Source: an uncultured Erysipelotrichaceae bacterium (lineage in GTDB: Bacteria > Bacillota_I > Bacilli_A > RF39 > UBA660). Taken from it: a DNA stretch of 64,000 nucleotides. The DNA lies in contig CADCJQ010000010.1 in assembly GCA_902801795.1 (NCBI GenBank), positions 2,358 through 66,357 of the forward strand, given 5' to 3'. Below the pieces are notes generated by a model. That model was given only the letters and a program-made list of their open reading frames with translations, did not search any database and was not told the origin of the DNA. Shown here piece after piece: positions 1 through 64,000 of the stretch. Every line of letters starts with the position of its first letter. The stretch's first letter is position 1. Made by a program: the position numbers and the translations under genes.

Positions 1-650
1 TCTTCAATACTCATTAAGAATGGTTTGTCATTATCACGAACTGGTGTTGGAATCCATGTATCAACAGCATCCATAAGTTTGTCGATAGCTTCAACATATT
101 TAGCATCGCCTTCAAGAGCTTTAAGAGCTGATCCACGAATAATTGGAGTATTATCTCCATCAAATCCATATTCATTTAATAGATCACGAATTTCCATTTC
201 TACTAATTCTAGTAATTCTTCGTCATCAACCATATCACACTTATTCATGAATACTACCATTTTTGGTACACCAACTTGACGAGCAAGTAGGATATGTTCA
301 CGAGTTTGTGCCATAGGTCCATCAGTTGCAGCAATAACTAAGATTGCTCCATCCATTTGAGCAGCACCTGTAATCATGTTTTTAACATAATCAGCATGTC
401 CTGGACAGTCTACGTGTGCATAGTGACGAGTAGCTGTTTGATACTCAACGTGTGAAGTATTAATTGTAATACCACGTTCTCTTTCTTCTGGAGCCTTATC
501 GATGTTAGCATAATCAACGAATTGTCCTCCAAATTTTTCTGCTTGTCTTTTTGTGATAGCAGCAGTTAATGTAGTTTTACCATGGTCAACGTGTCCAATA
601 GTACCAATGTTAACATGGGGTTTACTACGATCAAATTTTTCTTTTGCCAT
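1..650 (-). CDS. tuf: Elongation factor Tu (5' part; runs off window start)
   Basis: Reverse complement from 650 reads [33 protein letters not shown]...; directly downstream of fusA; absent from ORF track because it is truncated. Confidence 0.98.
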
Positions 651-751
651 TATTATTTCCTCCTTTTTCAATATACTATTTTATTTTACCTAACAATTGA
701 ATTTTTTTCAACTGTTTTTTTAATAAAAGCAAATTATTTTACATTTTTTTA

Positions 752-2821
752 TTAATTACCACTTTTTTTAATTATTTCTTCAGCAATATTTTTAGGAACT
801 TCTTCATAATGATCAAAAATCATTTGGAATGTTCCACGTCCTTGAGTATTACTTCTTAGTGCGGTTGCATAACCAAACATTTCAGAAAGTGGTACCATTG
901 CACATAATGCAATAGCATTTCCACGAGATTCTTGACTTACTGGTCTACCTCTTCTTGATGGAATATCTCCCATTACTGTACCAAAATATTCTTCAGGCAC
1001 AACAATATCAACCTTCATGATTGGTTCAAGAATAACTGGTTTACATTTATTCTTCATTTCTTTAACTGCAAAACTAGCCGCAATTTTGAATGCCATTTCA
1101 TTAGAGTCAACTTCATGATATGATCCATCATGTAGCGTTGCTTTAACATCAATCATTGGATATCCTGCTAAAACACCACCTGCTAATGCTTCTTGAAGTC
1201 CTTTATCAACTACTGGAATATATTCACGAGGAACTACTCCACCAACAACTTCATCAACAAATTCATATCCCTTATCTGGATTTGGCTCAAACTTAACCCA
1301 AACATGTCCGTATTGTCCACGTCCACCAGATTGTTTGATATATTTACCTTCACAGTCACCTTCAACTCTTATTGTTTCACGATAAGCAACTTGAGGTTTA
1401 CCTATATTTGCTTCAACATTAAATTCTCTTCTCATACGATCAACTAGAACATCAAGGTGAAGTTCACCCATTCCAGCGATAACTGTTTGACCTGTTTCAT
1501 GATCTGTATGAACTCTAAATGTTGGATCTTCTTCAGCAAGTTTTTGTAAAGCAATTCCCATTTTTTCTTGATCTGCTTTTGATTTTGGTTCAACAGCAAG
1601 TTCAATAACTGGTTCTGGGAATTCCATTGTTTCAAGAATAACTGGTTTCTTTTCATCACATAATGTATCACCAGTTGTTGTATTCTTAAGTCCTACTGCT
1701 GCAGCAATATCACCTGTATATACATCACTAATTTCTGTACGATTATTAGCATGCATCAATAGAATACGTCCAATTCTTTCCTTAACATCTTTAGTACTAT
1801 TAAGAACATAACTACCACTTGATAAGTGTCCAGAATATACTCTAAAGAATGTAAGACGTCCAACGAATGGATCTGTCATAACCTTAAATGCTAAAGCACT
1901 AAATGGTTCATCATCTTTAGGATGTCTTTGACATGGTTTTCCATCTAAATCAACACCATCGATTGAAGCAACATCAACTGGACTTGGTAAATAATCGATT
2001 ACAGCGTCAAGTAAAGGTTTAACACCCATATTTCCTAAAGCTGTTCCACACATTACTGGGAAGAATTTAACAGCAAGAGTACCTTTTCTAATTGCTCTTT
2101 TAATCATTTCAACAGTAACTTCTCCTCCATCAAGGTAAGTTTCCATCATTTCATCATCATATTCAGCAACAGAATCAATTAAGTCTTCTCTTCTTTCTTC
2201 TGCAATTGCTCTTAATTCTTCAGGAATTTCTATTTCTTTTGCATCTTCTTCTTCTTTACCATCATATTCATATGCTTTCATGGTAACTAAATCGATTACT
2301 CCATGGAACTCATTTTCTGCTCCAATTGGCCACTCGATTGGTTTAGCATTAACACCTAAACGATCTTTAATGCTCTTTAGACTGTATTCAAAATTTGCCC
2401 CCATTTTGTCCATTTTATTTGCAAAAATAATTCTTGGAACCATAAATTCTGTAGCTTGTCTCCAAACAGTTTCTGTTTGAGGTTCAACACCAGCTTGAGA
2501 ATCAAGTAGTGCCACAGCACCATCCAAAACACGAAGTGAACGACTAACTTCAACAGTAAAGTCTACATGTCCTGGAGTATCAATTATATTAAAACGATAC
2601 TTTTTCCAATAAGCTGTAGTTGCAGCTGAAGTAATAGTAATACCACGTTCTTGTTCTTGTTCCATCCAGTCCATTTGTGATTCACCATCATGAGTTTCTC
2701 CAATCTTATGAATCTTCTTTGTATGGAATAAAACACGCTCTGTAGTTGTTGTCTTACCAGCATCAATATGTGCCATGATTCCAAAATTTCTTGTCATTTC
2801 TAATGACGTTTCACGAGCCAT
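752..2821 (-). CDS. fusA: Elongation factor G
   Basis: 689 aa; [25 protein letters not shown] motifs; str operon position. Confidence 0.99.
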
Positions 2822-2835
2822 AATTTATTTCCTTT

Positions 2836-3303
2836 CTACCAACGATAATGTGCGAAAGCCTTATTAGCTTCTGCCATTCTATGTGTATCTTCTCTCTTTT
2901 TAACAGCATTACCAGTACCATTACTAGCATCTATTATTTCATCTGCAAGATTTTGTGCCATTGTATGACCATTTCTTAGTCTTGCATAATTTACTAACCA
3001 TCTAAGTCCTAAAGTTTGACTTCTTGTAGCACTAACTTCAACTGGTACTTGATAGTTACTTCCACCAACACGTTTTGATTTAACTTCTAATTGTGGTTTA
3101 ATATTTTCTAAAGCTTTTTCAAAAACAGAAACAGGATCTTCTTTAGTCTTATCCTTTACAATATCAAAAGCTTCATAAAGTATTTTTTCTGCAACGCCTT
3201 TTTTACCATCTAACATAATTCTATTAATTAACTTTGTAACTACTTTAGACTTATATATTGGATCTGGTAAAACATCACGTTTAACTGCACGTCTTTTACG
3301 CAT
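2836..3303 (-). CDS. rpsG: 30S ribosomal protein S7
   Basis: [31 protein letters not shown]. Confidence 0.99.
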
Positions 3304-3333
3304 TTTAACTTCCTCCCTTCGGTTTATTTAATA

Positions 3334-3750
3334 TTATTTCTTCTTATCTTTTTTAGTTCCGTATTTACTACGTCCTTGTTTTCTATCCTTAACTCCTGCT
3401 GTATCAAGTGTTCCACGAATAATATGATAACGTACACCGATTAAATCAGGTACACGTCCACCTCTTATCATTACAACACTATGTTCTTGTAAGTTATGTC
3501 CTTCTCCTGGAATATAACAAGTTACTTCCAATCCATTACTTAACTTAACACGAGCATATTTACGAAGTGCAGAGTTAGGCTTCTTTGGAGTCATAGTTCC
3601 AACACGCGTACAAACACCACGTTTTTGAGGTGAATTAATTTTTGTTTGTTTTTTTCTAACATTATTAATTCCAACTAACAATACTGGTGATTTTGGTTTT
3701 CTAACTTTACTACCACGTCTTTTTTTAACTAATTGATTAATTGTAGGCAT
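3334..3750 (-). CDS. rpsL: 30S ribosomal protein S12
   Basis: [46 protein letters not shown]. Confidence 0.99.
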
Positions 3751-3842
3751 AAGTTCTCCTTCCTAACACATATCCTGGTGTGTCATTTTTCTTTATAAAT
3801 TTAAGGCTTAGATACACTAAACCCAAATTCACAAACGTTATT

Positions 3843-3871
3843 AATATACACTACTTCCCCTGTCTTGTCAA
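3843..3871 (-). promoter_or_regulatory. Sigma-A promoter of str operon
   Basis: Minus strand TTGACA-17 bp-TATATT with TG upstream of the -10. Confidence 0.8.
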
Positions 3872-4183
3872 TATTTTTTATGTATTTTCAGAAAAATATT
3901 ACATCACTTCATATTATTAATTCATATACAATTAAATATGTATCATCTAGCTTTCTTTTACTACATTCATTTTCTTTTCATCCTTTACTACAATAAAAAA
4001 TATAGTGTGTTTGTATTCTGGTATTTCAGAATTTACACACTATATTATACAAGGTCCTTTTGTTTTTATATTTCATCACTGTGCCTACACTTCGTCCCTT
4101 GTTCTTACGAATTTTTTCCTCATGCGCATTTTTGTAAAAAAATGCTTGATTCAAGATTTCAAGATGGAAACGCTGGCGAGCTA

Positions 4184-5563
4184 CTACCCAACAACGCCAC
4201 CGCCGCCAGGCTCAGGAGGGTCAAGCTCAATGCCACCGCCACCAGGCTCAACTGCTGACGACTCGAGGCATTCAAAGTTGCCATTCTGGTCCACGACACA
4301 GTGGTCATCACCAACGCCAGCAATGACGCGGCCATCAGTATCAGCGCGCGCAGAAACAGAGCCAGAATTATCCCGTGGTCCACATTCTGAATATCTATAT
4401 TCATTTTCGGTTCCTTCATCTTCTACTTTTTCTGTACATGTATTATTATATAGATTTGCTCCTTGTAATAATGTTTGATTTGCTGTATATTTTGATTCAT
4501 CACTTGTTCCTTCTATACAGAATGGCGTTCCATCTTTTACTCCACATGCATAGGCATTTGTTACTTCATTATTATTATTTAATTTTACTCCCAAGAAATA
4601 ATTTTTTCCTGTTGTTGCTATTAATTCTTCATAATTATCATATAATCCACTTGTTATTTGTGTTGGTGTTTGACGAACAAACTGACTATTTGTATCATCC
4701 CATATTCCCTGATTCCATGTTGTCAATTTTACTGTTGTTATATCACTAGGATCTGCTACATAATACATAAATTTACAATCTGGACATGACTCTATTCCCT
4801 TACTTGGTTCTTCTACCCATATTCCTTCATTACTTTCCGCTTTCATTTTAAAACTTATTGGTGTTCCACTTGTTTGGAAACTATTCCATTCAGTTGTTGT
4901 AAATACTGTCCTGCCGTTTACCCATGTACTAGTTGTTCCCATGTTATCTGTTCCTGGATTTGCAGAATCATATGTATCACTTATTGCTATTCTATCTGCA
5001 TCAATATATGCCTTAATAGTTAGTGTTCCTTCTATTCCACTGGCACTATTTTTGATATAGCCTACTAAAACTTGTTTGCCTTCTTCAACTTTTCCTGTTT
5101 CAGTTAGTGTATAAATATCAGCATTTTTACTATTTTTTGCATTCCAGTAATCATCACTTTCTTCTCCAATATTTTTTCCTGTTACTGCAGTATATGTTGC
5201 AATATAATTTATTGGTATTTTTTTACCATTTATTGTGTTTGTTACATCTACTAGAGTTATCTCAAATTCTTCTCCATCATCATATGTTGTATCTCCTACT
5301 ATTCCTACTGATACTGTATCAAGTACTGCATTATTTGTCTCTGTACTTTTTAATGGAAAAATATTTGTCATATTTAATGCACCATTTTGTGTCATATTAA
5401 AATAAATTCTTCCTGTTCCAATATTATTAGCAGCCCCTGTTCTAGTATAATTAAAAAATGAATATGTTACTCCAGCTACCGCTACAATTAATATTGCTAT
5501 ACCTATTAGTGAAAACATTATTTGTTTATTAGTTATATTTCTTCTATTATTTAATTCTTCCAT
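4184..5563 (-). CDS. Secreted/surface modular protein with SipW-type signal motif (VTYSFFNYTRTG) and Cys-containing, GC-rich C-terminal region
   Basis: 459 aa, N-terminal hydrophobic helix; N-terminal ~250 aa clearly paralogous to 20380..22434; RBS present. Confidence 0.8.
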   Translation of the reverse strand: MEELNNRRNITNKQIMFSLIGIAILIVAVAGVTYSFFNYTRTGAANNIGTGRIYFNMTQNGALNMTNIFPLKSTETNNAVLDTVSVGIVGDTTYDDGEEFEITLVDVTNTINGKKIPINYIATYTAVTGKNIGEESDDYWNAKNSKNADIYTLTETGKVEEGKQVLVGYIKNSASGIEGTLTIKAYIDADRIAISDTYDSANPGTDNMGTTSTWVNGRTVFTTTEWNSFQTSGTPISFKMKAESNEGIWVEEPSKGIESCPDCKFMYYVADPSDITTVKLTTWNQGIWDDTNSQFVRQTPTQITSGLYDNYEELIATTGKNYFLGVKLNNNNEVTNAYACGVKDGTPFCIEGTSDESKYTANQTLLQGANLYNNTCTEKVEDEGTENEYRYSECGPRDNSGSVSARADTDGRVIAGVGDDHCVVDQNGNFECLESSAVEPGGGGIELDPPEPGGGGVVG

Positions 5564-5844
5564 TTTATCTCTCTTTCCTTAATTTAAGAATTTTAAATAA
5601 TTAATTATTTCTTACGTTCCATCTAATTTAATATTCATCATACTACCGTTGCTTACAATAATACTATCATATTTTTTCTTCTTTATCAATTATAAATAAG
5701 TATTTTATTAAAAACTTTACACATAATATTCTGGTTCAATTATTTATCAATTATTTATAAATGTATTCTAACACATCGCTCGTATTATTGCAACTATAAA
5801 TTTTATTTTTTTATTTAATGAAACAATAGTTTTAGGTGAAAATA

Positions 5845-6303
5845 ATGAAAAATAAATTATTAGATATGAGAGAATATTTTAATGTAAATCAAGAAACAAT
5901 TGGTGAAATAGTAGGTGTTACAAAAACAAGTATTTCTAAATGGGAAACGGGAAAAGAAACAATACCATTAAAGCATCTTAATACTTTATCAAATTATTAT
6001 AATGTTAGTATAGATTATTTAGTAGGATTATCAAAGATAAAGAATTATGAAAATTATATAAAAATTAATGAATTAAATAAAATAGAAATTGGTAAAAGAA
6101 TCAAATTATTCCGTAATGAAAATGAATTATCTTTACGAGAACTTGCTAATATTCTTAATACTACTTCATCAACCATATCAGCATATGAAACTGGTAAAAC
6201 ATTAATACTAACTTCTTTTGCCTATCAAATATGTAAAGAATATCATATATCGCTTGACTATTTATGCGGAAAATTGAAAAATAAAATGCATTATGAAAAA
6301 TAA
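5845..6303 (+). CDS. XRE-family transcriptional regulator with two HTH domains
   Basis: Two HTH_3-like repeats (QETIGEIVGVTKTSISKWETG; LRELANILNTTSSTISAYETG); start after AGGTG RBS; divergent from 5563. Confidence 0.9.
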   Translation: MKNKLLDMREYFNVNQETIGEIVGVTKTSISKWETGKETIPLKHLNTLSNYYNVSIDYLVGLSKIKNYENYIKINELNKIEIGKRIKLFRNENELSLRELANILNTTSSTISAYETGKTLILTSFAYQICKEYHISLDYLCGKLKNKMHYEK

Positions 6304-6307
6304 AATT

Positions 6308-6868
6308 TCATAACACATTTTGTTTTTTTAATACCTTTTCATTGTCTAAATTAATAATAGGAATATCTAAACGATATTTATCTAATAAATAAGATACTAC
6401 TTTTAAATATTCTTCAATATATTCATCAGGATAATAATATTGCATTCTACTTAAAGATAACATAATTCCTCTTAGATAATTAAGAGAAACTTCATCCTTT
6501 ACTTGTACTTCATCAATTAAATCACTATATCTTCCCTTTATCCCATAATAATGCATCATATCAATAGAACCTAAAGTATTATAATCTACATATATATAAT
6601 CTGGTTCAATAACTTTTAATTCTTTGTCAAATAATAGCGATAACCCTCGTTTTACATAAAGATTATAAGCTGAATTCTTAGGATGATTTTTTTCTAAATC
6701 ACAAAGTGATATATAATCCATTCCGTTAAATAAAGCCTCTTCTTCGCTTAATCCTAATTTTCTTCTTGATAATAAAGCACCATTTTTTAAAATTTCTTCT
6801 AATTTCGTAATATCTAACAACATTAAATTATCTGTTTTATTAAATGAATGTGCATAATATTTTAACAT
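6308..6868 (-). CDS. Hypothetical protein, possible ADP-ribosyltransferase fold
   Basis: 186 aa; YAH...LEEILKNGALLSR...YISL...DEVQV pattern; RBS GGGGG. Confidence 0.55.
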   Translation of the reverse strand: MLKYYAHSFNKTDNLMLLDITKLEEILKNGALLSRRKLGLSEEEALFNGMDYISLCDLEKNHPKNSAYNLYVKRGLSLLFDKELKVIEPDYIYVDYNTLGSIDMMHYYGIKGRYSDLIDEVQVKDEVSLNYLRGIMLSLSRMQYYYPDEYIEEYLKVVSYLLDKYRLDIPIINLDNEKVLKKQNVL

Positions 6869-6906
6869 AAATCCCCCTTAACAAAAAATGATATGTTTCC
6901 ATATCA

Positions 6907-7206
6907 TTAATTACTACCATTAACACTTGTTGAAACTTCATCCATAAATTCTCTTCTATATGTTTCAACAACAGTATCTAAAAAGATTCCATAACTTCTT
7001 ACGTAAGACTCAAATTTAGGAAACTCTAATTCTAGTTCTTTATATCTCTCAAGATATCTTTTAGAGTTTTGATCACTCCATACATTATCAATACCTTCCA
7101 TTAAAGTCCCTAATCTCTGCATATAATTTTTTAATTCATCAGCACCATTTTTTACCTTATTGGCAGTATTAGTTAAATCTTGAGATTGTAAAATAACATT
7201 ATCCAT
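6907..7206 (-). CDS. WXG100-like (ESAT-6-type) protein
   Basis: 99 aa, helical pattern, central W-S-D at the WxG position. Confidence 0.7.
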   Translation of the reverse strand: MDNVILQSQDLTNTANKVKNGADELKNYMQRLGTLMEGIDNVWSDQNSKRYLERYKELELEFPKFESYVRSYGIFLDTVVETYRREFMDEVSTSVNGSN

Positions 7207-7218
7207 TTTATCTTCCTC

Positions 7219-7548
7219 CTATTCATCAAAATCCATTGATCTTGATATTTTTTCTTCTGCACTAATAATTTTTCTTGATGTTTGACATGCAACACCACCA
7301 AAGGATTCAATAACATCTATTAATTCATACATTTTAGGCATTGCTTGTTTAATTCTTTCTTCATATTTCAACTTATTTTGACTTACCCAACTATCAAGAG
7401 AACTCATAGATGCTTCAATATCACCTAATACCCCACGCATCTCTTTAGCAATTCTTAGTACTTCCTTTCCATCATTATCAAGAGCCTCTGGTGATATTCT
7501 AAAACTAAATCCACCATCAAATGATGATATTCCACCATTATATGCCAT
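7219..7548 (-). CDS. WXG100-like (ESAT-6-type) protein
   Basis: 109 aa, ISPEAL start motif, central W-V-S; tandem with 6907..7206. Confidence 0.65.
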   Translation of the reverse strand: MAYNGGISSFDGGFSFRISPEALDNDGKEVLRIAKEMRGVLGDIEASMSSLDSWVSQNKLKYEERIKQAMPKMYELIDVIESFGGVACQTSRKIISAEEKISRSMDFDE

Positions 7549-7639
7549 TATCTCACCTCCAAGTATTCTATAAGGTACTTTCTACCTTCTATAAAGATTA
7601 TAACATAATCTTTATCATTTTGTATACATTTTTTTATTT

Positions 7640-9145
7640 TTATTTTATTAATGAATCCCCATCTATTTCAACTGGAACTGGTAAGTTCATCAAATTTAAC
7701 ATTGTTGGGGCAATATCCGCTAGTTTTCCACCATTCTTTAATGCAATATTATCTCTTGTTACAATAAATGGTACTTTATTAGTTGTATGTGTTGTACATA
7801 AACTGCCATCTGGATTTATCATAACATCACAATTACCATGATCTGCGGTTACAATTAAAGTTCCCTCAATTTCCATAATTTTATCATACAATCTTTTTAA
7901 GCATTTATCCATAAATTCAACCGCTGTTTTAGCCGCTTCATAATTTCCTGTATGACCTACCATATCACCATTAGCATAATTAAGTATTACTACATCTAAA
8001 TAATCTTTATTAAGTTCTTCTAGTAACTTATCTGTTACTTCTTCTGCAGACATCTCAGGTTTTAAATCATAAGTTGCTACTTTAGGAGAATTTACTAATA
8101 TTCTTTTGGTATTAGGTAGTTCTAAATCTTTTCCCCCATCATAAAAGTATGTCACATGTGCATATTTTTCAGTTTCCGCAATACGAAGTTGTGATAAACC
8201 TAAACTTGCAAGATATGGTCCCATGGTATTATTAAGTACTAAATGATTAAAGGCATTATCACCTTTTACCGTATCAGTTATTGGCATCATCGATACTAAT
8301 TTAACATTTTCTAAATTCTTTGTTTCCATTGGAACTTCAGTTGGATTAGTTATCGCTGTGCACATTTCTCTTAATCTATCTGGTCGATAATTAAATACTA
8401 ATACCCCATCATTACTATCTAAAGTATGCTTATCAAAAATAGATGGTTTAATAAATTCATCAGTTATATCATTACTATATGAATCATCAAACATTTCTTC
8501 TGGTGTATTATATTCTTCACCAATATTTGATACAATAGCATCATACGCTATCTTTAATCTATCATAGTTATTATCACGATCCATAGCATAATAACGACCA
8601 GATATCGTTGTTATTTTTCCAAGATTAACTTCTTGTAATTTCTTTTCAACTTCAGTAACAAATCCTTTACCCGTCATAACTCCTGTATCACGACCATCAG
8701 TAAATAAATGTAAATATACTTCCTTAACATCATTTTGTTTACACATATCAATTAATGCTAATAAATGATTTATATGTGAATGAATCCCTCCATCACTTAT
8801 TAATCCCATAATATGTAATTTAGAATTATTTAATTTAACATGATTAATAACATTTAATATTTTTTCATTTTTAAAGAATTCTTTTGTCTCAATCGCATGA
8901 TTAATTAATTCTAAAGGTTGATAAACAATACGACCTGCGCCTATATTCATATGACCTACTTCAGAATTACCCATTTGTCCAAAAGGTAATCCAACAAGTT
9001 GTCCAGAAGCCTCCAGTAAAGTATGGGGATACTTTTTTACTAAATAATCAAAAGTTGGTTTATTAGCATTTTTAAAAGCATTACCGAAACTCTCTTCTCT
9101 TATTCCACATCCATCTAATATACATAAAACTAGTGTTTTTTTCAT
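7640..9145 (-). CDS. gpmI: 2,3-bisphosphoglycerate-independent phosphoglycerate mutase
   Basis: LCILDGCG, GQMGNSEVGH, AETEKYAHVT, ANGDMVGHTG, TADHGN. Confidence 0.98.
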   Translation of the reverse strand: MKKTLVLCILDGCGIREESFGNAFKNANKPTFDYLVKKYPHTLLEASGQLVGLPFGQMGNSEVGHMNIGAGRIVYQPLELINHAIETKEFFKNEKILNVINHVKLNNSKLHIMGLISDGGIHSHINHLLALIDMCKQNDVKEVYLHLFTDGRDTGVMTGKGFVTEVEKKLQEVNLGKITTISGRYYAMDRDNNYDRLKIAYDAIVSNIGEEYNTPEEMFDDSYSNDITDEFIKPSIFDKHTLDSNDGVLVFNYRPDRLREMCTAITNPTEVPMETKNLENVKLVSMMPITDTVKGDNAFNHLVLNNTMGPYLASLGLSQLRIAETEKYAHVTYFYDGGKDLELPNTKRILVNSPKVATYDLKPEMSAEEVTDKLLEELNKDYLDVVILNYANGDMVGHTGNYEAAKTAVEFMDKCLKRLYDKIMEIEGTLIVTADHGNCDVMINPDGSLCTTHTTNKVPFIVTRDNIALKNGGKLADIAPTMLNLMNLPVPVEIDGDSLIK

Positions 9146-9215
9146 TATCTCATCTCCATTTTAATATTACCATATTTTCTTTTTTTTATCTATTATTTTT
9201 TGACTAATTGACACA

Positions 9216-9992
9216 TTATCCTAACGCCACATCTAAAATCATCATAATTACAAAACCTAATGACAAACCAATAATTCCAAGATTAGAGTGTTTACCATTT
9301 TGGGATGAAGGAATTAATTCCTCTGCAACTACATAAATCATGGCACCAGCAGCAAATGATAATAAATAAGGAAGTATCGGAACAGCTAAATTTGTCAATA
9401 GTATCGTAATAATCGCTCCAATTGGTTCAACAATTCCCGATAATGTTCCATACAAAAATGACTTGCTTTTAGAAATTCCTTCTTCTTTTAATGGCATTGA
9501 TATAATTGCTCCTTCAGGAAAGTTTTGAATAGCAATACCGATTGCCAAGGCTAAAGCACTAGAAAAAGTAATATTTTTAGTACTTACCATTGCTCCGGCA
9601 AAAGTAACACCAACAGCCATTCCTTCTGGTATATTATGTAAGGTAACCGCTAAAACCATCATCGTTGTTTTAGCAAGTTTTGACTTCATTCCTTCTGGTT
9701 CTTTTTCTTTAACATGTAAATGCGGTATAACATTATCTAATATTAATAGAAAAATAATCCCTAATAAAAATCCCACACTCGCTGGTAACCAAGAAATCGT
9801 ATTACTTTCTTTAGCCATCTCAATCGAGGGAATTAATAAAGACCAAACAGAGGCTGCTATCATAACCCCACTAGCAAAACCTAATAATATTTTATCTAAT
9901 TTTTCATTTATTTTATTTTTCATTAAGAAAACCATCGCTGAACCTAACATTGTTCCTATAAATGGAATCATAATTCCTACAAATAATTTCAT
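9216..9992 (-). CDS. ZIP-family divalent metal (zinc) transporter
   Basis: HNIPEGMAVG and QNFPEG motifs, multiple TM helices; start chosen after AGGTG RBS. Confidence 0.93.
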   Translation of the reverse strand: MKLFVGIMIPFIGTMLGSAMVFLMKNKINEKLDKILLGFASGVMIAASVWSLLIPSIEMAKESNTISWLPASVGFLLGIIFLLILDNVIPHLHVKEKEPEGMKSKLAKTTMMVLAVTLHNIPEGMAVGVTFAGAMVSTKNITFSSALALAIGIAIQNFPEGAIISMPLKEEGISKSKSFLYGTLSGIVEPIGAIITILLTNLAVPILPYLLSFAAGAMIYVVAEELIPSSQNGKHSNLGIIGLSLGFVIMMILDVALG

Positions 9993-10042
9993 TTTCTTCA
10001 CCTAATATTATTATAAAACAAAAAATAATAGAAAAAAAGCCT

Positions 10043-11848
10043 CTAGTCACTATTTCTAGACGCTTTCTTTCTATCATCAGCATTAAGTATTTTCTTACGT
10101 AATCTAAAACTAAGAGGTGTAACCTCAACTAATTCATCTTTATTAATATAATCAAGACATGTTTCAAGACTCATTACACGAGGACGTTTTAAAACAACAG
10201 TATGATCACTACCTGATGCTCTAGTATTAGTAAGATTCTTTCCTTTAACAACATTTATAGCAATATCATTATCATGATTATGTTCACCAACAATCATACC
10301 TTCATATACTTCATCACCTGGTTCAATAAACATTGTTCCACGTTCTTCAAGTTGTCCTAAGGCATAAGCTGTTGCTTTTCCATTTTCCATTGATACTAAA
10401 ACACCTAATTTACGTTCACCAACCATAGTACCAGCAATTTTACGATATTCTTTAAAAGCATGATTCATAATACCATAACCTTTAGTTAAAGTCATAAATT
10501 CCGTAGTAAATCCAATTAATCCACGAGATGGAATAACATAAGTAAGTCTTACTTGATTTTCATGGTTAACCATATTCTCTAATATTGCTTCACGCATACC
10601 AAGATTTTCAATAACACCACCAACATAATCACTAGGTATATCCATTTGTAAATCTTCAAATGGTTCACATTTAATACCATCAATTTCTTTAATAATTACG
10701 GTTGGTTTAGAAACTTGAAGTTCAAATCCTTCTCTTCGCATATTTTCAATTAAAATAGATAAATGAAGTTCTCCACGACCTGATACAATAAAACTTTCTT
10801 GATCATATGGTACAACGCGTAAACTTACATCACGTTCACATTCTTTCATTAATCTTTCTTCAATTTTACGAACTGTTAAAAGTTTACCTTCACGTCCGGC
10901 AAAAGGACTAGTGTTAACTCCAAAAGTCATTTGAAGGGTTGGTTCATCAATACGTAATTTTTCTAAGGCTTCTTCATGACCTATTTCACAAACGGTTTCA
11001 CCAACATTAATATCAGGAAGTCCTGCAATGGCAATAATATCTCCCGCATGCGCTTCATTTATTTCAATTCTTTTTAGTCCTAAATAACCAAACATTTTCT
11101 GAATACGAAATTGTTTAATACTACCATCTAAACGTACACAAGAAGCCATCTGACCAACTTTAATATTACCACGCTTTACAACACCAATTCCAATACGACC
11201 TACGAAATCATTATAATCTAATAATGCTGGTTGAAATTGTAATGTTCCTTCACTTACTTTAGGCGCAGGAATATTTTGAATAATTGAATCTAAAATATAA
11301 TCCATAGTAGGTTCTTGTGTTGATAATTCAGGACTTAAACTTGATGTACCATTAATAGCACTAGTATAAACAATAGGAAAATCAAGTTGATCAATATCCG
11401 CTCCTAAATCAATAAATAAATCCATAACTTCATCAATAACTTCTTTTGGACGTGCAGACTCTTTATCAATTTTATTAACAACAACAATCGGTGTAACATG
11501 AGCCGCTAAAGCTTTCTTTAATACAAATCTTGTTTGAGGCATTGTTCCTTCATAGGCATCAACTACTAATAGAACACCGTCTACCATATTCATAATACGT
11601 TCAACTTCACCACCAAAATCTGCATGTCCTGGAGTATCTAAAATATTAATACGATATCCTTTATAATTAATCGCCGTTGGTTTCGCAAGAATCGTTATTC
11701 CTCTTTCATGTTCAATATCATTAGAATCCATTGACCCTATTTCTTCATTTTCTCTAAATGTTCCACTTAACTCTAACATTTTATCAACTAATGTTGTTTT
11801 TCCATGGTCAACATGAGCGATAATTGCAATATTTCTTATATTTTCCAT
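10043..11848 (-). CDS. typA: Translational GTPase TypA/BipA
   Basis: [39 protein letters not shown]-terminal LVEVTP. Confidence 0.98.
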
Positions 11849-11879
11849 ATAATTCCACTTCCCTTTTTTTAACCAAACT

Positions 11880-11909
11880 ATCTTAACATAAAAAAAGTAT
11901 CTATGTCAA
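11880..11909 (-). promoter_or_regulatory. Sigma-A promoter of typA
   Basis: TTGACA-18 bp-TAAGAT with extended TG on minus strand. Confidence 0.65.
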
Positions 11910-12028
11910 CAATTATTTTATTAAAATGAAAATATAAAGTAAAAGAAAAAGACAATCTTAGTTATTATTAATTTAAACATTACTCAAACTTTTTACATAT
12001 ATATTTTTATATAAGGCCATAGATTTAA

Positions 12029-13123
12029 CTATTTTGATATTGTTTTAGTTTTAATATCATATATAATTTCAACTGTTCTATCTTGTTTATCATCCAAATT
12101 AATCTTAATTTTCCCATTTTCCATCGGGAAAATAGCTACCTCACCTTCTGCACAAGGTAGGCCATTATATTCACTTGTTGTTCCAATCTTTATTGGTTTT
12201 AAATTTTCTACATTTGAATCAATAAAGAATATCTCACCATTACTAACAATTATAATATAAACACCTGTATCATCTGCCATTGCACCAATATCATAATATT
12301 CTGCCAAATTATATACTTCACTCGATTTAAAAACAATTTTACCATTAGAATCATACTTAACAATATTACCATCTAAAATATAAAAATTCTTTTTATCTGC
12401 TACTATATAATTAGTTCCTATTTTATTTAAATTTTCATCATAAATTACAACATCTCCATTGCCACATATATACTCCCTAAAATAGTAGTTATCATTAAAT
12501 TTAATTATGTCTAATAAATTTTTTGTATACAAGTCAACTAATGAATTAGTTTCTAAATTTACAATATAACTATATTCACCACATTGACTACTAACACCAA
12601 TTTCATATCCTTCAACCAATAAATATTTACCAAGTTTAGCAATACCTGCACCAATTTTTTTACCATTAAAATATGCATAATAATCTTCTTCACTTGGCTC
12701 AATAATTAATTCGTTTTTACTATTTTTTGATTTATATATTACTTTCTCAGTTATTTTATACTGTTTTAAATATTCTTCTCCAATATCTTGACTTGCAACG
12801 CTATTATTTGACTTTGGCGTAGGAGACGGTGTTGGTGTTGAACTTTTATTTGAATCATGTTTTGTAGGAGATGTCGTTGCCAAATCATTCTCTTTTTCAT
12901 TTTGCTTTGAATTATTATTATCCTGTTCTTGCATATTATTGTGTTTAGCTTCAGAATTATCAATTTTTTGGAGAAATTTAATATACACAATATACCATAT
13001 TAAAGTAATAATAATCCCAACAATTATTACCAATACTATTTTATTAGTATTATTATTTGGCATTTGCTGATTCAAATTATTATCTGTATTTACTTGATTA
13101 TTTAAGTTTTTATCATTTTCCAT
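12029..13123 (-). CDS. Hypothetical membrane-anchored protein
   Basis: 364 aa; single N-terminal TM helix, low-complexity N/T/P linker, beta-rich extracellular domain. Confidence 0.75.
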   Translation of the reverse strand: MENDKNLNNQVNTDNNLNQQMPNNNTNKIVLVIIVGIIITLIWYIVYIKFLQKIDNSEAKHNNMQEQDNNNSKQNEKENDLATTSPTKHDSNKSSTPTPSPTPKSNNSVASQDIGEEYLKQYKITEKVIYKSKNSKNELIIEPSEEDYYAYFNGKKIGAGIAKLGKYLLVEGYEIGVSSQCGEYSYIVNLETNSLVDLYTKNLLDIIKFNDNYYFREYICGNGDVVIYDENLNKIGTNYIVADKKNFYILDGNIVKYDSNGKIVFKSSEVYNLAEYYDIGAMADDTGVYIIIVSNGEIFFIDSNVENLKPIKIGTTSEYNGLPCAEGEVAIFPMENGKIKINLDDKQDRTVEIIYDIKTKTISK

Positions 13124-13176
13124 ACATACCTCTCTACTATATTTAAATTATATCAATTTACATTATTAATGTAAAC

Positions 13177-13204
13177 AAAAAACGTAACTTTAACTACGTT
13201 TTTC
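13177..13204. terminator. Bidirectional intrinsic terminator-like hairpin
   Basis: AAAAACGTA-N8-TACGTTTTT inverted repeat with A and T flanks. Confidence 0.6.
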
Positions 13205-13294
13205 ATTACTTCTTGTATACCATATTAATATTTTTTTTGGAAATTTAATTTATTACAATTGTTATATTGATAATTATATTTTATTATTAAAGTT

Positions 13295-13357
13295 ATGAAT
13301 CTTATTGCTATAATTATATTATTATTTACCTTATTAGTACTAGCAATACAAAAATAG
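13295..13357 (+). CDS. Possible 20-aa hydrophobic peptide (type I toxin-like), MNLIAIIILLFTLLVLAIQK
   Basis: Hand translation; stop codon overlaps an antisense terminator hairpin; no clear RBS. Confidence 0.35.
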   Translation: MNLIAIIILLFTLLVLAIQK

Positions 13358-13435
13358 ACACCCAATAGACTGAGTGCCAACAAATTTAATTGAGGCGGAC
13401 ATTCACTTACAAAACTGAATGTTCCACTTTTTTAT
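13349..13435 (-). ncRNA. Candidate antisense antitoxin sRNA
   Basis: Three consecutive hairpins ending in GGCACTCAGT-CT-ATTGGGTGTC plus T-rich tail; TATAAT immediately upstream. Confidence 0.4.
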
Positions 13436-13450
13436 TATAATCAAGTTCTT

Positions 13451-14878
13451 TTAATATTGAATACCCCAAACGACATGATATTTTGCTTCTTTACCACAGC
13501 AAACACACTTATCATCAATTTTTTTACCATCTTCAACAATACATCTTGATTTACAACCTTTAATTTCTTTAATTTTTAATTCACAAGACTCATCACCACA
13601 CCACATAGCATGAATAAATCCTGGTTGTGTATTTAATATTTTTTCCATATCAGTTAAATTATGTGCTTCAAAAGTTAATTTATTTTGTCTTTCTAAAGCC
13701 TTATTATACATATCTTTTTGAATTGTTTCTAATAAATTAGTTATATATTCAACCGTTAATTCATCCTTTTTAATATTAATTTTTTCTCTTGTATCACGTC
13801 TTGCTACCGTAACAGTTCCATTTACTAAATCTCTTGCACCAATTTCTATTCTAATTGGTATACCATTAACTTCAGCTTCAGCAAATTTAAATCCTGGATT
13901 TTTTTCTGAATTATCAATATAACTTACGACATTATTGTCATTTAATTTTTTATTAAATTCACAACATAAGTTATTAACTTCCGTATTATCTTTACCAATT
14001 GGAATAATAACTACTTGCTTTGGCGCAATTCTTGGTGGAAGTACTAAACCATAATCATCTGCATGAACCATGATAATTGCTGCAATCATTCTTGTAGTTT
14101 TTCCCCAAGTTGTGTAATAAGCATATTCATCTTTGTTATCTTTATTTGTAAATTTAACATCATATGCTTTACTAAATTTTTGACCAAAGTAATGACTTGT
14201 TCCATCTTGTAAACATACACCATTATACATTAAATCTTCACAAGTAATAGTATATTCAGCACCAGCAAATTTTTCTTTTTCCGTCTTTTTACCAGAAATA
14301 GAAGGAATAGCTAAAATTTCATGATTAAACCACATATATACATCCATCATTCTTTTAGTTTCCCATTCAGCTTCTTCAGCAGTTGCATGAACTGTATGTC
14401 CTTCTTGCCATAAAAATTCTCTACTTCGAAGAAAAGGTCTTGTTTCTTTTTCATATCTAAATACATTACACCATTGATTATAAAGTTTTGGTAAATCTCT
14501 ATAAGAAGTAAGATGTTTTTTATAATAATCACAAAAAACCGTTTCAGAAGTAGATCTTATTGCATATCTATCCTCTAATTTTCTATCCCCTACTTCCGTT
14601 GCCCAAACTAATTCTGGAGCAAATCCTTCTATCAATTCTTTTTCTTGATTAAACAAATGTTCAGGAATTAACATTGGCATTTGTACATTAACATGACCCA
14701 TTTCTTTAAATTTCTTATCTAATATTGACTGTATTCTTTCCCATATTGCATATCCATTAGGTTCAATTGCAATACATCCTTTAACAGAAGTATAATCAGC
14801 AAGTTTTGCCGCTCTTACTACATCTGTATACCATTTTGCAAAATCAGTATCTCTCGATGTAATACTTTCATTTTTCAT
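13451..14878 (-). CDS. proS: Proline--tRNA ligase (archaeal/eukaryotic-type)
   Basis: FAKWYTDVV, LYNQWCNVFRYE, TRPFLRSREFLWQEGHT, C-terminal Zn-binding CVCCG; start after GGTGA RBS. Confidence 0.97.
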   Translation of the reverse strand: MKNESITSRDTDFAKWYTDVVRAAKLADYTSVKGCIAIEPNGYAIWERIQSILDKKFKEMGHVNVQMPMLIPEHLFNQEKELIEGFAPELVWATEVGDRKLEDRYAIRSTSETVFCDYYKKHLTSYRDLPKLYNQWCNVFRYEKETRPFLRSREFLWQEGHTVHATAEEAEWETKRMMDVYMWFNHEILAIPSISGKKTEKEKFAGAEYTITCEDLMYNGVCLQDGTSHYFGQKFSKAYDVKFTNKDNKDEYAYYTTWGKTTRMIAAIIMVHADDYGLVLPPRIAPKQVVIIPIGKDNTEVNNLCCEFNKKLNDNNVVSYIDNSEKNPGFKFAEAEVNGIPIRIEIGARDLVNGTVTVARRDTREKINIKKDELTVEYITNLLETIQKDMYNKALERQNKLTFEAHNLTDMEKILNTQPGFIHAMWCGDESCELKIKEIKGCKSRCIVEDGKKIDDKCVCCGKEAKYHVVWGIQY

Positions 14879-14948
14879 ATTTATCACCAACCTGTTACAA
14901 TTATACCATATATTTCGTAATTATATACTTTTCTTTTACATAAATATC

Positions 14949-15075
14949 AAAAAAATCAATCATTTCTGATTGATATCTATCTAAAAATTCGAACAGACTC
15001 GTCAATGATGCCAATTAGGTGAAGATTCCATAACCAATTCTTTATTATGCAGCAATAAATTCACTAACTGATTTA
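14949..15075 (-). ncRNA. Candidate structured small RNA ending in an intrinsic terminator
   Basis: Relatively GC-rich, ORF-less stretch with hairpins; terminator ATCAATCA-GAAA-TGATTGAT-T7 at 14949..14974. Confidence 0.4.
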
Positions 15076-15215
15076 ATTACAAAATAATATAATTTAATTT
15101 ATTTTCTACAATAAACTTGTTTTATTAAAAATATTATGTAATAATGTCTTTAGGAATATCTAGTTATATAGGTACTATTCCCCTTTACTTTTTTGAAGTG
15201 AAAGGGGGTGACATT

Positions 15216-15308
15216 ATGAGAAAAACTGAGAAATATCTTTGTACTATCATAATACTCCTTATTATTGTGATTTTAATCTTTCTAATAAAAATAGTACCAA
15301 CTGTATAA
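15216..15308 (+). CDS. 30-aa type I toxin-like membrane peptide, MRKTEKYLCTIIILLIIVILIFLIKIVPTV
   Basis: Strong RBS (AAAGGGGGTG) locked in a hairpin with CCCTTTACTT; single TM helix; terminator at 15330..15372. Confidence 0.75.
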   Translation: MRKTEKYLCTIIILLIIVILIFLIKIVPTV

Positions 15309-15375
15309 GTCGGTACTAGACTCTTTATAGGGAATAGTACCTAGCACACAAAAACTAGGTATTCCCTTTTTTATT
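15285..15375 (-). ncRNA. Candidate type I antitoxin RNA
   Basis: Antisense terminator TAGTACCGACT-TATAC-AGTTGGTACTA-TTTTT overlapping the toxin stop codon; TATAAT upstream. Confidence 0.6.
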
Positions 15376-15629
15376 ATATTCAAGTTCCCTTGACACATTC
15401 ATGATATCATAAAAAAGAACTTTTTTCAAGTTCATTTATTACACTCAAGAACAAAATATCCGAGTTTCATACTAATATGGTGCGATACAAGAGCCTATTT
15501 TGAACACTTATATCTAAAAGAACAACTAATAAATATCAGTTCTATATATAATATACCACATTTTTTACTATTAGTATATAAAATCATGTATTTTACAATA
15601 TAATAAAAGACAGATTATTGCTCTGCCTA

Positions 15630-16568
15630 TTATTTTTTTCTTTTTACTGGTAAATCACCATCAAATGTTTCAGTATCTATTTCATTCATGGCTTTTTTCA
15701 TCATTTTTATAGAACGAATTCCCATCAATAATGCTATTTTTGTATATTTTAGTTTGGAAATACCAAGCAATTCACACATTTCTTTTATTTTTTCATCATT
15801 TTTTGATTTATCATTTCTATCATAACCAGCAATACCATATATTGCTCCCATTAACCATATTTTTTGTTCTATTTCTTTAAAACCGCCAAAAAATTGTTTT
15901 GTTTCTTCATCTGGAAAATCAATTAAAGATGTGTCTCCATTTCTCAATTGATTCATTAAATAATCCTTTGTAACTACCATCATATCACGTTTTAAATTAT
16001 TAATAATATCTTTTTCATTATAACCTTTTTCTAAACTATCTTTTAAATATTCTTCTAGTTTAATTGATAGCATATCTAAAATGCTATGTCTTAATCCTTT
16101 ACTATTTTCTTCACCATATAAATCAATAGTAGTAAGGAACATATTATTTATATATTCTCTAAATTGAGTCATAATATTAACTTTTGTATCTAATGAAATT
16201 GAATTAAATTTTTCGATTACATTTACATACTCACTGGCTTCAATAAATGAATTTAATTCATTTTCAAAAGTTTTAATAATTCCTTTTGCTTGCGGCATAC
16301 TAGATAATCTACTTTTTTTAAGCATTTGAAAATAAACTCTCATGAATTGTTCCGCACTAACACTTATATTATCTTGTAAATTTAGTCCAGCAACAACTAA
16401 TTCAAAAGTCTTTTCCATAAATGGTGCATAGTGTTGTATAAAATAATCATCTGCATGACCTAGTATATCATTATAAAATTCATTGTATAGTGAAAAAATC
16501 ATAAGTTTTTCGTTAATACAATTATTTGAGTTAATTAATTCAAGTTCTTTCTTAAAATTTTTAATCAT
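15630..16568 (-). CDS. Hypothetical helical protein
   Basis: 312-aa ORF with GGGGGG RBS; no motif recognised. Confidence 0.7.
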   Translation of the reverse strand: MIKNFKKELELINSNNCINEKLMIFSLYNEFYNDILGHADDYFIQHYAPFMEKTFELVVAGLNLQDNISVSAEQFMRVYFQMLKKSRLSSMPQAKGIIKTFENELNSFIEASEYVNVIEKFNSISLDTKVNIMTQFREYINNMFLTTIDLYGEENSKGLRHSILDMLSIKLEEYLKDSLEKGYNEKDIINNLKRDMMVVTKDYLMNQLRNGDTSLIDFPDEETKQFFGGFKEIEQKIWLMGAIYGIAGYDRNDKSKNDEKIKEMCELLGISKLKYTKIALLMGIRSIKMMKKAMNEIDTETFDGDLPVKRKK

Positions 16569-16829
16569 TTAACCCCCCCTTTGAATGCTGTATATAATAG
16601 CATATTATTGTTATTTTGTCAAATTTATTCTATTTTACTGATGATATTAATACTACTGGCACCTTATTAATTCTAAATAATAAAATATAATTAAATTATC
16701 TTTCCATCTCATCTATTTAACCCCCTTAAATAGATAGTTATCTCTGATTGGCTTATATTCTATCACTTTTTCATAAAATGTCAAATATTTGGCTTAAAAT
16801 CTTTATTTAAAATGGAATTGATAAGTTAT

Positions 16830-17101
16830 TTAAATACTTTTAATGTATTCTTCTAAATCTTTAATTAATATCTTATTACTTAAATTTTCTATATAGATAT
16901 TTGTTTCATAATTAAATGCTAAAAATGTTATTCCTTTAATAATTATTCTATGTGGTTCAACATAAGAAAGATTAGTTCTTTCTATTGTTCTGATTGAGCC
17001 TTTCTTAATTTCACACTTGGTATTACAAAAACTACATATAAACTCTAATTTTTTTTTAGTGCTTCTTCAATCTCTAAATCTTCTTTAATAATATTTACCA
17101 T
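16830..17101 (-). pseudogene. ~90-aa ORF frameshifted at an A9 tract (CxxCxxxC motif)
   Basis: RBS plus ATG at 17101; adding one A to the A9 run gives an open frame MVNIIKEDLEIEEALKKKLEFICSFCNTKC...KSI*. Confidence 0.6.
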
Positions 17102-17127
17102 TAAATCTTCCCTTTCTTTCACACAAC

Positions 17128-17156
17128 AAAAAATCAATTCCATTTCTAGAATTGAT
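17128..17156 (-). terminator. tmRNA terminator
   Basis: ATCAATTC-N8-GAATTGAT followed by T tract on minus strand. Confidence 0.75.
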
Positions 17157-17198
17157 ATTTATTAGTAAATTGAACCTAAGTTCAACCAGATTCTTTAA

Positions 17199-17539
17199 TG
17201 GTGGAGCTGAGGAGAATCGAACTCCTGTCCAAAATTACTGATAAATAGATTACTACAAGCTTAGTTAATTAAGAAATTTCACTATATAAGAAGCTAATTA
17301 ACAAACCAATATATAGCTAGTTTAGTTAAATTCATTATTTTACCTAAACAATAAAATAATATAGTCTACTAAAGATAAATCCCAGTAAATTCTCGTAGAC
17401 AAAGAAATTAAAGGAACGCTCTGCACTCTAAATTAGGCAAAAGCTAAAGCATTTCTGTTTCCAGATATTTGTAAATTTAACGTATTTCTACGACTTGCAA
17501 TCTAAGTCCACATAATCCTGTCGAAACCAAATCAGCCCC
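17199..17539 (-). ncRNA. ssrA: tmRNA; tag peptide (A)GNRNALAFA*
   Basis: 5' GGGGCTGATTTGGTTTCGAC, 3' GGAGTTCGATTCTCCTCAGCTCCACCA, internal ORF GGA AAC AGA AAT GCT TTA GCT TTT GCC TAA; promoter TAGACA-18-TATAAT. Confidence 0.96.
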
Positions 17540-17564
17540 GTATTTACATTATAACATAAAAAGA

Positions 17565-18257
17565 CTAGTTATGTCTAGTCTTCGTAATCATTTTAACATA
17601 CTTCTTATTAGTATTTAATTCTCTTTTTTGTATTCTTAAGAGTTTTCCTCTTTCTTCTAATAACATCTTAACATTCTTTGCTTGTTCAAATTTAGCAATG
17701 TCATCAACAAAATTAACTCTTTCTTCTTCTCTTATTCTTTCTTCATCAGGATAATCATAGATATATTCACCTTTAAGTAATAAGACATTTATTCCCTTAG
17801 CAAGTCCCCATCTTCTGAAGTTATGTAAACTATCTTCAATTAAAATAGCATCAACAGGATTAACAATTTCATCTTTATGTTCTTTTAATTTTAAAGTAAT
17901 AACTTCTATTCCAGGTAAAACTCTAGCAAAAAAGATTCTTTTAGCATCTTCTTCAGTTGGATTACCACCTAATTTAGTTAATATTTTAACATTATATTTA
18001 CCTGTATTAATTATTGCTTTAATTTTACTTATGGAATTATCAAGTTCTCCAGCTTCTTGAATAAGATAAGTCCAATCTACTCTTAAAAAGAATTCATGTA
18101 ATTCATCAAAATCATTAGGATTATAGCCTGCTTCTTTAGCAAGACGTCTTGCTGTTGCTATAGTATCAAGAATAACACCATCACAATCAAAATAAAGATT
18201 TACTTTCTTTTTGAAATATAGTCTATTATCTTTTTTTACAATATACCCTACTGCCAT
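17565..18257 (-). CDS. HAD-superfamily hydrolase-like protein
   Basis: Motif I YFDCDGVILDT and motif IV LIEDS; GGAGG RBS. Confidence 0.75.
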   Translation of the reverse strand: MAVGYIVKKDNRLYFKKKVNLYFDCDGVILDTIATARRLAKEAGYNPNDFDELHEFFLRVDWTYLIQEAGELDNSISKIKAIINTGKYNVKILTKLGGNPTEEDAKRIFFARVLPGIEVITLKLKEHKDEIVNPVDAILIEDSLHNFRRWGLAKGINVLLLKGEYIYDYPDEERIREEERVNFVDDIAKFEQAKNVKMLLEERGKLLRIQKRELNTNKKYVKMITKTRHN

Positions 18258-18269
18258 AACCAAAACCTC

Positions 18270-18626
18270 CTACTTATGATACTCTTTCTCTTCACGAAGT
18301 AACATCTTTTCAATTAATAGATGTTCTTTAGATGAGTCTTTCAAATAATTTCCACTACTTCTTATAGTTCTTATAGAAAACTTTCCATTTAGTACATTCA
18401 TTCTTGATGAATATCGCATAATTTCTTCAATATTTTGATCATCTAAAATAAATTTTAATGCCTCATATTCATTTTTTAAATTAAAATATTGAATAAATTC
18501 ATCATAACTTAAAAACCTAGCATTAATATTATTTAAACGAAATTTTAAAGATGTAGGTAACTTTTTTCCCTCATTAATTTCTTTAAATACCCCAGAAACA
18601 ATTTCAAATAATGATTTACTTTCCAT
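18270..18626 (-). CDS. Hypothetical protein
   Basis: 118-aa ORF with GGGGGAG RBS, operonic with the next gene. Confidence 0.65.
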   Translation of the reverse strand: MESKSLFEIVSGVFKEINEGKKLPTSLKFRLNNINARFLSYDEFIQYFNLKNEYEALKFILDDQNIEEIMRYSSRMNVLNGKFSIRTIRSSGNYLKDSSKEHLLIEKMLLREEKEYHK

Positions 18627-18687
18627 TTTCTCCCCCTTTTTTATCTTGCTTATTATACCACATTTTCACAAAAAAAGAAAGATTTTT

Positions 18688-19440
18688 TTATTTTTCTTTC
18701 CTTTTTTGAATATTATAAGTTATTTTTCTTATCATTTTTCTTGTTCCAAAACGTCTTAAAAACATCGTTAATTTCATTTTAAAACCTGGAACAATAACAA
18801 CCTTACCTTTAAACATACTATCAATAGCATAATGCGCTACCTCATCAGATGATAATGGTTTAACTGAAAACTCGACATTTGCAGTATTATTAAAATTAGT
18901 ATCAACAGGACCTGGGCATAAACTACATACAAAAACATTACTCTTTTCTCTTCTTAATTCTTCATTTATGGCTTCTGATAAATTATTAACATATGCTTTA
19001 GTAGCATAATAAGTTGCCATAAGAGGACCTGGTCCAAATGCTGCCATACTAGCAACATTTAAAATATATCCACTATTTCTTTTTTGCATATCACGAAGAA
19101 ATAATTTCGTTAATAAGTGAACTGCTTCAATATTTGTATGAATCATTTCTAATTCTTTATTAATATCTGTTTCATAAAATTTTCCAAATAAGCCAAAACC
19201 TGCATTATTAATTAAAATATCAATATCATCACTTTTAGTCATAACATAAACTTCTTTAACTCTAGTTATGTCTGACAAATCAGCAATAATAATTTTACTT
19301 TCAACAGACAAACTCTTTTGAAGTTCTTCTAATTTTGTTTTATCTCTTCCTACTAAAATTAATTGATATCCTAGTGATGCAAGATATTTTGCCATACTTC
19401 TACCTATTCCACTAGACGCTCCTGTTATTAATGCTTTCAT
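18688..19440 (-). CDS. Short-chain dehydrogenase/reductase
   Basis: TGASSGIG, NNAGFG, YYATK motifs. Confidence 0.95.
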   Translation of the reverse strand: MKALITGASSGIGRSMAKYLASLGYQLILVGRDKTKLEELQKSLSVESKIIIADLSDITRVKEVYVMTKSDDIDILINNAGFGLFGKFYETDINKELEMIHTNIEAVHLLTKLFLRDMQKRNSGYILNVASMAAFGPGPLMATYYATKAYVNNLSEAINEELRREKSNVFVCSLCPGPVDTNFNNTANVEFSVKPLSSDEVAHYAIDSMFKGKVVIVPGFKMKLTMFLRRFGTRKMIRKITYNIQKRKEK

Positions 19441-19556
19441 TTTATCACCTAATATAATTATACCAAATATTTCCTAAAATATCTAGGTATTAATAACACA
19501 CATTTACATTTATTTAGAATAATTTATATTAGATAACAAATAAAGGAGAGGATTAT

Positions 19557-19940
19557 ATGAATAATGAGAATTGTTTAGCCAATATTTTACGTGTAATAAA
19601 TGTCTTACAAAATAATGCTGAAGATAAGTGTGATACTAATAATAGTTGTACAAGACCATTTTTAGGTGATATCCCTAGTATTGTTTGTTTTAATACTAGA
19701 TTAGTTACCTTCTATCGTTGTGATAATACCCTTGTAACACTTCCATATACTTTTGAAGGACTAAGTGGAACAACAACTATTTTTCGTGTAGAAAATGTCA
19801 CAGATACTTCTGTTACAGTAAGATTAATTAGAGATAATACCGATGGTACATATACCAACACTAATACTTTTGCCACAATTAATTTAGGATGTATTTGTGC
19901 AATTCGTTGTATTGGAGACGTTAATCTTTTAAATGTCTAA
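19557..19940 (+). CDS. CotY/CotZ-like spore coat (crust) protein
   Basis: Cys-rich; CLANILRVINVLQ...NTRLVTFY...IFRVENV...INLGCICAIRC layout matches the CotY/CotZ family. Confidence 0.75.
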   Translation: MNNENCLANILRVINVLQNNAEDKCDTNNSCTRPFLGDIPSIVCFNTRLVTFYRCDNTLVTLPYTFEGLSGTTTIFRVENVTDTSVTVRLIRDNTDGTYTNTNTFATINLGCICAIRCIGDVNLLNV

Positions 19941-19953
19941 GAAAGGAGGATTT

Positions 19954-20346
19954 ATGAATAATAATTTAAATATAAGTGAAACACTTAATTTTATTTTAAC
20001 TCTACAAAAGAATGCATGTTGTAATAATGAAAACTGTACTGAAGGTTGTACTCGTCCTTTCTTAGGACCTACATCTACTTTAGTATGTTTTAATACAAGA
20101 CCGGTTACATTATTTACATGTTGTACAGGAACAAATTGGGTATTTCCATATGAAATAAATGGAACCGAAGGTACAAGTACTGTCTTTAGAGTAGAAAATG
20201 TTGAAGGTAATTGCGCTACTTTTAGAGTACTTATTCCTAATACTATTGGTGATGAAACAACATATACTTTAAGTAACTCATATTTTACAATTGATTTATC
20301 ATGCGTTCTAGCACTTCAATGCTTACCTGATGCTTATGTAATTTAA
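19954..20346 (+). CDS. CotY/CotZ-like spore coat (crust) protein, paralog
   Basis: NTRPVTLF...VFRVENVEGNCATFRVL...IDLSCVLALQC; start after AAGGAGG RBS. Confidence 0.75.
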   Translation: MNNNLNISETLNFILTLQKNACCNNENCTEGCTRPFLGPTSTLVCFNTRPVTLFTCCTGTNWVFPYEINGTEGTSTVFRVENVEGNCATFRVLIPNTIGDETTYTLSNSYFTIDLSCVLALQCLPDAYVI

Positions 20347-20372
20347 AAAGACCCAAAAGGTCTTTATTTTTA
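20347..20372. terminator. Bidirectional terminator
   Basis: AAAGACC-CAAAA-GGTCTTT between convergent genes. Confidence 0.75.
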
Positions 20373-20379
20373 TTATTAA

Positions 20380-22434
20380 CTATGCATTAGGGGTAAATGT
20401 GCCATTTGAGTCCCATGTTCCATTAGGAAATTTTGTAAATTCTGGGTGGACTGGTGTAGTATGAAACATATCTGTAAAAGTAATACTTGATTTAATATTC
20501 CAATTATTTATTGCTGATGCATCAGTAAGACTTACATTATCTTGAAACATAGCTGTCATATTTGTTGCACTTGATACATTCCAATTCTCAAGTCCATCAA
20601 GAGTAGTTACTGTTGATGCACCGGTTTGATTAAACATATTACTAAAGCTTTGTACTTTTCCTACATTCCAATTTGTAAATGTTTGATATGATAATATACT
20701 TACATTTTGAAACATACTAGCCATACTAGTTACACTTGATACATCCCAATTTGATAGCGCTGAGAAATCTATTACTGGATCTCCTGTTTTAGTAGTTCCA
20801 CTTCCAGCCATTCCAAACATAAAGTTCATATTAATTACGCTTGATGTATTCCAATTTGCTAATGCACTTATATCTGTTAAATTTGTACAATCTCTAAACA
20901 TATTAGTCATAATAGTTACACTTGATACATCCCAATTTGATAATCCGCTTATATCTGTTAAATTCGTACAACCATAAAACATATTACCCATATTTTCTAC
21001 TTTTCTGGTTTTAGTTGCCCAATTAGATAGTGCACTTATATTTCTTAAATTCGTGCAATTTCTAAACATAGCAGTCAAAGTAGTTACACTAGATACATTC
21101 CAATTTAATAATCCACTTATATCTGTTAAATTCGTACAACCATAAAACATACCACTTATATTTTCTACACTATATACATTCCAATTTATTAAACCTTTTA
21201 TATCGGCTAAATATGAACAATTATTAAACAACTGCTGCATATTCTCTACACTAGATACATTCCAATTTATTAAACCACTTATATCAGTTAAATTTGTACA
21301 GTTTTGAAACATTGATGTCATATTAGTAACATTTGATGTATTCCACTGTGACAAGAAGTTAATATCTGTTAAATTTGTACATTGATTAAACATATTTGCC
21401 ATATTTGTAACATTATCAACTTTGAAATTATTTGAATTAAAGTTTTTTAACATTGATAAACCAGCAAATAATCCTATACTAGACTCTGGTGCATATATAA
21501 CATCATCGGCAACTACTATAGCTTTATAGGTATTATTACCTAATCCATCATCTACTGTATATACAGAAACTGTTCCTTTACTCATTACATCGGTTGCATC
21601 AAATGATGATAATGGATTTGCTAGTGCTACTCCATCTTTATGAAACTCTATACTAGTAATATTAGCTCTTATACTAGTCCAATTACTATCAACAACTAAA
21701 TTTTTCATAACAAAGTATTTCTCTTCTTCTACCCATATTCCTTCGTTAGCTTCTACTCTTACCTTAAATGATATTCCATTAGTTGATAATGAATTCCATT
21801 CACTTGTTGTAAATACTGTTCGTCCTGCTATCCAATCTCCAGGTGTTTCGCCATAAATGAAGTTACCATCTTCTATTCTTGATACTGTATCACTTATTGC
21901 CACATTACTTGCATCAATAAAAGCTGTCACATCAACACTTCCATTTACTCCATCTTCTCCACTTGGTATATATCCTACTAAGATATATTTACCATCTTCT
22001 ACTTGGCCTGTTTCTGTTAAATTATATATTGGATTTTCTCCACCACGATTTGTATAATAACTGGTATCCTTAGTACCTAAATTGTTTGCAGTTACATTAA
22101 AACTTATTGGTACTTCTTTTCCATTTATTGTGTTATTAACATCTTCTAGGGTTACTTTATATTCGATACCTTCACTATATGTTGTATCTCCTGTTATATT
22201 AATGGTTACGGTATCTGAATTACTACTATTTAAATTAGTACTTGATGTTGGAAAGACATTTTCTAAGCTAATGGTATTATTCTGAGTTGAATTAAATGCT
22301 ATTCTTCCTACCTTTAATGTATTTGCTGCTCCTGTTCTTGTATAATTAAAGAATGCATACGTTACACTACCTAATGTTAATAATAATGTAAATATTGTTA
22401 TTACTAATAACATTTGTTTTTTATTTTTTATCAT
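20380..22434 (-). CDS. Surface protein with DUF285/BspA-type LRR-like repeats
   Basis: ~25-aa repeats (LSNWDVSSVTxMxxMFxxCTNLTDIS); N-terminal TM and VTYAFFNYTRTG motif shared with 4184..5563. Confidence 0.88.
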   Translation of the reverse strand: MIKNKKQMLLVITIFTLLLTLGSVTYAFFNYTRTGAANTLKVGRIAFNSTQNNTISLENVFPTSSTNLNSSNSDTVTINITGDTTYSEGIEYKVTLEDVNNTINGKEVPISFNVTANNLGTKDTSYYTNRGGENPIYNLTETGQVEDGKYILVGYIPSGEDGVNGSVDVTAFIDASNVAISDTVSRIEDGNFIYGETPGDWIAGRTVFTTSEWNSLSTNGISFKVRVEANEGIWVEEEKYFVMKNLVVDSNWTSIRANITSIEFHKDGVALANPLSSFDATDVMSKGTVSVYTVDDGLGNNTYKAIVVADDVIYAPESSIGLFAGLSMLKNFNSNNFKVDNVTNMANMFNQCTNLTDINFLSQWNTSNVTNMTSMFQNCTNLTDISGLINWNVSSVENMQQLFNNCSYLADIKGLINWNVYSVENISGMFYGCTNLTDISGLLNWNVSSVTTLTAMFRNCTNLRNISALSNWATKTRKVENMGNMFYGCTNLTDISGLSNWDVSSVTIMTNMFRDCTNLTDISALANWNTSSVINMNFMFGMAGSGTTKTGDPVIDFSALSNWDVSSVTSMASMFQNVSILSYQTFTNWNVGKVQSFSNMFNQTGASTVTTLDGLENWNVSSATNMTAMFQDNVSLTDASAINNWNIKSSITFTDMFHTTPVHPEFTKFPNGTWDSNGTFTPNA

Positions 22435-22537
22435 TTTTACTATCTCCTTTACTTAATTAATTATTCCTACATAATGAATTACATATCAGCTATCATTATA
22501 GAAAGGGATTATTGGTCTATAAAAATGACCCCCCCCC

Positions 22538-22637
22538 AATATTAGTATTAGTTAACATAACTACCTCCTACTTTTATACTTAAATAATATTAGTATTAGT
22601 TAACATAACTACCTCCTACTTTTATACTTAAATAATA
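22538..22637. repeat. Exact 48-bp tandem duplication next to a C9 tract
   Basis: AATATTAGTATTAGTTAACATAACTACCTCCTACTTTTATACTTAAAT at 22538 and 22586; C9 at 22529..22537. Confidence 0.92.
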
Positions 22638-22706
22638 CTATATTTTCCTTAACTTGTAAAGATAGTTTAAAAAAATAATAAGTCATATTAACTTAAAAAA
22701 AAGTGT

Positions 22707-22991
22707 CTATTTTGCATAAACACTTACTTTTGTTTTTTCTTTTCCTAAACGTTCAAATTTAACAACACCATCAACTTTTGCAAATAAAGTATCATCTGAT
22801 CCACGTCCAACGTTCATACCTGGATGAACTTTAGTTCCTCTTTGACGATATAAAATACTTCCTGCTGTAACAATTTCACCATCACTAGCTTTAGAACCTA
22901 ATCTACGACCTGCAGAATCACGTCCATTAGTAGATGAACCTTGACCTTTTTTATGAGCAAACAATTGAATATTTAACTCTAATTTCATCAT
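22707..22991 (-). CDS. rpmA: 50S ribosomal protein L27 with N-terminal extension
   Basis: LNIQLF|[15 protein letters not shown]. Confidence 0.99.
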
Positions 22992-22993
22992 TA

Positions 22994-23293
22994 TTAACTC
23001 TCCTTTACTTTAATATTTTTAGGATAATCTTTTTCTAAACTTTTGAATAACTCTATCATATTCTCTAATAATTTTAAAGTTATCTTATCATTTTTCTTAA
23101 TAATTATAGTTGACATGCTTTTATTTTCATCTCTTTTATATTCAAGAGACTTTAATTCTAGTTTATCAATTGCATTAATAGTTGTTATCATAATACTTGA
23201 TACCGCACTACATACAATATCTTTTCCTAGATCATCATAATTACTATGTCCTATAATTTCAATTTTTTCTTTTTCTACATTAACTTTAATCAT
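22994..23293 (-). CDS. prp: Ribosomal-processing cysteine protease Prp
   Basis: GHS...DIVCSAVS motif, located between rplU and rpmA. Confidence 0.92.
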
Positions 23294-23295
23294 AA

Positions 23296-23595
23296 TTAAC
23301 CAATTTTTTCAATTTTAACTTTAGTATATGGTTGTCTATGACCTTGTTTCTTTCTTGTAGAAGTTGTGTTAGGCTTATAAGTAAAGATTCTAATCTTTTT
23401 ACCTTTGCCATGTTTAACAATTGTTCCTGTAACTTTAGCACCAGAAACAGTAGGATTACCAATTTTATCTCCTAGCATTAATACTTCATCAAAAGTAACT
23501 TTATCGCCTTCATTACCTTCTAGTTTTTCTACGAAGATTTCTTGTCCTTCTTCTACATAGTATTGTTTACCACCAGTTTTAATTACTGCTTTCAT
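23296..23595 (-). CDS. rplU: 50S ribosomal protein L21
   Basis: [12 protein letters not shown]...[11 protein letters not shown]; true start at 23595 after GGAGG, not the 23697 start in the ORF track. Confidence 0.98.
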
Positions 23596-23611
23596 ATTTC
23601 CTCCTTTTACA

Positions 23612-23682
23612 AATTCACTCGCGCATGAATAAGGTACTACACAAAATACATAGTTTATTAACCCATCTGCTGCGGTTTGAAT
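23612..23682 (-). promoter_or_regulatory. L21 leader RNA
   Basis: CCGCA...GGGT...ACCTT...GCGAGT layout upstream of rplU, below a TTGACA-17-TAACAT promoter (23702..23730). Confidence 0.7.
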
Positions 23683-23760
23683 ACGAGGTTCAAACATTAA
23701 GATGTTACCATAAATAATACTTTATGTCAAACAAAAGATGATATTTTTGACATTTTTTGC

Positions 23761-24447
23761 TTATTTTTCTTCATTTTCTCCTAAAAATTCATTAATAACA
23801 TAACTTGTAAGCATAAGTCCAGCTACCGAAGGAACATACGCTATTGAACCGATTTTACCTTCATATGGAAGAGGTTTCTCTTTCGAATAAATAACTTTTG
23901 TGTTTAATAATTCTTTTTCATCTTTTAATAAAAACCTTAACTTTTTAGCAAGAGGATCATATTCTGTTTTCTTTAGTGTTGTAATACTAAAGAACTCTGG
24001 ATGAAATTTATTACCAGTTCCCATACTACATATTATTTTAATATTTCTTTTAAAACATTCTTCAATTAATAATTTCTTACTTTCTAGACTATCACAACAA
24101 TCAATTACATAATCAATTTTTTTATCAAATAAAATATCTTTATTATCAATACCATAAAAAATATCTAAAGTCTCAACTAAACAATTTGGATTAATATCTT
24201 TAATTCTTTCTTTAAAACAATCGGTTTTCTTTTTACCAATATTAGAATGTAACGCAATAATTTGTCGATTAATATTAGTTATATCAACAATATCATAATC
24301 AACTAATATCAAATGACCTATTCCACATCTTGCAAGAGATTCTGTTACATAACCTCCTACTCCTCCTAAACCTAATACCAAAATAGTTTTATTTTTTAGT
24401 AATTCTAGTTTTTCCTTAATCATTAACTTTTCTCTTTCAAATTCCAT
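23761..24447 (-). CDS. ThiF-family tRNA threonylcarbamoyladenosine dehydratase (TcdA-like)
   Basis: GLGGVG, DYDIVDITNINRQ, VIDCCD, SMGTGNK, VYSKE, GSIAYVPSVAG. Confidence 0.9.
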   Translation of the reverse strand: MEFEREKLMIKEKLELLKNKTILVLGLGGVGGYVTESLARCGIGHLILVDYDIVDITNINRQIIALHSNIGKKKTDCFKERIKDINPNCLVETLDIFYGIDNKDILFDKKIDYVIDCCDSLESKKLLIEECFKRNIKIICSMGTGNKFHPEFFSITTLKKTEYDPLAKKLRFLLKDEKELLNTKVIYSKEKPLPYEGKIGSIAYVPSVAGLMLTSYVINEFLGENEEK

Positions 24448-25150
24448 TTTTTAACCTCTTTTCTAACATTTTAACTTCATTTTTTAATTTCATAATACTA
24501 TCAATATTACCATTAATATATTCATCTAAACCTAATTGACTATTAGAATAATTTATCAATAATTTCAAAACACATATTACATTTTCATAAAGAATATTAT
24601 TATTTGTACCAAAAACTAATTGTGAAGGTTCAAAATCAATTAATTTAACTTGATTATTATATAATACAAAATTTCCCCCATGAATATCTAAATAAAATAT
24701 TTTATTATCTAATAACTCTTCCATTAAAGAAATAATCTCTAAATACAACAATATTAAATTCTTATAAGGATTATCATCATAAGCATAGTATTTAAATAAA
24801 TCCGTTATGGAATAATTACAAAATATTTTTTTTAAAGATATCGCATTATTATAATAATAAATAATTAAACCTCTTAATAAATCATCTTCTAAATAATACC
24901 CAATGGGAAAATCAATAGAAGGAATTTTACTACGGACTTCATTAAACTTATTTAACATATCTCTCATACCTATAATATCATCTGGAGATAAAGTTTGCAA
25001 ATTATATTTAATAATATATTCATTAGTACTAAAAAGATTATAAAAACGACAATATCTACTTTCTAAATTTTTAATACAATCATTTTTATTTATATCTTTA
25101 TCTAAATATAATATTCCCTTATTATCTATTTTTAGTTCTAATGGTATCAT
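24437..25150 (-). CDS. Protein-kinase-like fold protein
   Basis: YIIKY, YLDIHGGNF, LIDFEP motifs. Confidence 0.7.
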   Translation of the reverse strand: MIPLELKIDNKGILYLDKDINKNDCIKNLESRYCRFYNLFSTNEYIIKYNLQTLSPDDIIGMRDMLNKFNEVRSKIPSIDFPIGYYLEDDLLRGLIIYYYNNAISLKKIFCNYSITDLFKYYAYDDNPYKNLILLYLEIISLMEELLDNKIFYLDIHGGNFVLYNNQVKLIDFEPSQLVFGTNNNILYENVICVLKLLINYSNSQLGLDEYINGNIDSIMKLKNEVKMLEKRLKNGI

Positions 25151-25158
25151 AAATCCCC

Positions 25159-25875
25159 CTATTTTTTTATTAATTTTTTTATTTCTTTTTCCATTATTTC
25201 AAATTTACCTTGTGGATATATTAAATTATTTTCTATTTTAAAACAAAAATTTATCTTACTTATTAATTGAAAATATCTTTCAAGAATATGATATTCATTA
25301 ATCCTACTTTTATTATATTTAAGATACTTCGGTTCAAAATCAATAATTTTAAGTTGATTATGATAAAGCAAGAAATTTCCTCCATGAATATCTAAATAAC
25401 TTAGTCCTTCTTGAAACATTTCTTTAAATAACTCCAGAATTTCGAGATATAACTTAAAAATATTTTCTTTTATATTACTACCATGTCTATATAAAGTCAT
25501 GAATTTTTCAACATTATCATTTTTAAGAAGTTCTCTTAATGAAACACTATTATCATAATAAGCTATAACTAATCCTTTTACTTTACCATTTTCTTGATAA
25601 TAAGCAATAGGAAAATCAATATTAGGTATTTTATCACTAACTTCATAGAATTTTTTTAACATTCTTTTTATTCTTGCTTCTTCAAAAAAAATAAATTCAT
25701 TATATACTTTTATAATATAATTATCGTTACCTTCAATTTTATAAAATTTGCTTCTAGGTATAAAATCATTATATTCAAAAGTAATTTGTTTGATATTTGT
25801 TTTTTCTTTATCAAGAAACCAGATGTTATCATGATCAAGCATTAATTCTTTAGGAAAACTCTTCATATTTATCAC
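25159..25875 (-). CDS. Protein-kinase-like fold protein, paralog
   Basis: YIIKVY, YLDIHGGNF, IIDFEP; shares the IDFPIxYY block with its neighbour. Confidence 0.7.
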   Translation of the reverse strand: MINMKSFPKELMLDHDNIWFLDKEKTNIKQITFEYNDFIPRSKFYKIEGNDNYIIKVYNEFIFFEEARIKRMLKKFYEVSDKIPNIDFPIAYYQENGKVKGLVIAYYDNSVSLRELLKNDNVEKFMTLYRHGSNIKENIFKLYLEILELFKEMFQEGLSYLDIHGGNFLLYHNQLKIIDFEPKYLKYNKSRINEYHILERYFQLISKINFCFKIENNLIYPQGKFEIMEKEIKKLIKK

Positions 25876-25980
25876 TCAATTTCGTGCATATTATACCATA
25901 TGAATACAAGAAAATAAAGTTTTTCAAAAAACAAACTAAAAAAGCTACTAAATTATCTTTAGTAACTTTTATTATTAAAA

Positions 25981-28900
25981 CTATCTTTTTTCAACATCTA
26001 AATAGGTATCAATACCATTTAAATTAAATAATTCACCTTTTTTCTCATTAATTAATTTATCACATAGAGTTTCTTTCTTAATAAAATCAAGGTATTTAGA
26101 TAGTCTCTCTTCTAAATTAGTTTCACTAGAATAGTAAATATTAATACGATCCATAATATTAAAGTCTTTTGTCTTTCTTAAATTTTGAACTTTACTTATA
26201 AGTTCACGAACAATACCTTCATCAATTAATTCATCTGTTAAGTTCGTATTTAAAATAATAAAGTTATTATTCTCATAAGCAGCATCAAAACCTTCTTTAG
26301 CATTTATCCTTATTTCAACCATTTCTTTAGTAATTGATACATTATTACCACCAATTTCCATCGTAATCGTTTCTTCTCTTTGTAATGAATTAATTTCTGT
26401 TTCTGATAAATTCATTAATTTAGATTGGAACTCTTTAATATTAGAGCCAAACATCTTACCACATACTTTAAAGTTAGGTTTTACTTCAAAGGTCATATAT
26501 GTTGATAAATCATTAGTGTAATGTACTTCATGAACATTAAGTTCTTCTTTAATTAAGGATGTCAAATCACCAATTGTTTTTTCATTCTTGCCATCTAAAA
26601 CAACTTCAGAAAGTGGTTGACGTACTTTTATTTTAACATCTTCTCTCGCTTGTCTTCCAAGTGATATTAAATCTCTTACTAAATCCATTTTTGTTTCAAT
26701 TTTATCATTAATTAATTTTTTATTACACTTAGGGAAATCTTCTAAATGAACGGATTCTCCTCCCGTTAATCCACGATAGATTTCTTCACTAACAAAAGGA
26801 CAAACAGGCGCAATCAACTTTGATAATCCAAGTAATACTTCATAAGTTGTTAAATAAACACTTTTCTTAGAAGTAGTTAAAGTACTTGCCCAAAATCTTT
26901 CACGATTACGTCTTATATACCAATTAGATAAGTCATCTGAAACAAAATTAGCAAGATGATGAACAACCTTATTCAAATCATATTCTTTAAAATCATTATT
27001 AACATTTTCTACTAAACGATTATATTTAGATAATAACCATTTATCAATTTCTTCACGTTCTTTATAATCAACCTGAAAGTTAGTACTACAGTCTTCTTGA
27101 GTTATTTTATCAATATTAGCATACATTTGAAAGAATGAATAAGTATTCTTTAATGGATTAAAGAACTTAGAATAAACTTCTTTTAAACCACCTAAATCAA
27201 ATTTAAGAGGTGTCCATACAGGACTTACATAAGGAAGATAAAATCTTACGGTATCAGCACCATATTCTTTAATTGTACTAAATGGTTCAACGATATTACC
27301 ACGAGATTTACTCATTTTCTTTCCTTCAGCATCTAAAAGTAAATCATTTACTAAAACATTTTTAAATGGTGATTTACCTGTTAAGAAAGTAGAAATAACA
27401 AGTAATGTATAAAACCATCCTCTTGTTTGATCTATACCTTCGGCGATAAAGTCAGCTGGAAATTGTTCTTCAAAAATTTTCTTATTCTCAAATGGATAAT
27501 GATATTGAGCAAATGGCATTGAACCAGAATCAAACCAACAATCAAGAACATCTGGAATTCTTGTCATTTCTTTTCCACAACTAGAACATTTAATATGAAT
27601 ATTATCAATATAAGGTTTATGTAAATCAAAATCATCATTAATAGGTTCAAGAGCTTTTTCTTTTAATTCTTCAATACTTCCAATCATCTCATGATGACCA
27701 CATTCACAAGTCCAATATGGAATAGGACTTCCCCAATAACGACTTCTTGATACATTCCAATCTTTCGCATTAGCAAGCCAATTAGCAAAACGTTTTTCTC
27801 CAACATACGCTGGATACCAATTAACACTTTCGTTGGCTTTTACTAAATCATCTTTAAATGCTGATACTTTTATATAATAACTTGGCATTGAATAATAAAT
27901 TAAAGGTGTATGACATCTCCAACAATGTGGATAATCATGTTTAATACGTTGTTTTTTGAATAATTTATCATTTTCTTTTAAATATTTTATAACTTCTAAA
28001 TTAGCATCAAAAACGAACATTCCTTTCCATGGACCTTCAATATAACATCCATCTTTACCAACAGGGTTAATACCTTTAATACCATATTTTTCACATACTA
28101 AAGCATCATCCGCTCCAAATGCTGGTGCAATATGAACAATACCTGTTCCATCTTCCATCGTTACATAATTATCACAAGTAACATAGAAGGCTTTTCCTTC
28201 GGCTTGAACTTCCGGTATTAATTGTTCATATTCCATAAATTCTAATTCACGTCCTCGCATATCATCAAGAACTTCAACATCATCACCTAATACTTTATTT
28301 ACAAGTTCTTTTCCCATAATGAAGGTAATACCTTTACTTCTTACTTTCGTATAAACACTATCAGGATTAACACACAAAGCAACATTAGCAAGTAATGTCC
28401 AAGGGGTTGTTGTCCATGCAAGGAAGTATTCATCTTTATCTTTAACTTTAAATGGTACATAAACAGTATCTGTATCATCTAATTGATAATCTTGTGCTAC
28501 TTCATGAGAAGCAAGCCCTGTTCCACAATGAGGACAATATGGTACTACTCTTGTTCCTTCATAGAAATATCCTTTTTCATGAAATTTCTTTAATATCCAC
28601 CATTCTGTTTCAATATATTCATTCTTAAAAGTTAAATAAGGATTATCTGTATCAATAAATTGTCCCATCTTACTTGTTAAATCAGTAAATGCCGCTTCAT
28701 TTTCACGAACACTTTTTCTACAAGCCTCATTAAATTTATCAACACCCATTTTTTCAATATCTTTTTTAGATGAAATACCAAGTATCTTCTCAACATGATT
28801 TTCAACTGGTAAACCATGTGTATCCCATCCTACTTTACGAAGTACTCTTTTTCCACTCATTACATGATATTTACATAAAGCATCTTTTAAATTCTTTGCT

Positions 28901-29082
28901 ACCATATGATGAAGTCCAGGAAATCCATTAGCAAAAGCTGGTCCATCATAAAAAACAAAATTTTCACTATTTTTTCTTAATTCATTTTGTTTTTTTGTTA
29001 TTTCATTAATACCATTCCAACTTTTTAAGATTTCTTCTTCAACTTCAGATACTTTCTTTTTACTTAATTCTTTAAATTCCAT
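25981..29082 (-). CDS. ileS: Isoleucine--tRNA ligase (type 2, long eukaryote-like form)
   Basis: 1033 aa; YDGPAFANG, GWDTHGLPVE, WTTTPWTL, GTGIVHIAPAFG, KMSKSRGN. Confidence 0.97.
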   Translation of the reverse strand: MEFKELSKKKVSEVEEEILKSWNGINEITKKQNELRKNSENFVFYDGPAFANGFPGLHHMVAKNLKDALCKYHVMSGKRVLRKVGWDTHGLPVENHVEKILGISSKKDIEKMGVDKFNEACRKSVRENEAAFTDLTSKMGQFIDTDNPYLTFKNEYIETEWWILKKFHEKGYFYEGTRVVPYCPHCGTGLASHEVAQDYQLDDTDTVYVPFKVKDKDEYFLAWTTTPWTLLANVALCVNPDSVYTKVRSKGITFIMGKELVNKVLGDDVEVLDDMRGRELEFMEYEQLIPEVQAEGKAFYVTCDNYVTMEDGTGIVHIAPAFGADDALVCEKYGIKGINPVGKDGCYIEGPWKGMFVFDANLEVIKYLKENDKLFKKQRIKHDYPHCWRCHTPLIYYSMPSYYIKVSAFKDDLVKANESVNWYPAYVGEKRFANWLANAKDWNVSRSRYWGSPIPYWTCECGHHEMIGSIEELKEKALEPINDDFDLHKPYIDNIHIKCSSCGKEMTRIPDVLDCWFDSGSMPFAQYHYPFENKKIFEEQFPADFIAEGIDQTRGWFYTLLVISTFLTGKSPFKNVLVNDLLLDAEGKKMSKSRGNIVEPFSTIKEYGADTVRFYLPYVSPVWTPLKFDLGGLKEVYSKFFNPLKNTYSFFQMYANIDKITQEDCSTNFQVDYKEREEIDKWLLSKYNRLVENVNNDFKEYDLNKVVHHLANFVSDDLSNWYIRRNRERFWASTLTTSKKSVYLTTYEVLLGLSKLIAPVCPFVSEEIYRGLTGGESVHLEDFPKCNKKLINDKIETKMDLVRDLISLGRQAREDVKIKVRQPLSEVVLDGKNEKTIGDLTSLIKEELNVHEVHYTNDLSTYMTFEVKPNFKVCGKMFGSNIKEFQSKLMNLSETEINSLQREETITMEIGGNNVSITKEMVEIRINAKEGFDAAYENNNFIILNTNLTDELIDEGIVRELISKVQNLRKTKDFNIMDRINIYYSSETNLEERLSKYLDFIKKETLCDKLINEKKGELFNLNGIDTYLDVEKR

Positions 29083-29094
29083 TTTCTATCCTCC

Positions 29095-29310
29095 TAAATA
29101 AAAAAATCTATAAACATAAGGACGCTCTGTCGTGGTACCACCTTAATTTATAGATTTACTATTTCTCTTAATTATAACGCATTACCGTATTTATCTTATC
29201 CATAAATCGCACTTGAAAGTGATCCTAATTAAATAATTTTATCTATTTTCACCAATCATAGACTCTCTAAAAAATATCTTTAATTACGTCTTTCGCCATT
29301 GCTTTTATAC
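29095..29310 (-). promoter_or_regulatory. T-box riboswitch (Ile specifier AUC)
   Basis: AAGGTGGTACCACG antiterminator (29131..29144), AGAGAG/GGTGAAA stem I motifs, AUC at 29221..29223, terminator before ileS. Confidence 0.9.
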
Positions 29311-29391
29311 CTAAAGATATTAACATATTTTTTATCTTTCTTCAAGTGTTTTCCACATTTTTGTCGATATTTTAATAATAATTAATTAATA

Positions 29392-29889
29392 TTACTCTTT
29401 ATTTTTATTTTCTTTATTTAAAATATCTTTCATTAGATTACAAAATACATTAATTATTTGTTCTTTATTATCTTCTCTTTTTTCATAATTCAATCTAATT
29501 ATTGTACTATAATTATTACTTTCATTTTCTTTATTCTTTTCATAAATTGCTAAATAAACTAAGTCATCTTCACCATAAAGATTTTCTTCATCAATCTTTT
29601 TTAATTTACCAGTTACTCCAACACCATAATCAGAACCTGTAAATCTTTGAATAGCAGATGCCATTTCTATCGCTGTTTCCATACTATATACGGTATATTT
29701 ATCAATGATTTCTTTAGGTACTCCCATTTTTATTTTATATTCATTGGCATAAGTAACTGCGGAAAACTTTATTACTTTACTCGCATTTGGAATATTCGTA
29801 ATAGCATTGACAATCCCTCCACCAGTGCATGATTCCATTGTACTTATTGTTTTACCTTTTTCTATTAATAATTTAACTAATTCTTCCAT
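29392..29889 (-). CDS. CinA C-terminal domain / NMN amidohydrolase (PncC-like)
   Basis: STMESCTGG, YANEYK, VYSMETAIEMA, GVGVTG. Confidence 0.88.
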   Translation of the reverse strand: MEELVKLLIEKGKTISTMESCTGGGIVNAITNIPNASKVIKFSAVTYANEYKIKMGVPKEIIDKYTVYSMETAIEMASAIQRFTGSDYGVGVTGKLKKIDEENLYGEDDLVYLAIYEKNKENESNNYSTIIRLNYEKREDNKEQIINVFCNLMKDILNKENKNKE

Positions 29890-29939
29890 CTTATCACCTT
29901 AAAGTTATTTTACCATAAAATTAATAAAGAAAAAAGAAT

Positions 29940-31211
29940 CTATTGTTGATTCTCTTCTTTTGTAGTATTAATAGTAGTATCAGTTATAACTTCGGTACTT
30001 ACACTTTTTTCTACTTTAGTTTCTTCAGGAACAGCTACCTTAGGAACTTCTTTAGTAGTATTTTCTACTTTAATTTCTTCTTTTTTTGGTTCCTCATTTT
30101 TAACTTCTTCTACTTTTGTTACTTCATTTTTCGTTTCTTCTTGCTTAACTGTTTCTTGAGTAGAAACACTCACTTCTTCCTTTGTATCTAATACTTTAGA
30201 AGTAGTATCTTCTTTAGAAGTTTCAACAACATTTTCTTTTTCTTCTTTTTCTACTTTATTTGTATTATTAGTATTATTATCTACAACAACACTTTCTTCT
30301 TTTACCGTAGAAACCTCTTTATTTATAGAAGTATTATCATTAACAACTTCTGTTTTAGGTAATTCTTCTACTTTTTCAACATTATTTTCTAATTTTTCTT
30401 CTGTCGTTTTATTGTCCGTATTTAAAACAACATCTTCTTTTACTTCTTCTTTATTTGCTAATTCTTGAGCTTTTTCAGCTTCAATTTTTTCTTCAACCAT
30501 TTTAATAGCGGTACTATTAATAACCCGTCTGGCTGTAATATATTGCATCATATTTACAGAATTGATTTTAACACCATCTCGTGGATTAGATTCATGTAGT
30601 ACTTGTCCGTTACCTATATAAATACCAACATGTCTAACTACTCCATTACCATATCCGTAAAAGACTAAATCACCTTTCTGTAAATTAGACTTACTTACAT
30701 AAGTTCCATTACTTGCTTGCGCCCTTACAGCTCGTGAAAGCGTAACACCAAATTCTTTATAAATTAGTTTTGTAAATCCTGAACAATCAGTTCCTGTTGA
30801 TAAACTGTATCCTCCACTTACATAACGTAATCCTAAATACCTCATTGCATAATCAACGACTGCTTGTCCCGTTACGGCACTATATGACGCTGGAACATAA
30901 GTTTTTGATGCTTTTACTTCCTTTTTAGCAACTGTTGCAACTGTTTTTTTTGTAGTACTGCTTTTAGCAGTAGTAGTTGTTTTATTAGTAACATTCGTTT
31001 CTTTCTTAACTTCAGTTACTACCTTTTTATCTTCTTCCCCCTTTTGGGAGAGCGGCTCTACCTCCGTATCAAGAACAGCAACTTCACCATTTCCTGATAT
31101 TTCGTTTTCTGGCATTAAACAATAATTAATACCCAAAAAACTTGTTAATACGAAAGATACCATAACATTACTTACGCAATATAACTGCATCTTTCTTTTT
31201 AATAATTTCAT
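29940..31211 (-). CDS. NlpC/P60 peptidoglycan endopeptidase with long acidic low-complexity tail
   Basis: YVSGG, DCSGFT, HVGIY catalytic motifs; N-terminal hydrophobic segment; start after GAGGTG RBS. Confidence 0.92.
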   Translation of the reverse strand: MKLLKRKMQLYCVSNVMVSFVLTSFLGINYCLMPENEISGNGEVAVLDTEVEPLSQKGEEDKKVVTEVKKETNVTNKTTTTAKSSTTKKTVATVAKKEVKASKTYVPASYSAVTGQAVVDYAMRYLGLRYVSGGYSLSTGTDCSGFTKLIYKEFGVTLSRAVRAQASNGTYVSKSNLQKGDLVFYGYGNGVVRHVGIYIGNGQVLHESNPRDGVKINSVNMMQYITARRVINSTAIKMVEEKIEAEKAQELANKEEVKEDVVLNTDNKTTEEKLENNVEKVEELPKTEVVNDNTSINKEVSTVKEESVVVDNNTNNTNKVEKEEKENVVETSKEDTTSKVLDTKEEVSVSTQETVKQEETKNEVTKVEEVKNEEPKKEEIKVENTTKEVPKVAVPEETKVEKSVSTEVITDTTINTTKEENQQ

Positions 31212-31412
31212 TTTTTTACACCTCAATTGTATCTCATTTTTTTTTACGGACGTTTTCTATCATACCAAATTAATGAGATGATGTCAAATAAAATTTACAA
31301 ACTGATGTAAAATAAAGTTCACATATAAAGATATTAATCGATACTATTTTATGCAAAAATAACGTTTTTATTTAGAAAAATATTGCATCAAACTGATACA
31401 ATATTTAATATT

Positions 31413-32513
31413 TTATTGTGGTATTTTTATTACTTGACCAACCATTAAATTATTTGATAAATTGTTATTTATCGCTACAATTTCAGGAATAGTTGTATTA
31501 TAGCGTCTGGCAATAGAATACAAGGTATCTCCTTTTTGTACTTGGTATGTTTGATACTGAGTTTCCGTCATATCTAATGGTATTTGAATAACCTGTCCTA
31601 TTGATAAATTATTACTTGTTAAGCCATTATATGCTTTAATCGAATCAACTTTAGTATTATAACGTCTAGCAATGGAATATAGTGTATCACCTGGCATTAC
31701 TTCATATACAACAAAATTTTCCTCAGTAACTGGTTTTATAGGTATTACTATTTGTTGTCCAACAGATAAGATATTACTTGATAGATTATTGGCATTAATA
31801 AGATCATCAATCGTAACTCCATAGGTATTAGCAATACGATATAAAGTATCACCTCTTTTTACTATATAAACGTTTTCATTAGGATTAACCTCATTTCTTG
31901 GTATTTTTAGTGTTTCTCCTACTGTTAAAATAGTTGTTGGTAGTCCATTATAATCAATTAAATCAAGAACACTTATATTAAAGCGATTAGCAATCGAATA
32001 AAGACTATCGCCATTTTGAACCGTATATATTTCATACTCATCTTGCATTTCACCTTTTGGAAGTTCTAGTATTTGTCCAACAAATAAATTATTACTCGTT
32101 AAATTATTTAATCTCTTTAATTCATTAACTGTTGTTCCATAACGACTTGCTATTGAATATAAAGTATCTCCCTTTTGTACCGTATAAGAATCTCCACTAG
32201 CAATTGCTCCTGGTTGAATATAAGGAACACCAATATATTCAGAGACCGCTTTTACAACACCTTCTGCATAGTTTTCAATATTATTTTTTAATTTTGTTTG
32301 ATCTCTTGGATTATCAATAAACCCATATTCAATTAATAAAGCAGTTGTATTAGGTGTTTCTCTCATTATATAGTAATAATCTTTTTTAGGATTTTCTGGT
32401 AAAACCCGTTGATATACTTTACGTTTAATTTGGCCACGTGCCCCTATTTCATTTAAAATATTGTTAGCAAGAGTAGCACTTGAACGTAATGGGTAGACTA
32501 CTTCGGCACCTTC
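31413..32513 (-). CDS. 3' part of interrupted N-acetylmuramoyl-L-alanine amidase (Amidase_3 C-half plus 5 LysM)
   Basis: Open frame from 32513: EGAEVVY...YYYIMRETP...LLIEYGFIDN, then five LysM repeats; the ORF track shows only 31413..32366. Confidence 0.92.
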   Translation of the reverse strand, partial: EGAEVVYPLRSSATLANNILNEIGARGQIKRKVYQRVLPENPKKDYYYIMRETPNTTALLIEYGFIDNPRDQTKLKNNIENYAEGVVKAVSEYIGVPYIQPGAIASGDSYTVQKGDTLYSIASRYGTTVNELKRLNNLTSNNLFVGQILELPKGEMQDEYEIYTVQNGDSLYSIANRFNISVLDLIDYNGLPTTILTVGETLKIPRNEVNPNENVYIVKRGDTLYRIANTYGVTIDDLINANNLSSNILSVGQQIVIPIKPVTEENFVVYEVMPGDTLYSIARRYNTKVDSIKAYNGLTSNNLSIGQVIQIPLDMTETQYQTYQVQKGDTLYSIARRYNTTIPEIVAINNNLSNNLMVGQVIKIPQ

Positions 32514-32543
32514 GCCACCTGGCGTATGTCAAAATGTGATTAA
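32506..32543 (-). repeat. attR junction of integrated element
   Basis: Minus strand ACATTTTGAC-ATAC-GCCA-GG-TGGC-GAAGGT; core GGTGGC at 32514..32519. Confidence 0.88.
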
Positions 32544-32861
32544 TTACTTATTATTTTCAAATTCTTCACGATATACTTTAAAATATCCATATTTATCAAT
32601 AAATTTTATATTATCAACAGATTCATTAATTTCAAAAAATTTCATTGCTACTTTTGTAAAATCTAAATAGCCATGATCTAAATAATTATTTAAATTATCT
32701 TTTAAATATTCAATCGAATCATCGCTTTCTCCTTCAGCAGTAACAAAATCTAAATTATTGAAACATGTCTTTTCTCTATTGTATTGTGCAATATAAGTAA
32801 ATTCAATTTTTATTGTTTCGTTTTTTACTTTTATATCTCTTATTGAAGTTATCTCGGCCAT
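32544..32861 (-). CDS. Hypothetical protein (element cargo)
   Basis: 105-aa ORF, AGGTGA RBS, abuts the upstream gene. Confidence 0.7.
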   Translation of the reverse strand: MAEITSIRDIKVKNETIKIEFTYIAQYNREKTCFNNLDFVTAEGESDDSIEYLKDNLNNYLDHGYLDFTKVAMKFFEINESVDNIKFIDKYGYFKVYREEFENNK

Positions 32862-33452
32862 TTAATCACCTACTTCATATCCATTTTTAATATCCAGTAT
32901 TAATCCTTTTAATAAAGCATTATTGTTTTTTATATTAAAATTACGATAATCATATTTAATAGTTCTTTCATAACCAGGTGTAAAATAATGCTCAGAGTAT
33001 CCTTTCTTATCAACATCTTCAACTATTTCTTTCAATTCAAAATCGCATAAATCATCTAACATGCCACGACCAGCACCACTAATAATATATGGATAATGCT
33101 TACCATTATATTTTTCCATTTCTCTAGCACCTAAATAAGTGATTTTAAATGTAGTTGTTGATCCAAAGTCATACTCCATAGTCATTTTATTATTTTCATC
33201 AAAATTCACATCACTTAACTTTGTTCTAACTGCATCTTTAAAATTAAAATCATCTAACTCCAATGGATCAATCATGCAATCATATCTATCTTTTCCATGC
33301 TCTATATCATACAAATGATACGCAAGTGAATCAAATGTAGCAAGAATAGTATATGCTAAATCTGCAACTGTTCTTCTATCAGTTATTTCTATCTTTCTCC
33401 AAATTTTGTCTTCCACCCCTTCTATTCCTACTTGAAATGTTAGTACTTTAGT
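32862..33452 (-). CDS. Plasmid pRiA4b ORF-3-like protein
   Basis: KIWRKIEI...TVADLAYTILATFD...HLY...YDFGSTT pattern; start MTKVLTF after GGAGGT. Confidence 0.75.
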   Translation of the reverse strand, partial: TKVLTFQVGIEGVEDKIWRKIEITDRRTVADLAYTILATFDSLAYHLYDIEHGKDRYDCMIDPLELDDFNFKDAVRTKLSDVNFDENNKMTMEYDFGSTTTFKITYLGAREMEKYNGKHYPYIISGAGRGMLDDLCDFELKEIVEDVDKKGYSEHYFTPGYERTIKYDYRNFNIKNNNALLKGLILDIKNGYEVGD

Positions 33453-33473
33453 CATAAATCTTACCTCCAATTA

Positions 33474-33908
33474 CTAAAACATGTCATAATATGTGCCATT
33501 GTCAAAAGCATCTATTTGCTCCAAATAATGATTCATATTATCTTTTATTTCTCTACACAATTTCTTATAATTATCTATTGTCACATATGCTTTTTCACTC
33601 ATACATTCATAAAATTTCTTAATACTAGCAGCAGTCCCTTTTAATGAATGTCTTGATGACCATAAACATTTTTCTATAAACCATCCATCTAAAAATCCAT
33701 TAACAAAATGCACTCCATCTTCCATTGTTTCTGCATCATAATAATTTAAATAATCATTAATATATAAACTTGCATTATTAACGTGTTTTCTAATTATTTT
33801 CTTTGTTAAGGATTTTTCAATTAACCAGTTTTCAAATTCTTGAAGAAATTTCTCATTTCTTTTATGATTTTCTTCTTCTTTTTTCTCCCAATCTTTATAA
33901 TCATTCAT
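33474..33908 (-). CDS. Integrase N-terminal SAM-like domain protein (no catalytic domain)
   Basis: FENWLIEKSLTKKIIRKHVNNASLY...AASIKKFYECM pattern; only 144 aa. Confidence 0.55.
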   Translation of the reverse strand: MNDYKDWEKKEEENHKRNEKFLQEFENWLIEKSLTKKIIRKHVNNASLYINDYLNYYDAETMEDGVHFVNGFLDGWFIEKCLWSSRHSLKGTAASIKKFYECMSEKAYVTIDNYKKLCREIKDNMNHYLEQIDAFDNGTYYDMF

Positions 33909-33919
33909 ACTTTACTCCC

Positions 33920-35119
33920 TTATTTTAGTTCTATATTTTCTAATGGTTCCCATTTAATATATTTGAATATTTTAGCATCGCTCATGTGAATAAATTCAGT
34001 TGGTTTATATTTTTTAAAATATCCTCGACATTCAATTGGTATGATATCATTTGGAACTATACCTATATAATCAATACCTTTAAAGGCATTCTTAATCATA
34101 TCTACATTATATATTTCTAATGGTATATTATTTTTATTAAGCACAATAAATATTTTAGCGATTTCAACTTTTCTTAAAATTCTACTTCCACTAAGCGAAA
34201 GATAATATCCATTATCATCATGTCCTACTTGTAAATTAACTCTAGCAAAGGAATGACCTCTAATAATCTCCCAAGGATGTCCACCAAACCTTGTATCATC
34301 ATTATACCATTTATCAAATTCTTCACTACTATTCTCATCAATTTTGCTTAATCCTTCATCCCTACCATCAGCATACTTTAAATATAAATCCTTATCGGTT
34401 AATTCTCCTATTTCATAACCAATATTTTTATATGCCAATCCAACACATTCAAAATACTTACCAGATGTCATATCTTTTATTCTATTAGTTGTCTTTTCTC
34501 TAGCATTTTCTATAAAGTAATTCATTTCTTCTTGTGATATTTCACTTAATAGTTCTTGCCTAGTATCAGGAAACAAATTCCAATATTCATTTCGTTTTAT
34601 TACACCAAACCTATTTTTATAAGAATAATTACTTGATATATAATCATTGTAAGTACCTTTTTCAAGTCTTTGAATACATTCTTTTACTTTATCTATAAGA
34701 AAATCTAATAATTCTTGTAGTTGATAATTTTCAAAATTAGTATTCTCACTATTCATATCAGCATATATTATATTTTTTGAATTAATTGATATCATACGAT
34801 AGTTTTTATACATAGATGAAGTCATTTTATACCAAATAATTTCGTCTGGATAGTCTTCATTAAATCTATTTTCAAATTCTTCATAACTATCAACTTCACC
34901 ATCTATCTTTAACTCTTCAAAGTTGCCGTATTCTTCTATATTGCCTTTTTCAGCACTAAAATATAATACTTTATATTCATCATCTGATAATGGTTTTATT
35001 TTATCAAGTAAAGCATACAAATTATTTATCTTTTCTTTTACTTTCGTATCGTAACTCTCCGGGTTATAATTTCTACTATCCAACACTTCTAATAAAAAAT
35101 CTAATTTTGGAGCGGTCAT
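33920..35119 (-). CDS. Hypothetical protein (element cargo)
   Basis: 399 aa; contains GRDEGL and GGHPWEIIRG blocks; no family recognised. Confidence 0.75.
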   Translation of the reverse strand: MTAPKLDFLLEVLDSRNYNPESYDTKVKEKINNLYALLDKIKPLSDDEYKVLYFSAEKGNIEEYGNFEELKIDGEVDSYEEFENRFNEDYPDEIIWYKMTSSMYKNYRMISINSKNIIYADMNSENTNFENYQLQELLDFLIDKVKECIQRLEKGTYNDYISSNYSYKNRFGVIKRNEYWNLFPDTRQELLSEISQEEMNYFIENAREKTTNRIKDMTSGKYFECVGLAYKNIGYEIGELTDKDLYLKYADGRDEGLSKIDENSSEEFDKWYNDDTRFGGHPWEIIRGHSFARVNLQVGHDDNGYYLSLSGSRILRKVEIAKIFIVLNKNNIPLEIYNVDMIKNAFKGIDYIGIVPNDIIPIECRGYFKKYKPTEFIHMSDAKIFKYIKWEPLENIELK

Positions 35120-35138
35120 TTCAAAGTCACCTCCCTAC

Positions 35139-35396
35139 TTATTTTGTTATATATTTACTGATTAATTTTTTTGCTAATTCTTCTCCTTTAGGCGTTAAGA
35201 AAACTGATTTCCCTTTGCTATAATATAAATAATTCTCATCGGTTAATTTATTAATAATACCAAAATCATATCCTTTCCAACAAGTTTTAATTTTTGCTGC
35301 TTTAGGCATATCATTTTCATCAGCTACATATCCATCTTCTTCCCATGATGATAAGTACATTAATAATAATGTTAATTCTTCAACAATTTTCTCCAT
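35139..35396 (-). CDS. Small winged-helix-like protein (DUF6429-like)
   Basis: ELTLLLMYLSSW...WKGYDF...KSVFLTPKGEELA. Confidence 0.6.
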   Translation of the reverse strand: MEKIVEELTLLLMYLSSWEEDGYVADENDMPKAAKIKTCWKGYDFGIINKLTDENYLYYSKGKSVFLTPKGEELAKKLISKYITK

Positions 35397-35474
35397 TTAC
35401 TTCTCCTTCCTATTTCTATTATTTTGCTTTATTTATAATATATTTTTCAATAACAATTCTCGTTCTATATTTTA

Positions 35475-36005
35475 TTACTTTAATAAATCAGCTAAATATA
35501 ATTCATCTTTATTGTGCTTCTTCAAATGTTTATAATCATTTAAATTTTGAATTAGCATATTAATTCTTTTGCCACCATAATACATTTCTAAAAACTCTCT
35601 TGTTTGATCATATCTTCGATTATTATATACTATATTTCTTTTAGCAAAAGTTTTTGGAGATTCTTTTGATTTTAAAAACTGCTTATATAATCCTTCATTA
35701 ATTATTATAAGAATTTCTAATTCAGGCAAAGTACAATATTTATAAATTCTATCTTTAGATACAATATCACTTAAATCTTTTGGAACTGTAAACTTTTCTC
35801 TTTGGGTATCACCTATTCTTAATACTTTTACTGGATTATTATAAACTCTGAGTTCTGATTTTATAGTTGGATTAGTGAGTTGCCTTGCATGAAATGGTTT
35901 TAATGATACCAAATCATTTTGTGTAAAAATTAACTTCTTTTGATTTAATAACATATTAATAATACATATTTCGTTTGGACCTTCACACAAAATTAAATAC
36001 TTCAT
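35475..36005 (-). CDS. TOPRIM-like (RloB-like) partner protein
   Basis: N-terminal LILCEGPNE, LRIGDT, PELEILII; overlaps the ATPase stop by 4 bp. Confidence 0.6.
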   Translation of the reverse strand: MKYLILCEGPNEICIINMLLNQKKLIFTQNDLVSLKPFHARQLTNPTIKSELRVYNNPVKVLRIGDTQREKFTVPKDLSDIVSKDRIYKYCTLPELEILIIINEGLYKQFLKSKESPKTFAKRNIVYNNRRYDQTREFLEMYYGGKRINMLIQNLNDYKHLKKHNKDELYLADLLK

Positions 36006-37138
36006 TTCATTAATTCCCTTTTAAAATCCATTAATGATTCATAGTTAACATTTGTATTAAATGCATTACTATAAAATTTCTTACTTTTAGATAACTCTGG
36101 TCTAAAATTATAATCTCTATATACGTTCTCCAAACGAATTTTTTTATCATATTTTGTAATATAAATATTATCACTTCTATTAAACAAATCTAAAAGTTCA
36201 CAATAATGTGTAGTAAATATTAAAGTTGCATTTTTTTTGTTAACACTTTTATCTTTATACAAATTAACAAGATTTTCAACTAAAGTTTTATGAAAATGAT
36301 TTTCTATTTCATCTATCACTAAGTCTGTACCATTTTTAAGTGAATAAACAACATAAGTAAATAGCCAAATACCCTTTGATGTTCCACTTGATAGCATACT
36401 ATATAATTCTTTGCCAGTCACCTGGATTTTACTTTTATCAGTATAATATATTAAGAACTTATCTTCATTAATCATTTCAATATTATCTAAATGTTCATCA
36501 AGCATTTTTAAAATTGATTCAATGATTGTATGATTATTATTAATCATTTTATATACATTGAAAACATTAGAATATAATCTATAAATCAAATCGTCACTTG
36601 ATGTATAAAAGCCTCTAATAGTAATTTCTTTCAAAACATCATATAAAATAGAAGTATCATCAGGTAAATCAGTTGTAATAGGTAATTCAATATACTTATT
36701 ATAGTCAAAGATTTGTTTTGCTAAAGTCTTATAATATGGTCTTTTATATAACTTTTCATTTTTAAAATTAACAGTGTTATTTAGCGGATTATCATCTATA
36801 ACTAAATCAGTAATATATCTATATAAACTCCCCTCGTGATAAAAAGTAATATCCAAATTAACATCATTATGCCACATTAAAAATAAATTTAAAGTATTCT
36901 TAACCTTAAAGAATGAAAATATATCATATACTAGAGCTAACAAATCAACTGCTGTTGTTTTTCCTGATGCATTTTTACCAATAATACCTAACGTAGTATA
37001 TACGAATAGATTTTCATCAATTTCATGAAGTTCAAACTCTTTATCATCTGCTGTTTTATTTGCTTCTGGTACAAAAGATATTGTAAAATTATCTTCACAC
37101 AATTTAAAATTATTAGCAACAACCCTCAAAAGTTTCAT
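36002..37138 (-). CDS. ABC-type AAA ATPase (AAA_21/RloA-like), putative defence
   Basis: Walker A GKNASGKT, signature-like LSSGT, Walker B LVIDEIENHFH, FTTH. Confidence 0.85.
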   Translation of the reverse strand: MKLLRVVANNFKLCEDNFTISFVPEANKTADDKEFELHEIDENLFVYTTLGIIGKNASGKTTAVDLLALVYDIFSFFKVKNTLNLFLMWHNDVNLDITFYHEGSLYRYITDLVIDDNPLNNTVNFKNEKLYKRPYYKTLAKQIFDYNKYIELPITTDLPDDTSILYDVLKEITIRGFYTSSDDLIYRLYSNVFNVYKMINNNHTIIESILKMLDEHLDNIEMINEDKFLIYYTDKSKIQVTGKELYSMLSSGTSKGIWLFTYVVYSLKNGTDLVIDEIENHFHKTLVENLVNLYKDKSVNKKNATLIFTTHYCELLDLFNRSDNIYITKYDKKIRLENVYRDYNFRPELSKSKKFYSNAFNTNVNYESLMDFKRELMK

Positions 37139-37266
37139 ATAAATTTCCTCCTCACATTAATTATATCACTAAAGTTTAAAAAAATACATTTTTTTTGTTT
37201 TTTTTAAAATATATTTGTCTATAATACACTATATCATTAAAAAAATCAATATTTTTTTATATTTTT

Positions 37267-37448
37267 AAATTAAGCACCAGTGGAGCACAAGTTCATTTTC
37301 AAATAAAACATAATGTATAACTTCTGTCCAACTGGAACAGAAGTTAATGCGGAAGTTAACTTTGTATCCAGTGGAGACTAAGTTGTTTTTTTCTGCACCG
37401 TTGGTTGAGAAGTTAATTATTAACTTCGAACCCAGTGGGAACAAAGTT
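37267..37448. repeat. Array of five 27-bp palindromic units
   Basis: AACTT-N4-NCCAGTGGN-N4-AAGTT-like units at 37267, 37319, 37358, 37388, 37422. Confidence 0.8.
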
Positions 37449-37451
37449 AAC

Positions 37452-39035
37452 TTAAATATTATTTAGTAATGAAAACTTATAAAATATTTCAATATTTTTG
37501 TCTTTATCAATTACTATTTTATCAATAATTGATTGTAATAATTCACGAGATGGATTATCAAGATTAATTAGTTCTTTCATTTTTTCCTCGTATTCTTTAA
37601 TTTTCTTATTAGAATTTATTTCTTTTTTACTTGAATTTTTTATTTCATCAAGTCTTTTTTTTGATTGATTTAATAAAATTTCAGTTTCTTTTGATAATCT
37701 TAAATAAGTGTTTTCTGAAATATTTCCTTTAAACTTATCATCATAGAGCATGTCAATTTTACTATTACATTCTTTAATTCGATTATTTAAATAATTTATT
37801 TCATCATTTATTCTTTTATCATTATTATTTTTATTATTTATTTCTGTTGCTAATTCTTTAATATTCATTTTATCTAAATAAATCTTACAAGTATTTTTAA
37901 TAACATCTAATAAAGCTATTTCCAGTTTATCATAAGGCATAAAATGCGGATAGCACAAGTGTCTTCGGGGATCTCTTGAATATTTATTACAATTAATAGT
38001 CCAGTAATTATGTTTTTTACGATATGTTATTGTTAGAGAATTTCCACACTCTTTGCAAAAAAGTAAGTTTTCGAATAGTCTTTTTTCTCTTTTATTATGT
38101 GTAATTTTTGTTCTTTTAACATTATTTCTTACTTTATCAAAAACTTCTTTACTAACTAATGCTTCATGCGTATTTTCTACAATTATCCAAGAATCTCTTT
38201 GCAAAACAATCTTCTTTTGTGATTTATATGATAATTTAGTTTGAACATTTTGAATCATATTACCAGTATACATTTCATTTTTTAATATCTTTTTAACTGA
38301 TGATACTGTCCAGACAGGATTAATTCTTTGTTTAGAATTATCTTTTTTCTTATATAAACTTGGTGTAGGATATTTATTATCATTAAGAAAACTTGCAATA
38401 TCACTAACACTAATTCCAGAACTAGCCATTTCAAATATCTTTTTTACAATAAAAGCTGTTTCTGGATTAGGAACTAAATGCCCTTTATCTTCTTTATCAC
38501 GCATATAACCAAAAGATGGTTCGCTACCAATAAACTTTCCTTGTTCTTTCTTATTTCTTAAAATAGAACGAATCTTCTTAGATGTATCTTTACTAGTCAT
38601 ATCGTTAAATAAAGCTTTAAAAGGTGCTATATCGTTATTAGCTGTTTCTAAAAAAGTATCAATTTGATCAAGTATCGAAATATATCGTACTTTTTTAGCT
38701 AAAAAATAATCTTCAACATAATAGCCACATCTAATATAGTCTCTTCCTAATCTTGATAAATCCTTAGTTATTACACAATTAACCTTACCACTTTCAATAT
38801 CACTAATTAATCTTTTAAAACCTGGTCTATTAAAATTAGTTCCAGTAAATCCATCATCGACATATTCATCGATAAAAGTAAATCCTTTTTTCTTAATATA
38901 ATCCATTAGTAAATTTCTTTGATTAATAATACTTTCGCTTTCTGATTCGTAACTTTTGTTTTTATCTGCTTCAGATAATCTTATATATGCTGCTACCCTA
39001 TAAAAACTTGGTAATTCTAATGTTTTGTTATACAC
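37452..39035 (-). CDS. Large serine recombinase
   Basis: AAYIRLS catalytic Ser, DDGFTG...RPGF, TKDLSRLGRD, recombinase domain, Zn ribbon (CKECG), coiled coil; GTG start after AAAGGAG. Confidence 0.96.
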   Translation of the reverse strand: MYNKTLELPSFYRVAAYIRLSEADKNKSYESESESIINQRNLLMDYIKKKGFTFIDEYVDDGFTGTNFNRPGFKRLISDIESGKVNCVITKDLSRLGRDYIRCGYYVEDYFLAKKVRYISILDQIDTFLETANNDIAPFKALFNDMTSKDTSKKIRSILRNKKEQGKFIGSEPSFGYMRDKEDKGHLVPNPETAFIVKKIFEMASSGISVSDIASFLNDNKYPTPSLYKKKDNSKQRINPVWTVSSVKKILKNEMYTGNMIQNVQTKLSYKSQKKIVLQRDSWIIVENTHEALVSKEVFDKVRNNVKRTKITHNKREKRLFENLLFCKECGNSLTITYRKKHNYWTINCNKYSRDPRRHLCYPHFMPYDKLEIALLDVIKNTCKIYLDKMNIKELATEINNKNNNDKRINDEINYLNNRIKECNSKIDMLYDDKFKGNISENTYLRLSKETEILLNQSKKRLDEIKNSSKKEINSNKKIKEYEEKMKELINLDNPSRELLQSIIDKIVIDKDKNIEIFYKFSLLNNI

Positions 39036-39109
39036 GGCTTAAACTCCTTTCTTTGTATAACATTTAAAGCCTAACATTATACTACAATTAATATAGGCTC
39101 AAGACAAGT

Positions 39110-39205
39110 CTACGACTTGAGTAACGCACACTTGACAAAATCGCTTACCAATTCATAAATAGTAAAACCATCATCTTCTTTAAAGGTTTCTTTTATATTA
39201 AACAT
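39110..39205 (-). CDS. 31-aa ORF upstream of recombinase (MFNIKETFKEDDGFTIYELVSDFVKCALLKS)
   Basis: GAGGTG RBS, hand translation; not in the ORF track. Confidence 0.55.
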   Translation of the reverse strand: MFNIKETFKEDDGFTIYELVSDFVKCALLKS

Positions 39206-39263
39206 ATTTCACCTCTTAAAAAATTTTATGATTATCCTTTTCATTTTATTTCAATCCTCCTCT

Positions 39264-39746
39264 TTAATTAAAATCTTTTAGTACATTATTTAGTTCTTGC
39301 TGTTCTTCGCGAGTTGGTATTTCTTTCTTTAAAATCTTTCCATTCCAATATTCATTACCCAAATCATCTTTATAATACTTATTATTTATATTACTTTTAT
39401 TATTATATTTAAACTTAGGTTGAATACTGGTATTATAGTTTTCTTTAATACTATTTAAACTTTTAATTAATACTTGTGAAATTCTTATAATTCGTTTATA
39501 ACTATTATTATTTTCCATATGGTTTTCTAAATTAATATAACTTAAAGAGGCTAAATGATTAATACTTTTAGATATTGTTTGTTTGCTATATCCATAAATA
39601 TTCATAAAATACTTATTAGTAGCCCAACAATATCCGGCTTTTTTGCACAATGAAATAATGTTCACCAATAATAACTTTTCTAAAGATGATATTCTTCTAT
39701 CACTTAATACTGATATTGGTATAAGCGGTTTTATATATTTTTCCAT
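39264..39746 (-). CDS. HTH replication-initiator-like protein (phage replisome-organizer N-domain)
   Basis: EKLLLVNIISL...GYCWATNKYF...SKQTISKSINHLASLSYI. Confidence 0.75.
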   Translation of the reverse strand: MEKYIKPLIPISVLSDRRISSLEKLLLVNIISLCKKAGYCWATNKYFMNIYGYSKQTISKSINHLASLSYINLENHMENNNSYKRIIRISQVLIKSLNSIKENYNTSIQPKFKYNNKSNINNKYYKDDLGNEYWNGKILKKEIPTREEQQELNNVLKDFN

Positions 39747-39988
39747 AGCATTCCAGTTATAAGGTAAATATATAAAATATATCTTTATAAAAGTGCACTT
39801 TTACTTTTCCCTAGGTATTATCATCTTATATCAAGTGTGCAAAAAAATTAAATGTGCAAATTTCAAAATTACTCTCATTTTTGTACTCCCACTAGTATAA
39901 AAAGTATTACATGGTGTCATAGAGTATCATATAGTGTTATAAAATATTATTAAATTTTCCGAAAAAAATTAAAAATTTTTTATTTTTT

Positions 39989-40096
39989 TTAATTTTTAGT
40001 AAAAAAGAGCATAAATATACACTCTTCATTATAATTATCTAAAAATGGTTCATAATGTTTCTTGTATTCATACTCACTTTTGTCATCTCTAATCAT
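39989..40096 (-). CDS. Possible 35-aa ORF (MIRDDKSEYEYKKHYEPFLDNYNEECIFMLFFTKN)
   Basis: GGAG RBS, hand translation. Confidence 0.35.
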   Translation of the reverse strand: MIRDDKSEYEYKKHYEPFLDNYNEECIFMLFFTKN

Positions 40097-40192
40097 AAAT
40101 AACTCCATAAATATAATCTAATTTAGTAATGTAACTTTTTTTCACAACATCCTCTCATCTATATATTAGGCTTTAAATGTTATATATTTTTT

Positions 40193-40225
40193 AGTTACAT
40201 TTTGACCAATGCCACCGCCGGCATT
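40193..40225 (-). repeat. attL junction of integrated element
   Basis: Minus strand AATGCCGGC-GG-TGGC-ATTG-GTCAAAATGT; core GGTGGC at 40211..40216. Confidence 0.88.
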
Positions 40226-40477
40226 AATGTGATTAGATAAGACTATTACATTAGGATCAGTTCCAAGACTTCGCATGGTATTTAATCTTTCATTTCTAGT
40301 TAATGTTTTATCTGTATCACGAGTAATAGTTACTGGTACACCTAATTCTTTAAAACGATTGTACATGTAATTAGCGGCTTGCAAAGTAAAGTCTTTTTCT
40401 CTTAAATTACCTGATACTGCTCCAGGGTCATTTCCTCCATGACCTGCATCAACTACTATTCGATATTTATCATTCAT
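40211..40477 (-). CDS. 5' part of interrupted N-acetylmuramoyl-L-alanine amidase
   Basis: MNDKYRIVVDAGHGGNDPGA...LREKDFTL...SNHINAGGG; 89 codons up to the att core. Confidence 0.92.
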
Positions 40478-40523
40478 AATTATTTTCACCCATAATAGTT
40501 TATGTAATGAAAATAAATTGTTG

Positions 40524-40549
40524 AAAAAAAGATGGTAAAAACCATCTTT
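40524..40549 (-). terminator. Terminator between fibre operon and amidase gene
   Basis: AAAGATGGT-TTTT-ACCATCTTT plus T tract. Confidence 0.8.
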
Positions 40550-40562
40550 ATTATAAATATTT

Positions 40563-41783
40563 CTATGGATTATTTGAACCAGGTTCATCAACTTCAAATC
40601 CTAAATTAAATATTATTGTTCCACCAGATGCTTTATTTTCACAATCAACATCTTGTCCTTCAATCCACATATATATTCTTAATTTAGTAACACCAGGTTT
40701 TAAAGTTAATAATTCAGTATGAGTTCCACTTTGAGCAGTATCATTGTCTGATGCAATTAATTTATTAATAGTTACAGCATCAAATAATGATGAATAGTTA
40801 GCAGCAGTAGCATCTCCCCACTTAACACCAGTTTGTTCACTTGTTACATAATCAGTAGCAGTAGCAGCAATAGCAGATTTAACTCCAGAATATGCTAATG
40901 CAGGTTGATAAGTTACATTTGATGAAGTAGCAGTATTATAATCTGCTGTTGTGGTATAAGTAGTAATACCATAAACGTTACTTGCATGATTTACACCAGT
41001 AGCAGTATGAACATCATAATTTGGTTCAATAAATATTGCAGATGTACCATCATCTAATGCTTGCATTGTAGCAGTTGTAGAACTTGAAGCCGTATTTCCT
41101 TCATCGATAATAGCAATACGAGATGCATATTCAATATCAGTATCAGTACCACTATTTACTGTATAACCTTTAACACTTGTATTTTTTGTTAAATACAAAG
41201 TAGTATTTTCACTAAAATCTGATTTAATAAATACATCAAACGCTAAATAGTTACCAGAGTTACCATCATGATCACTTTCTGCAGTCGAAGTTAAAATATA
41301 GTTACCTAAAGCATTATTTGTAACTGTACCAAGGAACATATTTAATCCTTTTAAACTCTTAGTCGTTGTACCATCATTTTTATAACCATTAACAGCAGCT
41401 ACAGTATTAACTGTTGACACTGGGTTAAGAATAGTTCCTTGATTAACTCTTGTAGGAACTTGGTTAACAGCATCAGCATATGTTGTGTGAGCTGCTAATA
41501 ATTCAGAAGATGTTACAAGTGATTTCCAATTGATAGCATCAGTTGAAATTTGAATACCTGATCCACTAGCAACAGTAACATCCAAATCTGTTACAGATAC
41601 AACATAGTTTGCCGTAAACCATGCATAAACTGATGTGCTTAACAATACAACTGTTAATAATAGAAATAGAAGTAATACTAAACTCTTTCTTCCTTTCTTA
41701 TCACGATGCATTAAAACATACCAAAATCCTTTTTTCTTTTTCCTATTTTCTTTAGTTTTCTTTACTAAAGTTTCTTCATTCAT
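40563..41783 (-). CDS. TasA/camelysin-like secreted subunit with SipW-type signal
   Basis: Basic N-terminus, TM helix, SVYAWF; paralog of 55813..56811 (shared ISTDAxxWKS and WLEGQDVD.ENxAS blocks). Confidence 0.72.
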   Translation of the reverse strand: MNEETLVKKTKENRKKKKGFWYVLMHRDKKGRKSLVLLLFLLLTVVLLSTSVYAWFTANYVVSVTDLDVTVASGSGIQISTDAINWKSLVTSSELLAAHTTYADAVNQVPTRVNQGTILNPVSTVNTVAAVNGYKNDGTTTKSLKGLNMFLGTVTNNALGNYILTSTAESDHDGNSGNYLAFDVFIKSDFSENTTLYLTKNTSVKGYTVNSGTDTDIEYASRIAIIDEGNTASSSTTATMQALDDGTSAIFIEPNYDVHTATGVNHASNVYGITTYTTTADYNTATSSNVTYQPALAYSGVKSAIAATATDYVTSEQTGVKWGDATAANYSSLFDAVTINKLIASDNDTAQSGTHTELLTLKPGVTKLRIYMWIEGQDVDCENKASGGTIIFNLGFEVDEPGSNNP

Positions 41784-41991
41784 ATTTTCCTCCCTTATTC
41801 TAAATTACAAAATAATATTATCATACTTTTTTTTCAAATTCAATACATTTTATCAAAAAATTTCATTTTATGTCAAAAAAAAGATAATCAAGTTTCACAA
41901 AGATTATCTTCTAAAAATAGAATATCCTATTACTATTAACAAAGCACTAAATATTATATATATTTTTTTATAAAATACAATTATATTTATC

Positions 41992-42573
41992 TTAATCTGT
42001 TGACAAAATTTGTTGTGAATTTATCTTTATTTCAATCATTTCAAACAAATCTTGATAATCAGAATTATTATAACCAGTAGGAAAAGTAATTAACAAAACA
42101 TAATTATTTGTTTTATTAATATCAAAACTAAAATATTCCGTTGGAGTCTCAATCATCCTAAAAAAAGTACCATCATCATCAGTAATTACTTGGTTTGAAG
42201 TTATTATACTAGTATTATTATTAACCGTTTCCCCTTTAAATAAATCATATGTTATTGGAATATTAGTTGTCGTCCTAATAGATAAATCATATTTAAGATT
42301 TGTCTCTGTTCTTCTTTCTTCATTATAATTACTAACTGAAAAATAATATAAATACTGATTATTACTTGGAATAATTTTGGGTAAACTAATAGTTTGAGAA
42401 ATTACCGTATCCTCTAATACATAAATAGCATGTGGAATGATAATATCACCATTCTTTTCTGTCTCAAATCTTGAAAAAGTTGATGGCATAACATACAATA
42501 ATACAACAAGAATAATTAATAAAAAAGTAATTTTATTAAATTTGATAATTTTTTTTATATTAAACAAAGACAT
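41992..42573 (-). CDS. Secreted fibre-subunit-like protein
   Basis: TM helix followed by STFSRF motif; beta-rich body. Confidence 0.6.
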   Translation of the reverse strand: MSLFNIKKIIKFNKITFLLIILVVLLYVMPSTFSRFETEKNGDIIIPHAIYVLEDTVISQTISLPKIIPSNNQYLYYFSVSNYNEERRTETNLKYDLSIRTTTNIPITYDLFKGETVNNNTSIITSNQVITDDDGTFFRMIETPTEYFSFDINKTNNYVLLITFPTGYNNSDYQDLFEMIEIKINSQQILSTD

Positions 42574-42622
42574 AATATCACCTATTTTTTTAATTTTCTT
42601 ATTTTAATTATTTGAGTTGCAT

Positions 42623-43408
42623 CTAAGACTTTTTGGTTTTATTTTTTTCAGTCACCTTTTTTATTTCATTTATATCAATTATTTGAGTTGCATCTAAGAC
42701 CTTTTTGGGTTTATTTTTTTCAGTTGCCTTTTTTATTTCACTTATATCAATTATTTGAGTTGCCTCTAAAACTTTTTTCTTATTTATTTTTTCTACTTCA
42801 TTTTTAACTATTGGTTTTTCATCATTTTTTACGATATCATCTTGTTTATTAGTATCTTCTTTTATTACTTTAACTTTTTCTTTTTTGTTTTTTGATTCTT
42901 TAATAATTTTTTCTTTATTACCATTATAAGAAAATAAAAGACTTAAACAAAACAATGTAACAAAAATTAAAACAATTACCTTAGGAGATAGTAATACTTG
43001 TTTAATTGCACTAACATTAGGAATAATTTTAGTAACTTTTCCAAGAACCAAACTCTTATCTATAGGATTATCATTTGTATTATTATTATCACCCTTAGTA
43101 ATAATATAATCATCATTTTTTTCAACAACACGGTGTGTAACAAAATCATTACCAGAAATATATGTTACCACATCACCTTCGTTATAATCACTATTTATTT
43201 TAACAATTACAACATCGCCTTCATTAATGTAATCTTTCATACTACCTGTTGCTACTTGAAAATAAGAATAACCAAAAATATTAACATATTTATTTTGTAA
43301 TATTTTCAAACTAAAAAAACTATACAAACAAAAAAGAATAATAAGAATAATAATAAATATTAAAACATTAATTATCATATCAACGATTTTATGAGATCTT
43401 TTTAACAT
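42623..43408 (-). CDS. Signal peptidase I, SipW/ER-type (S26)
   Basis: TGSM catalytic Ser, VTHRVV, ITKGDNNNTND; C-terminal 24-aa repeat. Confidence 0.92.
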   Translation of the reverse strand: MLKRSHKIVDMIINVLIFIIILIILFCLYSFFSLKILQNKYVNIFGYSYFQVATGSMKDYINEGDVVIVKINSDYNEGDVVTYISGNDFVTHRVVEKNDDYIITKGDNNNTNDNPIDKSLVLGKVTKIIPNVSAIKQVLLSPKVIVLIFVTLFCLSLLFSYNGNKEKIIKESKNKKEKVKVIKEDTNKQDDIVKNDEKPIVKNEVEKINKKKVLEATQIIDISEIKKATEKNKPKKVLDATQIIDINEIKKVTEKNKTKKS

Positions 43409-43444
43409 TTTATCACCTCTTTTTATTCTTTTATTCTTTTATTC

Positions 43445-44029
43445 TTATGTATACTCTACAATAGTTTCCCCTAAATATTGACTAAAATTTATTATAACCG
43501 GTATAGTTACACTAGTATCATCATCCAACCCATACAAAGAATCAACTTGATTGTTCTCTTCATTATTTACCCATTCGATATATACTCTTATATGATGTAT
43601 ACTACTATTACTAATAGGAATTACACCAGTATAAGTTGCTTCATCTGTCATAATAATGTTATTATTATTTAATTCTTCAATATTAGTAATCAGGATACTA
43701 TCATTATTTAATAATGATAAATCAAGACTAATATCATATCTAACAGAAACAGAAGTATTATTAGGATCAATGTCAATATCAAAATATGCTCCAACACCAG
43801 GAGCAATTAATCCTTCTTTAACATTTGAATCTGTTGAAACAGCATAATTATCAACAACAAAATGAACACTATCATTAATATTGCTATTATTAACTTTTAC
43901 TTGCCACTTGGCAATATCATTACTAACTGTTATACTATTATTTGTCTCAAATAAGCCATAAGTACTACTTATTTCTAAAATTGTTATACACAATAACAAC
44001 AACACGACAAAAAACAACATTTTTCGCAT
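43445..44029 (-). CDS. Secreted fibre-subunit-like protein
   Basis: STYGLF after TM helix; IAKWQVKVN, IAPG, VRVYIEW blocks shared with 57807..58415. Confidence 0.68.
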   Translation of the reverse strand: MRKMLFFVVLLLLCITILEISSTYGLFETNNSITVSNDIAKWQVKVNNSNINDSVHFVVDNYAVSTDSNVKEGLIAPGVGAYFDIDIDPNNTSVSVRYDISLDLSLLNNDSILITNIEELNNNNIIMTDEATYTGVIPISNSSIHHIRVYIEWVNNEENNQVDSLYGLDDDTSVTIPVIINFSQYLGETIVEYT

Positions 44030-44032
44030 ATA

Positions 44033-44581
44033 TTACTCTTCTCTAACTTCTTTAAGAGTTTTCTTAAATTCTTTAACAATTACATAAGCCTCATACATAA
44101 ATACAATAAAGAATGGTAAAATTACTAAAAACAAAAATCCCCATTTTGATGTCATAGTTTTTAAAATACTTCCCACAAAAGCAATCTTATTGCTACCATT
44201 TACTTTACCAATTAAATACTCACTAGAAAAAGCCTTATCTTCATTCTCATCGTTTTTATAAGAAAAAGTGTGTTCTTTTTCATTAATATATTTATTATCA
44301 GTTATATTCGCTAATGTTACTGTATTCTTATTAAAAGCTGTATCATAAAATAACACAGGATCCCCTTTATTAATACTATTTAAATCAGGATATTTTGCAA
44401 TAACCAAATCTCCTTTTTTGTAATAATCCAATACATCATTTTCCATAACTACAAGAGATGTATTACCAAATTCTACAACACCATCATCATTTGTTTTTAG
44501 CAAACAAAATGTTGCAAAAGCACAAATAACTAAATACGCAAATAAAATTGTTTTAAAAATACTTCCTATTACCTTCATCAT
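44033..44581 (-). CDS. Degenerate S26 signal-peptidase-like membrane protein
   Basis: Same layout (TM, KGDLVI, IGKV, TM) but no GSM or THR catalytic motifs. Confidence 0.6.
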   Translation of the reverse strand: MMKVIGSIFKTILFAYLVICAFATFCLLKTNDDGVVEFGNTSLVVMENDVLDYYKKGDLVIAKYPDLNSINKGDPVLFYDTAFNKNTVTLANITDNKYINEKEHTFSYKNDENEDKAFSSEYLIGKVNGSNKIAFVGSILKTMTSKWGFLFLVILPFFIVFMYEAYVIVKEFKKTLKEVREE

Positions 44582-44626
44582 AATCACCATTAAAAGTATA
44601 ACATAAGATAAAATCTTATGCAATAA

Positions 44627-46204
44627 CTATTTTCCTTCTAAAATATCCTTTGCTTTTAATATAAAATTTATATCATCAAAATTAATATTAATATCATTCA
44701 TATAATAATAATATACAATATTATCAATAACTTTAATAAAATTATCAATATTTCCTTCTTCCAAATAATCTAAATTAATATTGAATCCTAATAATGTATA
44801 TTTATCAACAACAATTGAATTTAATTTTTCTAAATCACTATATATATCATTATTAATTAATGTAACATATGGACTATAAATTAATTTATTAATTTCTTCA
44901 ATAATATCATCAGTATTAATTTCTATTTGATGCTTATCTGACATTCTTTTTAAGAATAAATAACTACTAACACCAAGTTCTAAATATAATGACAAACTAC
45001 TATTCTCATTAATACTATTATATATTCGATCTTTTATGATATCCAAATCGTATTCATTATACAAATTCAATAAATCATTTAATAAAACATCAGATTTAAT
45101 AAAAAATTCACTACAATCACTATCACTATTTTTACTCAATATTTTTAAAGCCTTTGAATTATTTTTCTTAATTTCATTTGTTATTTTATCAATATCTTTA
45201 AATTTATTTTTCAAAATATTTTTATAATCATTTTTATTATTATATAATTCATGACATTCATCTATTAAATATCTATACTTACTAATTATTTGATATTCCA
45301 TAAGAGAATATCTTAAATTTATAAACATTCCTTTTTTATCATCAACAATAGAACTTTCAGTATAATCATTAATAATTTTATCTATCTTACTAGGATCAAA
45401 GTCTTTTATATCAAACTCCTTATTAAGAAATAGATCATAATACCTTTTCTTAGACTTATTTATTAAATTATCATAACTAATTACTTTACTTTGATATTCA
45501 TTTTTATATCTATCAAATGAATCATCCACATGTTTATTTAAAAATTTAAATAATCCTTTATTATTTTTATTTTCACTATATTTAGAAAATTTAATTTCCT
45601 TTTGTTTATTTATATAATTATCAAAATATTTACTATTTTTAAAGTATAAATCATAAAAATTGACAACAATATATTTTAATATATTAGGACACTTCCAATA
45701 TATTTTTTCAAAAAATCCATGAATTTTATCAACATTTTTTTCATTTAATAAAAAATCTATATATTGACTTGCATAAAAATTTAAATAAAAGGATTTTCCA
45801 TTAACAGGAGTTCCTACATTTTTAAATATTTCAATAATTTTTAAAATATTTTCATTAATAATATCAAGATTTTCATTTTCATAAGAATTAATAACATATA
45901 TCATTTTATCTAGTCCTAATATTTCCATCGGAGATTTAAACCTATTAAAATAACAAAAATCACTTAATAACATCTTACCATCATCTATTATTTTTTCTTC
46001 TTTTATATCGCATATATTATTATATCTATTTTTTATTTCTTCCAAAACATTTTGATAAATTGACTGATATTCAACAATTAAAGAAGATACTTTCTCATAA
46101 TATATTTTACGATTTTTTAAATTATTTTGTGGTAACACACCTAAAATTTCTTTATCATTTTGTATTTTGGTTTTTACATCATCTAACATTTTATTCACCA
46201 TCAT
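44627..46204 (-). CDS. Hypothetical protein
   Basis: 525-aa Lys/Asn-rich ORF within the operon; no motif recognised. Confidence 0.7.
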   Translation of the reverse strand: MMVNKMLDDVKTKIQNDKEILGVLPQNNLKNRKIYYEKVSSLIVEYQSIYQNVLEEIKNRYNNICDIKEEKIIDDGKMLLSDFCYFNRFKSPMEILGLDKMIYVINSYENENLDIINENILKIIEIFKNVGTPVNGKSFYLNFYASQYIDFLLNEKNVDKIHGFFEKIYWKCPNILKYIVVNFYDLYFKNSKYFDNYINKQKEIKFSKYSENKNNKGLFKFLNKHVDDSFDRYKNEYQSKVISYDNLINKSKKRYYDLFLNKEFDIKDFDPSKIDKIINDYTESSIVDDKKGMFINLRYSLMEYQIISKYRYLIDECHELYNNKNDYKNILKNKFKDIDKITNEIKKNNSKALKILSKNSDSDCSEFFIKSDVLLNDLLNLYNEYDLDIIKDRIYNSINENSSLSLYLELGVSSYLFLKRMSDKHQIEINTDDIIEEINKLIYSPYVTLINNDIYSDLEKLNSIVVDKYTLLGFNINLDYLEEGNIDNFIKVIDNIVYYYYMNDININFDDINFILKAKDILEGK

Positions 46205-46295
46205 GAAAACTTTCTTGATCTTTTGTTAAAACTTTTATGTAATCATCAACTAATTTATATATTTCTATTAAATCACTATTAGAAATTTCATTCAT
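46191..46295 (-). CDS. 34-aa ORF (MNEISNSDLIEIYKLVDDYIKVLTKDQESFHDGE)
   Basis: GGAAGGTG RBS; overlaps the start of the next gene. Confidence 0.55.
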   Translation of the reverse strand: MNEISNSDLIEIYKLVDDYIKVLTKDQESFHDGE

Positions 46296-46395
46296 GTTTT
46301 CACCTTCCATATTTTTTTATCAACAAAATTTAATTATCTACAAACCAAATTATATCATAAAATAATAAAAAATACACTATATTTAAGTGTATTTT

Positions 46396-49300
46396 TTACT
46401 TAATAACAAAATATTTATAAATATTTCCTACATTAACATCGCCATCATACAGATATATAACTAACTTATATGTTCCGGTTATCAAATTATCTTTTAAAAT
46501 ATATTGATTATTGACATTTGATCCTGGATTAGTAAAGAATTTATATACATTTTCATCACTAGTATTATTAAATGTTCCTTCTAAATAATCTTTAATATCA
46601 ACAAGTTCATATGATAAATCGTAAACATTATTATAAGTTCTTCTAAATAAAGCGATTCGAAGATTTGGATTAACTAAACTAGATGAATATAATATATTAA
46701 AATTAAACTGATTATTGTCATTTAAATTATGACTTGTTTCATGATCAATAATTAAATATTCATCATCTAGTACAATATCTAAACCATAATTTTTTTCCAT
46801 TATTCTAAAAGAAACATCGCATTCATCCGAAGAATCAATTCCATAGTATATACCATCTGGCGAATAGAATGATTCTACCTTAAGGGTATAATTGCCACCC
46901 GATAAATTACCATCAGTTGTATCAATAATAATCGAAGAATAAACATTAGCAACTTTTTCAGCTAAATTAATTCTTACTGTTCCATCACTTCTTGGATAAT
47001 GAGTTATTCCATTATATATAAAGGATACTCCCATAAGGTCTATTCCATTAACTTGATTATTATTTTCATCAAATATTGTTAATTTAATACCCAATTTATT
47101 ATCATAATAAGTTGTATCAAGAATATTATTGTTACTATTATCTTTTTCAAGTTCAAATGATGTTGTAACTCTTAAAGTTGTATCATTTCCAACATGAATA
47201 ACATTATCACTTAGAGTAGCAGAAACATCAATAACACCATCAGAATCATAATATAAATCATATTTCATACTATCATGTTGTGTACCTAAAACAGAATAAA
47301 TAGTTTGTTCGGTAGATGTACGTATTTCCATAAGTAATGATGTTTCAAGATAATTACTAGCGATTTCAGCATCACAAAAATCAACAATAAAGATAAATTC
47401 TTCCACAGCCATTTTATTAGTTTGATTATAATAAATATTTTTCAGTGTTTCTTCATCATATGTATTATTAACACTAGAACTTCCCATTTTAATAAATTTA
47501 CTTAAATCATACGAGTAAGTTAAATATAAATTATAATTATTAATAATATCTATATTATCATTAGCATTTGTTATGTAATAATAATACTCTGGACTAGAAC
47601 CACTAGCAAAATCTATCATAGTAATTTTAGTATTAACTGGTAATAACTTATCTGATACTAAAGAATGATGATATCCATTACGATATATACTTGTATCAGA
47701 ATTAACATACAAAGCATAATAAGCACTTAAACTACTTTTTGAAGTAATTCTGGTTGGGCTTGATGAGAAAAATTCATATTGCCTTCCTGGAGTCATCGCT
47801 GCTTCATAAAAATCACCTTGATATATCGCTCTTGATAAATTAACCACTATATCAATACGAGTTGTTTCTTTTTCCAAATCATTAATAGGTGTTATCGCAA
47901 GTAATTTAATTGTAACATAACCTAAATTTCCATTAGTAGCCAAATTCTTAGAATGATATAAGTAAAACAATAAACTAGGAGCCATTGAGGAGTTTTCCGT
48001 ATAATATGTCGTTGTACCAGATATATTATTATCACTTTCAGTTAAAAATTCAGTTGATCCTAAAGTAATCCATCCTTCTGTACCAGGTCTAATTGATAAT
48101 CCAAGTCTATTATCAGCATCATCTGAATTATTGGCAATTCTTGGAATACTATTAGGAGCTACCAACGAAACATCACTATCAAGATTTTCATATTGAAATC
48201 CTACAACAGTAAAATATGTATTAGCCGTTGTATAGTCAATTAATGGAAGTTCATATGTTCCCAAAGTAGAATATTTTGATGCAACAAGATCAACTTCATA
48301 TGACGTAACAGATGTACCAATTATCCACATATAATAACTTGAATCTTCTGGTGTAGGAACAATATATTTAACTTTTAAAGTATTTCCTTCACCTTCTTCA
48401 TCAGAAACAAAATTTGAATAGAACCCATCAACTTCAATATTATGATTATCTTCATGTAATCCTAAAACATAAGTTCCACCAGAAAAATAATATATATCAT
48501 TATTATTAGCCGTATCACCATAATTATAATCAGTATCATACATGGCAACAACAATTTCCCCAGTTCTTTCTTTCTTATACATTCCCAAGAAAGTCATACC
48601 ATCAACTTCACCATATGAAGTAATGTTTTGATTAGTAGCAATATTTAATATTTTATCTTCAAGCATATAAATACGATTATTAACGTTCTTTGTTACTGTT
48701 TCGTTATCCTCATCAATGGTAACTGTTGCTAATGTATTATTATCTTTCAAACTTCTGAATTTTTTCAACAAGTTAGCTCCATTTTGAAAATATAAAGTAC
48801 TATTATTAACTAGATCTAATTCATCAATACGACTTACACTAAATAAAACACTTGAATATTCATTAGTTCTATCCGTCGCTCCTGATAACTCTATATTAGA
48901 ATTATTTAATACAACTAAATCTGCTCTTTGAATAGATATATTCTCTTTAATATCACTCTCTGTTCCATAATTATTAATATATATTCTACTATAACCAGTA
49001 GTACTTGAAGCATTACCGCTTCCAAAGATGGAACCACCAATATCAAAATTATTATGTGTTGCTCCATCAATGTTGATTATAATACCTACTGTAACACTTA
49101 TAAATGAATAATCATAGTCTTCTGATCCACTAGCATTAGCTTCTCCACCACCAAAAACAGTTCCAGCAATATTAATATCAGATTTAACTAAATCATTAAT
49201 ATTTACTTCATTTCCTATATTAGCAACAACTGAATTATATCCTATATTAACCATTGTATCGCCATATAAAACTGAAGTATTAGCACCACCATAGACATTG

Positions 49301-52300
49301 CCACCAATATTACCACCAATTATATTAACTCTTCCTTTAGAATTATTACTTGTAAGAATTCCTGTATAAGCAGCATTACCTCCACCAAATACATGATGAG
49401 TAATTGTACTATTTCCCTCAACAAGAATATTTGTGTTTGTATGAACTGTTGCTGTAACACCATTTCCACCGGCATAGGCACTGCCTCCTATCGTAGTACC
49501 ATTGATAGTAACATCCGTACTTCCTAAAACCGCTGCATTATTACCTCCACCAAATACATTATTACTAATTGTACCCGTAGATGTTAAAACAGTTGTATTA
49601 CCTGTAACATTGGCATTGTTTCCACCACCATATATATTAGTAACGGTTGCAGTTGTGTAATTAACATTAGTATTAGTTGTTGTACCTCCAGCATTATTTC
49701 CACCATATATATCAGTATAAGTTCCACCTGTTACAATAACATTTGATGTTCCTACAACACCGCTTGTATCACTTCCACCAAAAACATAATTTGCAACACC
49801 ACTTGATAGATTAACATTTGTTGTAGTACAAGACGCTTTCTTTCCTCCACCAAAGATATATGAAGTTGGATTATTAGAGGTTGATTTAAAGTTTACATTT
49901 GACGTTCCATGATTAGCTTCACAACCACCACCATAGATATTACTTACTATTCCATTATTTATATCAACATTACTTACTGTTGTTGTTCCACCAGCATTAT
50001 TTCCACCATAAACGGTTGTAATTGTTCCACCATCTATATCAACATTACTAACTGCTGTTGTTCCACCAACATTATTTCCACCAAATACATTCGTAATTGT
50101 TCCATTATTTATATCAACATTACTTACAGGAACTGTTCCACTTATATTACTTCCACCAAATACATTTGTAATAGTTCCATTTTGAACATCAACATTTGTT
50201 GAAACTGTAACATCAGCACTTTCACCACCACCATAGACATTGGTAATTGAAGAATTTACTAATACATTAGTAGTTCCTGTACTAGCTAAACATCCTCCAC
50301 CATATGCTGTCGTTACATTTCCACCATTTATTGTTACATTAGAAACCGTTGTCGTTCCACCAACATTATTTCCACCATATACTTTATTTGCAACACCACT
50401 TGTTACTATTACATTACTTTCTGGAACAACACCACTTGTATTACTTCCACCAAAAACATTGGTTGTAGTACTACCATTCAAATTAACATTTGTATTTGTT
50501 ACAATACCCGCTTTATTACCGCCACCATATACATCTATTATATTACCACTATTTAAATTAACATTGGTAATATCCGTAGAGGCTTCATTGCCACCACCAT
50601 AAATAGTACCTACTGTAGATCCATTAGCTAAAATATTGCTATTTGTTGTTGTTCCACCAATATTATTACCACCATAAACAGTAGTTGCATTTCCACCTGT
50701 TAAAGTAATGTTAGTTGTTAATACATCACCTGATTCATTACTTCCTCCATATATATTAGTAAAATTACCACCTTGTAAATATACATTAGTTGTCGTTGCT
50801 CCACTCTTATTGCTTCCTCCAAAGACATCTATGGCTTGACCACCTTGTAAATATACATTAGTAGTAGGTACTGACGCTAAATTTCCACCTCCAAATACTT
50901 TCGTAATTGAAGAATTATTTTTAACATAAACTCTAACATCACTGCTTAAAGAATCGGCTTCATTACCACCACCATAGACATTCCCTATAGTAGCAGCATT
51001 AGTATATCCTCCTGTATTAACCGTAATATTTCCATAAGATCCTCCACCAGAATTATTACCACCATAAAAACTATTAGAGTAACTTCCTTCTTTAATATTT
51101 AAAGTACAACTTCCCATGTTATTACCTAATGTATTATCAAGAGAATTTCCCATACTTCCACAATAAGTATCTCCTTGTAAAGAAATTGTTGGCGTACTTG
51201 ATGTATCATCAATATCAAAATTAATATTACCGATAACGGTTCCTAAAGCACTACCACCATATGAATCTCCTTTAATAATTACCGATTTATTATCTTGTAT
51301 TGATACATTTATATTTCCAGCAACATTTGTATCTTCTCCATAACCTCCACCAAAAAGACTACTATTATTATTATCAGAATCATAATTTATTGTACCACCT
51401 AAAATATTTATTGTAATATCACCAGCAACATCACCAATTTCACATGATCCACCATAAAGTGCCTTTTTTATTTCTCCGCCTGTCATTGTGATATTAACAT
51501 CACCGTTTACTCTATTAGAGGCAGTTGCTACATAATTAGTTGCTACACTTTGTGTCTTAAAAGATAAATTATTTATAGTTGTATTGGTATTTGTTAATAC
51601 CCAATTGTTATTAAACCCTAAATAAAAAGTATCCGTTAATTCATTATGATTAACATTATATCTTGCAAAATAAAAGTTATTAGCATTAGAATTATTAGTT
51701 GTTGTTGTCCAACCATTATTATATGTTAAATAATAAGTTCTAAAAAATGTACTATAGTAGAAATTTCTTCCATCACTTTGCCATGTATTAGGATTGCTTC
51801 CTAATGTTAAATTATAACTAAAAAACCCACTAGATGCCATATAAAGATATAAACCGGTTGCAACATTTCTTATGGTATATTCTCCATCACTCTCCTCAAT
51901 AACCCATAGATTATTTGATGGAATAGTACTACTACTTAGAGTTGTATTAGAAACACTATTATTAGATACAGATATTGAATTAGCAGTATTTGAATTACTA
52001 TTAGTTATCAAGATTTCTTCACCTGTAATCATAGAAGTACTAAAATTATAAGAAACAGTATAATTATTATAGTAACTTGCTTGTTTATAAAAAGTTTTAT
52101 TATTAGAATCATATTGCCAAACAGTAGGATTATTATCCAATTTTAAAGTTGGATTATTTAAACTAGTTTCAGAATTTAAATATTGATTACTACTAGCATT
52201 CTTAATAGTATAACCATCATTTTCATTAGTAATTATCCAAAAACTTCTCAAAGAAGATGATGAATTATTTTGTAAAACTACATTATTAATATTATTATTG

Positions 52301-55300
52301 CTAGGAGAAGACAACGCATTTAATGTCGTACCATTTTCTTTAACAATTAAATATCCATTACCTGATACTATATTATCATGATTAACATATGATGTAACTT
52401 GTCCCGTTCCTGATTGAATATCTACTTCACCAATTCCATTTTTATTAGCACCACCATATACATTACCTTCAATAGTACCACCATCAATTTTTAAAGTAAC
52501 ATCATCAGTTACATTTCCATAATTTCCACCACCGTACACACTACCATATATTTTAGCATCGTTAGGAACATCATTATTACCATTTCCTGCTCCTAACACA
52601 GAACCATAACTAACACCATATAATTCACCACTACCAATTGTTCCAATTTTAGCTTTACCACCTATATGAACATTTGTACTTCCTTGCATTTTTCCAGATT
52701 GTTGTCCGGTAGAATCAGTAGCAAAAACACCATTACTTCCACCAGAAACACTATATTCTATATCTCCACCAGTAACAGAAATATATCTATTACCATAAGT
52801 TGTAGATACACCAGCGCCACCTACTATATTAGTAACCTTACCTGCTTTAACATATATCTTGGTAGCAACACTATCTTGGTAGCTTGAGTAAAGACGAAGA
52901 CCGCCTACAATATTAGAAACATATCCCCCTTCCATAACCAATACCCTAGGTGAAATATCAGTCGTAGAACTAGTTGCATTTACTGTAAGACCGCCAACAT
53001 ATATACCGGAATAAGCACGATTTTCATCAGTTGGATTATCATTAAAATACTTATATCCAATATTTCCACTTTTTACATTAATTAAATAAGCAGGTTCTGA
53101 AGAACTAGTCTTACCAACAATTCCGTAATTATTTGAACTTCCTGCACGATAATAAATTTGTAAATGATCATTCGTATTGGAAACTCGATCATAATCATTT
53201 CCTAAAACAAATGTCATTTTGCCATAATAATTAACGGCATTATTGGAACTATAATTACCATCATTAGCAATACGAACACCCATAATAGATGAATATCTTC
53301 CAGTTTCAATAACAAAACGATAATCATTATTATGACTATTACTACTTCCTAAAGAACTAGAATCACTTCCACCATAAGCAATACCAAAAATAGATGATGA
53401 ATTATCAGCCCATGAAGTAGGATTCATCCCTCTTCCAATTCTAACATTATTATAATTACCTTCTAATACGGCATATGTTTCACTATAATCAGTTGTTGTT
53501 GTTCCATTTGTTACCGCATTATATCCACTTGCAGCAATTGATAAATATTCAAGTTGTAAATCATTATAAGCTGAAACAAAAGCATAACCATAATCAACAT
53601 CATCTGTTAAATCTAAAGTTACATCATTTCTATAATCAACATGATTATATAAACTAGTTATTGTTACTGCCACATTATTACTACTTGTATAATTATTATT
53701 TGATGTCATATTACCAGTATTAGTTGTTCTTATTTCCCTTTCAACGGTATAAGTAGCAAAATTAAATCTATTATTAGAATCAACATCTCTTATCTCAAAA
53801 CCATTATTATATCTTAAATAATAATTAACTATATTACTAACATAATTGGTATCAACTGTTTTTAAAGATATTGTTGTATTATTTCCAATAGTATCAACAA
53901 GACCCCATTCGTTATTACTAAAAGATAGATAAACATTAGTATTTTGATAACTACTATTTGTAACCCTAGATGTAAAATATAATTCTGTCGCTTGATTTGC
54001 ATTGGTTGTTGTTGACCATGCACCATTATTATATCTTAAATAATATCTAGTATTAGTATTTCTTTGATAATATAAATAATGATTACTAGAATTATACATC
54101 CAAACTCTTTGTGTATTACTAGTTGATAATGTACCATTATTACTACTATATAAATACCTATTATTTCTAACATTTCTTACTGTATAACCACTACCGTAAT
54201 TATTTAATAACCACTGACTAGCATCAGTTGGTTCAGTATCGGTCATATCAAAATAAGTTAGAGCATTACCATTTACCGATAAAGCAATTAAATTACTATC
54301 ATTACCATTAGTTATATAATAATTACTTCCACTATTGATGTAATTAGCATGATTATATGAATATGTTATATAATTAATTAAAGTTTGTCGATAAAATGCA
54401 TTATTTACATTATCATAATTCCATACCGAAGGATTATTAACAAGTGTTAAATCCGCTCCATTATTACCATTATCAACACTTGATAAATATCTATTATTAT
54501 TATTTTTAAAAGTATATCCTCCGTTTTCATTGGTAACAGTCCATAAAGCACTTGCATCATAATTTCTATTATCAAAACTAACATTAGATAAATTATTATT
54601 TAAAGTATTACTTTCAGATGTATTGGTAACAAGATATTTTTCACCACTAACAATATTATCTACATCATTATAAGTATATTCATTATATGATAAATCAACT
54701 ACAGTATAAAATTTTCTACTCGTACTATCATAATCCCATAAAGTAGCATTATTACTCATATTTAAAGTTACATTATTACCATTTACTACAAAAGATAAAT
54801 ATCTATTTGTATCATAATTTCTAATAGAATATAAACCATTACTTTCCGTAATAATCCATTTAGTATCATCCGAAGGTTCAACCATAGTAGATAGTATAGT
54901 ATAATCAACACCATTATCATCTGTTAAAGCATACCTTGTATTACCAACCATATATTCAATAATATGAGGATTATTATCAAAAGTCGTTTTATCATTATAA
55001 TTAACAGTAATATTATATGTATGAGTGATGCTCCTAGAATAATTAGGACTCATTGACAAATCACCAATTAATACAATAATATTTCTTTCACGATCATTTA
55101 TATCAGTACTATTATTTTGTAAAAGACTAAAGGCTCTTCCCCAAGATCCAACGGCATCATCCGGTGTACTACCATCAAAATTATCATCACCCAATGTTCC
55201 TTTTAGATATACAACATGAGCATTAATCCAATTAGCATAAATATTAACAGTTTGATTATTACCAGATTTTGTAACCTTAATTGTTTGTACATTTGTCTTA

Positions 55301-55788
55301 TTATCTTTAGTAATAATACCATCAGTACTTGTCCAACCACCAAAAGCTTTATTATCTGGTCTATCACTAAAAGGATTATCTATAAGATCAATTGAAATTT
55401 CATTATTAACAACAGGGTAATATTTATAATATGTAAATTTATTTTGTCTTTCAGTAAGTGAAACATATCCGCAAACAGCTGGTGTACAACTATTAACATC
55501 ACTACCATAACCATGATATACAACAGTTACACTTGCTAAATTGCTATCACTATATGTCACACTATTAGAATTAATATCATCAACATAATTCATTCCCAAA
55601 TAATAGTAATAATCACTTTCCAAATCATTAACATAAACTGTATCACCATCAATATGAGAACGTGTATCAGTAACATCCTCAGAAAATGTTTTAAATAAAT
55701 TAATTGACAAAAAAAGAAGAATAGTAATAACGAAAAAAACTACTATTAAACGATTAAATAAATATTTATTATTAATAAGTTTTTTCAT
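46396..55788 (-). CDS. Giant 3,130-aa secreted repeat protein (putative adhesin)
   Basis: N-terminal TM helix; ricin-B-like motifs (N.YL...W.YD); more than 25 [NT][VI][YF]GG[GSN]N repeats; no LPXTG. Confidence 0.85.
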   Translation of the reverse strand: MKKLINNKYLFNRLIVVFFVITILLFLSINLFKTFSEDVTDTRSHIDGDTVYVNDLESDYYYYLGMNYVDDINSNSVTYSDSNLASVTVVYHGYGSDVNSCTPAVCGYVSLTERQNKFTYYKYYPVVNNEISIDLIDNPFSDRPDNKAFGGWTSTDGIITKDNKTNVQTIKVTKSGNNQTVNIYANWINAHVVYLKGTLGDDNFDGSTPDDAVGSWGRAFSLLQNNSTDINDRERNIIVLIGDLSMSPNYSRSITHTYNITVNYNDKTTFDNNPHIIEYMVGNTRYALTDDNGVDYTILSTMVEPSDDTKWIITESNGLYSIRNYDTNRYLSFVVNGNNVTLNMSNNATLWDYDSTSRKFYTVVDLSYNEYTYNDVDNIVSGEKYLVTNTSESNTLNNNLSNVSFDNRNYDASALWTVTNENGGYTFKNNNNRYLSSVDNGNNGADLTLVNNPSVWNYDNVNNAFYRQTLINYITYSYNHANYINSGSNYYITNGNDSNLIALSVNGNALTYFDMTDTEPTDASQWLLNNYGSGYTVRNVRNNRYLYSSNNGTLSTSNTQRVWMYNSSNHYLYYQRNTNTRYYLRYNNGAWSTTTNANQATELYFTSRVTNSSYQNTNVYLSFSNNEWGLVDTIGNNTTISLKTVDTNYVSNIVNYYLRYNNGFEIRDVDSNNRFNFATYTVEREIRTTNTGNMTSNNNYTSSNNVAVTITSLYNHVDYRNDVTLDLTDDVDYGYAFVSAYNDLQLEYLSIAASGYNAVTNGTTTTDYSETYAVLEGNYNNVRIGRGMNPTSWADNSSSIFGIAYGGSDSSSLGSSNSHNNDYRFVIETGRYSSIMGVRIANDGNYSSNNAVNYYGKMTFVLGNDYDRVSNTNDHLQIYYRAGSSNNYGIVGKTSSSEPAYLINVKSGNIGYKYFNDNPTDENRAYSGIYVGGLTVNATSSTTDISPRVLVMEGGYVSNIVGGLRLYSSYQDSVATKIYVKAGKVTNIVGGAGVSTTYGNRYISVTGGDIEYSVSGGSNGVFATDSTGQQSGKMQGSTNVHIGGKAKIGTIGSGELYGVSYGSVLGAGNGNNDVPNDAKIYGSVYGGGNYGNVTDDVTLKIDGGTIEGNVYGGANKNGIGEVDIQSGTGQVTSYVNHDNIVSGNGYLIVKENGTTLNALSSPSNNNINNVVLQNNSSSSLRSFWIITNENDGYTIKNASSNQYLNSETSLNNPTLKLDNNPTVWQYDSNNKTFYKQASYYNNYTVSYNFSTSMITGEEILITNSNSNTANSISVSNNSVSNTTLSSSTIPSNNLWVIEESDGEYTIRNVATGLYLYMASSGFFSYNLTLGSNPNTWQSDGRNFYYSTFFRTYYLTYNNGWTTTTNNSNANNFYFARYNVNHNELTDTFYLGFNNNWVLTNTNTTINNLSFKTQSVATNYVATASNRVNGDVNITMTGGEIKKALYGGSCEIGDVAGDITINILGGTINYDSDNNNSSLFGGGYGEDTNVAGNINVSIQDNKSVIIKGDSYGGSALGTVIGNINFDIDDTSSTPTISLQGDTYCGSMGNSLDNTLGNNMGSCTLNIKEGSYSNSFYGGNNSGGGSYGNITVNTGGYTNAATIGNVYGGGNEADSLSSDVRVYVKNNSSITKVFGGGNLASVPTTNVYLQGGQAIDVFGGSNKSGATTTNVYLQGGNFTNIYGGSNESGDVLTTNITLTGGNATTVYGGNNIGGTTTNSNILANGSTVGTIYGGGNEASTDITNVNLNSGNIIDVYGGGNKAGIVTNTNVNLNGSTTTNVFGGSNTSGVVPESNVIVTSGVANKVYGGNNVGGTTTVSNVTINGGNVTTAYGGGCLASTGTTNVLVNSSITNVYGGGESADVTVSTNVDVQNGTITNVFGGSNISGTVPVSNVDINNGTITNVFGGNNVGGTTAVSNVDIDGGTITTVYGGNNAGGTTTVSNVDINNGIVSNIYGGGCEANHGTSNVNFKSTSNNPTSYIFGGGKKASCTTTNVNLSSGVANYVFGGSDTSGVVGTSNVIVTGGTYTDIYGGNNAGGTTTNTNVNYTTATVTNIYGGGNNANVTGNTTVLTSTGTISNNVFGGGNNAAVLGSTDVTINGTTIGGSAYAGGNGVTATVHTNTNILVEGNSTITHHVFGGGNAAYTGILTSNNSKGRVNIIGGNIGGNVYGGANTSVLYGDTMVNIGYNSVVANIGNEVNINDLVKSDINIAGTVFGGGEANASGSEDYDYSFISVTVGIIINIDGATHNNFDIGGSIFGSGNASSTTGYSRIYINNYGTESDIKENISIQRADLVVLNNSNIELSGATDRTNEYSSVLFSVSRIDELDLVNNSTLYFQNGANLLKKFRSLKDNNTLATVTIDEDNETVTKNVNNRIYMLEDKILNIATNQNITSYGEVDGMTFLGMYKKERTGEIVVAMYDTDYNYGDTANNNDIYYFSGGTYVLGLHEDNHNIEVDGFYSNFVSDEEGEGNTLKVKYIVPTPEDSSYYMWIIGTSVTSYEVDLVASKYSTLGTYELPLIDYTTANTYFTVVGFQYENLDSDVSLVAPNSIPRIANNSDDADNRLGLSIRPGTEGWITLGSTEFLTESDNNISGTTTYYTENSSMAPSLLFYLYHSKNLATNGNLGYVTIKLLAITPINDLEKETTRIDIVVNLSRAIYQGDFYEAAMTPGRQYEFFSSSPTRITSKSSLSAYYALYVNSDTSIYRNGYHHSLVSDKLLPVNTKITMIDFASGSSPEYYYYITNANDNIDIINNYNLYLTYSYDLSKFIKMGSSSVNNTYDEETLKNIYYNQTNKMAVEEFIFIVDFCDAEIASNYLETSLLMEIRTSTEQTIYSVLGTQHDSMKYDLYYDSDGVIDVSATLSDNVIHVGNDTTLRVTTSFELEKDNSNNNILDTTYYDNKLGIKLTIFDENNNQVNGIDLMGVSFIYNGITHYPRSDGTVRINLAEKVANVYSSIIIDTTDGNLSGGNYTLKVESFYSPDGIYYGIDSSDECDVSFRIMEKNYGLDIVLDDEYLIIDHETSHNLNDNNQFNFNILYSSSLVNPNLRIALFRRTYNNVYDLSYELVDIKDYLEGTFNNTSDENVYKFFTNPGSNVNNQYILKDNLITGTYKLVIYLYDGDVNVGNIYKYFVIK

Positions 55789-55812
55789 TATTCATCCTCC
55801 TATATCTTTTTA

Positions 55813-56811
55813 TTATGGATTTAAGGTAAACTGTAAATTATATCTTATGTCACCAAAAGATGCATTATTTTCACTATCAACATCTTGTCCTTCTAACCAC
55901 ATATATATTTTTATTTTTGTAATACCTTTTTTTATATCAAATAGTTCTTTATTTTCATTATTTACACTTTTTGTATAAACCTTTACATTTACAGGTTTAA
56001 AATAATTTGGGTAATATGTACTATTAGCTTTTTTTATATTAATATTTTGAGAAAGCAATATTGGATTAATTAAACCATCATAAAGTATTATATCAGCATT
56101 CTCTTCTGTAGTTATGATATTAAATACAGATAAAGCATTGGATACACCACTTCTTGTATGAACATCATAATTAGGTTCCCAAATATAGACATCATCAATA
56201 CTTCCACCATTTAAATTTTGAACAGTATTAATATTAGTTTCTTTAGGAACATTTCCTTCAATAACAAAAGCAACTCGCGCGGAATTTTCAATACCAACAC
56301 TTTCTTCACCAAGATACGTTACAAAAGATTCGTTACTTAAATATAATTTTCTATCAACACTAGTTCGAACAAAGATATCAAAAGAAATAAAATTTCCTAG
56401 ACAATCTTCACCACTACATCTAGTTTCAACTTGTCTTTTGCTAGATAATATATATTCTCCACTATCAACATTTTCCAAGTTACCATAATACATATATAAA
56501 TAACCATTACCATCAGTTATACCTGCAGTTGACATTGGCATAAATTTAGATGGTACTTGATTAGTACATGTACTATATGTTCTATAAGCTTCAATAATAT
56601 CACTTACAGATAATACACTTTTCCAATCTAAAGCATCGGTAGATATTTCTATACCACCATCAGTTTCAACATGAACATCAACAAATTCTATATCAGTAAT
56701 TCTATTAGTAGAAAACCATGCATAAGTAGATGTACCTAAAAAAATCCCTACAACAAGAAACCATAACAATAAAAACCAAAATTTTCTTGTTCTCTTTTTA
56801 TCTTTTCTCAT
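55813..56811 (-). CDS. TasA/camelysin-like secreted subunit with SipW-type signal
   Basis: STYAWF after TM helix; paralog of 40563..41783. Confidence 0.72.
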   Translation of the reverse strand: MRKDKKRTRKFWFLLLWFLVVGIFLGTSTYAWFSTNRITDIEFVDVHVETDGGIEISTDALDWKSVLSVSDIIEAYRTYSTCTNQVPSKFMPMSTAGITDGNGYLYMYYGNLENVDSGEYILSSKRQVETRCSGEDCLGNFISFDIFVRTSVDRKLYLSNESFVTYLGEESVGIENSARVAFVIEGNVPKETNINTVQNLNGGSIDDVYIWEPNYDVHTRSGVSNALSVFNIITTEENADIILYDGLINPILLSQNINIKKANSTYYPNYFKPVNVKVYTKSVNNENKELFDIKKGITKIKIYMWLEGQDVDSENNASFGDIRYNLQFTLNP

Positions 56812-56819
56812 TATAGCAC

Positions 56820-57602
56820 CTAATCTTCCGTGACATTTAATTCAGTAGATACATCAGCATTAATAGTATCTTTACTATTTTCAATAAAATGTCTTGTTTC
56901 TTCATCAAAATGTTCATCAGTTATACTCATACTAATTTTTATTTCCCCACCAAGAAGTTTATCAACACATTCAGGATCATCACCTTCAAGCCAAATAACA
57001 ACCGTTATCTTATCAACCTCTCCTGGTTTTAATCTAGGTCTATTTTCTAAAACAGGAATATCATTTTTATAAAAGACTTTAGTACCTTTTTCTGCTTCTC
57101 CTGTTAATGGATTAGCCTTTGCATAAACTGTTTCGGTATCATTTAAAACAATCATAATTCTAATCGCTTCATCAACATTTTTTATAACATCTTCAATCAT
57201 AACTTTATACCAATAATCTTGAATTTCAGTACCTTGATTATCTACATAAAAAGTATAAGCAATATAATTATCACCATTATGACTACCACCAGTAAAATCT
57301 TTAATATTACTAGGCAGCCAATCAATAGAAATATTATCCATAAATTTAAGTTCTTCAGCATATAACTTTCTTACATGTTTATGAACTTCTTTTTCAGTAT
57401 AAATAGCAAGACCAGCCTCAAGTCTAAAATTAGGATCCAATGTAACAGTAAAACTACCTCCATTGTATGCAAGACTTAAAACAACAAATAAACTCATCAA
57501 AAAAATAATTAAAATAACAATTATTATGCGATATTTTTTAGCTCTTGCTTTTCTATTTTTTATTTTATCCGCTGTATAAACAACATACGCTTCTTTTGCC
57601 AT
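56820..57602 (-). CDS. Membrane-anchored camelysin-like protein
   Basis: N-terminal TM helix; C-terminal VVIWLEGDDPECVDKLLGG resembles the subunit C-termini. Confidence 0.65.
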   Translation of the reverse strand: MAKEAYVVYTADKIKNRKARAKKYRIIIVILIIFLMSLFVVLSLAYNGGSFTVTLDPNFRLEAGLAIYTEKEVHKHVRKLYAEELKFMDNISIDWLPSNIKDFTGGSHNGDNYIAYTFYVDNQGTEIQDYWYKVMIEDVIKNVDEAIRIMIVLNDTETVYAKANPLTGEAEKGTKVFYKNDIPVLENRPRLKPGEVDKITVVIWLEGDDPECVDKLLGGEIKISMSITDEHFDEETRHFIENSKDTINADVSTELNVTED

Positions 57603-57806
57603 AACCTACTCCATACTATATATAGTTTATCATACATGACCTTTTCTTTCAAGAACAAAAGACAAAAATAATAAAAAGACAAAAAAATAAAAAACTCTTA
57701 AAAATGCTAAAAATATCAAAATACAATATTATACGTTTCATTTTACATTATTTTACACAAAGATTTTACAATATTTAACTTTTACTATTTACATTAATAA
57801 TTATAT

Positions 57807-58415
57807 ATGGTATTCTACAATCAGGAGGAGAATATGAGATACAATAGAAAAATAATACTTTTAATGCTATGTGTTTCAATATTATTATGTATTCTAACAA
57901 TGCAAGAAACATATGCTAAATATTCAACCTCTAATAACGCAACAAGTAATATGTCAATCGCAAGATGGCGAATTCTTGTTAATAACTTTGACATTAGAAA
58001 TGATTTATCAGCATCAACAGTTATTCAACCAGTATTTAGTGGAAATAACAATATTAGTGATGGATATATCGCTCCAACCGCTAATGGTTATTTTGATATT
58101 TTAATTGATGCAACAGAAACTGATGTATCATTTAATTACCAAATATCTCTTAATCAAAACTCAGATAATGAAGTTATTGATTTAGCAATTACAGGTTATT
58201 CAATAAATAATGGAGCAACCCAAACATATAATAACAATATTACTGGTTCTATAAATAAAAATGATGTAAATAAAACAATGCAAATTCGTGTGTTTGTAAC
58301 ATGGAATGATGGTGAAGGCTCTGTGATGAACAATCAAGATGATACCAACACAACAGGCGAAAACGCTACTGCAAAATTAGATGTTAATTTAAATTTCATT
58401 CAACAATCTAACTAA
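57807..58415 (+). CDS. Secreted fibre-subunit-like protein (opposite strand)
   Basis: AGGAGG RBS; ETYAKY after TM helix; IARWRILVN, IAPTANGYF. Confidence 0.72.
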   Translation: MVFYNQEENMRYNRKIILLMLCVSILLCILTMQETYAKYSTSNNATSNMSIARWRILVNNFDIRNDLSASTVIQPVFSGNNNISDGYIAPTANGYFDILIDATETDVSFNYQISLNQNSDNEVIDLAITGYSINNGATQTYNNNITGSINKNDVNKTMQIRVFVTWNDGEGSVMNNQDDTNTTGENATAKLDVNLNFIQQSN

Positions 58416-58442
58416 AAAAATAAGTTCAAAACGAACTTATTT

Positions 58443-59057
58443 TTAATTTGCTTGATCAATATGAATTGTTAAGTTAATAGAAATACTTGGAGAATTGGGA
58501 TGAGTATGATTATAGGTATAAGCATTTTCTCCCCACAAAGTATCTACACTATCTAGATTTTCCTCAAAATTCCAAATTACATCAACAGAAAAAGTTGAAG
58601 ATGAAAAAGGTACAAGAATTGTATTATTTACACCTATTAATACTTTAAAAGGGAAATCATTTTCTAACATATCTAAAATATCATCACTAGAATTATTAGC
58701 ATCTACTGTATATGTAGTATCAAGAATTCTTACAGAATTCATTTCAAAACTTACAACAGCATTAGTATCACCATTATTCGTAATAACAACTTCATCATGA
58801 TAATTAGTCATTCCAGGATAAATATCATTAATATCAAATGTTAAAGATTGAGTAACATCCTCTTCATTTTGCAAAAAAGTAATATTCCACGCTCTAACTT
58901 TGGCTCCCATTTCAGTATCAACATGATTTGAAAATACAAACCACGCATAAGTATTAAAAGAAAGAAGAACAATAAGAATAAACAATGTCTTTAATCCTAA
59001 AGTTTTTCTTAATCTATTTAATACAATCTTTATTTCTTTTTTTTTCACATATATCAA
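58443..59057 (-). CDS. Secreted fibre-subunit-like protein
   Basis: NTYAWF; IYPG and ITNNGD camelysin-like motifs. Confidence 0.7.
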   Translation of the reverse strand: MIYVKKKEIKIVLNRLRKTLGLKTLFILIVLLSFNTYAWFVFSNHVDTEMGAKVRAWNITFLQNEEDVTQSLTFDINDIYPGMTNYHDEVVITNNGDTNAVVSFEMNSVRILDTTYTVDANNSSDDILDMLENDFPFKVLIGVNNTILVPFSSSTFSVDVIWNFEENLDSVDTLWGENAYTYNHTHPNSPSISINLTIHIDQAN

Positions 59058-59626
59058 CTCTCACTTTTTTCTTTATCAATTTCATTTTTTATACTAATAA
59101 CTTCATAAAAAACAAAAATAATAAAAGGAACAAAAATAACAAAGAAGAAACCATAAGTATTATTAATAATATGACTTACAATACTTAGTAATTTTAACTT
59201 AAAAGCATATTTACCAAGAATTTGATTACTATTAATTTCTTTATCCTCTATTTGATTAGCATCACCTTTTGTTATAAAATATAAACCATTATCTCTTTTT
59301 TCTTTTTTTATTATTCTATGGGTAACAATTTTCCCTGAAAAACTACCTTCTGTACCATTATATACAACAATATCACCAATATTCAAACTTTCAGGATCAA
59401 CCTTTTTGGATAATATCATATCTTTAACTTTTAATGTAGGATCCATACTTCCAGTAACAACAGTATAAACTCCATATCCACCTAAATTTATACTATTAGA
59501 AGATACTTTTTGTACAACAATAACTAAAAGCAAACAAAAAACAATTACTGTAGCTATATACTTTAATATTTTCATTGAAATTCTCAACGCCTTATTATTC
59601 TCCACTTTTTCTATCAAATTCTTCAT
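59054..59626 (-). CDS. Signal peptidase I, SipW/ER-type (S26)
   Basis: TGSMDP, VTHRII, ITKGDAN; start after GGAGG. Confidence 0.93.
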   Translation of the reverse strand: MKNLIEKVENNKALRISMKILKYIATVIVFCLLLVIVVQKVSSNSINLGGYGVYTVVTGSMDPTLKVKDMILSKKVDPESLNIGDIVVYNGTEGSFSGKIVTHRIIKKEKRDNGLYFITKGDANQIEDKEINSNQILGKYAFKLKLLSIVSHIINNTYGFFFVIFVPFIIFVFYEVISIKNEIDKEKSES

Positions 59627-60770
59627 CTTTATCCTCCAAATTATCATCTATTTTTAAATGAATAATTTTATTCATATATTTATTAATTGCATTATGAAAT
59701 AATTCTTTAATCTTATTATCACTTGCAACATATTTATTTTTAATTACAACAAATTGTTTAGCAACAATTTCACTTAATTGTTCTTCTGATATTTGATTAT
59801 CAATATCAATTATTTTTTCAACAATATTACCAACAAGTCTTTCTTTTATTTCCTCTTTAGAAACAGATGAATCTTTAAATTTATTTTCATCCAAAGTATT
59901 AAGAACTAAATAATCAAGTAGAAAACTTTCATCATAATATTGTTTTAACTTACTATTATCATAATAATCTTTATTTTCTTTATCCTCTTTATTCGTTTCA
60001 TCACTAAAATGTTCTTGTAAATAATTCCATAACTTTACTGCATATTGAAAATTAACATTCTTTAAAATTACATTAGTCTTTTTAATGGGAGATGTTACTA
60101 AAGCAATATGTAATTTATGAATCATCTTATATACTTCAGTACTTTTAAGATCTCTTATTCGCATTTCCACTTTACTAATTCTATCCTCAATACTTTGACC
60201 ATCTTCCATTATATTATTGGTCGTATCAATTAAACTATCAATCGAAAAGTTCATTTTAACATTTTCTCTACCAATTTTTGAAACAGCATTATATTCCACT
60301 TTTTTTATACATTTATTTTTATTCGCAGATACAATTTTTTGTTTTTTACGACTAATAAATAATGTTAAATTTTCAATTAAACTATATATAAAACGATTTT
60401 CATAGGTATTAAAACTTTCCTCTTTATTAATGTTTAATATTTTTGAAGGCTTAACATCACCTGTTTTACGATCATAATCTTGAATTAAATTAGTATTTCT
60501 TGATAAATGCTTAATACTATCAACTGTTATTCTTCTTGCAAGTTCAATTTTAACAACATCTTCGTCATTGATAATAAAACGATTAGGATTTCTTAAAATA
60601 TTATCTATATACACAATTGTATCTTCAATAATATCTAACCATTCATAATTAGCATTTACTCGGTCAATATTAAGTCCTACATGAACTTTAGAATCAACGT
60701 TATTTGAAAATTTATTTATGATAGAGCTATCAGTTTTATTATATAAATCAATAATATTTTCATCTTGCAT
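59595..60770 (-). CDS. DUF2357-like (McrC-associated) protein
   Basis: PSKILN...FNTYENRFIYSL motif typical of DUF2357. Confidence 0.75.
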   Translation of the reverse strand: MQDENIIDLYNKTDSSIINKFSNNVDSKVHVGLNIDRVNANYEWLDIIEDTIVYIDNILRNPNRFIINDEDVVKIELARRITVDSIKHLSRNTNLIQDYDRKTGDVKPSKILNINKEESFNTYENRFIYSLIENLTLFISRKKQKIVSANKNKCIKKVEYNAVSKIGRENVKMNFSIDSLIDTTNNIMEDGQSIEDRISKVEMRIRDLKSTEVYKMIHKLHIALVTSPIKKTNVILKNVNFQYAVKLWNYLQEHFSDETNKEDKENKDYYDNSKLKQYYDESFLLDYLVLNTLDENKFKDSSVSKEEIKERLVGNIVEKIIDIDNQISEEQLSEIVAKQFVVIKNKYVASDNKIKELFHNAINKYMNKIIHLKIDDNLEDKDEEFDRKSGE

Positions 60771-60785
60771 AAATACTACCTCCTA

Positions 60786-62306
60786 TTATGATAATTTCTT
60801 AAGTCTTAAAACATACTCCTCACATTCCTTCATTTTACCTTTACCAAATGTTTTATCTAAAAATTCGACAAATCCATCTATTTCATCACGAATATAAGAA
60901 ACATTTAATTGTTCAAATTTACGAAGAATTTTTCGAGCAATAAAATAATCAACACCATCTATTTCTTCCCCACCACATGCAACATATATTGGCACAAATT
61001 TTTTCATGTGCATAACAATACGGTTACCAAAAGCAATACGGAAATGTTGAATAACATAATTATCCATTTCCTCAATCTTATCAAGCATCTCTTTTGTCAT
61101 AGGATGTTCTTGCATACCTTTTTGAAACAATGAATCCAAATATGAATAATTAATATCTTGTGCTTCCGTATCAATAGGCTCAAATACTTCACCTTTATCA
61201 TTAATATCAATTGGCATCGCACGGTCATAAACTTTATCAGTAACCATAAAAGTTGAGTCATCGTTATTAATTGTACCAATATACCACATATTAGGTGGTA
61301 TTTTAAGTTTTCCATCCATTAATTTTTTAGGATCATTAGGCCAAGAACTAGATACAAGTTCTACAATCCATTCATCCTTATTAGGCATTTCAAGAATAGA
61401 TAACATTTCCGCAAAATAATATTCAACTCTGGAAATATTCATCTCATCTAGAATAACGGTATAAACATCATCCGTATAACCTGCTAGATACATTTCTTTT
61501 AAAACTTCTGTTTCATTAAACTTTTTAGTAAACTCATTAAAATATCCAAATAACTCAGTACGATCTCTCCATGATGGTTGAACAGAAGCAACACAAGAAT
61601 CATGTTTTAAAAATTTTCCCCAAGCATAAGCAAGAGATGTTTTACCAGTACCAGATATACCTTGTAAAATAACAAGTTTAGTACTAGCCAAAGATGAAAT
61701 AAATAATCTTATCATTTCTGTTTTATAATAAAGTCTTAATTTTGAAGCAGCAAAATTACGAAATAATTCCACTAATTCTTCCAAAGTAAAAGAATTATTA
61801 TAATTTTGTACTTTATAACCGGCCATTAATTCATCAATATTATTAAGTTTTGCAAAACGAATACCATCAGCATTTTGATTTTCATTACTTTCACTAGTAT
61901 CAACAGTAGCATCTTCATCAGGTTTAAGTCCAAGTTGAGATACTTTCATCGCTAATATATCTTGTTTTTCTTTCATTAGTACTTGAATATCTTTATTAAG
62001 GGTAGCAATTTCTTCTAACATTGATTCTTGCTCTACCAAGGTTTTTCTAAAACGAATATATTTTCTAATTAAATAAAAGATTAAAAATCCAATTGATCCC
62101 AGTAATATTAAAAGTATTAAAACAGCAATGACAACAAAAATCCATTCACTACCATTAAAATCATCATGATAAAAAGAAACAATTTCTGCATAATCAGAAA
62201 CATTAAAGATTTCAATTATCCCAGAATAAAAACCTTTAATTATTGTCCAAAATCCGCCAAAAAACTGTCTTAAAAATTCAAATAAAAATCGAAAAAACGT
62301 CTGCAT
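60786..62306 (-). CDS. Membrane-anchored McrB-like AAA+ NTPase
   Basis: N-terminal TM helix plus coiled coil; GISGTGKTS, LDEMNISRVEYYF, GTINNDDS, DRA. Confidence 0.85.
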   Translation of the reverse strand: MQTFFRFLFEFLRQFFGGFWTIIKGFYSGIIEIFNVSDYAEIVSFYHDDFNGSEWIFVVIAVLILLILLGSIGFLIFYLIRKYIRFRKTLVEQESMLEEIATLNKDIQVLMKEKQDILAMKVSQLGLKPDEDATVDTSESNENQNADGIRFAKLNNIDELMAGYKVQNYNNSFTLEELVELFRNFAASKLRLYYKTEMIRLFISSLASTKLVILQGISGTGKTSLAYAWGKFLKHDSCVASVQPSWRDRTELFGYFNEFTKKFNETEVLKEMYLAGYTDDVYTVILDEMNISRVEYYFAEMLSILEMPNKDEWIVELVSSSWPNDPKKLMDGKLKIPPNMWYIGTINNDDSTFMVTDKVYDRAMPIDINDKGEVFEPIDTEAQDINYSYLDSLFQKGMQEHPMTKEMLDKIEEMDNYVIQHFRIAFGNRIVMHMKKFVPIYVACGGEEIDGVDYFIARKILRKFEQLNVSYIRDEIDGFVEFLDKTFGKGKMKECEEYVLRLKKLS

Positions 62307-62308
62307 AA

Positions 62309-63298
62309 CTATACTCCAATCAATTCAGATATTATAACATTGTCTATATTTTTTAACTTTGATATTTTGGATATTTTTCCATTCAAAATAATAAATTCAA
62401 AAACTTCTAATAACTGAATATTTCCACTAAAATCATCATTTATAATGACTGCAAATTTATACCCATTCCTGATATATTCATAAACAACATCTTTATTATT
62501 CATAAAATCATCATATAATATTTCCATTATAACTCTATCTTTTAAAAGATCTAAATCAATTATTTTAAATAATTGATTACATTTATTTTTTTTAGATAAC
62601 AAATTTACATCAAATGTAACAATATATTTTTGATAATATACAAAATTATTAATATCTTCTAAAATTTTAATACTTATTAAAGTATACAAAACCAATAATT
62701 TATCTTCATTTACTGTACCACTTTCATATACTTTCTTTACAGCTGTAGCACTAAATAATTCTGGTATTTTAATATTACTAACAAGTTTAGTATAAAAAGC
62801 ATTTTTAATATTAGTTGTTTTTATATCTAATTCAAAATCTTTACATGAACATTTTTTTATAAATTTCTCTTTTGTTTTTTGATTATCTTTAATTATAGGA
62901 AACAAAAGAATTTTTAAGGCATCTGGCTTTTCATTTCTTTTATTTACTTTATCCTCTAATTTTAACAATAATTTTAATATTCTTTTATCATTTAAGGCTT
63001 TCTCAAAACAAAGAATATATTTTAAAATCCATAAACAATTATTTATTTCTTCTTTAATATTATCCGTTTTATAATTTTCTTCATCTATATAGTCGTAAGT
63101 TGCTTTTTTTACACCATTCATAATATTATTTATAATGTTTTTTCCTTCACCATTGTAACCATATCTTAAATCAACATAAGAACTAACCATTACATTAGAA
63201 ATATCTTTTGATGTTTTACCATTAAAAATCAATTTAAAATAACCAAGAATATTTTTTCGATCATATTCTATATAATCCTTAACAATATTACGACTCAT
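62309..63298 (-). CDS. Hypothetical protein with possible degenerate EAL-like C-terminal domain
   Basis: RVIMEI...GYKFAVIINDDF...FEFIIL echoes EAL domain strands. Confidence 0.5.
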   Translation of the reverse strand: MSRNIVKDYIEYDRKNILGYFKLIFNGKTSKDISNVMVSSYVDLRYGYNGEGKNIINNIMNGVKKATYDYIDEENYKTDNIKEEINNCLWILKYILCFEKALNDKRILKLLLKLEDKVNKRNEKPDALKILLFPIIKDNQKTKEKFIKKCSCKDFELDIKTTNIKNAFYTKLVSNIKIPELFSATAVKKVYESGTVNEDKLLVLYTLISIKILEDINNFVYYQKYIVTFDVNLLSKKNKCNQLFKIIDLDLLKDRVIMEILYDDFMNNKDVVYEYIRNGYKFAVIINDDFSGNIQLLEVFEFIILNGKISKISKLKNIDNVIISELIGV

Positions 63299-63312
63299 AT
63301 TTACTTCCTTTC

Positions 63313-64000
63313 TTAAGATGCTGTAAAACTAATTATAGGTGTATTTGTACCATAAGGATACGTATAATTCATACTGGCATCTTTTTTATAAAATCTTATC
63401 ATTTCACTCGATATTGGATCAACCTTAAAAGTTATGCTATTAACATACTGATATCCATCAATTTCTACTTCTGTATGAGATATAGCATCTTGGTAAAATT
63501 CACTAGTTAAATCCAAAAGTACAACATTTGGATTAAAAGATAAAGTTATTAAGGCTGATGCATAATTTGCTTTCTCAGCATCTGACAAATTTCGATATGC
63601 AGAACTTGAAATTTCCTCTCCAACAGAGTGATTTCCATATGCCCTAATTACCTTGTAAAAATCAAAAGTATTAGTAAGAGAAAAATTCAAATAAGGCCTA
63701 TTCTCTTCATCCATTATTTCATATGACAAACCAGGAATCCCAACATTTAATTGAATTCTACCACTTATCGTTTGTACATATGGACTAACCGAAGAAGAAG
63801 TAACATTTAACCATACAGAATCACCCTCTTGTAATGCAACAACAGGATGTATATTTATTGTAAAATAATCACGATTAGTTCTTGAATCAATAACCCCATT
63901 ATTTTTACTTGCCGTACAAGAAACATTACTAGAGCATGTATAACTTAAATTATATGAAATATCACTTTTAGATACGACAAGATTATTTTTTATACTATTC
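63313..64000 (-). CDS. C-terminal part of a large beta-rich protein (runs off window end)
   Basis: The frame of ORF 63313..63729 stays open to 63999 (NSIKNNLVVSKSD...GIPGLSYEIM...). Confidence 0.8.
   Translation of the reverse strand, partial: NSIKNNLVVSKSDISYNLSYTCSSNVSCTASKNNGVIDSRTNRDYFTINIHPVVALQEGDSVWLNVTSSSVSPYVQTISGRIQLNVGIPGLSYEIMDEENRPYLNFSLTNTFDFYKVIRAYGNHSVGEEISSSAYRNLSDAEKANYASALITLSFNPNVVLLDLTSEFYQDAISHTEVEIDGYQYVNSITFKVDPISSEMIRFYKKDASMNYTYPYGTNTPIISFTAS

Follow-up and report, generated by a model that had tools for sequence, protein, structure and literature searches.

McrBC of Escherichia coli is a Type IV restriction system (PDB 6ut6, 6hz4, 7vsr) that consists of McrB, an AAA_5-type GTPase with an N-terminal domain that binds modified DNA, and McrC, which has an N-terminal DUF2357 domain and a PD-(D/E)xK nuclease. 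One branch of the McrB GTPases carries an N-x-D in place of the N-x-x-D signature, and from this branch Bell, Sahakyan, Makarova, Wolf and Koonin (eLife 2024, preprint 2023; section 7, PMC11090510) named CoCoPALM, defined as an NxD-type McrB GTPase fused to an FtsB-like transmembrane (TM) and coiled-coil domain and associated with signal peptidases; the McrC homologue encoded beside it is likewise fused to a coiled coil. CoCoPALM was given one paragraph in that paper, whose authors used HHpred, and its analysis was deferred; the other members of the branch, the CoCoNuTs, are predicted defence systems (PMC11090510). Dedicated SipW-type signal peptidases encoded with their secreted substrates are found in tapA-sipW-tasA of Bacillus subtilis and in archaeal bundling pili (PMC9245690, PMC9674648). 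MoxR-VWA pairs such as NorQ/NorD (PMC9976466) belong to the AAA_5 clade, have one dedicated adaptor and act on protein rather than DNA.

The window, a 64,000-nt stretch of one contig from an uncultured RF39-type gut bacterium, contains a cluster of genes for SipW-type peptidases, secreted proteins and a giant adhesin (Table 1). A sequence-only reading had proposed that an adjacent AAA+ and DUF2357 pair (60786-62306 and 59595-60770, both open reading frames being present) was a restriction-type pair co-opted in a fibre operon, and had taken this for a previously undescribed role. However, CoCoPALM already names the class, and the finding is a re-discovery of something in the literature since 2023/24. 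The pair is very probably a CoCoPALM member that also belongs functionally to the fibre cluster. As in CoCoPALM, an NxD-type McrB GTPase carries an N-terminal TM helix and heptad-like stalk, the adjacent McrC homologue has a helical extension, and signal-peptidase-family genes are tightly associated. Nothing contradicts membership. An hmmscan of the N-terminus did not recover the published FtsB similarity (no FtsB/DivIC Pfam match at E up to 1). New beyond the CoCoPALM paper are a third cytoplasmic protein (U329) and its fusions to SipW-like peptidases, the giant adhesins, the single origin of the GTPase clade, the coexistence of active and dead SipW paralogues, the beta-sandwich nature of the subunits, the variant gene order in Clostridia and the prevalence in RF39-type bacteria.

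Table 1. Features of the cluster in the window, listed from its right-hand end
Feature	Coordinates	Strand	Basis or remark
U228, C-terminal 228 codons of ~307-aa secreted subunit-like protein	63313..64000	-	gene runs past window
U329, 329-aa cytoplasmic protein, conserved third partner	62309..63298	-	directly upstream of GTPase in most loci
Membrane-anchored McrB-family (NxD-type) GTPase, 506 aa	60786..62306	-	ORF, motifs, profile matches, tree
McrC-N (DUF2357) partner, 391 aa, without nuclease domain, C-terminal half helical	59595..60770	-	Pfam, AF2 model, conservation
SipW-type (archaeal/ER-type) signal peptidase I	59054..59647	-	TIGR02228, 97 bits vs cut-off 51.85
T204, secreted subunit: signal anchor, TYAWF motif, Ig-like beta-sandwich	58443..59057	-	AF2 model pLDDT 88
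T202, secreted subunit, TYAKY motif	57807..58415	+	paralogue family of T204; synteny
T260, signal-anchored secreted protein	56820..57602	-	ORF, synteny
T332, secreted subunit, STYAWFS and WLEGQDVD motifs	55813..56811	-	family used in co-occurrence test
3130-aa giant repeat adhesin, N-terminal signal anchor, variant motif LFKTFSE	46396..55788	-	ORF
525-aa cytoplasmic protein within cluster	44627..46204	-	no assigned function
SipW-like pseudo-peptidase, catalytic Ser motif absent	44033..44623	-	weak SipW matches, sequence reading
Secreted subunit-like protein, STYGLFE motif	43445..44029	-	sequence reading
Second catalytically intact SipW-type peptidase (by motifs), Lys/Glu-rich tail	42623..43408	-	TIGR02228, 74 bits
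Secreted subunit-like protein, STFSRFE motif	41992..42573	-	sequence reading
T332 paralogue, SVYAWFT motif and MWIEGQDVDCEN motif	40563..41783	-	sequence reading

E. coli McrB was the sole significant relative of the GTPase in the PDB (E 7e-4, phmmer with the single sequence) and again the sole match to the family profile (E 1e-5). The Walker A (GISGTGKT) and Walker B (LDEMN) motifs, shared with McrB, are intact, and the sensor asparagine and arginine align with those of McrB. Among 19 diverse homologues, N347 and D349 of the N-x-D signature were invariant, as were K222, D287/E288 and R362, while the position after the signature, 350, was D or E except for Q in one; E. coli McrB has NxxD here, not NxD. 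The AAA+ domain (~145-504) is preceded by an amphipathic N-terminal segment, one strong hydrophobic helix predicted to span the membrane (~56-80, Kyte-Doolittle 3.2) and a heptad-like stalk (~88-122). No domain was matched in residues 1-140, which consist of the hydrophobic segment, TM helix, stalk and acidic linker, and the modified-DNA-binding N-domain of canonical McrB was not found there; a membrane anchor stands in its place. The TM helix and the lack of a DNA-recognition domain were thus as first read, while the coiled coil is a plausible element only: the stretch at ~88-122 is free of proline and glycine and is the top heptad window of the whole protein, but its crude heptad score was not above that of shuffled sequences. 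In a phylogenetic tree, the TM-bearing GTPases formed one clade (SH-aLRT support 99), indicating a single origin by sequence.

Residues 42-152 of the partner match DUF2357 (PF09823, the McrC N-terminal domain; 45.7 bits against a cut-off of 23.3), the domain also carried by E. coli McrC. Neither the partner sequence nor its profile retrieved McrC from the PDB, so the Pfam DUF2357 match is the one result that ties the two together. An AlphaFold2 model (pLDDT 81) showed a mixed alpha/beta N-terminal half with long hairpins and an almost all-helical C-terminal half, including a ~60-residue helix (329-389) that the crude heptad score did not flag. In agreement with what had been claimed from the letters, no PD-(D/E)xK site was detected in the model, in a Foldseek search of PDB folds with it (no nuclease; best match of any kind E 0.018, TM 0.13) or as conserved D...(D/E)xK residues: across 56 homologues the sole invariant acidic residue is E124, within a YENR motif. 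A HEPN site was also considered, from a weak PADLOC HEPN_IX match (E 0.002), and was rejected; the match falls in a part of the protein that is not conserved, the 56 homologues lacking an R-x4-6-H motif and any conserved position beyond F283. On the evidence of sequence and model, the partner is a McrC homologue in which only the N-terminal DUF2357 domain appears to be kept and the nuclease is absent. The locus further differs from E. coli McrBC in that its operon codes for secreted proteins and in that no methylase (PF00145, PF02384, PF01555) was found nearby or anywhere in the assembly, which is 71 % complete.

The peptidase gene next to the partner (59054..59647) encodes the catalytic GSM and HR motifs. 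It scored 83 with the Bacillus SipW equivalog model, under the cut-off of 190, and is therefore SipW-type but not a SipW orthologue. The subunits are predicted to be secreted beta-sandwich proteins, as modelled for T204. Behind their N-terminal signal comes a T-[FY]-A-x-[FY] motif that resembles the one in TasA. The T204 and T202 families are related (hhalign probability 96.9 %), and the part of the U228 gene read from the contig beyond the window adds a signal anchor and a TIARY motif. However, the label 'TasA-like' given to these subunits was not confirmed and has been dropped, the N-terminal motif alone being similar. All family members were scanned for TasA/camelysin (Peptidase_M73) homology with Pfam and NCBIfam models, with noise only; profiles of three subunit families had no matches in the PDB; and the T204 model gave no TasA fold match, with weak PapD/MSP/ASH-like matches instead. 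Because the subunits are not demonstrably TasA homologues, the fibre is itself a presumed product of the cluster. In contrast to B. subtilis tapA-sipW-tasA, the cluster has subunits with no TasA/camelysin homology detectable by sequence or fold. It also has many paralogues of the subunits and several of SipW, and it encodes a giant adhesin, an NTPase and two further cytoplasmic proteins.

The genes are closely packed. The stop codon of U329 lies 2 nt before the GTPase start, the GTPase and partner genes are 15 nt apart, and the partner overlaps the SipW gene, as had been noted, by 53 nt counted from the first SipW ATG, or by 32 nt if SipW begins at the ATG at 59626, the likelier start given the GGAGG 6 nt upstream. 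The SipW gene in turn shares 4 nt with that of T204. The operon has ribosome-binding sites, and no minus-strand terminator was found in it; a scan for promoters was not informative, shuffled sequences giving more sites. These features show the GTPase and partner in what reads as a tight operon with SipW.

The partner gene directly follows the AAA+ gene in 83 of 85 loci of relatives, which come from both RF39-type Bacilli and Clostridia. In 60 of 82 loci SipW comes next, or directly upstream in Clostridia, and a SipW-family gene is present in the flanks (≤10 kb) in 75 of 80. Most relatives have T204 after SipW and a U228 orthologue two genes before that of the GTPase. The GTPase and T332 were found in the identical 10 of 41 relatives. 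Among 301 genomes of the same order, 73 had both, 20 the GTPase only, eight T332 only and 200 neither (Fisher p about 1e-41). Co-occurrence of TM-bearing McrB homologues with fibre clusters, proposed in the sequence-only reading as a check, was borne out. Neither outcome that this reading had named as refuting it was observed, be it an intact nuclease site in the partner or a location mostly in defence islands unlinked to fibre genes. SipW-family genes were present in 25 of the 41 relatives and the GTPase in 10, showing that SipW-type peptidases exist without the GTPase-partner pair. The conserved gene order, the phyletic co-occurrence and the absence of any nuclease motif or fold strongly support the view that the pair derives from McrBC, is anchored in the membrane, has no nuclease and is functionally part of a fibre operon and not of a defence island. 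The best explanation is that the GTPase, partner and U329 are an integral, co-inherited part of a SipW-dependent cluster with secreted subunits and a giant adhesin, and do not form a restriction or defence cassette. Judged by its conservation, the arrangement is a constant component of the cluster of signal-peptidase and surface-fibre genes in gut bacteria with small genomes.

How the pair might act can be proposed by analogy. The NxD-type McrB GTPase has a membrane anchor and short stalk in place of a DNA-reading N-domain, and six of its subunits would form a ring beneath the membrane, as in McrBC and the MoxR-type AAA_5 remodellers. The partner would insert into this ring and stimulate GTP hydrolysis through the DUF2357 domain that it has kept, which activates the ring in McrBC. 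GTP energy may then power or gate what happens to the signal-anchored subunits, and possibly to the giant adhesin, at the SipW peptidase, whether by extraction, ordered cleavage or polymerisation. MoxR-VWA pairs, of which RavA/ViaA is another example, offer a functional analogy with no homology claimed, the adaptor being a VWA protein there and DUF2357 here. When membership of CoCoPALM, the role in the fibre cluster and the motor or gate mechanism are taken as one reading, it is moderately probable; the specific motor or gate mechanism, argued from analogy, is a tentative proposal. At least as tentative is a fuller version, in which the ring, its McrC-N activator, U329 and the active and dead SipW proteins make up a GTP-powered machine, independent of sortase and type IV pili, that would pull giant adhesins and signal-anchored subunits out of the membrane and then cleave and polymerise them. 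In that case a motor from a restriction enzyme would have been exapted as a filament-assembly engine. To our knowledge, TasA fibres of B. subtilis need no cytoplasmic NTPase, so a motor is not obviously required.

An alternative, which we consider unlikely, is that the module is a regulator that does no mechanical work. Its GTP cycle would turn SipW or the release of subunits on and off, and U329 may contribute by sensing a nucleotide signal. U329 has no TM helix and no Pfam or NCBIfam match, and 25 family members likewise had no Pfam match; in the PDB its profile retrieved triosephosphate isomerase only (E 0.018). At four distant loci (L015, L016, L017 and L062) U329 is fused C-terminally to a SipW-like peptidase (HMM E 1e-40 to 1e-51), a link that fits regulation, as does the presence of active and, by motif reading, catalytically dead SipW paralogues in one cluster. 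However, an EAL domain suspected in U329 from a local 'FAxxLDDF' likeness was not supported (hhalign against an EAL alignment, probability 1.3 %, E 0.039, not significant), and EAL domains are absent from the genus of the source genome. The only GGDEF match is a ~681-aa protein, conserved in all relatives, that we take to be GdpP-like, and no c-di-GMP riboswitch was found in the window, the gene cluster or the contig tail. The strictly conserved AAA+ catalytic residues fit a working NTPase, with which a switch is still compatible.

Less probable again is that the pair forms a conflict system, a membrane-sited sensor and effector that would protect the fibre or pilus, which phages probably use as a receptor. 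Phage attack would then lead to abortive infection or stop the export of fibres. The GTPase is in the same NxD branch as the CoCoNuTs and PDC-M26, and its closest kin are defence candidates (PADLOC PDC-M26A). That model matches the GTPase at the AAA+ core only (E 1e-32) and soluble relatives over most of the AAA+ part. The distribution is also patchy, with carriers in 53 of 127 genera. However, CoCoNuTs are soluble and always accompanied by HEPN or other nucleases, whereas the GTPases with a membrane anchor fall into a well-supported clade of their own, and the pair here lacks a nuclease or other effector domain, the HEPN_IX match being weak and outside the conserved part of the partner. No HEPN or nuclease gene lies beside the partner gene, where the neighbours are SipW and secreted proteins, and the loci in general are flanked by fibre or housekeeping genes rather than set in defence islands. 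The presence or absence of the pair tracks the fibre genes as one unit, and the GTPase gene exceeds all others of the cluster in conservation (identity 57-78 %; neighbours 23-66 %), unlike typical fast-evolving defence genes. Chance adjacency, in which an ordinary McrBC-type cassette landed beside a SipW operon in this lineage, has in its favour only the family origin of the two proteins and is rejected as highly improbable, being refuted by the synteny (83 of 85 loci, Bacilli and Clostridia) and co-occurrence, with the overlap of the partner and SipW reading frames and the loss of both the DNA-binding domain and the nuclease also against it.

Should the GTPase indeed power or gate the assembly of fibres, it would stand as a clear example of exaptation, with the motor of a defence enzyme put to work in building the cell surface, and monoderm gut bacteria would have a new energy-dependent route to surface filaments. 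Probably relevant to the adhesion of abundant uncultured gut commensals, the system is common: it occurs in 31 % of sampled RF39-type species, and at least 593 species genomes had a match. Of 93 carrier genomes, about 20, mostly of one genus, have the pair without the T332 family, and in these it adjoins cell-division genes, sometimes with no SipW nearby. Clostridia show an altered gene order and a double-length McrC homologue. Giant adhesins are recurrent neighbours of the GTPase loci, with proteins of ≥1000 aa, related at their N-termini, at 49 of 80 related loci.

The two open reading frames of the sequence-only reading, encoding an McrB-like AAA+ protein (the GTPase) and its DUF2357 partner, were found at exactly the coordinates claimed, within a tightly packed gene run. 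The window is AT-rich (~27 % G+C), with nearly all genes on the minus strand, and contigs of relatives bear labels of Bacilli, Tenericutes or Mollicutes MAGs. Stop-to-start spacings along the first four genes of the run are 14, 2 and 15 nt, the SipW gene and the one after it share 4 nt, and GGAGG-type ribosome-binding sites lie 5' of the GTPase, partner and SipW starts. The overlap reported between the partner and signal peptidase genes is present, with a probable length of 32 nt rather than 53 nt since the ribosome-binding site indicates an ATG at 59626. No terminator-like site was detected on the minus strand between 55500 and 64000. A tmRNA gene (Rfam RF00023, 140 bits) is located at 17199-17539 on the minus strand.

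Coordinates of the gene run in the window and of related loci (L numbers) in other genomes
Feature	Position	Strand	Remark
Secreted protein	63313 onwards, extends past window end	-	First in run
U329, cytoplasmic, 329 aa	62309-63298	-	Second in run
GTPase (AAA+ protein), 506 aa	60786-62306	-	Third in run
Partner (DUF2357 protein), 391 aa	59595-60770	-	Fourth in run
SipW-type signal peptidase	59054-59647	-	Fifth in run
T204, secreted, 204 aa	58443-59057	-	Sixth in run
SipW-like/U329 fusion genes	L015:7460-9628, L016:5194-7698, L017:11656-13668, L062:7875-9998		HMM E 1e-40 to 1e-51
Clostridia arrangement	L068-L071, L074, L079, L081, L082, L087, L090, L091, L094-L096		
T332-less subgroup	L084:4046-15854, L086, L089:8919-18218, L092		

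No Pfam model attained its cut-off on the GTPase, and the only significant relatives in the PDB were E. coli McrB (E 7e-4 with the single sequence, 1e-5 with the family profile). The NTPase motifs are intact: the lysine of Walker A (K222), D287 and E288 of Walker B, and N347, D349 and R362 were invariant in an alignment of 19 homologues with identity as low as 32 %. The protein is also membrane-anchored, as had been proposed, with one strong TM helix at ~56-80. Its N-terminus starts with an aromatic amphipathic segment, at a place where other subfamilies have a second TM helix, while a cluster of basic residues follows the helix and, by the positive-inside rule, would place the remainder of the protein in the cytoplasm. 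The proposed coiled coil fared less well. Residues ~88-122 form a heptad-like stretch without Pro or Gly, followed by an acidic linker, and the crude heptad score is maximal there yet not above that of shuffled sequences, so a coiled coil is rated as plausible.

Pfam DUF2357 covers residues 42-152 of the partner (45.7 bits; cut-off 23.3) and is the model for the McrC N-terminal domain in Bell et al. (PMC11090510). An AlphaFold2 model built from 56 homologues (mean pLDDT 81) consisted of an alpha/beta N-terminal half with long beta-hairpins and an almost wholly helical C-terminal half with a final helix of ~60 residues. The suggested structural check for a nuclease site was run on this model with Foldseek against the PDB, yielding a best match of only E 0.018 and TM 0.13 and no nuclease among the matches. 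Across the family, W44, L89, K110, L112, Y123-E124-N125-R126, Y160, P228, T232, N233 and F241 were invariant, with no conservation beyond F283; from this pattern the partner has neither a D...(D/E)xK constellation nor an R-x4-6-H motif. Model, fold search and residue conservation together uphold the earlier observation that no PD-(D/E)xK nuclease motif is obvious in the partner, which has lost the nuclease. A HEPN domain was rejected, the PADLOC HEPN_IX match being weak (E 0.002) and within the unconserved tail. A search of the whole 71 %-complete assembly for DNA methyltransferases (families PF00145, PF02384 and PF01555) detected none, in agreement with the remark that no methylase is nearby.

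A scan with one genome per species identified at least 593 genomes with a GTPase relative, and gene order was analysed in the 80 best loci together with seven relatives fetched by place. In these seven, U329, GTPase, partner, SipW and T204 stand in the same order as in the window, with giant proteins close by; the GTPase was the best-conserved cluster gene (57-78 % identity, compared with 34-56 % for the partner and 23-66 % for the subunits). The partner directly followed the GTPase in 83 of 85 loci (best 80 plus seven) and SipW directly followed the partner in 60 of 82. A SipW-family gene lay within the fetched flanks of 75 of the best 80 loci, rising to 78 when proteins with the N-terminal signal motif were included. 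A Clostridia group (Acutalibacteraceae, Ruminococcus sp. CAG:488) instead has SipW directly upstream of the GTPase, a partner of 680-820 aa, twice the length of that in the window, and a secreted protein of 1900-2600 aa directly 3'; the extra half of the long partner had no match in Pfam.

The GTPase and T332, a secreted subunit family, were present in an identical 10 of 41 relatives. Among 301 genomes sampled evenly from the order, the GTPase occurred in 93 (53 of 127 genera) and T332 in 81, with both in 73 and neither in 200 (Fisher p ~1e-41). SipW-family genes were more widespread (25 of the 41 relatives), indicating that the pair is characteristic of a specific type of SipW cluster. The link between the pair and the fibre genes is real: TM-bearing McrB homologues co-occur with SipW clusters, and the pair is genetically coupled to both SipW and the SipW substrates. 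Neither of the observations named beforehand as speaking against the reading, an intact nuclease site or a distribution mostly in unlinked defence islands, was made.

The cluster spans ~40563 to beyond the window end and includes a 3130-aa adhesin; proteins of at least 1000 aa were present at 49 of the best 80 loci. Two SipW-type peptidases, at 59054 and 42623, are catalytically intact, a SipW-like gene at 44033-44623 lacks the catalytic serine motif, and a fourth SipW-like ORF lies outside the window, upstream of the cluster (minus strand of contig C10, ~window 64300-64830). In the intact paralogue at 42623-43408, the C-terminal tail is rich in Lys and Glu and contains an internal repeat (…VLEATQIIDISEIKKATEKNK… / …VLDATQIIDINEIKKVTEKNK…). 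Behind the hydrophobic helix, at least nine signal-anchored proteins carry a T/S-[FYW]-A-x-[FY] motif, which resembles the TasA signal-peptide cleavage region. Pfam and NCBIfam gave no match to the secreted subunits, and their family profiles had no sequence relatives in the PDB. A confident model of T204 (pLDDT 88), a homologue of the secreted subunit T202 (hhalign probability 96.9 %), was an Ig-like beta-sandwich whose fold matches were only weak and PapD/MSP-like. TasA homology was thus unconfirmed, leaving a surface fibre as a reasonable but unproven product of the cluster.

U329 is conserved as the third component of the cytoplasmic module. In distant relatives, a SipW-like peptidase (two TM helices) and the full-length U329 domain are fused in one gene directly upstream of the GTPase, which physically ties the cytoplasmic module to the peptidase. 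The GTPase would assemble into a hexameric ring on the cytoplasmic side of the membrane, with the DUF2357 partner as its activator in the manner of McrBC. GTP would be spent at SipW on the handling of subunits that carry signal anchors, by extracting them, cleaving them in an ordered way, polymerising them or exporting the giant adhesin. Alternatively, the module may be a pure regulatory switch or, less likely, a conflict system guarding the fibre. An assignment of U329 as an EAL domain was not significant (hhalign probability 1.3 %; no Pfam match). Control by c-di-GMP is unsupported for this locus, as no Rfam family, including the c-di-GMP riboswitch, was found in the cluster or contig tail, no EAL domain was found in the genus, and the only GGDEF match in the assembly (contig C1:24215-24646) is a protein of ~681 aa that nearly all relatives share. 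With no EAL domain found, the genus may lack classical c-di-GMP signalling.

The feature is real and was correctly observed, and it is a member of a class already known and named. The GTPase signature is N-x-D, then D/E, and the 'NxD' variant defines the McrB GTPase branch containing CoCoNuT and CoCoPALM systems (Bell et al., PMC11090510). The name CoCoPALM was coined by Bell, Sahakyan, Makarova, Wolf and Koonin (eLife 2024, PMC11090510; preprint 2023), who deferred its analysis to a later paper; among the full-text papers searched, none of later date uses the name. As the pair has the testable defining features of CoCoPALM, the claim of a previously undescribed role was wrong, and the finding is interesting biology of modest novelty.

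A tree of AAA+ domains from 130 representatives placed the one- or two-TM GTPases, with a single exception, in one clade (37 rows, SH-aLRT 99). Neither the four-TM proteins, which have a clade of their own, nor the soluble forms of 700-800 aa belong to it. PDC-M26A, a defence candidate in PADLOC, gave its longer match on the soluble forms. The four-TM clade (P0284-P0382) was well supported and comprised NxD-type McrB-like GTPases of 550-840 aa with four N-terminal TM helices. One subgroup, mostly of a single genus, lacks T332, and in it a cytoplasmic protein of 416-698 aa comes after U329, GTPase and partner; SipW is not nearby, but proteins with an ATYAYF motif are close. This subgroup adjoins cell-division and wall genes, recognised by eye as presumably mraZ, rsmH, ftsL, a PBP, mraY and ftsW, a neighbourhood that is curious in view of the reported FtsB-like N-terminus.
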